Assembly: GCA_964016885.1 (NCBI GenBank)
Contig: OZ024741.1
Coordinates: 62,434,001 to 62,498,000 of the forward strand
DNA: 64,000 nucleotides
Direction of reading: 5' to 3'
Source of the DNA: Eledone cirrhosa
Taxonomy: Eukaryota
Shown piece by piece: positions 1 to 64,000 of this stretch. The notes under the pieces are model-generated. The model searched no databases. It was not told the origin of the DNA and saw only the letters and a list, made by a program, of their open reading frames with translations. Position 1 is the stretch's first letter; every line of letters starts with the position of its first letter. Made by a program: the position numbers and the translations under genes.

Positions 1-9
1 AAGCAATAA

Positions 10-190
10 TAGGAGACACTTGTCCAAAATAGCGTGGAGTGAGACTGAGCCCTAAACCTCTTAGTTGCGAATCAAAGTCCTTAACACCACAATAAAGGCC
101 TCTACCTGGCCAAGTACATAGGATGTTGGACTCCCAGTCGTAAGGTCGTGGATTCGATTCTTTGATCAGATTGAGCCTTGTTTTCCTAGA
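10..190. mobile_element. Degenerate tRNA-derived SINE head fragments
   Basis: tRNA-like stretch with a B-box-like GGATTCGATTC at ~150, resembling the head of the SINE at 21747; opposite-orientation remnant at ~10-90. Confidence 0.4.
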
Positions 191-631
191 TACTATCAAT
201 AAAGCAAACAAGCAACACAATGGGGGTCAGTTAATCAGGCCTAAGTGCAAGCTGTAACAACAACTACATGACAGGACAGGGTCCCCTATCATTAAAAGAA
301 ACAAGAACTCACCTATGAGATAGAACTTCATTTGAGGCCAGCTAAACCTGTATAGTTGTGAGTAGTAACAACTACTACATAATAGAACTGGGGTCAATTT
401 TATTAAAACAAACCGAAACCTCTTATCGTAGGCCAGCTAAACAATGATACGCATGAGCTGTAAATATCTAAATATTTATTCTAACTGGGCATTACGTGGA
501 GTCTTCGCTTCTAAGCAAACTTTCAAACAAACGGGGTGGTCACGACTGGAAGTCTGGAAGTCCTTTGATTATAGGTCTGCTCCAACGGGGTTCATTTGAA
601 CTTGAGCTAAACAACAGAAACAACATTAATG

Positions 632-646
632 CTACTACTACTACTT

Positions 647-682
<36 letters not shown>

Positions 683-683
683 T

Positions 684-715
<32 letters not shown>

Positions 716-716
716 G

Positions 717-766
<50 letters not shown>

Positions 767-767
767 T
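632..767 (+). repeat. (ACT)n microsatellite
   Basis: Direct reading; explains the poly-T/V/S/L ORFs. Confidence 0.97.
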
Positions 768-1063
768 TGAACCAGCTGAGCAGAAACATTGGACAACTGT
801 TGCAACAATTGAGATAAAAGAGGGGTTATTTTGTACAAAAAGGTGGGTGAGTGAGGGTGACATGGGTGGGAAGGGGTGTTATCTAGCTGAGTGCCTGTCT
901 GTTCCATTATCAGTCTTACAGATCTTCGTTTAATCATACGATCGTCGCCTACACTCCACCACCCTGCCCTCTCTACCCTTCACCACCACCTATTGACTTT
1001 CCCTTTCCTCTACTTTCTCATCCAGCTCCCCGACACACTCACTATACATACATATACATACAC

Positions 1064-1623
1064 GATGAATTTGTTTTGCGAGGTTTTTTATATGAAATCG
1101 TGTGTCGAAACAGATATTGTTATACTTGGGCGGCGGGGGGGGGTATATTGTAATAGTATTGCTAGAAATAACAGACCACACTCACTGTTTGGCTAGTTTT
1201 CGCTTCTGTATCTTTTATATCTCCATAGTTAATTCATTCAGCAATCAATGTTTATCATTGACTGACCAACGGTCAAAACTACAGATATGAATACACATAT
1301 ATAGTCTAACAAAGTTCTTTCGTTGCACATCTGCAACATCATAATTTCTGAAAAAATGGCGTAGACATACAATACAACAGGAGGAAATATAATAGTACCA
1401 CTGATGGTGTTGCAGATGTGCAACGAAAGAACTTTGTTAGACTATATATAAGTATTTATATTTGTATTTTTGACCGTTGGTCAGTCAATGATAAACATTG
1501 ATTGCCGAATGAATTAACTATGGAGATATAAAAGATACAGAAGCGAAAACCAACCAAACAGTGAGTGTGTTCTGTTATTATTTCTGGCAATATTATTACA
1601 ACAATATAACCCTCCCCAAGTAT

Positions 1624-1630
<7 letters not shown>
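1064..1630 (+). mobile_element. Non-coding HHR element (family A) as fold-back insertion
   Basis: Arms ~1113-1342 and ~1402-1630 are imperfect reverse complements; AAAATGGCG at ~1352; ends CCCTCCCCAAGTATAACAATA next to (TA)n. Confidence 0.75.
1397..1438 (+). ncRNA. Minimal type I hammerhead motif (A9G in this copy)
   Basis: ACCA-CTGATGG-T-GTTGCA(GATG)TGCAAC-GAAA-GAAC-TT-TGTT; the inverted arm reads ATGATGTTGCA, implying consensus CTGATGA. Confidence 0.65.
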
Positions 1631-1695
<65 letters not shown>

Positions 1696-1840
1696 TATAT
1701 TTAAAAGTTAAACAAGGTTCAATGAATAAATCAAAGAATGAGTTTTACAATAGATTGGAAGTACTCAACAGCTTTGGTTTTCCAGAGTTATTAATATTAA
1801 TTCAAAATATTAACAAAATAGATATTCTTGTGATCAAGTA

Positions 1841-1907
1841 TATTTTATTATACATATTTCAGAGGTACTGAGTTAACTTCAACAGTACGTCCTCATCAGA
1901 TAAAATA
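1841..1907 (-). ncRNA. Type I hammerhead ribozyme motif
   Basis: Reverse-complement copy of 3935-4001. Confidence 0.8.
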
Positions 1908-3934
1908 AGATGATGCATGACATACCCTGACATAGTAGATGGTTAAGATTCAGTCATGGTAGTGAGTAATATATGACAAAACTCAATATTTATATACCTT
2001 AATATTGAGAACATGAGAAAAATATATAATACATACAATAGAGAGGGTGCGTGTGAGACAGCTGAAAAAATACTTGACATCAATATAACTGTTAAATAAT
2101 TTAAATTACTGAAGAAAGAGGAAAGAAAAGAAAAGCATAGATGAAGAAACAGATGAGGGGATAATAGTAGGGGCCTAGAAAAGCAAAAGAGAGTTGATTA
2201 CAGAGAGAGAGAGATAAAGAGGAATAACTTATGCTCAAGTCCGTATATACAATATATATCTAAACATATCTGGTTGACCGTTAATATTCAAAATATTTAA
2301 TTTAAGTTAGTTCAGAGTAATGAATAATATTTTAGGTTTTAAAAGTTAATAGGTATCTGTATTAATATTAAAGTATACTATCAAATTTAATTTCTAAAAT
2401 CAAATTTTATGAAATTAAATTTAAAGGATTTACAAACACGAGAAAAAAACATAATGTTTTTACAACCTCACAAAAGTAAACTTTACCAAATTTATCATAC
2501 AATTCTAACTTTACTAATAATGATTGTAATTATTTATTTATTTATTATATGTATATCGTTTCACTAATACCTATAATACTCTCTCTATATATTTGAACAA
2601 ATATGTTTATCTAGTATAATAACATGCTCGTAGTTACGTTTATAAGTAATTTAGATACTTAAATCACTCTCTATTTTTATAAGAGTTAGATATTTCCTTA
2701 ATGTTCGAAATTATATAATGATTATTACTTAATTTAATTTAATTTATTTTTTTTAAATTAAATTTAGATTATATCCGGGTCATTCAAATCCTTAGCTCCT
2801 CTTTCTATCACCTTCGTTGGACATTTTAGAAGTATCTTTTGTCTACTATATAATAAAACCCTCTTGCATTTTAAACTATATTTTTTTAATATTGGGCATT
2901 TTTATGTTTCGCAAACAATTCATTATTTTTTCACTTCTTTTAACTTTTTATTTTTTCACCTTTTATTTTGTATCTAGTCCTTATCCTTAGGACTCATGAA
3001 GTTTTGACTTATATATTTATAGTATATATCTATTAAATGGTCCTTTTACAATAATTGATCTAAAACATTAATTTTTAACAATATTTTCAGTAACTTATTT
3101 ACTATATTGTATTATATTATGTATGTTTGAAAGGTATCATCTTAAATCTTTAGACAATATAATTTTTGTGTATTTTTTTATATAAACACATATATGTAAT
3201 TTAAAATTCAAACCTTTTTAAGTTTAATTATAAGGCCAGTTGATCCTTTAGGCACCCAAATTGTTAATAATAAATTCTTTAAAAATTATAACGGTAATTA
3301 TTTTCTAAATTATATTATATAAACTGTTGCCAATATTATATGATAAATTTGGTAAAGTTTACCTTCGTGAGATTGTAAAAACATTATGTTTTCTTTCTCG
3401 TGTTTGTAAATCCTTTAAATTTGATTTCATAAAATTTGATTTTAGAAATTAAATTTGATAGTATACTTTAATATTAATACAGATACCTATTAACTTTTAA
3501 AACCTAAAATATTATTCATTACTCTGAGCTAACTTAAATTAAATATTTTGAATATTAACGGTCAACCAGATATGTTTAGATATATATTGTATATACGGAT
3601 AATTGTCTAAAGACTTGAACATAAGTTATTCCTCTTTATCTCTCTCTCTGTAATCAACTCTCTTTTGCTTTTCTAGGCCCCTACTAACTATATTATCCCC
3701 TCGTCTGTTTCTTCCTCTATGCTTTTCTTTTCTTTCCTCTTTCTTCAGTAATTTAAATTATTTAACAGTTATATTGATGCCAAGTATTTTTTAAGCTGTC
3801 TCTCACGCACACTCTCTATTTTTTCTCATGTTCTCAATATTAAGGTATATAAATATTGAGTTTTGTCATATATTACTCACTACCATGACTGAATCTTAAC
3901 CATCTACTATGTCAGGGTATGTCATGCATCATCT

Positions 3935-4001
3935 TATTTTATCTGATGAGGACGTACTGTTGAAGTTAACTCAGTACCTCTGAAATATGTATAATAAAAT
4001 A
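3935..4001 (+). ncRNA. Type I hammerhead ribozyme motif
   Basis: Stem I TATTTTAT/ATAAAATA; CTGATGA; stem II GGACGTACTG...CAGTACCTCT; GAAA; near-palindromic stem III TATGTA; AUA site. Confidence 0.8.
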
Positions 4002-5059
4002 TACTTGATCACAAGAATATCTATTTTGTTAATATTTTGAATTAATATATATATATATCATTTATTGGTGCTAGTAATTGGCCGAAACGTATTTAAGTTA
4101 GCGTCGGAACAGTTATACATTTATATAGGGAAGACAGAAGTTGTAATGGAACTTCTGTTCCTCCCCTTCTCCGATATCTACGTTAATATCGTAATACATA
4201 TTCATGGGGTAGGTTCATATGACCAAACAAACCGAGGCATTCCAAGCCCTCAAGGAACGAATTGCATCAGAGTGGAATCTTGCGATATTATGGGAAATGT
4301 CCTGGTTGAAGTTTGGAATGATCGTATGTTACCTATAATTTGTTGCAAACAACAAAAATATTTGAAGTAATTATGTGTCCCTTGTCACAACTGCCAAAAT
4401 GCATAGCAACGACTAGATAGAGTGCACACATGTGTGAACGTGCGCATACAACCCGACCCGTGGGTACATATATAAGTGTCTACGTAAACATTGTTGGTAT
4501 TGTCATATATCGCCAGGACCTCTATCTCAAACCGATAAGATAGTCAATGTATCACATAAAATCTATGGGAATGTGCAAGGTAGTAGGCTAGACTAAATTC
4601 AATTATATTGAGTTAAAATAGGGTCAAATATGTTAGTAAAATAAAAATAGACTAGAATAGAATAAAATAAAACAAAATAACAAAAAATAAATTGGGATGA
4701 TATGAAAGGGAAATAGAAAGTACATACAATAAATTGAATTAAAATAAAATGAAATAAAATAAAATAAAAAAGTGAAGAAAAATAAAGAAAAATGCAGAAA
4801 AGATATATTAAATGTGGAAAGAGGATTAATGCATGTAGTAAGCTGAATTATGTAAGTTAGTTGTCTTTATCTCTTTGTGTCTAAAAATGGTAGCGGATGA
4901 ACTCGGGCCGATGGCTGCGTGGTGAACGCATCAACCTAATCATCGACCTCAGAGAAATATGTTTATTAACACATTGGAATACATTTATGAAGAACTTCTT
5001 ATGGCCTTCGCTATCATTTACTACACACACACACACATGTGTGTATATATATATATATG

Positions 5060-5239
5060 AGGAAAAAATGCGTTCCCTTTACCGGTTTCACAGTTCTTTA
5101 CCGGTTTCACAGTTCTTCTGCTTTTCAAAAGTTGAATTAAGATGCAGGGTTTGCGGTTGCATTTCGATTTCATCTTTTTTCCTTATACTTTCATTCGTGT
5201 AGGACATCTCGTTTTTTTTATTTAAAAACCCCTCATTTT

Positions 5240-5243
<4 letters not shown>
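5060..5243 (-). mobile_element. Short U3-A8 HHR element (family B) copy
   Basis: Homologous to 23584-23941, 47750-47885 and 61270-61563; HHR at 5096-5131 (-) with a 19-bp local duplication. Confidence 0.75.
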
Positions 5244-5306
<63 letters not shown>

Positions 5307-5313
<7 letters not shown>

Positions 5314-6253
5314 TTAGAAACACACAGATACATGCGGACACACACATATATACATGAATGCATCCGCACCCAACTGTGAGTTAAGGGTGCCAACTTCGCC
5401 GATGTTGCTCAATGAATGACTGGGACAGACCAATTCAGTTGAACCAGACTGAACCAGTATCAGAGTTAAAAATTCATTATGAAGAGAGAAGAAACATTTA
5501 GATATAATTAGTAATAAAATGTATCATACCTAAACTGCTCCTAAATTCCTCGACTACGTAGTTTCGTGGCATAAACAAAAACAATATATCATAAAGACAT
5601 AGAGTTTAGGTATGATACATTTTATTACTAATTATATCTAAATGTTTCTTCTCTCTTCATAATGAATTTTTAACTCTGATACTGGTTCAGTCTGGTTCAA
5701 CTGAATTGGTCTGTCCCAGTCATTCATTGAGCAACATCGGTGAAGTTGGCACCCTTAACTCACAGTTGGGTGCGGATGCATTCATGTATATATGTGTGTG
5801 TCCGCATGTATCTGTGTGTTTCTAAATATATTGTTAATAACTCCCTCTGGTCGAGCAATCTTTGAAGTGTGGGGACAGCCGGAAAGCTTCCATGACTCAT
5901 ACTTCTCGCCTTCTTCACCACCTCTTCTACGGCCTCGATATAAATACCCCCTCCGCCTCCGTGGTATTTTCTTCAGGGTTATAAGAGGCTTAGCTCTGTT
6001 TCTCGACCGTTATATCGCGTGACTATCTCCCCCTCCGCCTTTTGGGATTCTTTCTCACGTCGTGTAGACGCGTTCTTGAGACTAGTAAAATGAGGTATCC
6101 TCTTGATAAGTCGGCAGACCTCGCAAGGACTCTATGTCTTTATGATATATTGTTTTTGTTTATGCCACGAAACTACGTAGTCGAGGAATTTAGGAGCAGT
6201 TTAGGTATGATACATTTTATTACTAATTATATCTAAATGTTTCTTCTCTCTTC

Positions 6254-6258
<5 letters not shown>
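5307..6258 (+). mobile_element. 595-bp non-coding HHR unit with terminal direct repeat and 5' inverted arm
   Basis: 5603-5663 = 6198-6258; 5307-5605 is the reverse complement of 6129-6258 continuing into 5664-5832; (TA)n flanks. Confidence 0.85.
6098..6187 (+). ncRNA. Type I hammerhead motif, U3-A8 core variant
   Basis: TCCTC-TTGATAA-GTCGGCA...TGCCAC-GAAA-CTACGTAG-TC-GAGGA; stem III ACTACGTAGT is a perfect palindrome; GUC site. Confidence 0.7.
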
Positions 6259-6292
<34 letters not shown>

Positions 6293-6295
<3 letters not shown>

Positions 6296-6450
6296 TGAAA
6301 AATGGCGTGTTGTGTTGTTGCAAATGTGATATACAAATTAAAATGAAGAATTAGAAATAGGTCTTTAATGCGAAGAAATACCTATGATGGCTAGTAGACC
6401 ACTGATGATGGATAGTCCTGGCTTCTATTTCTAATTCTTCATTTTAATGT
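6293..6450 (+). mobile_element. Truncated family-A-like element with short inverted repeat
   Basis: AAAATGGCG at ~6299; ACCACTGATGATGG half-HHR at ~6398; inverted arms 6337-6360 and 6425-6448. Confidence 0.5.
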
Positions 6451-6451
6451 T

Positions 6452-6491
<40 letters not shown>

Positions 6492-6511
6492 CGTATATAT
6501 GTATATAAATA

Positions 6512-6589
<78 letters not shown>

Positions 6590-6590
<1 letters not shown>

Positions 6591-6845
6591 GGCGTATACA
6601 AAGGAGAGAACAAAGGAGAGGCACAAAAACAAAGAAAAGAATCTCCAGTCACTGAAGAAGTCACAGAATGTGTGACGAAAGAACTTTGACAATATATAAA
6701 CAATCATCTGGTTGTGGAACCAACCAACCAACCGGAAATGTATAAATTCCTAAATATATAAATTTATTATAATAAATTGAAGTGAAAGCAACTGGTGCGT
6801 GTGTTTCTTATTGGCAACATGACCCTCCCAAAGTATAACAATATA
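6590..6845 (+). mobile_element. Family A HHR element (HHR 6648-6690)
   Basis: GTCA-CTGAAGA-A-GTCACA(GAATG)TGTGAC-GAAA-GAAC-TT-TGAC; near-identical to 27354-27660. Confidence 0.8.
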
Positions 6846-6864
6846 TTATTAGACTTCATCACGG

Positions 6865-7920
6865 ATCGGTGTTTTCCACTCATCCCATGATTTTACAAAT
6901 ATCGTATGTTGTAAATACGAATTTGCATATCAGATTGGATACACGGATGTGGATAAACGGATTTGTGTGGGAACACAAATATAAAAAAAAATATAATGTA
7001 CCAAACTGTACAGTTTCATTGCAACGCACTGTGAGCAATTAATGCATTAAGAAAACATCGCGCACAGAAACCATGTGTTATTTCTGGAAAAAATTCCATA
7101 ACGGTGCGAATTATCAACAAAGTTCAGTCCGAAATTATCAACAGAGTTCACTCCTAAATTCTAGCGCAGGAATCTGTCGATAATAGCAGTAGAATCAAAC
7201 TTAACCCACTAGAGGAGTGATAATAGTCTTACGTAGTTGCAGCATCATGAGACCCTCAAAAAAGGATGGTAGTCAGATTCCCTCATTAGAACAAAGCATA
7301 CTGTTGGCGGTTAAATTCAAGCAGCTTGAAAATAACGCCGTAGATCTCAACCAAAGTAGTTATATACGCAACAAAATAGAAGCTCATAAATACCTAGATT
7401 CGAACTAATATAAAAAGATAATGTTTAATTTACAACAAAAGGCATATCCGTTACCGAGGAGAATTAAACATAGTATAACGGGCTAGACAATTAAATTTCG
7501 TCTAGGATCAGCGTTTTCCACTTAATCCGTGATTCTAGAAAAATCGTGTGTTGTAAATACGAATTTGCATATCAGAGTGGACAGAATACGTTACATAGTG
7601 GATAAATGGAATTGTCTGGGATGAAAAAGGTTCCGTGTTCTACAATTTCATCGCAACGCACTGTGAACAATTGATGCATTAGCAAAACATCACGCACAGA
7701 AACCACATGCAATTTCCGAAAACAATTCAAGAAATCTTTGTAGACCGGACCGACGGGGCGAATTATCAACGGAGATTAGTCCTAAATTATAGTGCAGGAA
7801 TCTGTCCATGATACCAGCAGAACCAAACTTTACCCAACTATAAATAGTAATTTTACGTTGTTGCAACATCATGAGACCTTAAAAAAAGGACGGTAGTCAG
7901 ATTCCCTCATTAGAAGAAAG
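6865..7920. repeat. Diverged tandem duplication, ~645 bp period
   Basis: GTTTTCCACT...TGTTGTAAATACGAATTTGCATATCAGA...AGTCAGATTCCCTCATTAGAA occurs at ~6871-7291 and ~7514-7915. Confidence 0.8.
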
Positions 7921-8088
7921 CACACACAGACACACACACATATGTACATAGAGACACACAGACACACACATAAAGTACAAGTGGACAGGTTATAATTTAC
8001 TTCCTTTATTCATTTCATAATCGGTGTTATATATATATTTCAGTGATAACCGTTATGCAACAGTTATGACCTCATCTCTTTCATATAC

Positions 8089-8135
<47 letters not shown>

Positions 8136-8136
<1 letters not shown>

Positions 8137-11100
8137 TAGCAGAAGTACCGGGAGTTGCCCGGGTGTAAGTCGACCTTTGTTCTGTTGTTAAAATGTGTGA
8201 AAGTCACTTCCCGCGCATCACAGGTGCAAAAACCTTCGAGCCTCAAGGAAAAAAAAATAGTGGTTATTAGACGCAGGTGTGAAATTGAGCATAAATAATG
8301 GATCAATTGTAGGTACACAGTGTATCGTTGAAATTGTTCTTTGCACGACTGACGGAAGTCAAATTCACTTGAAATTGAATTTTCAGTTGATTTTTAAAGC
8401 AGGGTGAAAAAGACGATTTTTTCACAGTTTTTTTTTTTTTTACAATTTTGGCCCTCACATGTGCAGAAGAAGAAATAAAAGGGACTTTATCTGAACCGCG
8501 GCATAATGGCGAGTCTTTTGCGACAGTTTTCAAGAAAATCGGAGGACCTGTAAAAAATGTTCCCATGTGCAACTTTGCCTTGTTTTTTGCGCAAAGTTGA
8601 ACCCCCGCTTCAGTTTTATTGATTTTTTACATGAATGCGTGACCTCTGAAGTAGATTTGAGTAGCTAAAAACCTGTCCCGGTAAATTTGCTATAGGTGAA
8701 AAAAAGTTGATCAAAATTGTGTCTAGGGTTATTGCCCTTTGCAACAGCCTCAATGTGTCTTCAAGTATGGTTTGTTAATTTGTTGTGGAACTAAATCGAC
8801 TTTCGTCAAATCGGACCGAGGAAACAATGTTTCCATTTGTCTTTCTAGCTGGTGTACCCGGTTACACTCGGGGTTATAAGGCGCTGGATTTAAACGCTAA
8901 ATTCCAGCAGGATGCTTTAACCGAAATAAATAAAGAACAAATGTTTCTTTTTGTGTTCCAGTCTGTGATATTGGTATTTTGAAAAAATAGTCCCCAAATA
9001 TCCATGGAGCATGTGTAACGCATGTATCAGGTTATGAAAAAAAGGGTTTTCGATTCTCCATTCGTAAGATACACAAAAATTGCACGCAAATAAACCGGGA
9101 TTTTAAGGCACTGTCCAATTCATAGCTGAAAGGTAGGAATCAAGTGGAATAATGTTTTGCGACATTGTCAAATGTACAACCGTACAAAAGCAAAGGATAT
9201 AGCCACTGAAATCTAGGTAGACTAAAGAATTTGGTGGGGTTGTATATCAGGGGATTGTTTTCCTTGTGATTCGCGTCTCGCCTACAAAGTGAAGTTAGAT
9301 TATTGTAGTCGGTGTTGTATCAATAAAAAATAAAAAAGACTGAACACTTACGAATTAAGTGAAAATCACGTTGATATTCCTATCGGAGCAACATGTGCCG
9401 AAAAACCTGACGGACTGTTGTGTCAATATTGAAATCTTAGAAATTACGAATCCCGACCTGATGTAATGGATAAACTTTGGAGGTGAAGAGGAAGGATTGG
9501 TACAATTGTTTTGCTGAACACGTTGACAATTAATTTAAATAGACTTACGCAGCATCATCGTGCGGTTTTGTTGTGTATGACCTAGAATGAAGGCCGGTTA
9601 ACCGCGGCAGAAAAATAAGCCATGCTGATGATGTTTAGGGGCGTCGCAGGTAATAGATGCGGCGTTGTGAGTCAATTGTGAGGACAGTGGAAGGCACGCT
9701 GATCGCTTGAGAAGAAGCGATGCTACACAGGATGCTTCTCGGCCATAATTGACAGAAAGGCATGTCAGGAGAAATGAAAGAGTTGCTATTCATCCTTTGC
9801 TTAGCATGATGAACATGTAATTAAAAAGATTTACCATGGAGTATCCTGCACGTTAGTATTATGTTTAACCTGTGAAAATCGGTGGTCAAATGGGGCAACA
9901 ATAAGCCATGTTGATGACGTTTAAGCGGGTGGCAAGGAATTGATGCAGCATAGATAGCCATGGGAGTCTTGAAGGTGCACGGCGCTCAGGCAAAGAAAGG
10001 GCCGAGGAGGGGATGGTGGCTGACAGTGCATGGATGCGGCATCCTGAGGCATGACGATGCAGTGGGACGACGGCCAGCAGGCAAGGAAGAGGGCAGGAGT
10101 GGACGGTGGCAAGGATGCCGCATGGTGAGCCATGGCAGTCTTGAAGGAGCACTGAGAGCAGGTAAAAGAAAGGGCCGAGGAGGGGATGGCGGCTGACAGA
10201 GCATTGATTCGGCATGGTGATGCATGACGATGCAGTGGGATGACGGTGTGCAGGGAACGGAGAGGGCAGGGGTTGACGGTGGCAGGGATGCGACTTGGAC
10301 CCTCAAGACTGCCATGCCTAGGCAGTGGAAAGGGTCGGGGAGTGGATGGCGGCTAACGGGCGTGGATGCGGCATGCCAATTGAGTTGCACCTCGGGAATG
10401 TAGAGAGTACCGGGAGGCACGATGATTGTTTGAGAAAACCGGGTGCAAGGCAGGAGCACGGCGGGCAGGCAAAAGAAAAGGCTGAGGAGGGGATGGTGGG
10501 CGACAGGACAGTAATTCGGCATGGTGAGGCATGACGATGCAGTGGGACGACGGCGTGCAGGGAAGGGAGAGGGCAGGGATTGACGGTGGCAGGGATGCGG
10601 CTTGGTCAGGCATGGAAGTCTTGAGCTCTCGCGGAGTGTAGGCAATGGAAATGGGCAGGGGTGGACGGTGGCAGGGATTCGGCATGTTGAGCCGCGGCAG
10701 TCCTTAGGGACCACGGAAGATAGGCAAAGGAAAGGGCCGGGGAATGAATTGCGGTTGACAGGGCAGAGATGTACATGGTGATGCACAACGATGCAGTGGG
10801 TCGACGGCGTGCAGGGAAGGGAGCGGGGAGGGCTTGACGGATGCCTACGGTAGTGGGACCACGGGAATGAAGAGAGCGCATGGAGGCTCGATGATCGCTT
10901 GAGAAGACTGAGCGCAATACAGGATGATGCGTGGCGGTATTGTCTTGATAGTCTTTATATAAAAAATGGAAGAATCGGCATAAAAGGTTTGCTGAATATG
11001 GTGAGCGTTAATTTAAAGAGACTTACGTTGGATAATCCTGATAGATTGAACGTTTTTTGCATGGCGGGAATTGCGACAAATGGAAGCAAGAAGAAGGGCG

Positions 11101-11785
11101 TTTTTAGGTTGCCGGATGGTGATGCTCAATGAAGCTGATAGATAACGGCGTGCGCGAAGAGATGCTTTAAGGCTCTGCATGGAGAATTGGCCCCAGGGTA
11201 GAAAATATTGCGCCATTGATAATTAAACTATGAATAATTGTCTGCCCTAACTCTTAAAGGTCTCATTTAACGCATGATTTATGAGTTTAAAAAAACTTTC
11301 TGAATTTTTGCAGCCTTGGAGTAACTCCTAATGGATCTATTATTGTGGTAATATCAAATTTCATTGAAATCAGACGAATTCTGAAAATATAGATTTTTGC
11401 CCACGTTGATCCTCGCATCAAAATACACACCTACGTCAAATTTCATTGGAATCGGAAAAATTTCGTAAATATAGATGTTTGCCTCTGGTGATCCAATTAT
11501 CGATTTTTCGAAAATTTAATGTAGCCCACGTTCATCCCCGGATCAAAATACACACTTGCGTCGAGTTTCATCGAAATCGGACGATTTTTGAAAATATCGA
11601 TTTTTGGCTTCTGGGGGCCCGATTATCTATTTTTGGTTTCTGGGGGCCCGATTATTTCAAGTAGGCTATTCCAATCTACAGGTCGAGTTTTATATATGTG
11701 TCAAGTTTCCTGAAAATCGGATGAACGGTGTAGCCTGCAAGTTCGAGACACCAAACAAACAAACAAACAACGCCCAACTTCACTT

Positions 11786-11790
<5 letters not shown>
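8136..11790 (-). mobile_element. Non-autonomous Helitron (composite)
   Basis: Minus-strand 3' end CCGGG-CAACT-CCCGG hairpin then CTAG|T at 8136-8139; second hairpin plus CTAG at 8845-8874; 5' end runs into (TA)n near a (TTTG)n tract; internal subrepeats at 11370-11660. Confidence 0.7.
9880..10900 (+). repeat. GC-rich degenerate minisatellite inside the Helitron
   Basis: GATGCAGTGGG...GACGG...GAGGGCAGG...GACGGTGGCA recurs at ~10056, 10229, 10536 and 10790. Confidence 0.85.
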
Positions 11791-11817
<27 letters not shown>

Positions 11818-14315
11818 GAAAGAGATTTAAGAGAGGAAGATGCGACCTCGACTTCACCTCTTCCCACCCCACCCACACTAAACACTCCATTCCCTACTCC
11901 CAACTCCTCAGGATCCGCCGCCTCTGTAGCCGAGATGCTGACTTCGAGTCCCAGGCCCTTTCCCTAGTCAGCCATTTCATCCGCAGAGGTTAACCACCTC
12001 TCTCGTCCACACCGCTCTCACCCGCGCCCATGCTATCCACCGCTCCACCAGCCTAACCTCACGCCACCGCATACCCACCCACCGTCTCCCCTTCCCCATC
12101 ACCTACCACCCCTCCACCTTACCCCTCAACCGCACCATCCGCCGCCTCTTCCGACGCCTCCAGTCCGACCCCTCCACCTCCCACATCTTCCCAACCCCAC
12201 CACTCCCCTCCTTCAAACGCACACGCAATCTCCGCACCCACCTCGTCCACAGCTCCCTCCCCCTCAACCCACGCTCCCCCCCGTTCCTTTCCTTGTTCTA
12301 GGCCCCGCTGCAACACCTGTCCCTACATCACCAACACCACCACCTTCCAGGGTCCAAACGGCCACTCTCTCTCTGTCCGGCATGCCTTCCGCTGCACCTC
12401 CTCCAACCTAGTCTACGGACTTCGCTGCACGGAGTGCAGCGCGACTTATGTCGGACAGACGGGACGTCGCCTGGCGGACCGATTCACTGAGCACCTCCGG
12501 GATATTCGTCTCGGTGGTAGTTCCCCCATCGCCCGCCACTTTGGTGGCCCTGGACATTCCGCCCGCCATCTCACAGTCTGTGGCCTACTCCAATGCCACG
12601 GAACACCCGCCAATCGCCTTAGAGTCGAACAAAGAACCATCTTCATCTTACAGACCCACACTCCCCCCGGCCTGAATTCCCCACCCTTATTCCTTTAGCC
12701 TTCAACCGCCCCCCTCCCCCCACACTTATCCCCCACTAACACCACTAACACACCCCTCCTTTTCACCGCCCCCCCCCATAACTAACAATACCAACACCTC
12801 CACTCCACCCCTCATCCGACCACCCTTCCCCAACTAACATACTAACATCCCTCCCTTCTCCTCCCCCTCCTTATCACACGCACACACCCACCGGCACATA
12901 TATACACGCGCTCACACTAAACACACACCCTACTACCACCACTAACCTTCACCCCCACACCTCCATCCCACCACCCCCGCAACTAACCTCACTAACACCC
13001 CCTGACCCCAAGCACACGAACACACGCACCCACTTACACCACCCACCCCACACGCAAATAACATCACTAACACCCCCCCCCAACCCGCACACGTACCCAC
13101 ACACCCTCGTACACCACCAACTCTACACACCCTACCACCACTAACCCCCACTCACACCTGCATTCAACCCTCTCCCCACCTCCCGTATACTAACACCCAC
13201 TAACACCCCCTTCATCGAACTACACACACACCAGTACACCACACTCCCTCCATAGAACTACACACACCCTTCTCACCCCGCTCCACCCACACCCTTTCAC
13301 CACACTCACTCATCCCACTAACACCTCTACTAATACACACACACACCCTCCTCACTCCAACTTTCACACCTACCCATCCTCGCCCCTTTACCATTCCACC
13401 CGACTGCTGCTATGCCCTCTGACCACCTCCCAGCACAAACAGACACACAGCACTCCCACCGCCTTGACCACTTCCTGTTGCGCGCGCACCCCACATCTCT
13501 CCTCTTCCGACCATCTCTTCATGGAATACTCGAATGTGGAACTTGACCACCGTGGAATCTACTAAAATCATAGGAGTTTACCAACATTTCAACCTCATCC
13601 TCTTACGGAATCACCTATATAACTCACCCACATACACACCCCAAACATTTTTTTTCTCCCATACGCCACCTACACCCACAACACGCTTAAACCCCACACA
13701 CACGTGCTTTCCACCACATATTTACACCCTCAGCCTCCGGATTCCTCACCCCCCCCCCCCACTCCTCTATCCACACACGCACAGACACTCCGACCTACAC
13801 CCCACCCTACACACACCTCCTCCTGAACATGCAACCCCGTTCTTCCCCCAAACCTTGCTTTCACATACACACACACACACACGTACACCTACACACACAC
13901 ACACCACCTTCAGCCCTCCCCGCTCGGACACCCCGTCTCCCTCTCCCCACTCCACCCGCCACCACCCCTACACACCCCACACCCTTCCACCACCTGTTTT
14001 ACCCCTTTTTAATTTCAGTTTATTTTGATCATGCTTTTATATTTATTTTTATTTCATTTCATTTTATTTTGATCATGCTTTATTTTTATTTTTATTTTTA
14101 ATTTCATTCGCACCGTTTCCTCCCACCCCCTTTTCACTATATGTCTCTCCACCACTCCCCTACACACCCTTTGAACTCTGTTCCCACACACTTCTCACAT
14201 GAGAAAGGGCTTATGCCCGAAACATCGTTCCCCACCACCACCCCACTCTCCAGAGCGTGAAATTAATAAACATTCGTTGTACTGCCTCTCTGTTTTGTTC
14301 CTGTTCAAATTTTCC

Positions 14316-14318
<3 letters not shown>
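11818..14318 (+). mobile_element. Neptune-type Penelope-like element with long C/A-rich 3' region
   Basis: Bounded by (TA)n; decayed HHR (GGGC-TTAT-GCCC-GAAACATCG) at ~14198-14232; AATAAA at ~14265. Confidence 0.75.
11848..12698 (+). pseudogene. Neptune-type PLE RT-thumb plus GIY-YIG endonuclease, 5'-truncated, with stop and frameshifts
   Basis: Manual translation: DFTSSHPTHTKHSIPYSQLLRIRRLCS...RRG*P; LPFPITYHP; FKRTRNLRTHLVHS; FPCSRPRCNTCPYI...CTSSNLVYGLRCTECSATYVGQTGRRLADRFTEHLRDI...IARHF...EQRTIFILQTHTPPGLN. Confidence 0.92.
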
Positions 14319-14351
<33 letters not shown>

Positions 14352-14937
14352 ATATTCACACACACACACATATATGTGATGGCTGCAAACTTTGCTAAGA
14401 GTATTGCAATCGCTTGTAACAGATCCTGAGCAAACAATGCTTGTACTTTGAAGGTTTTTTGAAGGCCTTGCACTCGACCAATCCCACTCTCTGAGCATCG
14501 AAAACATTACCCAAAAAGGAGAACTTGTCAACGTCATCGGATGTTTCCGAAGCCGTAGGTTTTTTTGTTGTTCTTTTTTCAAAGTTTCCCTCTCCTAGAA
14601 AGGTGTTGTGACAATAACTATGGGCCTTTCACTCCCAGGTGAAAAAACAAAATGTACTATTTGGATGACCGTTGAGTCTGTTGAGTTCCTCTGCCATTTG
14701 CCGGGTCTTGTATTTCATCCCGCAGCCTGTCCAAATATCACTCTCCTCACCAAGCAAGATTGGTGGGATTGCCGGTTTAGTCGCCGACAACCTGACCATG
14801 AGACAAGTAGTACTGGCTTACATGTTACCAGTAGCACTCGGGAGCGACCTGACATGTATATATATATATATATTCATGTATATATGATATATATATGTAT
14901 ATATATTTATATGATATATTCATATATATATATATAC

Positions 14938-15643
14938 AAAATTAAGATAAATCAAATGAATTTAATCCAAATCAAAATTATGGGTGTTATGTCAGAAAGA
15001 CATGCGCCATATCACCCGCAAAATAAGCTCTAGGATTCTAACGAGTAGGTCCGAGCATTTTATAATAACTAGAAATTGATTAAAAAAAAATACACATGAA
15101 TAATCACAGGAGATAATTTTTACAAGTGTGTAACCACACATAGCTAGGTAGGTAACTACATAAAGTTGACCAGAACTTCAAAAATAGATACCTTATAACA
15201 TGATTAATCTTCCCTGTATATATTCGATTAAAGAAATATATTTCACCAACTAATCGGATGGTAAACCACGGAAGTGGATACTTGGATTTCAACAAGGAAG
15301 AAGTTCCAGCGATCCGTGTTTACACTTCAAGTTCAAATCAGCGACTGGCCAGTAGCACGTGCTATATCTACTAGAAATACACACATCACACTAGCTTCGT
15401 CCCAGTGGCGTGAATAGGGTTATCGACAACTAGAAACAGCAGTCGAGTCCTTTCAACAGAGTTAGCTCGACAATTAAGGAGCCGTATTTATAATATATAT
15501 ATATCCAAAATTAAGATAAATCAAATGAATTTAATCCAAATCAAAATTATGGGTGTCATGCCAGAAAGACATGCGCCATATCACCCGCCAAATATTATCT
15601 CCTGTGATTATTCATGTTTATTTATATGTTAATCAATTTCTAG
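14938..15643. mobile_element. Unclassified (TA)n-associated repeat with direct and inverted partial copies
   Basis: 14938-15020 is repeated at 15508-15589; 15594-15643 is an inverted copy of ~15068-15117. Confidence 0.6.
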
Positions 15644-15660
15644 TCGGGGTCTAACATTTT

Positions 15661-15720
<60 letters not shown>

Positions 15721-15777
15721 AAAATGTTAGACCCCGACGGCAGAGCTCAAGCTCTGCCGTCGGGGTCTAACATTTTC
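15643..15777. repeat. Double fold-back (three alternating copies of a ~19-bp motif)
   Basis: GTCGGGGTCTAACATTTTCC-(TA)n-GGAAAATGTTAGACCCCGACGGCAGAGC-TCAA-GCTCTGCCGTCGGGGTCTAACATTTTC. Confidence 0.95.
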
Positions 15778-15854
15778 TTATTACCCAGTCTACTACCCTA
15801 AGTATTGAGCACACTGGTGCGTTATGGTCCATCTGGTTCACCACACCTCCTTCG

Positions 15855-15911
<57 letters not shown>

Positions 15912-15914
<3 letters not shown>

Positions 15915-18900
15915 CACTCTGTATAGCTCTACACATCATCACAGAAGTGAACCTAAACATCGAGTGCTCACCCGGGTGAACCTGCAGTAACTCCTTGTTA
16001 CACCCACTGGATATTTAGCTCCTTTATTTGTCGAGCCCTTACACGGAACACCATGGAATTGTTCTACAACACTTCCTCCCTAAAGGACATTCCTTTACCT
16101 TCGGAAGATGTCTACATGGACCTATTACTAAAGCAGACAAACAATTTCATCAGGAGGATCCGTTGGAGGGCCTACCACTACAACAACAGGAGGGCCCCTG
16201 GATCAATTGACAATCCCACCAACCACATAAAAAGACTTTTCAAATCAACCAAAAACCCACCGCACAACCCACTCCTTGAGCAATTTAACAGCAGGATTAT
16301 TACCATGATCCGGACAATTAGATTCAGGAAGTGCATTCCTGTCCGGGCTCGCCCCTACCTTTAAAAAGATCAAGAATAGCACTGGAATTATTGTACCAGC
16401 AGATAAAACTGGAAACCTATATAATTTAGAGTACAAAACATACAACAAATGCATTACAAACGAAATCTCTAAAATATACAAAACATCAACACGAGAAAAC
16501 CTAGCACACATAAATAAACAGGCGAAATCAATAATGACCGAACTGAGTATTGACGACAGGACCTTTCCTTACAACCCTAGGACACCGAGAATATCCATTA
16601 AAGACCATAAACCGACTTCCAGTCAAAACTACCGGTCAGGCTCATAGCCCCTTCCAAATCGGACCTTGGTAGACTTAGCAAATCAATCATTGACCGAATC
16701 TTACCTGAACTTAAGATTAGAACTAAACTCAGCCTATGGTCTTGTACAAAGAAGGTAATAGACTGGTTTTGTGCCATTGAAACTAAGTCGAATGTTCGAT
16801 TAGTCCAATTGGACATTACGAACTACTACGCATCTATATCCCCAATCATCCTTAACAAGGCACTGATCTCAGCCATGAACAGATCAAGCCTCACTAGAAG
16901 AGAAGTAGACATAATAATAACAGCTAGGAAAACTTTACTAGAATTCGACGGAAGACTTTGGGAACGACAGAATAGACCAGATAGCTTCGACATCACCATG
17001 GGATCGACTGACTCGGCACAGGTTACAGATGTAGTAGGCATATACCTCCTAAACATATTAACGGCCGAGATCCCCCTCCTTGGGCGGTGGCTTATACCGG
17101 GATGATGCCTACTAATGGCCCGTGGACTTAATAACAGCCAACTGAATAGAATACACAAACGACTTAGGTACATCTTTAAGACCCAAGGTTTAGTAGTAGA
17201 AATTGAACCTAACAATAGGACAGTTAACTTCTTAGACGTCACCCTAGAATTAGACTCGGGCCTCTACCGCCCATACCACAAACCTAATGAAAATCTTAGA
17301 TACGTCAATAGACACTCCAACCACCCTAAGAGCATAATTAACTCTATAATTAAAAGCGTCTCCAACAGAGTGTCCACACTGTCGGCTAACGAAAACATCT
17401 TCAAGCAGCACGCGGAATACTATGACTCCGCACTTATAAACGCTGGTTATACTGAGAGGATTTCTTACATCGACCCAAATAGAACCGTAACACAGCTAAA
17501 CATAGCAGAACCCTTAGAAACGAACTTAGAAGAAACCTCCACACATAGAACACACAATAACCTTAGACACCCCCTAGCCGGCAGCACAGACAGCACCACA
17601 CATAATTGTCTAGGAGATAAAGCCATACTCTCCAGCCCCAATAACAACTTCGACTATCGCACACGTTTGCGTACCAATAGAGACAAGGGACATAACACCA
17701 ATAGATTACCTGGAACCCATTTGAAACATACGCCTGACCAAAACACACACAAACTACCACCCAACCACAAAAACCTCACTAAACAACGCATAAACCGAAG
17801 TAGACCTGTCACGTGGTATACCCCCCCCCCCCCTCCTATTCTATACACGTCGCCACTAACATACCGGGAACCTTTTTCAGGGCTCTCGAACAATCTTTTC
17901 CACACACACACAAATACCACAAGCTCTTCAATAAACACACCGTAAAATTCTCTTTCTCCACACCACCAAACCTAGGCCACACAATAGCACACAATAATAG
18001 GGCAAAAATACAAAAACACATGGTTTCCCTTCAACAAACCACCACCACAACCCAGAACGAAACCACACACACAACACAACACAACAACACACACACACCA
18101 CCAACACCGCACGACACCAACCGCCATCGTGCCACCGCACCGGTTACACCCAAATGCAACTGCAAAAAACGAGAGGAATGCCCACTAAACGGGGAGTGCC
18201 TCGTTAAGAATATTGTTTACCGGTGTGATGTCACAGCCGGCAATAAGGAGTACTCATATATAGGTGCGACATCCACAACGTTTAAGGAGCGCTGGTATAA
18301 CCACAGACGCTCCTTCAAGCATAGATCGAAACGACCCCAAACAAAACTGGCCGACCTGATCTGGGACCTCAAGGACAAGAACATTGAACCCCAGATTTCG
18401 TGGTCAGTAAAAAGACGCGTGGCATACATCCCCAGTGACAGAAACCACTGCAGATTATGCCTAGCCGAGGCGGCGGAAATAATTAAACTTGATTGCGCCA
18501 TAAACTATAGGTCGGACATAATTGTCAATTGCAGACACACTAGGATGCACACCTTTTCTGCACAAACTTTCGCTGGAGCACTAAGCACTAACCATGACCC
18601 ACCATAATAATAACCACATCTGCCCCGTATTACCATCGCCCATCTCAACGAACTTTAATTCTAATCTAACTTCAATTTATCTTATTTCATTGCATTGCAT
18701 TTAACCATATGTAAGCCCGTATTTTGTATATCATGCCGCATACATAACCCACACCAAAAATCACACTAACCACGACACACCATATTAATAACCACATATA
18801 CCCCGTCTCAACATCGCCCACCTCAATGAACTTATTGTATTGTACTCCATGTAAGAATTTCTAAGCCCGCATGTGTATATCATGTCGCACGCATCACCAT

Positions 18901-20925
18901 CACCACCACCAAAATCCACATCAACATACACACCTCATCGTTGCAACATCGTATTAGATCGGTATCCTATGATACGTTCTACCTTGCAATCCACAATGAC
19001 AAGGGACCTTGTAAATACAATGTCGATCATATCACACCATCACCACTACCACCACACCACACATCGTCATATGTCTACCATACACGCCTACAACCTCATC
19101 CCCCATGTTCCCTCTGTCTACCCTAACCTACAACCCCACGCTAAATTCGACCCTGTAATTGTACTGTCGCACGCACACACAACCACAGCCACCACTAGAT
19201 ACATCCAAATACCTTAACAATCATTATCATTAACATCATCAACACATATCACCCCTCGCTCCTAGATCGACTGTATTATAGACCCCCCACCCCCCGTCTG
19301 CCATACCCTATAACACACCGTAACCTCTGCTCATGTAATCATCTTGTCGAACACATCACCCCAGCACCACCACCATCACCATGTCCACAACCCACATCGC
19401 CGTACGTCCATAAACACCTTCTAACCGGTATTTGATCCTGTATATATATTTTGTCCCTCACAACTCCACCACCACCACCACAAAACACAACTCCATACTT
19501 CACCAACACCAACAACGCACACCCCCACTCCCCAACCAACAATAGCGTGTGTGTCGGTGTATAAGTATTCTTACACATACGGACGTATGGGTGTACGTGC
19601 GTGTACGCATAGTTTTGTATGTGTGTGTGTGTGTATGTGAGCGCAGGTGTATACATGTGTGTATGTGTGGGTACGTATCTGTATACATATATATGTGTAT
19701 GTGTATGCGTATGTGTATGTGTGTGTGTCTATACATATGTGTATGTATGTATGTATATGTGCACGTCTACATATAGGTATATGGGTGAATCTGACTATAT
19801 GTGTGGGTGAGCTCATGTGCGTACATGTATGTGTATATGTGCGTGTATATCAGTGTGTTGTATGTACATGAGTGTGTGTGTGTATATATCTATGTATATA
19901 TATATATATATGTGTGTATATATATATATGTGTATATATATGTATGTGTGTGTATATATATATGTGTGTATATATGTGCGAGAGTATACGTGTGTGTGAG
20001 TGAGTGTGTGTATATTTTGTATACGTGAGTGTGAGCCCAGGTGCCCATACCCATATGTATGTAGGGGCATATGTATGTGTACGTATGTATGTAAAACACC
20101 TTCTACATTGCTTGTCACCTTCCCCCATCTCCGTCGTCCGCCACCCCCAATGATACCCCCCCCTCTCCATATTCGTGTCCGCACGCGCACACGCACATAC
20201 ATATGTGTACATATACATATGGCCGCGTGTGACCGTGTGTCAATATGTGCGGGCAGGGATATACGTATGTGTTATGTGGTGGGTGTGTTTATACAACAAT
20301 ATGTGTGCACATATATACCTATATGTGTGTGCCTATACGTATATACAAAGCATCTGCCGGACGATGACAGACTAGCTATGTATCTGGGTAATGACCTTGA
20401 CGTCACCAATACATCCGCCACACCACCACAAACGCCACTACCATAGACAGCGGCACCAATACCACACCCCCACACACACGCCACCCGTCTACTGACAACC
20501 CACTAACATCATACCGCAGCCCATCCCACTAAGCAACCATAACCACCACCATATCGTGACATCCACACCCCCACATACTCTACACGTCAAGGCCAATCAA
20601 CCACCACCACACCACAGCCCATCTCATCCACCCATCGTCACCAACATCTCACCATCACACCCACCCCCATATACACTACAGGCCAGTACATTGACCCTTC
20701 CCACCAATCAAAACAACTCATTTTGTCAAACTCTTGAATATCTGACTTTATCACATAGCATGTATTTCATTTTCTTATAGCATTTCAGGAAGGTCCGTCG
20801 AGCTGCGAATTATTGAGTCGGGTAAGATCGATATAGATCGAACCTTGAGCTGATCAGTGACGAAACGCGCGTCACCTATCAATAAATGCAATGAAGGAAT
20901 AATCAATCGTCCTTTTTATCCTTTC
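15912..20925 (+). mobile_element. Near full-length Penelope-like element
   Basis: (TA)n at both ends; ~2.3 kb 3' region ending in GACGAAACGCGCGTC and AATAAA (20881); exact ends inferred. Confidence 0.7.
16053..18607 (+). pseudogene. PLE RT plus C-terminal GIY-YIG ORF, frameshifted (probably Hydra clade)
   Basis: SLKDIPLP...RRIRWRA; ADKT; DITNYYASI; FDITMGSTDSAQVTDVVG; GGGLYRDDA at ~17085; FLDV; CNCKKREECPLNGEC; NIVY...YIG; CRLCL; CRH. Confidence 0.93.
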
Positions 20926-20939
20926 TATATATATATATC

Positions 20940-22050
<1,111 letters not shown>

Positions 22051-22095
22051 TATATATATATTCTTTGCTTAAACTTTAATCTATTATTTTAATAG

Positions 22096-22126
<31 letters not shown>

Positions 22127-22132
22127 TGTCTG

Positions 22133-22180
<48 letters not shown>

Positions 22181-22544
22181 CTCATTTATATTTATATATA
22201 TATATATATATATACCTCTCATTTATATATATATATATATACCTCTCATTTATATTTATACTCGGATTCTTTTCCTAGAGTGCTTAAACTATCTGTGACT
22301 AATCCCGGTTTTTTTCATAAAAACTGTGATAATATTGCTATTTTGCTGAACTCCTTTGTAGAGTTTTTTTCAGAATGTATCTGACTGCTATTTCTTGTAA
22401 ATAAACATTCACTTCCATCCTGACGTCACTAGCCCCGTTTTTCCCTCATGTGCTTTTTCATAAATACACATGAAGGCGAACTAGCCAGTTTTAGAATTCC
22501 CTTTTTCGGAATATATTACTGTGAGAGCCCTGGTTTTCTGTTGA

Positions 22545-22626
22545 GCTCTGCTGATGATTGAAATTCCAACCGTGACCATCTCCACTGAAAGTTTTCATGA
22601 AATAGTCTTTTAAGTCTATACAGAGC
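22545..22626 (+). ncRNA. Type I hammerhead ribozyme motif (copy 1)
   Basis: GCTCTG-CTGATGA-T-TGAAA...TTTCA-T-GAAA-TAGTCTTTTAAGTCTA-TA-CAGAGC. Confidence 0.8.
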
Positions 22627-23173
22627 ATTTGATGTTATTCCAAATTGAAGGATAAGTGTTTCAAACTTTATTTTATCATGAGTTAAAGGTCTATAGATTT
22701 TTCCCTGGATTTTACTAAATTCTGTGGATGAATTTATATCCTGATTCTCTTTTGAGATGAGTTTGAGTTATTTTTCCTAAATCTTTCGTTAACTACTTTT
22801 CCCATCTTGACGTTATAGTCGCATATATGTTATAGAATGCCGTTAGCTTCTTGCTAAAACAATCTCTATACCTCTCATTTATATTTATACTCGGATTCTT
22901 TTCCTAGAGTGCTTAAACTATCTGTGACTAATCCCGGTTTTTTTCATAAAAACTGTGATAATATTGCTATTTTGCTGAACTCCTTTGTAGAGTTTTTTTC
23001 AGAATGTATCTGACTGCTATTTCTTGTAAATAAACATTCACTTCCATCCTGACGTCACTAGCCCCGTTTTTTCCTCATGTGCTTTTTCATAAATACACAT
23101 GAAGGCGAACTAGCCAGTTTTAGAATTCCCTTTTTCGGATTATATTACTGTGAGAGCCCTGGTTTTCTGTTGA

Positions 23174-23255
23174 GCTCTGCTGATGATTGAAATTCCAACC
23201 GTGACCATCTCCACTGAAAGTTTTCATGAAATAGTCTTTTAAGACTATACAGAGC
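23174..23255 (+). ncRNA. Type I hammerhead ribozyme motif (copy 2, perfect stem III)
   Basis: As copy 1, but stem III is ATAGTCTT-TT-AAGACTAT. Confidence 0.85.
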
Positions 23256-23504
23256 ATTTGATGTCATTCCAAATTGAAGGATAAGTGTTTCAAACTTTAT
23301 TTTATCATGAGTTAAAGGTCTATAGATTTTCCCTGGATTTTACTAAATTCTGTGGATGAATTTATATCCTGATTCTCTTTTGAGATGAGTTTGAGTTATT
23401 TTTCCTAAATCTTTCGTTAACTACTTTTCCCATCTTGACGTTATAGTCGCATATATGTTATAGAATGCCGTTAGCTTCTTGCTAAAACAATCTCTATACC
23501 TCTC

Positions 23505-23583
<79 letters not shown>

Positions 23584-23590
<7 letters not shown>

Positions 23591-23934
23591 GTGAGGTTTT
23601 TTTTACAAAATGAAAAATAACCGAGGTGTCCTACACGAGTGGAAGTATAAAGAAAAAGGGATGAAATCGAAAATGCAACTGAAGTCTTATTTTTTTAAAA
23701 ATATATATATTTATTTGGTTCCTTTACCGGTTTCGCAGTTCTTCTGCTTTTCAAAAGGTGAGTTGAGATGGAGGGTCTGTGGTTTTTCTCACATGTGAGA
23801 AAAACCACAGACCTTCCATCTCAACTCACCTTTTGAAAAGCAGAAGAACTGCGAAACCGGTAAAGGAACCAAATAAATATATATATTTTTAAAAAAATAA
23901 GACTTCAGTTGCATTTTCGATTTCATCCCTTTTT

Positions 23935-23941
<7 letters not shown>
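23584..23941. mobile_element. Family B element as near-perfect palindrome with two U3-A8 HHRs (23721-23758 -, 23829-23866 +)
   Basis: Arms 23646-23793 and 23794-23941 centred on CACATGTG; CCTT-TTGAAAA-GCAG(AAGAA)CTGC-GAAA-CCGG-TA-AAGG. Confidence 0.85.
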
Positions 23942-24023
<82 letters not shown>

Positions 24024-24280
24024 ATTATTTACTTATGTACGTTTATACACATATATATGAGTGTGTTTGTGTATACATGTATATGTGTGTGTTTGTGTAT
24101 ACATGTATATGTGTGTGTTTGTGTATACATGTATATGAGTGTGATAGAGAGAGATAAAGAGAAAGTGGTGAGGGCGTCCATAGTGTAAGTGTGTAATTGT
24201 GTAATTAGTTTTACATAGTGTACCTAGGCTGCTCAATAAGCAGGTGAGTGGACACCTTACCAGGCAGGTGGCGAATCTGA

Positions 24281-25454
24281 ATACATACACACATACATAC
24301 ACACATACATACACACATACATACATACACACACACATACATATATACACACATACATATATACATACACACATACATACACATACATACACACATACAT
24401 ACACACATACATACATGCACACACATACAAACATACACACACACACATACATACATACATACATACATATATACATACATACATACATACACACATCCAT
24501 ACATACATGCATACATACACACATACATACACACATACATACATATACACATACATACATACACATACATACATACAGACACACATACATACATAGACAC
24601 ATACAAACATACATAGACACACACATATATACATACACACACATACATACATACACACACATGCATACACACATACATACATATACACATACATACATAC
24701 ATACACACACATACATACATACACACATACATACATACACATACATACATACACACACACATACATACTTACATACATGCATACACACATACATACATAC
24801 ACACACACATACATACATACATACACACATACATACATACACACACATACATACATACACACATACATACATACACATACATACATACACATACACACAC
24901 ATACATACATACACACGCACATACAAACATACATACATATACACAGACATACATACATACACACACATACATACATAGACCCACATACAAACATACATAC
25001 ACACACACATACATACATACACACACACATATACATACACACATACATACACATACATACACACATACATACACACATACATACATACACACATACAAAC
25101 ATACACACACACACATACATACATACATACATACATACACACACATCCATACATACATACATACATACACACATACATACACACATACATACATATACAC
25201 ATACATACATACAAATAGATACATACACACACACATACATACATAGACACATACAAACATACATACACACACACATATATACATACATACACACACACAT
25301 ACATACATACATACACACACATACATACACACATACATACATATACACATACACACATACATACATACATACACACACATACATACATACACACATATAT
25401 ACATACACATACATACACACACACATACATACATACATACATACATGCATACAT

Positions 25455-25487
<33 letters not shown>

Positions 25488-26503
25488 TACATACATACAT
25501 ACACACATACATACATACACACACATACATACACACATACATACACATACATACATACACACACACACACATACATGCATACACACACACATACAAACAT
25601 GCATACATACACACATACATACACACATAGATACATATACACATAGATACATACATACGCACACATACATACATACACACATGCATATATACACATACAT
25701 ACATACACACACGTACATACATAGACACACATGGTGGCTGCCAACTCGTTTTCGAGTACGGCCACTACTTTATATCCATGTAGGAGAACCCCTACCGATG
25801 CGCTGAGCGAATGTGACTTTTTAGTCCAGCCAGCGACTTGAAAACTCTGGTACAAAGACTACACTTGTGACCATTAGTGCAGGGCCCATGGTACCATGTG
25901 ATGACAAGTGGAGAGAGATCTCCAGATATAAAACAATGCCTGTGCTGTGAAGCTTTTATAGTGAGCAAAGGCACTGCACAAAGCCAGTCCCACTCTCTTA
26001 ACCAAGATGATATTTACCAAAAAGAAGAACAAGTCAACATCATTAGATACATACACACACACATACATACATAGACACATACAAACATACATACATACAC
26101 ACATATATACATACATACACGCACACATACATACATACATACACACACATACATACATACATACATACATACATACATACATACATACATACACATACAT
26201 ACACATATACATACATAAACACATACATACATACATATATACACACACATACATACATACACACATACATACACACACACATAGATACATACATGCATAC
26301 ACACATGCATACATACACACACACATACATACATACATACATACATACATACATACATACACACACATACACACATACATACATACACATACATACATAC
26401 ACACACGCATACATACATACACACACACATACATACATACATACATACATACATACATACATAGATACTCACACATATATACATACACACACACATACAT
26501 ACA
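24281..26503 (+). repeat. Long compound (CATA)n/(CA)n microsatellite
   Basis: Direct reading; source of the 500+ aa MYVC/HTY artefact ORFs. Confidence 0.97.
25730..25880 (-). mobile_element. RTE LINE 3' terminal fragment
   Basis: HKCSLCTRVFKSLAGLKSHIRSAHR* resembles the C-terminus of 33447-35147; tail GGCCGTACTCGAAAACGAG..GGCAGCCACCATG matches ~33225-33260. Confidence 0.85.
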
Positions 26504-26664
26504 TTATTGGGGCACTGGGATACGTTAGTAACTGCCTCAATACAAATCCTGAGAAGCTAGGCTTCACAGGAACAGAAAGAATACGACTAGTTAGGAAATT
26601 ACAAGTACAATCCATTAATGGAACAGTAAAAATATGTAAAACATTCCAAAACTTTGGCCTCTAA
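26504..26664 (+). mobile_element. R4/Dong-like LINE 3' fragment
   Basis: IIGALG...LQVQSINGTVKICKTF, typical of an REL C-terminus. Confidence 0.7.
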
Positions 26665-26787
26665 TAACCGCATATACACATGTACAGATACAAATCATAT
26701 ACACATGCACACATACAACTCAAAACATACACATCCACATATACAATAACATCCATATCTACACATACATACATACATATATATATA

Positions 26788-26819
<32 letters not shown>

Positions 26820-26935
26820 CAGTATATATATATACACACACACACATATATATATATATATACACTTACATAAATACGTACATACAAGAAATAGGGATGT
26901 ATTTATTTACACAAATACACGTATATATATACCTT

Positions 26936-26984
<49 letters not shown>

Positions 26985-26986
26985 TA

Positions 26987-27190
26987 TATTAACAAATGGA
27001 AACTATATTTATAAAACCATATTTATTTCATTATACATATTTCAAGGGCCACCAAGGCAAACTATGGTGCGCTTTCATCAGATAAAATTTAATATAGGTT
27101 AATTTTATAAATAAATATTGTGTTTTATATCAGTTATAAAAATATTTTGCTTGTTGTATCCCAACAAATTAAATATAACCTCTACATAAC
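26987..27190 (-). mobile_element. Family C HHR element (HHR 27025-27088)
   Basis: ATTTTAT-CTGATGA-AAGCGCACCA...TGGTGGCCCTT-GAAA-TATGTA-TA-ATGAAAT; homologous to 58310-58715. Confidence 0.8.
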
Positions 27191-27353
27191 AACAACATCA
27201 CAACTTACAATTAAGGACAAAATGAAAACACACACACATAAAACAAGCAACCAACCAGTAACATGTAAATAAACAAATAAATAAACAAATATAAACACAC
27301 ACAGACACCCGGATGTAACACATGCGCAAACTAAGCACATAACACACACAAAA

Positions 27354-27660
27354 ACAAGATGGCGTAGGACAGAACAAAGGAGAGGCACAAAAACAAAGAA
27401 AAGAATCCCCAGTCACTGAAGAGGTCACAGAATGTGTGACGAAAGAACTTTGACAATATATGAACAATCATCTGGTTGTGGAACCAACCAACCAACCGGA
27501 AATTTATAAATTCCTAAATTTATGTATTTAATTTATAATAAATTGAAGTGAAAGCGACTGGTGCTTGTGTTTCTTATTGGCAACATGACCCTCCCAAAGT
27601 ATAACAATATCGGTTTCAACACACGTTTTCAGATAAAGAATCTTGCTAAACAAATTCAGA
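27354..27660 (+). mobile_element. Family A HHR element (HHR 27412-27454)
   Basis: AAGATGGCG start; GTCA-CTGAAGA-G-GTCACA..TGTGAC-GAAA-GAAC-TT-TGAC; shared 3' terminus ...AAACAAATTCA. Confidence 0.8.
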
Positions 27661-27664
27661 AACG

Positions 27665-27710
<46 letters not shown>

Positions 27711-27872
27711 TATATTTCTTTAGGTCTTTTGGAAGCCTCAACAATGCAGATGGGTAAATCTTCGGTAACAATATCCGGTGGTGGAGAGAGAGATGTAAGT
27801 GAATGTAGGTTGAGATGTGTAGTGTGTAGAAGAGTGTAGGAAAGAGCGTAAAGGATAACAATAATAATAACA

Positions 27873-27919
<47 letters not shown>

Positions 27920-28373
27920 TCTACAGTCACACATACATGTGAACATAGTCACATACATCCATACACACACATACCTTCACATACATGCATACATGCATGC
28001 ATACATACACGCATGCATACACATATAGCCACATACGCACACACATACATACACATATCTATCTCTGTGTGCATGGTATTAAGTCTGTATGTGTATGGGT
28101 GAGAGTAGATGCCGTTAAATGTGTGCGTGTATGCGTATGTGCGTGTGTGTGTGTGTGGCATTGAGTGTGTACGTGAGTTCGTGTTTATGACATTAAATAT
28201 GTACGTGTGTTTGTGAGTATATGGCTTTATGTGTATGCGTAAGTGTATGTATGTGATTGTGGTTATTTGTGTGTAAATGTGTGTACAAGGTTTTAAGTAT
28301 GCATATGTGTGTGTGTGTGTGTGTGTGTGTGTCTGTGTGTGGTTTCATATGGTTTACGTGTGTATATATGGTA

Positions 28374-28955
28374 CTAGTAGTGGTACCCGGCGTTGCACGG
28401 GGTAAGGTATTTTGGAACGCGGGCCGCCAATCGTGTAAAAACTGCATGCCTGGACAATATGTAAAGAAATTAAACCGAATACTCTGATGGCTGAATAATC
28501 TTTAAGATTTTCCTCGGTGAAGCAGGAAAAATGCAAGTTTTCACCTAGGGGATCAAGAAAATGAATCTTTTTAATGTGCATATATGCCTTTAAATTTCGG
28601 GAAAATCGGCTAGACGTAACGCCTCCAAAAAGCCCTAAGAAGCTTAAAAAATGAAGTTTTTCACCTAATGCGGCCCCTAGGCCATAAGAAAGTTGGATTT
28701 TCTTTGCTTACGGTATGAAGAAGAGTCTGACTAATACATAGTTACAATTTCAAGGTAATCGGTCTGACGTAACGCCTCAAAAAAACCCTAAAAATCTTTT
28801 AAAACGCAGTTTTTCACATAATGCGGGCCCTAGGAGATAAAAAAAAGTTGAATTATTTTATGTGCATAACACTCCCTGAAACATAAGTAATACACATGTA
28901 AAGTTTGAAAAAAATCGGTTGGGCACTTCTCGAGTTTTAGGGATTCAAACTCACA

Positions 28956-29045
<90 letters not shown>

Positions 29046-29352
29046 GACATCCTCAGGGAAGTGACGTAATGCAGACAGCCAGACATACAGACAGATATTA
29101 TAAGGGCGCGACGTTATATGTATGTCTCTATCTAAAAAGAGAAAGACTAAGAATTATAGAACGAGATCGCTAAATCATCTAATGCGGTCCCTGGGTCATT
29201 GAAAATTCGAAAAGATTTTTGTTCAGAACACTCCCTGAAACATAAGTATTACATGTGTAACGTTTGAAAACAGTCGGTTCGGTGGTTTTCTAGTTTTAGG
29301 GATTCGAAGTCACACACACACAGACAGACATCCTCAGTTTTATATATATAGA
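28374..29352 (-). mobile_element. Non-autonomous Helitron
   Basis: Minus-strand 5' TCTATATATATATAAAACTG at 29352; 3' CCCCGTGC-AAC-GCCGGG hairpin then CTAG|T at 28374; internal ~150-bp subrepeats and (CA)n. Confidence 0.8.
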
Positions 29353-29934
29353 CTAGCAGAAAACCACCCGGTGAGCGGTTTTCTGCTAGCAAATCTAGTG
29401 TATATACTGATATCGTTGAGATTTGGATGAGAAATGTTTTCGGCACCACATGTTCACCGTCTCTCGGTGTGTCTTTTATGCATGTATAAATATATATGTT
29501 ATCTATACGGTGAAATCTTTGAAATAAATATATGTTAAAACGAAAAAGGAGACAAAGAGATTAGTGACGGAAATATAAACGTTATGATACATAAACGTTA
29601 TGATATAACGATGGAAATATATCTTCAAATGGTCCTTGGCATGGTGTCAAGTCAGAACCGCCTCGAACTAGTTACTTCTGGCTTGTGCAAGGTGTCTCTA
29701 TAGCAACCAGCGATTCCCTCGGCCTCAGTGACCAAAGTCAGTGGAGAGGGGAAGGTAATGTTTCTATAGCGACAGTGTTACTCTTAGTAGTACCAAAGTG
29801 GAGGAAGGAAGGGGAAGGTAATATTTCTGTAGCACCTACATTTGAGTTTTAGGGAAGGACAGACAGACAGACAGACAAACAGAGAAATGCTCATATATTT
29901 CTGTGTGTGTATATATATATATATATATTATTAG

Positions 29935-30215
29935 GGTAAATATTGATGCAATTCAATTCAAGCACTCAACGTACTTTTTCCACATAGGAGTGACGGAGTA
30001 AATATCGAATAAGGAAAAGCGAAGTAGTTTCAGATGTTCAAGTCCTTTAATAATAATGCTGTGATATATATTTCAGTGACGACACTGGCCACACTGTTCT
30101 GTGTGCGAGTGTCGTGTCATCATCAGACAGCTTGTTACATAATAAGGTTATGTTTCCGAGGCAATCCAAAATGGATCGACAAGGGAACGAATGAATTGCG
30201 TGTTCTTGGGTTTTT
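29935..30215 (-). mobile_element. Family D HHR repeat, solo copy (HHR 30058-30131)
   Basis: GCTGT-CTGATGA-TGACACGACACT...AGTGTCGTCACT-GAAA-TATATA-TC-ACAGC; homologous to 47993-48240 and 49320-49556. Confidence 0.82.
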
Positions 30216-30223
30216 CATCCGCT

Positions 30224-30257
<34 letters not shown>

Positions 30258-30404
30258 CACACACAGAAATGTATATATATTTCTTAGAACAAAATTATTA
30301 TTAATGTTTTGCTGTTCATAACAATTGGAATTGAATAATTACTTTTGAAATTATTAGTTATTTTACTAATGCTTAGATATGTAAAAATGAAGCAATGTTT
30401 CTAA

Positions 30405-30595
30405 TAATTGTTTCTACTTTTGGCACAAGGCCAGCAATTACCCAGTACATTACTCGTACTTTATTTTATCGACCCCGTGAGGATGAAATGCAAAGTTAAC
30501 CTCGGCGGTATTTGAACTCAGACCGTAAAGGGACGTAACTCCATGCTATGAAGCATGGTGTCCGACTCTCTACAGATTCTGCCAATCCACCGCCC
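30405..30595 (-). mobile_element. tRNA-derived SINE (family S1)
   Basis: Reverse complement of the 50100-50295 family. Confidence 0.88.
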
Positions 30596-32326
30596 TAATG
30601 TCTGTACGTAATGAGGGAGTGAGAGGGGAGAGAAAGAGAGGCAGAGGTGAAGTGACAAAGTGACTCTCTCCTCCTCCTCCTCCTCCTCCTCCTCCTCCTC
30701 CATCTCTCCATTCGTCACAACGATAGAGGGGGGGGGATGTTAGTGTGTTACAAAGAGAAAGAGTGGGAGTGAGAGAAACAGACAGACTAAAAGAGAGGGA
30801 TAGCTGGAGAGAGAGAGAGATAGCAACCACGCGCGCACGTGTTTCCACTGTCGGACAGACAGACAGAGAAATTGCTGGTTATATATTATAAGGAGATTAC
30901 ATATGTATACATGTGTGTGTGTGAATGTTGCATTCAGTGTGTACATGGTTTCAAGTATATATTTATGTGTGTGTTGCATTGCGAATGCGCGTGTTGTATG
31001 TATGTGACATAAATGTGTACGAGTGTCTCTATGTGTATGTAGTATGTGTATGTCGCGCGCGCGTGTGTGTGTATGCATGCATGTAGCATTAATTGTTTAC
31101 GTGCGTTTGTGTGTATGAACTATTAAATGAGTACGTATGTGTGTATGTATGTAGCAGTAAGTCTACGTGTGTGTGTATATATGTATGTCGAAGAGTGTGA
31201 GTCTGTATTTTATGTATGGCATTAGGTGAGTACGTGTGTGCGTATGTGGACGCATTAATGTATGTGACATTAAATGTATGTTTGTATATGTTACATTAAA
31301 TGTGTATGTGTGTATGTACGCGTGTGTAGGCGTGAAGAAAGTGTTACATATTGTGGTAGCAGCTATATTTAAAGCTATTTAGTAAGTTGTCACCTCTATT
31401 GTTGCTGCTGTTCTGACTATTGTCTCATAATGCTATTATCGTTGTGCATACACACACACACACATACACAGAAACGCACATACGCACACACACATATATA
31501 CACACACACAGGAGCATACAAACACACACACACAGGCGTATAGAAACACACACATACAGGCGCGTACAAACACACTCATACACATATGTGTCTGTTTTGT
31601 GTTTTTATGCGCCAGTGTATGTAATGCACAACGCACAACGATAATAGCATTAACCTCTACTAAAATAACCTAGTAAATTAACCAGGACATATGCAGAAAT
31701 ACAAATGCATACCCCTTAAATCAGTTATGCACCACTGAATCTATCATCTACGTAGCAGAAGTCACCTCTACTAAACTGTAGTTTAAATAACATTTGTATC
31801 ACTATGGAGGTATGGTGTAAGGCGAGTTTAAACAAAGCTATTGCATACAGTTTTAACACTTTTCATACACATCACTCGAAACCGCCCAAGTTCTGCGATA
31901 TATATATATTTATTTTCAAGTATTTATAGGTATTTATCATAATTTTATGTAAGGGCCTTTGATAAGTTAAGTTCCAAACACCAAATTAATGAGAAATTTA
32001 GTTATATCCCTAAATCCCTAAAATTCTTGATTATTTACAAAAGGATTCGAAAAGTGTAGTTACTGTGTTTGATCAGAAATGTAGTCCCGAAAGGATTATA
32101 GCGTCGTATTGGCAAAGTCGTTTGAGCGTTGGAAAGAATGCTTTGCAGTATTGTTCCGACTTCTTGCGCTCTAGGTGCATACCTGTGTAACTGCTTATGT
32201 GTCTGCATGTGTGCACACATAAACTCAAATGAACACACACATACACAAGTATACACATACACACCTCATATATATATATACATATGTATATATATATATG
32301 TGTGTGTGTGTATGTATATATATATA

Positions 32327-32404
<78 letters not shown>

Positions 32405-32479
32405 TATATATATATACATACACACACACACATATATATATATACACACAAATGAACACAGACATACACAAATATACAC

Positions 32480-32562
<83 letters not shown>

Positions 32563-33089
32563 CACAAATGAATACACATACACAAAAATACACATACACA
32601 CACACACACACACACGCACCAATATGTATATATATATAGGGAGAAAGAGACGCAAACAACGCCAACGTCACTAATATCAGACATTTATCAATCACCCCTC
32701 CTCTCCACCACTAATTCCGCCACTTTCTATTTTCTCTCTCACTTTGTTATTCTCTCTCCCCTTCCTCCATCAATTACTCTGCCTCCCCTTCCCCCATACG
32801 AGTGCCGCCCGCCGTGTCACTGTAGCAACAGTTAGCTTGACCTCGGCACACGTGCTGACGTAACCTGAACAAAGAACCAAAACAATACCTGCCACTCTAC
32901 ACTCCACATCCCCACCTCCCCCTTCTTGTTAGCCATTAATCTCCATATTACACCTCCTCTTCCTTTCCTCCTTTACAACTCACCTTACTCTCCACATAAC
33001 ACCCAGCTTTCTCCACCTCAATTATCTGTTAGAACATAACTCAACAAAAGCTCTTACATAAAATGATGTGTCTATCTATTTCTGATTCT

Positions 33090-33107
33090 ATCTCTCTCTC
33101 TCCCTCT

Positions 33108-33182
<75 letters not shown>

Positions 33183-33202
33183 TCTCTCTCTCTCTCTTTC
33201 TC
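33090..33202 (+). repeat. (CT)n microsatellite
   Basis: Direct reading. Confidence 0.95.
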
Positions 33203-33305
33203 AATATATGTACATACATACTAACATGATGGCTGCCCCCTCGTTATCGAGTATGGCCATTGCACGAAAAAAAAAAAAAAAATATATATATACATATATA
33301 TTAAC

Positions 33306-33343
<38 letters not shown>

Positions 33344-33446
33344 CAATAATAATAACGACAACAGCAATAATAATATACATATACATATATACACACACAC
33401 ACACACGCACACACACAAACACACCTACACACACACATGATAGCAA

Positions 33447-36345
33447 CTAACAGCGCTGCGATCGAATGTGGCTTTTTAGCCCAGTCAATGATCTAAAATG
33501 TCTTGCACAGAGTCGGCAACCAAAACATTCACTGGGAATAGCCGGCTGTGGTTGGAGTTCATGTACTTTTGCATGTCGCTTGAGCCCTCCTGCTGATTTA
33601 CATTCCCTACCACATGCTTGGCAAGCATGATGAGTAGCATCTCCAACAGTAGCCTGGTAGTCAACCACTGGTCTTACTTTATGACTGCGAAGATGACTTT
33701 CGAGTCCAGCTTTGCTTAGGCAGAGTCTCGCACAGACTCTGCATGTCAGCACCATAGGAGGACCCTCTCCGTCTGGAAGTGCAACAGCAATGCGCTTCCT
33801 CACATCCCGCTTTACTTTCACGTATGCGATTCGAGATGCTTCAAAGGCAACTTTTCCCTCATATATAGTCTTTCTCCATTTATTACGATCAGCAGCCATA
33901 TTTTCCCATGTATCAGCAGCGATGTTAGCGTCTTTCAAAGAAGCTTTCAAGGAATCCTTATACCTCTTTTTGGGTTTATGTTGCGGTCGTTTTCCTTTAA
34001 CTAACTCTCCATAAAAGAGTTGTTTTGGTATTCTAGAATCCTTCATTCTGGCAAGGTGACCACTCCAACGGAGTCGCTGCTTAAGCACAAGAGCTTCTAT
34101 ACTGTCACGCATAGAGCTTTCCAAAATCTCGATATCACTGATGTGGTCCCTCCAGTGAACGCCATGGATCCGTCTGAGACACATCTGATGGAAACGCTCC
34201 AATTGCTTAAGGTGGTGTCGATATGTAATCGAGGTCTCGCAGGCATAAAGAAGAGAAGAGAGCACACATGCCTTGTACACCTTTACCTTTGTCTTCTTGT
34301 ATATGTCTCGCTGACCCCAGAGTCGCCTTTTTAGCTTTCCGAAAGCATCATCTGCTTTCCTAATCCTAAGTGAGATTTCACTATCAAGGTTGCTGTATCG
34401 ATTGACAGTGCTTCCCAGGTAGACAAACTGATCAACCACTCCAAGTCGTTTACCATAAACATAGATATTTTGTTCACTGTACTGCTTAACAGGGGCAGGT
34501 TGGTACATGACGACGGTTTTCTTGAGACTGACAGTTAATCCTAGGGCAGTGCAAGCGTCAGAAAATGCATTCAAAATGTGCTGCATATCACTCTCTGTAT
34601 GCGCTACAAGATCGCAATCATATGCATACAAGAGGTCTCTTATGATTGATGTAAATACCTTTGTCTTTGCAGCAAAGCGCCTGATGTTAAATATGCTGCC
34701 TGAGGTTCTATATCGGATGTAAACACTATGCTCGCAATTCCTGAATGCAATACAGAAAACCATTGCAAAGTATATGGCAAACAGCGTCGGTGCTGGAATA
34801 TCCCCCTGTTTCACTCCATTTTTTACTGAGATAGGCTCCGACATGTTACCTCCGACATTAACCCAAGCCTTCATGTCGTCATGGAAAGACCTAACTAAAG
34901 CAAGGAACTTATCAGGGCAACCAAGTTTCTGGAAAACCTTCCATAATGCATTTCTGTTAACAGTATCGAAAGCTTTTGTCAGATCGACAAAAACCTGATG
35001 CAAATCCAAACCTTGTTCCATGCACTTCTCCTGGAGCTGTCTAGCTGAGAAGATCATATCAGTAGTGCCGCGTCCAGCACGAAAACCAGATTGACTTTCA
35101 GGAAGAACACAATCTGCAATGTGTGTCAGCAGACGGTCCAGAAGCACCCTACATTAAACTTTCCCTACGACAGAAAATAATGATATACCTCTGTAGTCCC
35201 CACAATCATTCCTGTTACCCTTTCCCTTGTACAAGACCACCATTACTGCATCTCTCCAGTCCTCAGATACGGATTCATTTGCCCATATCCTGCCAAACAA
35301 AGAGTGAAGATGTTGCAGGAGTTTCTCACCACCATATTGTAGGAGCTCAGCATGTATGCCATCCATACCTGGAGACCTTCCACTGTTCAGCTTCGAGATA
35401 GCCACTGCAACTTCCACAAGCGTCGGAGGTTCTGCGAGAGCTACTTTCACAAGACTTTCTGGAATGAGATTGAGGAAATCTTCACTAACGACAGACGGCT
35501 GGTTCAAAAGATCATCAAAGTGCTCTCGCCACCTTCGTAGAATTCCTTGTGTGTCACGAAGAAGTTCTTTGCCATCCTTGCTGCGAAGCGGTGTCACCAG
35601 AGAAGAAAAACGGTCCATAAACCTCACGCAAGAGACTGTACAAAAGTTTTGTCTTATTGGAATCTGACGCAGTTTGTATCTCACCAGCCTTCTCACTCCA
35701 CCACTGATCCTTCATCTGAGAAAGACTCCGCCTAACACGTGATTTTACATCCCTGAGTTCCTCGTGCAACGTATTCCTTTCCTGTGGTTTTGCCGTCAAG
35801 TAGCGTGACAGAGCACGCCTCTTATCAGCCAACAAATCTTCTATATGTACATCATTCTCATTTAACCAGTCCTGATGTTTCCTCTGCACCAATCCCAGAA
35901 CACGCCTGTCTACATCATAAACTGACTTTTTAAGGGTCAGCCAATCCTCACCAAGATCTGAAGCCTGCATCTCTTCTTCCAATGTCCTCTTCACATTTTT
36001 AATCCTTAAGGCGAGCAGCATTCAATCTTTTGGGCAGGGCAACACCAGGAGCCCGGATTTTACGTTTAGTGATTAGTTTCACTTTTGCGCGTACCAGGCG
36101 GTGGTCCGTCCAGCACTCAACCCCACGAAGAACACCAACACACTGCACATCCCGTCTGTCACGCACCCTAACAAGGACCCACTCTGCCAATGTATGTATG
36201 TATGTATGTATGTATGTATGTATCAAGGAATCCCTGTCAAGCAGCGTCCGTACGTTCCAGCAGCCAAGACTGAATGCCTTGTTTGGCTCTATTACAATAG
36301 CACGATGACGAGCGGGCCCAGGCTGTGATAACCTGGGGACCCTGC
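33447..36345 (-). pseudogene. RTE-clade LINE ORF (APE remnant, RT, three zinc-finger repeats), disrupted
   Basis: LGCWNVRTL; WTDHRLV; SPGMDGI; YRGISL; QSGFR; FVDLTKAFDTV; GVKQGD; catalytic YADD reads YAYD; YLGS; RLRWSGH; most of APE is missing and replaced by (CATA)n at 36191-36223. Confidence 0.93.
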
Positions 36346-36465
36346 CAATATTGCCAATTATCTTTTTTGTTCCAGAACCTAAATTGCCAATTATCTCTTT
36401 TATATTGTTCTGGAACATCATTGAATTGGGGAAAAAAAAAAAAAAGTAATAATAATAGTAACAAC

Positions 36466-36502
<37 letters not shown>

Positions 36503-36744
36503 TTTTCTTTATTAACCACAAGGGTTTACATAAAGTAGACATTAAGGACAGTACAGGACAATACAGGACGGTACAAATGGGCATTTCTGCGTGTAAAAAA
36601 ACAGAGGTTGAAATAAAATAACAAAGAAAAATTCCCCAATAGGGGGGAGACTTCCAAGGGACATTTGTGGAGAAAGCCCATTAAAAGACCACAGTGGCCC
36701 TGACCACCAGGGCAAGTGCCCTCTCCCAGTTTTCCACCTTTAAT

Positions 36745-39700
36745 TTACAGACACATACTCAGAGAAGGCCCATTCATTCGGGCCATACTTGCTTCTCTCA
36801 CCCATCTTTCAACAAAATGCTGGGAAGAGAGCACTTCCCTCTCTACCCTGATTTTCCTTTTCAAATGAAATTTGAAAAAGTTAATCAGGGCATCACCGAA
36901 GAGGTAAGTGCTCGTCTTCAGCCCTTTCAAACGTGTCCACCATACTATCTCTTTCGCCATGGCCACCAGACAGATAAAAACTGCCTGCCCTTCCAGGCTA
37001 AAGGAAGGGGGCGGGGCAATCCTCACGATGGACTCAGCTGATAGCTGGATCCGTCCTACACGTGACAGCAGGTGTTCGACATAAACCCACAAGTCAGCAA
37101 TGCTCGGACACTGGACGAGTGCGTGCAGGACGGTTTCGTCGCCCTGCGCGCATCTCGGACATGCCCGGCTGACGGCACCTCCATGCCTGTAGAGTTTATC
37201 CGGAACTGGCAAAGCTCCTCGGTAGCACTGCCAGGCCAGGGATTTCTGGAAGTTGTCCATAGGCCCCGGCCCGAAAGTCCTTCCGAAGAGATTGGCTAGT
37301 TGATTTTCGTCGACGCCTAGAGTTTCTCCAAGTACGTCGTCGCTCTTCCCCTCCACTAATCCCCTATAGAACGCCAAGGTGGAGTTTCCCCCGATCACAT
37401 TGCCCGATTGGTCGAGGGCTGTGAGCGCCTGAAGACATTCCAGTCTCCAAGCGCTCCCTCTCGGTCTTCGCTTGACCCAGGACTGCAGCTCCGTCAAGGA
37501 GACGAGCTGGGGAAAAACGTGTCTTGCAAACGGCGACCACACCTGATCACCGTCGAGGAAGAGGTGGAGATGTCGTAGCCTGAGCGCGTGTCTGCGCATC
37601 ATCAGCCACGGCATGCCCAGCCCTCCACGTAGCGGGGGTGTTGACAGCAGATGGACCGCCTGACCATCGGAGCGCGTCCCTTCCACAAGAAGCGAAAGAG
37701 CAAACGCTCCAGCGCAGTCAGGCGAGGCTTAGGACAAGGTACGACGGTCAGGCGGTAGCAGATGACAGACGCGATGTACGCGTTAGCCACCTCCGCTCGA
37801 CCTTTCAGGGATAACTTCCTCTCCGCCCATTTCTGGGTGAGAGAAGCCACCCTGCTCGTCACCTAGTCCCAGTTTTTGTCCGTCTGGAGGTCCGGACCGA
37901 ACCAGACCCCTAGCAATTTAACCGGTCCGTCCGTCCAGCGCCCGACGACGCTGTTGGACGGCATGGACCTGCCTCTCCAGGTGCCGAGCTGCAGGCCCAC
38001 TGACTTTTCCTGGTTGATCATTGCTCCTGTCACCGCTTCGTATTCTCTTAGTGTAGTGCCGATCGCCTCGATGTGTTTGGCGTTCGACACCACTACGGTG
38101 ACATCGTCCGCATATGCTGACACGGATCTTCCGCATCCTAGTTCGCGCGGGACTCCCCTCAACGTCTCCAGTTTGTGCAGTAATGGCTCGAGAGTCAATA
38201 CGTACAAGAGCGACGAGAGGGGACATCCTTGGCGGACCGAGCGCATGATGTTGAACGGTTCCGACAGGTGACCGTTCACTCTCACCACAGAGCAGATCTC
38301 GCTGTGCATGGCAGCGATCCAGCCTCTGAAGACGGGCCCAAAGCCAGCCGCCCTCAGGACGGCCGCTAGATAACGATGGTCGACCCTATCGAAAGCTTTC
38401 GACTGATCTAAATTGATCAAGGACCCACCCGTTCCAGGTTCCTTAGCTACCCTCTCTATGATGTATCGCATGAGGTGGAGGTTGTCGTGGATGGATCTGT
38501 CGGGAATGGCGCATGTCTGCGCCTCTCCCACCAGACCACCAACGACAAGCGCCAACCTCTTTGCTAGCACCTTGGCCAAAATCTTGAACTCTGTGTTTAG
38601 CAGAGTTATGGGCCGGAAATTGTCTATGTTATCCCCCTTGTTCGGATCCTTTCTCAGCAGTGCCACCGCTCCTCGGCTCACAGAACTCGGAATTCTCCCG
38701 TTCTGTTGCCAGTTGCAGTAGACGTCCGCCAAGAGGCCTCCGAACAAGTCTGGCATCTGTACGTAAAGTTCATAGGGCAGACCATCCACACCAGGCGATT
38801 TACCCCTTGTGCAGCCAGTCATTGCCTCCGTTACTTCAGCGGCTGTTATCGGCTTTTCGCAACACTTCGCCTCAGTGGCCGAGAGCCGCGGCAGTCCGTC
38901 GAGGTAGACACTAAAGTCCATCCCTCTACCCGGCCCACCGCTGCCCCCGAACAGCTGAGCGAAGTGTCGCTGAAAAGCTTCACACATTTGCCCGGGATCG
39001 AGTAGCATGCGCCCGTCGTGGTCCACCAAAGACCGGATCGTGGCTTTGTTGCCACGACGCGCCTCCGCCACTCGGGCCCATTGAACGGCTTTCGTCCCCT
39101 CGTGTCTGAGAGCACGCACCCTAGCTCTGACAACGCAGCCTTCGTGCTTTGCATTGAAGAATTGGTCAAGGGCCAATTTCGCCGCAAGCACGTCGGTCGC
39201 AATGCCTTTGCTAAGCGCCTCGTCTAATTTTCTAACTAGTTCTCCCTCTGCTCTATTTTTCTCTATTGCTAAAGCCTTACTAAACCTAATCGATTCTATT
39301 CTAATCGCTCTTTTCAGAGCAAACCACCACTTGTTGTTGACGATGGCCCCCGTCAACGCCCGCTTAACTAGTTCGCTAATCCGGTCTCTGTAGGCCTTGC
39401 GCGCTGGTAAGGACGCGTTTAGCTTCCAGTAGCCGGGTCCTCGTCTATGAAGCCTATCTAAGTCAAGCACACAGATCACGAATTTGTGGTCCGTGTAGCT
39501 GACTATCTTGGATTGTGGACAGCCTATGCTAGACCTATCTATTTCCCTACAAAATACTCTATCTAGATATGATCTGGATGACCCTATGCGGTTTGTCCAA
39601 GTCCACATTGGCACATTCGGGAAATCCAATCGGTTCCTGTCAGACAGTTCAAAACGCCTGAGCAGGTTGGTGAGGCTCTTGCACCCTCCACCCCTATCCG

Positions 39701-40166
39701 CTAATCCCACACAGTCCCAGCGTGCATCTAAGATCCCGTTCCAGTCGCCCACTAACACTAAAGAGCGGGACGTTCCAAGAAAGGTCTCCAGACGCCGGAA
39801 GAAATCAGGCCGCCCTGCTCCTGTCGGGGCATAGACGGCCACTAGCCTGAAAGCTTGCCCGTCTCCGCTGGTCACGTCCAGCACCACCAGCTTACCCTCT
39901 GGGTCCAGGAAGATGGCCCGTATGGCGAGATCCAAACCTCTCCGAAAAAGCACAGCAACTCCTCCACCGGATCCAGGACGGCTGGGAGATGCGTACACAT
40001 CGTAGCCGCCGAAGATCGGTGCGAAGGCCCGTGCTTCGGAGATTCTGGTCTCGCTGATGGCCACTACATCTATGTTTAGTGACCTGAGGTCGTTGAGCAG
40101 GTGACCCTGCTTCCATGACGACCACAAGCCACGCGCATTTATGCTGCCTATTCTGAGTGAGGTCAT
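36745..40166 (-). pseudogene. Tx1-like ORF2 (APE-RT-CCHC) with one in-frame TAG (37863) and one frameshift (~37636)
   Basis: SINARGL, SET, VYAP, GDWN, YLDR, TDH; SPGVDGLP; FRPITLLN; LDQSKAFDRV; RQGCPLS; AYADD; CPRC..ETVLHALVQC. Confidence 0.93.
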
Positions 40167-40201
40167 GTTTAAAATAGAGTGGAAAAGATGGGAAAGACCA
40201 C

Positions 40202-42298
40202 TTACCGTACTTTTGGTAGAGGAGGGATGGTTTTTACATCCCTTTTCACTTGATCGTCTGGTGAAGGGACCGTTGAATCGTCCCTTCGGCTGGTCGTCGG
40301 CTCTTCTAAGAGAATGTCTGAGTATACTCTTCGATTGATGGTTCCTCCTAGGTCCCTGAAATCACCAACTGCGTTGGGGAATTTCGTTTTAATGTTTGTG
40401 TATTGTTTCTGTGCTATTTTTAGCAGTCTTATGTTAGTTGGCGTTTTGATTGGTGCTGGTATTATGTAGTCCTGTTGTGAAATGTCTGTGTGTTCAATTA
40501 TGTAAGCCATTAGTTTCTTGTTGTGTGTATTTATTGCCGTGCATTTGTTTTTCTGGGGGTGGGGTGTGGTTCTGCTATTTTCTTGTCGTTCTTGCTGGGT
40601 GTGTGTGTTTTGTTGTTGTGTTTGCGATGTTGGTGCTTGTGGTGGTGGTGTTGAAGGTGTTGTTGGCGGTGGGGTTGTCGCCGGTGGTGATGGTGGTGCT
40701 GGTGTGGGTGGTGATGGCGTTGGTGGTGTTGCTGCTGTGGGTCTCTTTGCAGTAGACTTTACCCTTTTCTCATTTCTTTCCTCCCTTTTCAAAGGCGACG
40801 ATGCGCTGCTTCTGCGTTTGTGCCTTCTTGCGACCTTTTGCCATCCCTCTCCCACCTCACACTCCATGTCTGATTCTGTGAGGTCGGGGAGGGGTACCAG
40901 CTCCACTCTTTCACTTGTTGTTGTTGGTGATGTTTGCACTGGAGTCTCTGTTGCAGCTGCATTTGGTATTGCTGTTGTTGTTGTTAATATTTCCACTGCT
41001 GCTGCTGTTTTTGATTTCCGTGGAGTGGGTATGGGTGCCACGGACCTATCGTTCCTGGTTGCCGCTTGTCCTGTTGCTGGTAGCCGTGGAGCCGGATTCG
41101 GAAGGAGGGGGGTTTTCTCCTTTCTCAGGGTCTTCTCGTTGCAGAAGGCCCTGAGGTGAGTCTTCGATCCACAGCGAAAGCATTTCGGGCGTTTGCCCTC
41201 AACACTTATGGGCAGTTGAGTGCCGTTATCGAAGTCTATCACATCCGGAATAGCTTCGATGCACTCCTGGTTGGTTTGGATTAGCATCTCAATGGAGGAG
41301 CCGACCCAATCTTCTCTTACTTTTTTCTGTACTTGCAGTACAGTTGTTTTGTCCTCGATTCCGACGAGGACAGACGCGGCCAGCCAAGAAGGGGTCATTC
41401 CGGGGGGGACGTGGGTCAGTTTGACCCTCACAATTTTTTGCCCGCAGTAGGAGGGCACCAACACCATTTCCTCGCTCCTTAGGGTCACTACTGATTGGGC
41501 CTTTGCCTCCTGGGGTGTGGCAAAAAGTACGTCTACGGTGGCATATTTTTTGCCTCGGGTGATGTGCGTTTTCCGCTGCCACACAGACCCCAAGGCTTTT
41601 TGTATTTGGGCCTCTGTGGCTCTTTCCACCCTACGGGATTTTGTACTTACTGTACGGTACGTGACCGTACATTGCTCTTGGGTTTCGAAAAATTTTTCCG
41701 CTGCCTTGCAGATTGCTCGGTGTCCGTTCTTTGTCACCATCTTCTTCGCTTCCTCTAATTCCTCATTTGTTATGAGGATTGTTTCCAAGTTTTTCGTAAT
41801 ACCTGCAAATGAGATTGGTTTTTCTCTGCTGTTGTTGTTGTCGTCAGAGCTGCTGGTACTTTTGTTGTTGCTGCAGGTACTACGACTACTGCCTCCGCCG
41901 CTGTTGCTGTGGTTGTTGTTGGTGTTGCTGCTGCTAATGCTGTTGTTGTTTATGCTGCTGGTGATGCTGTTGCGGCTGCTACTGTTGTTTTCATTGTCAC
42001 TGTTGCTGTTGTTATTACGGCTGCTACTGCTATTATTCCTGACGTCAGACGAATGAACTGGGTTTTCGTATTTCCCGCACACCTGTTTCGTCGCTGTCGT
42101 CGTCGTCGTGGAGAAACCTTGCACGCTTTGCACGAGACTTTTCTTTTCTTTCGTCACTTGCGAAAGAGAAGGGAGGGAGAGAGACACATTTAAAGAAGGG
42201 AGGGAGAGAGACAATCTTCTCTCTGCTGTAGTGATGATTGAGGAAGAAGAAGACGGAATGAGTGGGAGTGACATATGAAATTTCTTTTTCGTAGCCAT
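40202..42298 (-). CDS. LINE ORF1 gag-like protein with CCHC zinc knuckle
   Basis: 698-aa open ORF; CFRCGSKTHLRAFC; low-complexity N/S and P/T tracts; ends just upstream of ORF2. Confidence 0.88.
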   Translation of the reverse strand: MATKKKFHMSLPLIPSSSSSIITTAERRLSLSLPSLNVSLSLPSLSQVTKEKKSLVQSVQGFSTTTTTATKQVCGKYENPVHSSDVRNNSSSSRNNNSNSDNENNSSSRNSITSSINNNSISSSNTNNNHSNSGGGSSRSTCSNNKSTSSSDDNNNSREKPISFAGITKNLETILITNEELEEAKKMVTKNGHRAICKAAEKFFETQEQCTVTYRTVSTKSRRVERATEAQIQKALGSVWQRKTHITRGKKYATVDVLFATPQEAKAQSVVTLRSEEMVLVPSYCGQKIVRVKLTHVPPGMTPSWLAASVLVGIEDKTTVLQVQKKVREDWVGSSIEMLIQTNQECIEAIPDVIDFDNGTQLPISVEGKRPKCFRCGSKTHLRAFCNEKTLRKEKTPLLPNPAPRLPATGQAATRNDRSVAPIPTPRKSKTAAAVEILTTTTAIPNAAATETPVQTSPTTTSERVELVPLPDLTESDMECEVGEGWQKVARRHKRRSSASSPLKREERNEKRVKSTAKRPTAATPPTPSPPTPAPPSPPATTPPPTTPSTPPPQAPTSQTQQQNTHTQQERQENSRTTPHPQKNKCTAINTHNKKLMAYIIEHTDISQQDYIIPAPIKTPTNIRLLKIAQKQYTNIKTKFPNAVGDFRDLGGTINRRVYSDILLEEPTTSRRDDSTVPSPDDQVKRDVKTIPPLPKVR

Positions 42299-42513
42299 GT
42301 TGTTTTTTGTTTAAAATGAAATTTTGGGTACAAAACCCCAATAACTGGTTATTTAACCCCAAAGGGCCAAATAACGGACAGAAAGACCCCTCTCACGAGG
42401 AGGAGGGTGTCTTTATCAACAATTTGGTTCAAGTTTTAAACAATTTACAATTGTTTTAACGGTTAAAAATTACTATACCTGACAGAGCCGAGCCTCCGTC
42501 AACCATGGCATTC

Positions 42514-42572
<59 letters not shown>

Positions 42573-42576
<4 letters not shown>

Positions 42577-42712
42577 TGTTTCTACTTTAGGCACAAGGCC
42601 AGCAATTAATCAGTGCATTACTGGTACTTTATTTTATCGACCCCGTAAGGATGAAAGGCAAAGTCAACCTCGGCGGGATTTGAACTCAGATCGTAAAGGG
42701 ATGTAACTATGC
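42573..42712 (-). mobile_element. SINE S1, 5'-truncated
   Basis: Matches the S1 body and tail. Confidence 0.85.
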
Positions 42713-43152
42713 TTATCATATTTAAGATGAAAATCCCCAGAAGATCCGTGACTTGCGCTGAGTCCGATGATCCCATGGTAATGTCGAAGTTTCTATTTCT
42801 ATCTGAGCGGGTCCAATACTCATTGTTGAAATTAATTAGAGTTCTTCTAGCATTTAATATGATATCGATTTCATCCGTAGTTAGATCTGTATGCTTGTAC
42901 GTGTAGGATAAAGCCTTATTTAGTAGGTTAGGCGTAATGGAAGAGTAATAGCTTGTTATGTCCATCTGGATGAATTAATGGGTTTTCTTATCATCTATAT
43001 TTTTATACCAATCAATTCATTTGTATCCTTCCACAAGCTCAATTTAGACATCAATTTCAAAATAGGTAGAATTCTATCAATAATATTCTTAGTGATTACT
43101 CCAATATCCGATTTGGATGGAGCAATCAGTCTAACTGGCAGGTCTTCCTCAA
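42712..43152 (-). pseudogene. PLE RT internal fragment (third family of the same clade)
   Basis: [14 protein letters not shown]; MDITSYYSSI; FDITMGSSDSAQVTDLLG. Confidence 0.88.
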
Positions 43153-43184
43153 AGTATATATATATATATATGTATGTGTGTATT

Positions 43185-43262
<78 letters not shown>

Positions 43263-43303
43263 CGAAACATAAGTCAATTGCATGAACTCATAATCCTTTA
43301 TTT

Positions 43304-43359
43304 ACTGCTATATATATTTCGATGATACCCATTGAATGGCTATGACCTCATCAGGCAGT
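43304..43359 (-). ncRNA. Type I hammerhead ribozyme motif
   Basis: ACTGC-CTGATGA-GGTCATAGCCAT(TCA)ATGGGTATCATC-GAAA-TATATA-TA-GCAGT, followed by AAATAAA. Confidence 0.82.
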
Positions 43360-44237
43360 TAGTCAGTTCTTAGATATGCCAGTTCTGTGTTTATAGTGTT
43401 GATGGTATCAGAACCTTGGGACATATGAGCTTGTTAGGAATAATTTAATGTTGTCAGCAGGAATAGTCTTAATTCTCATTGGTCAGTTTGTCGATGGTAG
43501 TAGGGTTGATATTTGACCTCAAAGAGGCAGGTGGTTCTGTAAGGTTCAAACCGTCGGGCAAGATGACAATAGTTCCATATGACTGATTTTCACAAAAAGC
43601 ATTCCTGGTCAGATATATATTCAATTAAGGTTAATAGTATGAAATAGATACTACAGGTCATTCTTAAATTGAGGGATTTATGTGGAGTGGTGCTACTGAA
43701 AATTATGGTTAGAGTAGAAAATGTATAAATAAAAAGACTTATGTAGGTTGGCTTGCACGTACACTCACACCCAGCTCCACAGACACACACACACATCCAC
43801 ACATACAAATTGAGAAATTAATGTGGGGTGGTAATACTTAAAATATTGGTTAGAGTCAAATACTTAGATAGTTTAGAAAATTTAGAAATAAAAGGCTTAT
43901 GTTGGTTGACTTTTACATACACTCACACCTACCCCATCAGACACACACATCTACACACACAAATCCATACAGGTGTGTATATATATATATGTACGCACAA
44001 GTATATATATATATATAAAATATATATACATACATAAAATATACACATATATAAAATATATATATATATAAAATATATATATATATATATAAAATATATA
44101 CATATATAAATATATACACATATAAAATATACAAACATACATATATATAAAATACATATATATATAAAATACATACATATATATACATATTTACATAAAA
44201 TACACATATATACACATATAAAATATATATATATATA

Positions 44238-44276
<39 letters not shown>

Positions 44277-44443
44277 CAGGTTCAATAAAACGTGGTTTTG
44301 ATGACTCCTAACCAGTAGAGGATCCGGTGGACGATCCACCATAGGGACCACAAACTATGGGGGGTTGTTGTTGTCCAATGGTCACTGGTACGGGGTGTAG
44401 GGGACCTACAGGGGGGGGCGTTGTGGGAGGCCTTAACCGGGGT

Positions 44444-47102
44444 TTATCCATATAGCTTGAGGAAAGTTCCCGACCTTAGGTGTCTGCAGGCACCGAATAA
44501 GTCGGCCCTTCTGTTTAATAGCTTGGTTCCGCCATGAAGTATCTCTAGTGTCTCACTAAGACAGAGGTTGCAAATACCAGACCCGCCTCTGTCTGGGGGA
44601 ACCTTTCTAACCACGGACCAGACCAGAGAGTGTGGAGTCTTTTCAAGTTTGAGCTTCCAGATCAATTCAGAAAGGGCCGTACATTTCCTCTTATCTATTC
44701 TGTTAAAGGAATGGCGGTGGTTATACCACCGATCTTTGAATCTCGTCGCTGTGGATCCTATGAGGTGGTGCTCCGAGTTAGGGGTTGTGACCTTGCACCT
44801 GTAGACTACGTTTTTCGTCATGCATTCATTACTAAGGGGGCATAGTGATGGGTCTCTGCAATTACATGACTTCTTAAGCCCCGCCACATGTACCGCGTGG
44901 TTACCATCACTCGGAGTTGGCTGGCTAGCCTCCGCAATCAGCACAGGTTCGTTGGGTTCTGGTGTGCTAGTTTGGCCTGTCCGGGTTCCGGTGCGTCCCG
45001 CGTGCTGGTTCTGTTGGGTGGCTCCTGGGTTTACGGTGGTATTAAAGGCAGTGAGCCTATTCCTATTTATGCCAGCTATCTGCTGGGCTACGGAGCGTGT
45101 GGTTGAGTAGAAAAGTGTCACCGTGTGCTTGTTGAATATTTTATGGTATTTGTGGGCCCTAGGGAAACATTTATCCAGTACTCTAAAGAATGTTCTAGCC
45201 AGGCTGGTACGTAGACCCACCGAGTACGGAGGGTTATACCATGTGACCTTCCTGGTCCTATTCTTGCGGGGTTGTTGGGTGTCCGCCGTGGTCAATCGCG
45301 TGGTTGTGAACAGCTCAGGTCGAGCTCGGTTGGTGTCACTCAGGTGCGCGGAGCGGTCACTATCATGAGGGTTATATGGGACCACCGTGGGACTATAAAC
45401 CTGTGAGGTGCGGCCTCCCTGCTCAATTAGGGTTCGGCGGGTGGTGGGGCCGGTGCAGGGGTGCTTATGCTCCGCAGCACAGTGGTCTTCAGCGTTGTAG
45501 GTATTAGACCGGTGGGGTATGCGGGACCTTCTACCGGGGGTGGTGACGTATAGGGGTCTGGGAGTGTTACTACTGGTCTCCGAGGAATTAGGTGGACGAC
45601 TCATGCCCCTGAGGGTATTGGTCCGGGGTACCCTTGGGTCATCTCGATCATGTCCCTGAGGGTTGTAGCTGATCCTATGGCTGTGGGACGTCTTGGTTAG
45701 CGCTGAGTTATAGTAATCAGCGTTACTATTGAAGATCTCTTTATTGGCGGACAAGTTAGAGATCCTGTCAGAGACACTCTTAACTCCAGCCTTAACTATA
45801 GATCTAGGGTGATTGGACCCAGCGTTGATATACACCAGCTTCTCATTAGGTTAATGATATGGGTGGTGTAGCTTGGTGTTGAGGTTGAGGGTGGTGTCCA
45901 GGAAATTCCCTAATTTTCTATTGGGTTCCATCTCTACTTTAAGTCCTACCTTGCTAAAGAAGTGCCTAATTCTCCTCTTCATATTTTCGACCATTGTGGT
46001 GCTGTGGTCCACTACGGTGAAGAGTGCGTCGTCACGGTACAGCCCGCCACCCAAGTTGGGTATTTCTCTCCTGATCTCGTAGAGTATGTATATCCCAACC
46101 AGGTCCGTTAGCTGCGCGGAGTCACTGGAGCCCATTGTAATGTCAAAATTATTTGGCCAGTCGCTCCGGGTCCATATGTCCCCACCGAATCGGATTAGGG
46201 TCTTTCTGGCGGCGTGTGTGATTGGGACCTCGTCGCGTGTTAGGTCTATCCTATTCATCGCGAATATGAGTGCCTTGTTCAGGACTATGGGCGAGATAGA
46301 GGAGTAGTAATTGTTGATGTCTAGTTGTATGAAGCTAGTCCTATGTTTGTCAGGTAAAAATGTAAACCAGTCCAGCACCTGGCTGGTGCAGGACCAGAGT
46401 TGTAACCTTATTTTACTCTTAAGTGTGGGCAGGATCCTATCTAAAATGTTTTTGCTAATAACCCTATGTCTGACCGGGAGGGGGCTATCAGTCTGACCGG
46501 CAGGTTAGACTCGAAGTTTGGTGTGTGGTCCTTAATGGTAATCCACGGCTCCCTTGGTTGGTATGGGGCCGTCCTATCATCTATAACAAGACCAGATACG
46601 ATCTCATAAGCCTTGATGTTGATATCCTCCAGGGTAGCCTCGGGCGTTGTTTTGTAGCTTTTTCTCAATTCCCTGAGGATTAGCTGATGGTAAAGTTGAA
46701 CGTTCATGCTGTAAAGGTTGTTGGTTTTGTCGGCATGGACAAGTATTCCTGTAGATTCCTTAAGCTCGGTAATTCCATTTTCCAGTCGTTCAAGGTACTC
46801 GCGACCCCGGTATGGTTGGTCGGAAAATTTGATGTCGGAAATGATGCCAATCATTTCGTTCTCGAACTCTTCCAATAGTCTCTTGTGTGTGTGGGGGGAG
46901 GGGGGTGGGTTCTTCTTGATATGAAGAGGCACTCCATGGTTTTTTGGTTATTAATATTGGGGTTTCCTCTATCAAAGTGGTAAGCCCTCCACCTCATCCC
47001 TCGTATTAGGGAGTTAGTACTCTTAGTGAGATTCCTGGTGTATTCACTTTTACCCGGTAATGGTATATCCTTCAGTGATGCCAGAGTGGTGAGTTTATTC
47101 AT
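44444..47102 (-). pseudogene. Second PLE RT plus C-terminal GIY-YIG ORF, disrupted (probably Hydra clade)
   Basis: SLKDIPLP..RGMRWRA; ADKT; DINNYYSSI; GGGLYRDDA; WYNPPY; CNCRDPSLCPLSNEC; NVVY...LIG; CNLCL; CRH. Confidence 0.93.
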
Positions 47103-47174
47103 ATTGGCTGCGGTCCGCTACTGTATGAACCGCTCGACAGGGTGTGGAGCATGGGGATATATATATGATGGCGA

Positions 47175-47370
47175 TGAATTTGTTTTGCAAGGTTTTTGAT
47201 ATGAAATCGTGTGTCGAAACAAATATTGTTATACTTGGGGAGGATCATATTGTTGTAATAATATTGCCAGAAATAATTGTTTCTACTTTTGGCACAAGGC
47301 CAGCAATTATCAAAGTGTATTACTGGTACTTTATTTTATCGACCCCGTAAGGATGAAAGGCAAAGTTAAC
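47175..47370 (-). mobile_element. Family A 3' terminus fused to a SINE S1 fragment
   Basis: 47175-47270 ~ 1064-1170; 47273-47370 matches the S1 tail. Confidence 0.7.
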
Positions 47371-47749
47371 GTTAAGGGGGGTGGTGGCTTGGGTTGTTTT
47401 TGCATATATGAGTAAAGTTTGGTTGGTTGATGAAGTCACGTGAATAAGCACATCAGCTTTCGCGCCACTCTGCATTTGAATTTGTTTTTACTTTAAAAAA
47501 GGTGGCTCACGAAAGCTTTTTTTAAATAAATGTAATTTGATTGGTTATAAATGAAATTATGACTGTCACGTGAACAAGTACATTAAATTTCGCGCCCATA
47601 TTTTGGAATTTATTGTGTAGCCTTTTAGAGAATGTTGTGCCAAACAAAAGATAATAATCAAGATAAATGGGATGGGGAGAATTGTTCTGGTTTAGTGAAT
47701 ATGGCTGGTGCCATAAAACAAGTAACATTCAAAGACCAATCAGATGTTA

Positions 47750-47991
<242 letters not shown>

Positions 47992-47992
47992 T

Positions 47993-49556
47993 TAAAGTAA
48001 ATATTGATGCAATTCAATTCAAGCACTCAACGTACTTTTTCCACATAGGAACGACGGAGTATATATGAATAGGAAAAAGCGAAGTAGTTTCAGATGTTAA
48101 AGTCCTTTAATGATAATGCTGTGATACATATTTCAATGACGACAGTGGCCACATGCTTCGGTGTACCCAGTGCTGTAACATCATCAGACAGCTTCTTACA
48201 TAATAAGGTTATGTTTTCGAGGCAATCCAAATTGAATCGACAGGGGAACGGACAAAGCGTGTGTTCTTGAATCCTTCGCCCGTTCCCCTGTGAGTCCCAA
48301 TTCACCCCCACCGGTCTGCGCAGGCGCAAGTCCGAAGGAAGTTGACCATCACCTACCCCAAAGTTCTACGAAATCCGCCTAGGCAGGTCCTCCCCTCAAC
48401 CAAATAATCACCCCATCCAGGTCTGTAATATGACACGGTTATAGTTTACTGCTAGTCGCCCTGCCAGTGGGAGTTGGCCGAAGCCTAGTGTGGGTGGGAG
48501 AGTATGAGTTTCAATAGGTCTCAATACTACCCCTAAATTATGCTTGGACAATAGAATTGACCATCACCCGCTAAGAGAATATATACTTATTTCTAGGTAT
48601 TATGGTTTCACAGTGGAAATTATGATTGAAAATTAGAAATTTAAAAAAATCTTGATTGAAGTAAGTAAAAAAAAATATGTACATATAATAACTAATAAAT
48701 AGGGAGATGTTTAAATTATAGTAAGAAGTTTTGAAAGGGGGATCAATATTACAGATATATTATCCATATATTGAACGATAGTACCGTACAGTAGAACGGA
48801 GGGTAAATTACAGTATGAAACATAGTAATTAGGCAAATACATAGTTAATATTTCTATCACATGAATCAAAACAAAAAATACAAAATATAAAATACAAAAA
48901 AATACAAAAAATACATAGATGCAAAATGAGATAGGAGATATATATGAGAAACATATACGAGGAAGGTAAACTGTATGGAAATGAGGGTATAAGTGGTTAA
49001 AATGATTGTCAATTTTGTCCATGTAAAGTGCATATAAAAATTCGTTATCTGATGAAGTGAGGGGGCTTTCGTTCAAGGCCTCTATGCAAATGCAATTTGC
49101 TGCAGGAAAATAAGGGGTTTATAATTGTTTTTAGTTCCGCGTATTTATCCTGTCGAAAGTTAGTTTATAATTTTATGTCCGTCCAGTAGCAGGGATTTCC
49201 AGTGTGTGTAATCAATCCCCATGGTAGAGGGAATTTCCGGGTGTAGCTGATGGTTGGTTCCTCTCTTCTCCACTATATCGGTTACACCATAGACCGCTCA
49301 ACGCTTTGGAGCTAAAATGGAGTAAATATTGATGCAATTCAATTCAAGCACTCAACGTACTTTTTCCACATAGGAGCGACTGAGTATATATCGAATAAGA
49401 AAAAGCGAAGTAGTTTCAGATGTTAAACTCCTTTAATGATAATGCTGTGATACATATTTCAATGTACATATTTCGGTGTACCCAGTGCGGTGACATCATC
49501 AGACAGCTTGTTACATAATAAGGTTATGTTTCCGAGGCAATCCAAATTGAATCGAC
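47993..49556 (-). mobile_element. Family D element: ~240-bp HHR-bearing direct repeats around a ~1.1 kb non-coding interior
   Basis: 47993-48240 ~ 49320-49556; HHRs at 48118-48192 and 49444-49507 (the latter with an altered stem II). Confidence 0.82.
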
Positions 49557-49630
49557 ACATGCACACACACGCACACACGCACACACGCACACACACACAC
49601 GCACACACACACACACACACACTCACACAG

Positions 49631-49778
<148 letters not shown>

Positions 49779-49904
49779 GTATATATATATATGTATATAT
49801 TAAAATAACAGATTAAAGTTTAAGCAAAGAATCGCTGCTTTCACCCTTAACGGATCTTCTGAAACTAAACAATCTTTGGATTTTAGTCTTCACATTTATT
49901 ATTG

Positions 49905-50472
49905 GTGGCAGTATCGGTAGAGAGTCGGACGCCATGCTTTCCAGCATAGATACGTCCTTTTACGGTCTGAGTTCAAATCCCATCGAGGTTAACTTTGCCT
50001 TTCATCCTTACGGGGTCGATAAAATAAAGTACCAGTAATGTACTGGATAATTGCTGGCCTTGTGCCAAAAGTAGAAACAATTATTATTATTATTATAATG
50101 GACGGTGGATTGGCAGTATCGGTAGAGGGTCGGACGCCATGCTTTGACGCATAGAGTTACGGCCCTTGCCATTCTGAGTTCAAATCCCGCCGAGGTTAAC
50201 TTTGCCTTTCATCCTTACGGGGTCGATAAAATAAAGTACCAGTAATACACTGGGTAATTGCTAGCTTGTGCCAAAGGTAGAAACAATTATTATTATAATT
50301 GTTTCTACTTTTTGGCACAAGGCCAGCAATAACCCAGTGCATTACTGGTACTTTATTTTATCGACGCCGTAAGGATGAAAGGCAAAGTTAACCTCGGCGG
50401 GATTTGAACTCAGATCATAAAGGGACATAATTATGCTAGAAAGCATGGCGTCTGACCCTCTACCGATACTGA
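49905..50472. mobile_element. Cluster of three S1 SINEs (+,+,-)
   Basis: A-box-like TGGCAGTATCGG, B-box GAGTTCAAATCC, CTTTGCCTTTCATCCTTACGGGGTCGATAAAA core, (ATT)n tail. Confidence 0.9.
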
Positions 50473-50709
50473 TTATTATAATGGACGCACATGTGTGAAG
50501 ACGCACAAGTCTGAGGTGGAAAAGGTTCGTAACTTTAAGTTGTTTTAAAGTATCATTTTTTGTATTTTCTTGTCGATAACGAAGAATGAGGTACCCACCT
50601 TGGTTCCAAGAAGGGGAAACCTCTCAATATTCTGACTTTAAGCCCGAATATTCAGATTTATTTTTAGAAAATCAGAAGAAAAAAAAATCGTTTCTCCATA
50701 AAAAAAAAT

Positions 50710-50925
50710 ATGGAAAATTTCGACCTTAAGACAGTAAACAACGTACAGGTCAAAAGTTCAAAAACAGCTACTATAGATCTCACCATAACTACTACTACTA
50801 CAACAGACAAGTATGTAGCCTATCCCACTGAATACAAACACAAAACACAAAAGTTACCATCACAACCTTTTGTGATAGCAGTACCATCTCAAAATGACAT
50901 CACCATCTCCGCCGCCGCCGCCACC

Positions 50926-50957
<32 letters not shown>

Positions 50958-53611
50958 CAACACAACAACTCAGAGCAACAACGACCATAACACCGACAGC
51001 CTCAATGTAAACAATGTAAACACTGATGGCGGCGGCAACGGCAAAAGCAACTACAAAACAACAACAACAACACCAACAACAAGAGCAACGGAGGCACCAC
51101 CATTGCAGCGGCAGCAGCGAAAACAAGGCGCTTTTATAATGTAGATAATAGCGATAAGGAACAACAGTTGGCTCAGGCGTTGAGGTTAATTAAACGAGTG
51201 AAGTCCTGGGCAAACCTGACCATCCCGGACGGGGAAATGGCGGCCATGCAAAGGAGGACGGTGTACTTTCGATGCATTTCTGTGCAGACACGCAAAGTAG
51301 AACTCGCCAGCCAAGCAGAGGTCGAGGCTGCTTTGAGGTGTATCGGAAGTGACATCTGGTACAAAGCAAGGGCCAAGCAATTTGGTACCAACTCGGTACT
51401 GTTCAAAACCGAGGCCCTTGCTATTAAGCACTCGGTGGCCACATGGGCACCCGTCCCACATGGGAAAAAGGACAGTAAAGGTCCGCACTCTCAGGATCCC
51501 ACCAGGAATGAACATATGGTGGCTCCTGGGATGTGTAATCGAGGAGGGGACAGATACTACCCTCCTAGATATCAAAAGGACAGAGAGAGAAGACTGGTCC
51601 GGAATGGATTTGGAGATTCTTCTCGAAATGAAACCAGAAGACATCAACAGCATCCGGGATTTTGCCCACCTGCAGGACGGGACAACAATCCAATTAATCA
51701 CTGGGGGAAGAAGGCCGCACTGCTTCGTCTACGGGGAAGCAACGCATCTGCGAGCCTTCTGCCCTCAGCCATAAAATGCAGGGCATCGCAAACCTCCTTT
51801 GTAGCCAACGCCAGTGTCAGAACGGAAAGCTGCACCACCACCACCAAAAACAACACCAACAAAGACAGGGGTAACTCCACCAACATCAACATCAACACTA
51901 GCCCTACAATCCCCGAAACGCAAACAACCTAAACAAACACAAGAACAAATAAACACACAGACACCTGAAATTGCATACACCACACCTACAACAAACACAG
52001 ACATACCCGAAACAACACCACCAAAACCATCACCACTACAGTCACCAAAACGAAAAAAAAATAAAGCCACACCAACAAAATATTAAAAACTTCGTGCTTG
52101 TCAGAAGGGCCAACGATAAACTGATGGCTTTCTTAGCACAAGCGAGGACATTCAAACGGAGGGGGATATCTTTGGAATGAGCACATTTTGCGTGTCAGAA
52201 GATTTGCTTCTGGTCCGAATATCACTCGATTCCTTCAAAGAAATTTGGGAGAACTTTCCTCAAGACGTGGGAACCCCGAATGTGAAACCCACATCGAGAC
52301 TTTTAAAGGGGTTCCCAAAAGAAACCCCACCAACCATGGAGGTCGAACCACCCGACCTTCACAAGACCCCGGGAGGTAAGTAAACCTTCCCTCTCTCTTT
52401 CAGCTTGCCAACATGGCCATATTAAGAGTAGGAAGTTTAATTGTTCGCGGCCTGGGGTCACCCTGGAAGCAGGGTCGCCTGCTCAACGACCTCAGGTCTC
52501 TGGAAATGGATGTGATTGCCGTCAGCGAGACCAGGATTTCCGACAGGCGCGCACTAGCCCCCATTTTCGACGACTATCAGATCTTCGCATCTTTTATCAG
52601 GCCGGGAATGGGAGGTGAGGTGGCAGTGCTGTTTAGGAAAGGCCTGGATCTCGATCTTCCGGGACCTGGACGGTAAGTTGATGGTCCTGGATGTGAGCAG
52701 TAGCGAAGGTGGTGCCTTTAGACTGCTGGCCATCTACGCCCCTACTGGGGCCGGATGACCGGACTTCTTTAGGCACTTGGAAACCTTTCTGGGTACGTCT
52801 CGCTTTTTACTGTTAGCGGGGGACTGGAATGGCATCTTAGACGCACGCTGGGATTGTGTGGGAGTTGCTAATTGGAGCGGGAGGGGGGTGCAAAAGCCTC
52901 AAGCACCTAATCAGCCAGTTCCAACTGTCTGACAGGTATCGACTAGATTTCTCCAATGCGCCAGTGTGGGCGTGGACCAACCGCATAGCTCATCTAGATC
53001 GTATATAGACAGGATATTCATTACGAAAATAGATAGAAATAGTGTAGGCTGCCCACTTTTTAAAACGGTCGCCTATTCAGATCACAAATTTGTGATCTGT
53101 ATGGTCGACCTAGATAAAACGCGTAGGTTGGGACCGGGTTACTGGAAGCTGAACATGTCATTTCCGGCACGTAAGGCTTACAGGAAGTGCGTCAACAATT
53201 TAGTTAAGCAAAATTGACAGGGGGGATCATCACCAACATATGGTGGGGGGGGGATCTCAAAAGAGAGATTAGAGTAACTTCGATAGAGTTCAGCAAAGGA
53301 CCAGCGTTAGAGAAAAATAGAAAGGAGGGGGAGCTGGTAGATAAGTTAAACGAGGCTATTTGTAGTGGCATTGCAACTGACGTGCTAGCGGCGAGAATGG
53401 CATTAGACCATTTCTTCAATGTGAAACACGAAGTTTGCAATGTCAGAGCTAAGGGGCTTGCGCTGAGAAACGAGGGAACCAAAGCTGTTCGATGGGCCCG
53501 CGTGCCGGAGGCGCACCGTGGTAATAAAATCACAATTCGGTCATTGTCGGACCGAGACGGACACGAGATAAGCGATTTCAAGCGGATGTGTGAGGCCTTT
53601 CGCCAGCACAT
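50710..53611 (+). pseudogene. Decayed, 3'-truncated relative of the Tx1 LINE (ORF1 plus APE)
   Basis: CFVYGEATHLRAFC knuckle; MAILRVGSLIVRGLGSPWKQGRLLNDLRSL aligns with the start of the ORF at 40166; GPGYWKLN. Confidence 0.9.
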
Positions 53612-54465
53612 TGTTAGCGGATTTCAGTACACTTCTTATGTACTCAGATCTTATCAATTCCTTCATTTTTTTTGTTCTTGATATCCTCTGCCTCCAGACT
53701 ACCTAAATATTTGTATCCCTCTTCAGTGTCAATTTTCTTTATCATCTCACCTGTTGGTACCTGGATTCCGTTGCTTCTGCTCAATTTACCCCTCTTCATC
53801 ACTAGTACTCCACACTTATTAACACCAAATTCCATACATATATCATTGCTGAAAATACGGACAGTGTCAACAAGTACATCCAACTCCTTCTCACTCTTCC
53901 CGAAGAGCTTAAGATCATCCATGAAGAGGAGGTGGTTGACGGTAAGCTCTCTCCCTTTCCCAACTTGTATCCCGCTCTCACTTTTCGCAGTACAATGGTC
54001 AGGGGCATTAGAGCAAGGACAAACAACAGAGGGGACAGACTATCTCCCTGGAAGATACCTCTCTTGATCTTCACGCCTCCTAAGGATTCTCCACCTGATG
54101 TTAACTCTGTTTCCCAGGACTTCATACTATTGCTCAACAACTGTCTGATGTTATCTGCCACCTTGAAGATCTCTAGGCTTTTGGTTTTCCAAGAATGAGG
54201 TACCATGTCGAATGCCTTTTTGTAATCCATCCATCCCATGGCAAGACCAGTGTGCCTCCTTTCTGTTCGTCCAGTAACAAGTTGTTTATGTGGAGGTGAT
54301 GGTAGATTTCCTCAGACACAATGCTTGTTAACAGTTTCCACATTACGGACAGACATGTGATAGGCCTATAGTTGGTAACATCATTACCCTTGATTCGGTC
54401 TTTCATTACCAGAACTATGGTACCTTTTGTCAACCACTCTGGTACTTCACCCGACATCAAGCAGT
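53612..54465 (-). pseudogene. R4/Dong-like LINE RT fragment
   Basis: NYRPITCL; WMDYKKAFDMVPH; RGIFQGDSLSPLLF; LFMDDLKLF; YKYLG; abuts (ATT)n. Confidence 0.88.
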
Positions 54466-54892
54466 AATTATTATTATTATTATTATTATTATTGCTGGCT
54501 TTGTGCCAAAAGTAGAAACAATTATTATTATTATTATATCATTTTTATTTTCTTTCATTATTGTTTCTGAGATATATGCCGAGTGTCTTCCTGACACCTA
54601 GGGCAAATAAATTTACAGTGTGCATTGGTAAGCCAGTTAATACAGCATATTGATTATAATTTTTAAAAAAAGAAAAAAAACTGTATATATATATATATAT
54701 ATATATACACATACGCATATGCATATGTAAATACGAGGAGGGTTATCAATCTTACAGAGATAGTGCTCTTCTCAATACGTGTGCAGTAACAGTCAAAACA
54801 ATTTTTTGCACCTCGTGCAGAGAGGGTAAACCAGGAATCATTCGCAAATATTGTTATTATTATTATTATTATTATTTATTATTATTATTATT

Positions 54893-55745
54893 ACAGTTGC
54901 ATTTCTTGCTTTATGTTCATACGAGTTATCACCAAGTCACAACCAGTGACCTCAAGAGACAACAAGGTCCGCCATGTTCAAGAAAGAACACACATACACA
55001 CACATGCATCTTTAGGTGTTTAGTCTTGTGATGTACTTATATTGACATAATCTTCCTTAGTATATGGGCAGTTCCCATTAGTACTATCTTTTGTATTTCT
55101 CCTATTTCCTGGGATTTGCGATAAGTAATCATTAGATCCCTTAGGTATCATTCCTAGAGCGCCTACAACCACTGGTATCGTTTTGGTTCTCAATTTCCAC
55201 ATTTTTCCAATTTCTGTCTCCAGATCCTTATACTTGCTCAATTTTTCAAATGTTTTTATAGATACATTCTTGTCTATTAGAACGGACATATCAATTAGCA
55301 GGCATACCCTCTTATTAAAGTCCTTCAGTATTATATCAGGTCTATTTGCATCTATTTTTCGGTCTGTTTGGATGCTAAAGTTCCACAAGATTGAGATGTA
55401 ATCTTTTACATGTACGGGAGGTGGTTGATGCTCCCACCAATTCTTTTGATGGAGCAGGTCAAAATGCTTACACATTATCCAATGTATGTATTGTGCAGCT
55501 CTGTCATGCCTGTTTAGGTATTCGGTTGGAGCTATAGGACTGCACATTGAAATTATATGATCAATGGTCTCTGGTTGTTATTTACATACACGGCATAATG
55601 GGTTGCATCCATTTTCTATGTTGGCTTGGTAATTTTTTTGTTGGCAGACACCGATCTTGTGCTGATATAATTAGTCCTTCAGTCTCCGATTTCACTCCAG
55701 AGGATGCCAACCACTGATGGGTTAAAGTTTTGTCAACATCAATAA
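54893..55745 (-). pseudogene. R4/Dong-like LINE 3' part (REL endonuclease and 3'UTR) ending in (AAT)n
   Basis: ETEGLIISAQD; RHD; RPDII; LIDMS; KLSKYKDL; PVVVGALG. Confidence 0.88.
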
Positions 55746-55756
55746 TCATATTATTA

Positions 55757-55862
55757 TGAGGTTGACTTTGCCTTTCATCCTTACGGGGTCGATAAAATAA
55801 AGTACCAGTAATGCACTGGGTAATTTGCTGGCCTTGTGCCAAAAAGTAGAAACAATTATTAT

Positions 55863-55865
<3 letters not shown>
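55757..55865 (+). mobile_element. SINE S1 3' half
   Basis: Matches the S1 core and tail. Confidence 0.85.
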
Positions 55866-55896
<31 letters not shown>

Positions 55897-56000
55897 CTGA
55901 ACAAAAAAGAAAAAAACGAACACAGACATATACATATATGTGTTCAAATCTTAAGGGACCAGATTCGCTAAGGTATATATATGTATATATATATATATAT

Positions 56001-56352
56001 ATATTAGTAAAAGGAAAAGAAAATGCTGACAAATTTTTCCCAGTGAAAAATAGTTTAATTAGGAATAAGTATAAATTAGTAATAAGTGTTGGTTAGTATT
56101 CAGTTTTAGTTTTAAGATTTTATCGGTTGCGCATTTCTAATGCTTTTCAAAAATAATGAGATTAGAGCAAACATCACGAGCACTCTATCTCAAAATTATT
56201 TTTGAAAAGCATTAGAAATGCGCAACCGATAAAAACTTAAAACTAAAACTGAATACTAACCAACACTTATTACTAATTTATACTTATTCCTAATTAAACT
56301 ATTTTTCACTGGGAAAAATTTGTCAGCATTTTCTTTTCCTTTTACTAATATA
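56001..56352. repeat. ~157-bp-arm inverted repeat in (TA)n
   Basis: 56001-56158 is the reverse complement of ~56196-56352. Confidence 0.9.
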
Positions 56353-56400
56353 TCACAACTCGTGTGTTACACCTCTATTTTTTTAAATATATATATATAT

Positions 56401-58129
56401 ATCAAAATAAAGATCCGAAGGCATGGTGTAAATTTCCAATCATTTTAATCACGACACATGTTTCAATAAGAAATAGATCGATCGTGTAGCCATGATCGAT
56501 TATCACTGATCTCGTCAGGTGAAAATGAATTGTCTTCAAATCCTTGATATGAGGGAGAAAATTAACGGTGTTCACTCACAGAGTTTAGTCCGTCATATGA
56601 AGATCAAGCAGTCAAAACACGGCGACTGCTATCGTCCTCAGTTAGGGTCATAAAACTATCAAGTCTCTATCTCCCAATAGCTGTAAAAGACGCTGGACAT
56701 CAATCAAATCTGTAGAATTACAGTCGGTCACAGTTAATGTGAGTTGGTACACACACACCCACACACACACGACGCGAGGTCAAAGGAAAAAAAATATATA
56801 CATATACCAACACAGCCTCAAATCTGTAGAACTATAGACGGTCACAGTTAGTGTGAGTGAGTACACACACACTCACACACACCGACGCGAGGTTAAAGAA
56901 AAAATATATAAATATACCAACATAGTATTCACCGAGAGTTAGTTTACAAAACAACAAATGTTACATTGGTTAAATCTCAATTTGACGATGTAAATTGGAA
57001 AAATTGGGTCAACCGCAACCCCATACACAAGCAAGTAAGTTCAGTTCAGTGTTCTGCTATACGTGTATAGATTGAATTGTAACACCCGTATCTCCAAATA
57101 GTGTATGTTATGGTATATACACATCCATGTGAAGAGCAAGCTCATATCGAACTCAGTATGTGCCGTTGTCCAATTGAGAATCTGAGTCTCCAAATCTGTG
57201 AGTGCAAGCAACCGCTATGTAGGCCAGCAAGGGGCTCCGTGTAGGGTTGGGTATTTGGGTTAAGGTGTCAGTATGAGCATTTCCCGTCATATGGGCCCTT
57301 GGGCTTTTAAGATAGGTGTTTGAGTGATGGAGGTGTGTTATCCAACACAAAAGGCAAAATAAAATAACAAAGAATAGCAAAACCCAGAGGATGTATGTAG
57401 GCCCATTAATGGTGTGTAAGTATTATTGTCCAATCCAGTAACCGTGAGCACTCCATGGTTGGATGATCACAGATCAAAACCTAGTGTAGTGTTCAATCGG
57501 TAGGAACGTGACCAGTAATAACAGTGGGAACTCAATGTCTAAAGAAACCGGGTACTGTGTGTAGAGTTATGTATAGAGAGCGTAATTGGTCTAACTGAGT
57601 GTGTAATACGTCTAGCTACATCCTAACCGAGAGAACTCAATGGTTAGGGTATCCTAAAGTAATGCTGAATGCGCGTAATCTGTCTTACCTGAGTGTGTAA
57701 TCATTCTAACTATTTATTAACTAGGTATTCTAATGTGCACTCAGCTGTGAGAACTCTGTGGAAACAGGCCGAGTATCGTTTGTAAGTGCGCAGACGATCT
57801 TAGCTGTCTAACTACCTGAGTGTGTGATTGTCTGTTTTTTGCTAATTGAGAGAACTCTATGGCTAAGGTAGAGAGGGAGGAGTTAGTGGTTGGTTACTTC
57901 CCAAAAATCCTGTTTTGACTGTTTGATTTTCATATGAGGGACTAAACTCTGTGAGTGAACACCGTTAATTTTCTCCCTCATATCAAGGATTTGAAGACAA
58001 TTCATTTTCACCTGACGAGATCAGTGATAATCGATCATGGCTACACGATCGATCTATCTCTCATTGAAACATGTGTCGTGATTAAAATGATTGGAAATTT
58101 ATACCAACCCCTCGGATCTTTATTTTGAT
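56401..58129. mobile_element. Non-coding element with ~195-bp inverted arms, each carrying an HHR (56441-56527 -, 58003-58089 +)
   Basis: CATTTTCAC-CTGACGA-GAT..GATAATCGATC..GATCGATCTATC..ATT-GAAA-CATGTG-TC-GTGATTAAAATG; internal tandem subrepeats. Confidence 0.82.
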
Positions 58130-58309
58130 ACAAATACTCCGTTTTACATCATCTAGCTGTTCCCATAAATGGAATTGGAGATATACAAAAGCGTGGAGAA
58201 CTTAATATTGCTAACAAAAATTTATTGGACCGTATGACACAACCAATAATACACCTTACTATATAACAACTATATACATATATATATATACATATATATG
58301 TATATATAC

Positions 58310-58715
58310 AATATATTAACAAATGGAAACTATATTTATAAAACCATATTTATTCTATTATACATATTTCAAGGGCCACCAAGGCAGATTATGGTGCGCT
58401 TTCATCAGATAAAATATAATACAGATTAGTTTTATAAATAAATATTGACATACCCTGAAAAAATGCAACCTTAACGGTTCGAGCTTCCTTATTTATAAAA
58501 CTAATCTATATTATATTTTATCTGATGAAAGCGCACCATAATCTGCCTTGGTGGCCCTTGAAATATGTATAATAGAATAAATATGGTTTTATAAATATAG
58601 TTTCCATTTGTTAATATATTGTATATTTACTCCACTAATTTGTTGAGTGATTTATATCAGTTATAAAGATATTTTAGCTTGTTGTATCCCAACAAATTAC
58701 ATATAACATCTACAT
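58310..58715. mobile_element. Family C element as fold-back with two HHRs (58351-58416 -, 58514-58579 +)
   Basis: Arms ~58310-58441 and ~58492-58625; homologous to 26987-27190. Confidence 0.85.
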
Positions 58716-59953
58716 ATATGTATATATATATAAACTCTGTATTCGTCTTGCTATTCCTGAACTATATACGTATATAAACGGCGCTGGGGTTGGTGCTGGT
58801 GGTGTTGGTGCTGACTGTAAGTAATAATTGTGGTGATTGTCGCAGTGGGCGTAATTATTGATGGGGGTGGTAACTGTGTTGGCGGTAGTGTTAATGGTAT
58901 TGTTTGATATGGTTCGTGGTGGGGATAGATGTCATGTTGGTATTTGTGTTGGTGTTGGTGAATGTCGTAGTGACATAGGCGGGAAAATGGTTTAGATAAC
59001 ATAGATACAAATCAACCACGTAATTTTTATAACTCCTTCTCCTGCTAAACCTACAGCAAACAGCCCGTGCATGGCGTTGCCGTATTTCTACCTACATCCG
59101 GTGGTTCATATTCACCGCAAGCCTCAATCTTACCCTCATCCTATCACTACCACGTCTTGTTTCTCCCTACCTGTAGCTACCACACCACCTGCCCATCTAT
59201 CTCTTCAAAGTAGGGGAGTTACCCGGTTGGAGTAGTGATTTTTTCGGTAATGATGGAGATTTTGTCCTGGGGGTTTTGTTCGGTAGGAGTAGGGATTTTT
59301 CCTGGTAGGAGTATGAATTTCGTTTCGTACTTTCGTCTGATAGGAATGGAGATTTATTCCGGCAGATGAGGTGATTGTGTCGCGTAGGAGTGGAAATTTT
59401 GGCCGGTAGGAGTGGCAAATTTCATTTGGGGTTTTGTTTGGTTGGAGTAACTGAGGTTTTTTTTTCTAATAGGAGTAGGGATTTCGTCGTATGGATATTT
59501 AGTCAAATTAGGATTTTGTCTTAAGAACTTTTTGTCTGGTAGGGTTTTTATCTGTATCCCTTCTGTGGCGCATTGTCTGCTGGAAAGTGAAAATGCATTG
59601 TCAACGCCGAAGTTCACATCTTTCTGTGAGTAATGGAGTGGAAGGGGATAATTCTGGATACGATTTAATGAGGTTGGATCATGGTCGGGGCTTTCTGCCT
59701 TATGAGTAAGTTAAATGTCAAGCAGCAGGAAATATTTGGGGATTTTATATGGTTGTACTAGCTACAACCCTAAGGCTTATTGATTAGGAGTGTTCAACTA
59801 ACGATCGTAAAGTTATGACTTCAATTCCTGGCAGCACGTTGTGTCCTTCAGCAAGACACTTATTTCACATTGCCCCAGTCCACAAATCTGGCAGAATTGA
59901 GTTGTACCTAAAGTTCTAATGTCCAGCCTTATCACACACTGTGTTACGCTGAT

Positions 59954-61688
<1,735 letters not shown>

Positions 61689-61743
61689 AAATAAGTAAAT
61701 AGGACCGTCAAAGACATAAATCAGAACGTAGATACATCTAGAA

Positions 61744-62491
61744 CACAGGTTCTCAACCCATTTAGGCCAAACGCCCCCTTTTGTCCCTTGAAATCACGAA
61801 ACGCCCCCCCCCCCATTTTTCCATTTTTCAATATACTACTGATTTTTATATCAGTAGATTACTAAAAAATTGATTAACAATATTCCAAAGATGCGTGTAT
61901 TATCTGATTATGTGTTGTATGTGGTCCTAGATGTGTGTATTATCTGATTATGTGTTGTATGTGGTCCTAGATGTGTGTGCTACTCGCTTCTGTTTTTTCT
62001 TTTCTTTTTTTTTTATTTGTAATATTATTCATACAATAGGGAATAAAATAGATCTACATAGTGTTAACTCGTTGTGGTTGAGTCCAAAATTTCAGACATG
62101 AAATACATTGTTATCGGTGAAGGAAAAATAAGATTCTAACTGGCTGCGCTCAAAGTGTCTTTGACCCAGTTGACTGTGGTTTTTTTCATTTTTAGGATCT
62201 CAATTACCGGTTAACGTCTCAATTACCAGACATGCCTGCACACCTGCTCACAGCTCCGGTCAGACTATAGTTATGCTGTCTGCAAGCTCATTCAAATGCA
62301 TTCACACTGGCTGTCTCCAAGACATACAAATATGGCTTATAAAACTTACCAAAATAAAGAGCCTTCCAGCGCCCTCTAACCCTCCTATCCCAGCTCCAAA
62401 CGCCCCCCTAACGCGACCTTGCTCCCAAACGCCCGCCTGGAGTTCCGAAACACCTCCCGGGGGTGCATATGCCCCCCGTTGAGAACCTTTG
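61744..62491. mobile_element. hAT (Charlie-like) MITE, 748 bp
   Basis: TIRs CACAGGTTCTCAAC / GTTGAGAACCTTTG; 8-bp TSD ATCTAGAA at 61736-61743 and 62492-62499. Confidence 0.9.
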
Positions 62492-62794
62492 ATCTAGAAC
62501 AAACGCAAAGTAATAACAACGATAAGTACTTGTAAAATGCAAGTTAGTATCTCCATTTCAGTAATGCTACTATATTTGATGAAGTTCATAAAGCCCTCAG
62601 TTAAGTGTTTCCTAGTAATATTTTGACGAACATATTCTATAATGAGGCATCTATAAGGATCGAAAATCTTTAAAATATTCATTATGCCTTTTTTTGTGTT
62701 CAATTTACAGCGAATTACGTAGCTTTGTCATATTTATATGCCTATGTACATACATGTATATATACTTATATGCATATAAGTATATATATATTTG

Positions 62795-62878
<84 letters not shown>

Positions 62879-63287
62879 CGCGCGCGTGTGTATGTGTGCG
62901 CGCGCGAGTGAGTGTGTGTGTGTGAGTGTGTGTAACATTAAATAACAGGCAATTATACACGCATACGTGCACACATACTTACATAGACAGGTGTGTACAT
63001 ACTGGGATTTAAATCATCAATATTCATTAAACATGTGTGTATGTGCGCGTGTGTGTGTGTGTGTGTGTCTGCGTCTGCGTCTGCATGGGTGTGCGTGTAC
63101 GCCTGTATGGTGTGCGTGTGTGTGTGTGCGTGATTGTGTATGTATTACAACGGTAGATATCTTCATTATTCATGTGTCCGTATCAAAATTGTACGAGTGA
63201 GACTCTCTGTTATAGGATTACTCAATAAGTCAGAAATTATACACATGAGTGAGCACCATTACATAGGACGGTGTTGTTGTAGTTGTT

Positions 63288-63768
63288 TGTGTTGGAGGTA
63301 GTGGTGTTAGAGGTGTTGGTTGTTGTTGCTGGAGGTGTTTGGGTTTTTGTTATAGTTGTTGCTGGTGACGGTGGTGCTGGTTGTGTTTGTTGTTGTGCTT
63401 GTAGTTGTGTTGGAGGTAGTGGTGTTAGAGGTGTTGGTTGTTGTTGCTGGCGGTGGTTCGGGTTTTTGTTATAGTTGTTGCTGGTGACGGTGGTGCTGGT
63501 TGTGTTTGTTGTTGTGCTTGTAGTTGTGTTGGAGTTAGTGGTGTTAGAGGTGTTGGTTGTTGTTGCTGGCGGTGGTTTGGGTTTTTGTTATAGTTGTTGC
63601 TGGTGACGGTGGTGCTGGTTGTGTTTGTTGTTGTGCTTGTAGTTGTGTTGGAGGTAGTGGTGTTAGAGGTGTTGGTTGTTGTTGCTGGCGGTGGTTCGGG
63701 TTTTTGTTATAGTTGTTGCTGGTGACGGTTGTTGGTTGTGTTTGTTGTTGTGCTTGTAGTTGTGTTGG
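63288..63768 (+). repeat. ~119-bp GT-rich minisatellite, 4 copies
   Basis: GGAG(G/T)TAGTGGTGTTAGAGG at 63294, 63412, 63531 and 63650. Confidence 0.93.
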
Positions 63769-64000
63769 CTGCTGTGGTGGTGATAGTTGAGATGGTGATG
63801 GTTGTGATGGTGACAGGAGTATTTGTTGCTGTGTTGGTGGTAGTTGTTGGGGTGTTGATAGTTGAGATGGTGATAGGTGTCTGTTGGTGTTGTGCTGATG
63901 GTGGTTTGTTGTAGTGGTATTTGCGATGATGGTAGTAGTGATGTTTTTGTGTTGTTAATATCTATTGTTACTGATGTTGTTGATGTTGTTTATGTTATTG

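Follow-up and report, generated by a model that had tools for sequence, protein, structure and literature searches.

The window analyzed here, a 64,000-nt stretch of the Eledone cirrhosa genome (contig OZ024741.1), contains six copies of a short motif in which a hammerhead-like core carries U3-A8 in place of C3-G8. These copies raise the question of whether the motif is a functional ribozyme, what kind of element carries it, and what the fixed U3-A8 pair means.

Copies and anatomy of the motif in the window

The TTGAAAA core is present at all six sites listed in the original prediction, and the sequences bear out a hammerhead-type motif with a Watson-Crick pair between U3 and A8 (Table 1). On sequence only, the 3-8 pair is U-A in eight of the eight distinct rows. 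An exact 34-nt pattern for this family, which we call B1, gave 11,219 matches in the 3.0-Gb genome and 0 for the reversed control, so the six-copy motif is far beyond chance. The six B1 copies in the window represent four insertion sites. The copy at 23829-23866 agrees with the core rule U4 G5 A6 N7 N8 A9, G12 A13 A14, A15.1-U16.1 and H17. Its stems I and II have 4 bp each and G10.1-C11.1 is present, whereas the extra base 9/10.1 and the long stem II usual in hammerheads of Penelope-like elements (PLEs) are absent from B1, which has no insert and a 4-bp stem II.

The differences among the copies were in part described correctly. The change of TA to CA is confined to the copy at 47780, where U16.1C breaks the A15.1-U16.1 pair and likely renders the copy inactive, and the C/T change, which falls on position 11.1, occurs at 5096 only. 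The CCTT/AAGG stem I, given as common to the copies, holds for three of the six (23721, 23829 and 61410), but it is reduced to 3 bp at 5096 and 47780 and broken at 61453, where the 5' strand of stem I of the + copy is gone. The 3' half of the copy at 5096 lies in a 19-nt tandem duplication (5077-5117). It had also been expected that searches for CUGANGA would miss the motif, and neither strand of 23721-23866 contains this string. Rfam gave no hammerhead match on 23810-23890 at E up to 10, and no hammerhead model was among the matches listed for the window (150 of 217). The sole Rfam match on 23810-23890, to MALAT1 (E 2.1), was dismissed as chance or an effect of the inverted repeat.

Table 1. 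Coordinates of the hammerhead motifs and associated features in the window
Feature	Position	Strand	Remarks
Minimal type I hammerhead, family B1, in the inverted tail-less arm	23829..23866	+	intact
Stem I of the 23829 copy	23829-32/23863-66	+	4 bp
Core U3-A9 of the 23829 copy	23833-39	+	U3-U4-G5-A6-A7-A8-A9
Stem II of the 23829 copy	23840-43/23849-52	+	4 bp, closed by G10.1-C11.1
G12-A13-A14 of the 23829 copy	23853-55	+	
Palindrome A15.1-U16.1 (ACCGGU) of the 23829 copy	23856-61	+	
A17 of the 23829 copy	23862	+	predicted cut between 23862 and 23863
B1 motif identical to the 23829 copy, in the arm bearing the 3' tail of the element	23721..23758	-	
B1 copy	5096..5131	-	G-U at 10.1-11.1, 3-bp stem I
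B1 copy	47780..47817	+	U16.1C
Second inverted B1 pair	61410..61486	.	copies 61410-61447 (-) and 61453 (+)
Inverted B2 pair	56119..56233	.	U3-A8 core, compensated stems I and II, C13 for A13
Last 210 nt of B1 pLTR, 5'-truncated insertion	23584..23793	-	210/210 nt identical to the 5' pLTR before ORF1 of the intact element in L224
62-nt 3' tail, left arm only	23584..23645	-	
Inverted 5'-truncated copy without tail, 148 nt	23794..23941	+	one mismatch to the left arm
(TA)n microsatellite target, left	23508..23584	.	
(TA)n microsatellite target, right	23938..24023	.	

The two copies at 23721 and 23829 had been taken for a possible tandem dimer. They lie instead on opposite strands, one in each arm of an inverted repeat of 148 nt that has a single mismatch (23646-23793 and 23794-23941), and they cannot form a tandem dimer because a transcript contains one sense copy and its exact complement. 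The same layout of an inverted copy, a one-sided tail and a (TA)n target is repeated among the 30 B1 loci examined. PLEs have been described with inverted copies and one-sided tails of 30-40 bp (PMC8557442, available part), and the tail has been attributed to internal initiation of reverse transcription (PMC11167929, available part). Could the inverted pair itself nevertheless be a working dimer ribozyme, or a hairpin RNA recruited by the host? Both copies are intact and only 70 nt apart, a transcript over the pair is predicted to form a single 148-bp hairpin (-245 kcal/mol), and Rfam returned microRNA-precursor matches in the window. However, the listed Rfam scores are all below the gathering thresholds, and we put these matches down to the inverted repeat or to chance. 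Moreover, the complementary arm would sequester the single sense copy of the transcript, and inverted pairs are routine for B1, with many close -/+ pairs genome-wide, as they are for PLEs generally according to the available part of PMC8557442. We consider a function of the pair itself highly improbable; it is likely an inert by-product of insertion.

Many other long near-perfect inverted repeats occur in the window (for example 59954-61240, 5300-5839, 1167-1579 and 1789-4053) and are likely inverted insertions of other element families. Non-LTR retrotransposon fragments with APE/RT-like and ORF1-like frames, recognized by eye, lie at 33447-36021, 36745-40361, 40202-42310 and 53200-55950. A repeat of about 200 nt with a tRNA-like head, probably a SINE, is found in direct and inverted copies (49906-50471, 30402-30595 and 42557-42713).

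The Penelope-like family that carries the motif

A young family of Penelope-like retrotransposons, B1, bears this minimal type I hammerhead in its terminal repeat (pLTR), and it gave rise to the truncated copy in the window. The first clue to the carrier was the end of a GIY-YIG frame upstream of the motif at one locus. At 29 of the 30 loci picked by this GIY-YIG end, the motif follows downstream in the same orientation. Within the pLTR it trails the GIY-YIG stop codon by about 1 kb, and tandem units have it a second time, about 200 nt ahead of the ORF1 start. Longer stretches reveal ORF1, about 400 aa long, and, overlapping it in the -1 frame, an RT/GIY-YIG frame of 775 aa. The parent ORF matches the Pfam domains GIY-YIG (E 2.7e-6, above the cut-off) and RVT_1 (E 1.3e-6, just under the curated cut-off), and the protein contains DKG, YLDD and a C-X4-C-X2-C linker at residue 645. 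By its sequence, the protein would fit Neptune or Nematis. B1 also shows the traits of EN+ PLEs, namely partial tandems, an inverted 5'-truncated copy, a one-sided tail and a (TA)n target.

Exact junctions between the pLTR tail and ORF1 occur 79 times genome-wide, and a sense motif lies 157-167 nt upstream of the junction in 22 of the 30 examined. Two same-sense motifs 4.6-5.2 kb apart were found in 10 of 16 10-kb regions, which were chosen around junctions and not at random; three of the 16 (L221, L224 and L226) combine two such motifs with both ORFs uninterrupted. Intact pLTR–ORF1–RT/GIY-YIG–pLTR units, with two same-sense copies about 4.7 kb apart, exist in this genome. A non-LTR retrozyme was considered as the carrier and rejected, since the copies represent the truncated ends of a coding element of 4.7 kb; the 64-kb window contains no short tandem array of the motif.

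The overlap of ORF1 and RT (L224:3871-3958; L207:5707-5773) contains a U-UUU-UUA heptamer that is kept in B1 and in the sister family B2 described below. It is likely a programmed -1 frameshift site, to judge from its sequence and place, and no strong stem was predicted downstream of it. A frameshifted ORF1 has been noted for PLEs (Craig et al. 2021, PMC8557442, available part). Other PLEs are also present in the window. Two broken RT/GIY-YIG elements of another type (15957-18607, + strand; 44444-46947, - strand) have RWR and CxC-X5-C features, identified by eye, that suggest the Hydra clade, and a GIY-YIG frame with a CxxxxCxxC linker at 12057-12698 (+ strand) comes from a further PLE family.

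Core variation in B1 and the sister family B2

The original prediction described the U3-A8 core as fixed in every copy and proposed a genome-wide count of U3 and A8 as a check. U3-A8 indeed prevails in this count, but position 8 varies like the free position 7. Single changes number 79 at position 3 (42 C, 20 G and 17 A, counted by hand) versus 11,219 U3-A8 motifs, 42 at position 8 (17 of them G), 41 at position 7 and 52 at position 13. Position 3 is more variable than position 7 (79 versus 41, p 0.0007), which is the opposite of constraint; a neighbouring T run may explain the excess. The genome-wide pattern search gave no C3-G8 double change, a result that is uninformative on selection as only about 0.06 were expected. 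Since the copies drift neutrally, the fixation of U3-A8 in B1 reflects inheritance from one master, that is, common descent and not selection. Independent variation of U3 and A8, put forward as evidence that would speak against a functional pair, is seen here, yet it is not a valid test because dead copies of a retrotransposon accumulate mutations independently, no matter what the master required.

A second family, B2, is represented in the window by one inverted pair and elsewhere by several thousand copies with two loop-II lengths and its own ORF1 and RT/GIY-YIG (L067-L096, L175, L207-L211). One loop length alone accounts for 3,923 genome matches, and a looser pattern covering B1 and B2 together gave 27,083. 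All of the 100 matches listed first for the looser pattern have A7 and A8, and about 41 of them are of B2 type by a hand count. Tandem units of B2 occur in L207, L209 and L175, and none of six regions examined has an unbroken RT/EN frame. B2 and B1 are 56% identical in RT and 47% in ORF1, whereas their motifs are 77% identical versus 46-55% for the flanks. Both families keep U3-A8 and the stem III palindrome, which is however also changed in both copies of the B2 pair in the window. Stems I and II each show one clean double change from B1 to B2, counts that rest on two lineages only. B2 is without the outer stem I pair, and it departs from the core rule at the normally invariant position 13, where it has a fixed C (70 non-C among 3,923 matches). 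The B2 subfamily with a 6-nt loop has C13 too.

We also examined the 3-8 pair in other hammerheads of this genome, using our own descriptor on an 844-kb sample made up of the window and 78 ten-kb stretches at fixed positions, 20 of which adjoin the window. The 43 matches comprise 27 C3-G8, 10 U3-A8 and 6 unrelated singletons, so that positions 3 and 8 are a Watson-Crick pair in 37 of 43. The window itself supplies about four of the six B1 matches in this sample. Shuffled DNA gave 7 matches, 2 of them U3-A8. Among 12 repeated motif groups in all DNA sampled, 9 are C3-G8, 3 are U3-A8 and none is mismatched, which at the level of sequence supports a Watson-Crick 3-8 pair. As B1 and B2 are sisters, U3-A8 amounts to a single evolutionary event in this genome. 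A seeming family with a U3-G8 wobble (L075) was set aside as one altered copy of a family with C3 in L120. This further small hammerhead family (L075:1338, L120:3164, L112 and L125) has an additional base following A9 and ACGT as its palindrome, and the core positions at which its copies differ are scattered. In the window, other families contribute canonical type I hammerheads with C3-G8, at 1841-1907, 3935-4001, 27025-27088, 43304-43359, 58351-58416 and 58514-58579; they have a long stem II and an AT-rich palindromic stem III, and two sets form inverted pairs. No hammerhead tied to EN relatives was found in the sampled DNA, only fragments of other families. A descriptor that demands CUGANGA passes over about 27,000 motifs of this genome, and ribozyme censuses based on it would consequently undercount.

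Comparison of the two families bears on whether the motif has any present role. It could be a decaying passenger, functionless now and carried along by its location in the pLTR, as the neutral single changes at positions 3, 7, 8 and 13 of B1 and the great success of PLE clades without canonical hammerheads (PMC8557442, available part) would allow. However, any model predicts that dead copies decay neutrally, and no stretch of the pLTR is better preserved than the motif between these two families, whose proteins are only 47-56% identical, and its stems are compensated. We therefore regard a mere passenger as quite unlikely. Alternatively, a descendant of a hammerhead may now be retained in a role other than catalysis, for instance to pair two element RNAs through the palindrome or to bind the element's protein, with negligible cutting. 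Despite its fixed C13, B2 has multiplied to thousands of copies, spread over at least two subfamilies that differ in loop length, the palindrome and the stem II pairing are preserved in both B1 and B2, and non-cleavage functions were left open by Cervera and De la Peña (PMC4209133, available part). Nevertheless, U4-G5-A6, A9, G12, A14, A15.1-U16.1, A17 and the 3-8 pair are kept in both families, which is more than a kissing palindrome needs, and U3-A8 hammerheads elsewhere do cleave (PMC3088659, available part). A purely non-catalytic role is possible, but we lean against it.

Thousands of B2 copies with C13 and a lost outer stem I pair suggest that strong catalysis is perhaps unneeded in this lineage. 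There are two readings: C13 is tolerated by a U3-A8 core, or the lineage can do without cleavage. In the minimal fold G8 contacts A13, and A8 would remove this contact. On this rationale, the U3-A8 swap might have freed A13, and B2 would be a natural hammerhead that still cleaves despite changes at three core bases, an idea that we find unlikely. If it were true, B1 and B2 would be a ready-made pair for studying core epistasis and the need for cutting by PLE hammerheads. The literature searched on A13C, including the available part of PMC11014351, held nothing relevant; Lünse 2017 and Hammann 2012 fell outside its scope.

Predicted activity and relation to known hammerheads

A B1 monomer cannot close stem III, its target fold not being allowed, and the lowest-energy fold predicted in the local context is without stem I. 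The ACCGGU palindromes of two copies are predicted to pair at -10.3 kcal/mol, which together with the failure of the monomer favours the dimer as the likely active form, as originally proposed. In our view, the minimal type I U3-A8 hammerhead of B1 is likely to cleave at a slow rate, and as a dimer only, in transcripts of the rare intact tandem elements, with the window pair likely inert; we would put the probability of this reading at roughly 0.6. Two copies would pair through the palindrome and thereby supply stem III, and U3-A8 would stand in for C3-G8. The partners in the dimer might be the two pLTR copies within one read-through transcript, or copies on separate RNAs. A slow cut after A17 could then free a unit-length RNA from the read-through transcript, and this RNA could enter target-primed reverse transcription.

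Release of unit-length RNA was proposed by Cervera and De la Peña (PMC4209133), and U3-A8 hammerheads are natural and active in vitro (PMC3088659), according to the available parts of both papers. Several observations were counted against the cutting mechanism. Monomers of minimal PLE hammerheads are inactive and their dimers only weakly active (PMC4209133). When pairs of positions were scanned in a type III hammerhead, activity was rescued by the G3-C8 swap only, and other double mutants in this region were low (PMC9901934, available part). Naiad PLEs thrive without canonical hammerheads (PMC8557442), and B2 was weighed on the same side.

The U3-A8 variant and its PLE setting are already known, and only the core change of B2 at position 13 looks unusual. 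Novelty of U3-A8 is not supported, as the pair was published for natural hammerheads and for PLEs of Schistosoma mansoni (PMC3088659, PMC4209133), in the latter for about 1,300 Penelope-element hammerheads. As far as the available part of PMC4209133 goes, the Cercyon hammerheads of S. mansoni closely resemble B1: they are type I with U3-A8, the S. mansoni(4) entry reads UUGAAAA, and they have a short stem I, G10.1-C11.1 and a palindromic rudimentary stem III. They too lie in pLTRs of mostly truncated copies and need a dimer. B1 differs from S. mansoni(4) in its 4-bp stem II versus 5-6 bp with internal mismatches, and from the Cercyon motifs in having no extra base 9/10.1, a 6-nt ACCGGU palindrome, A17 and over 11,000 near-identical copies. 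The same alignment also contains entries without the 9/10.1 insert, for example Marsupenaeus.

The natural U3-A8 hammerheads of Perreault et al. (2011, PMC3088659) show the same 3-8 covariation as B1. In its available part, that study is a broad survey in which core mutants in repeats were rejected, whereas B1 is a minimal, dimer-type retrotransposon copy. The PLE variants of Lünse et al. (2017), as summarised in the available part of PMC6765202, share with B1 the reduced stem III, the link to PLEs and dimer cleavage. With the Neptune and Nematis EN+ PLEs, as the available part of Craig et al. (2021, PMC8557442) describes them, B1 has in common an RT with a C-terminal GIY-YIG, a CX2-5CxxC linker, an optional frameshifted ORF1, (TA)n targets, an inverted 5'-truncated copy, a one-sided tail and a hammerhead near the 3' end. 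The B1 tail of about 62 nt compares with the 30-40 bp given there for PLEs. The C13 of B2 stands apart from the alignment in the available part of PMC4209133, where the G12-A15.1 column is GAAA throughout. B1, with its intact recent elements, and B2, with C13, form a natural pair for asking whether Penelope hammerheads must cleave for mobility.
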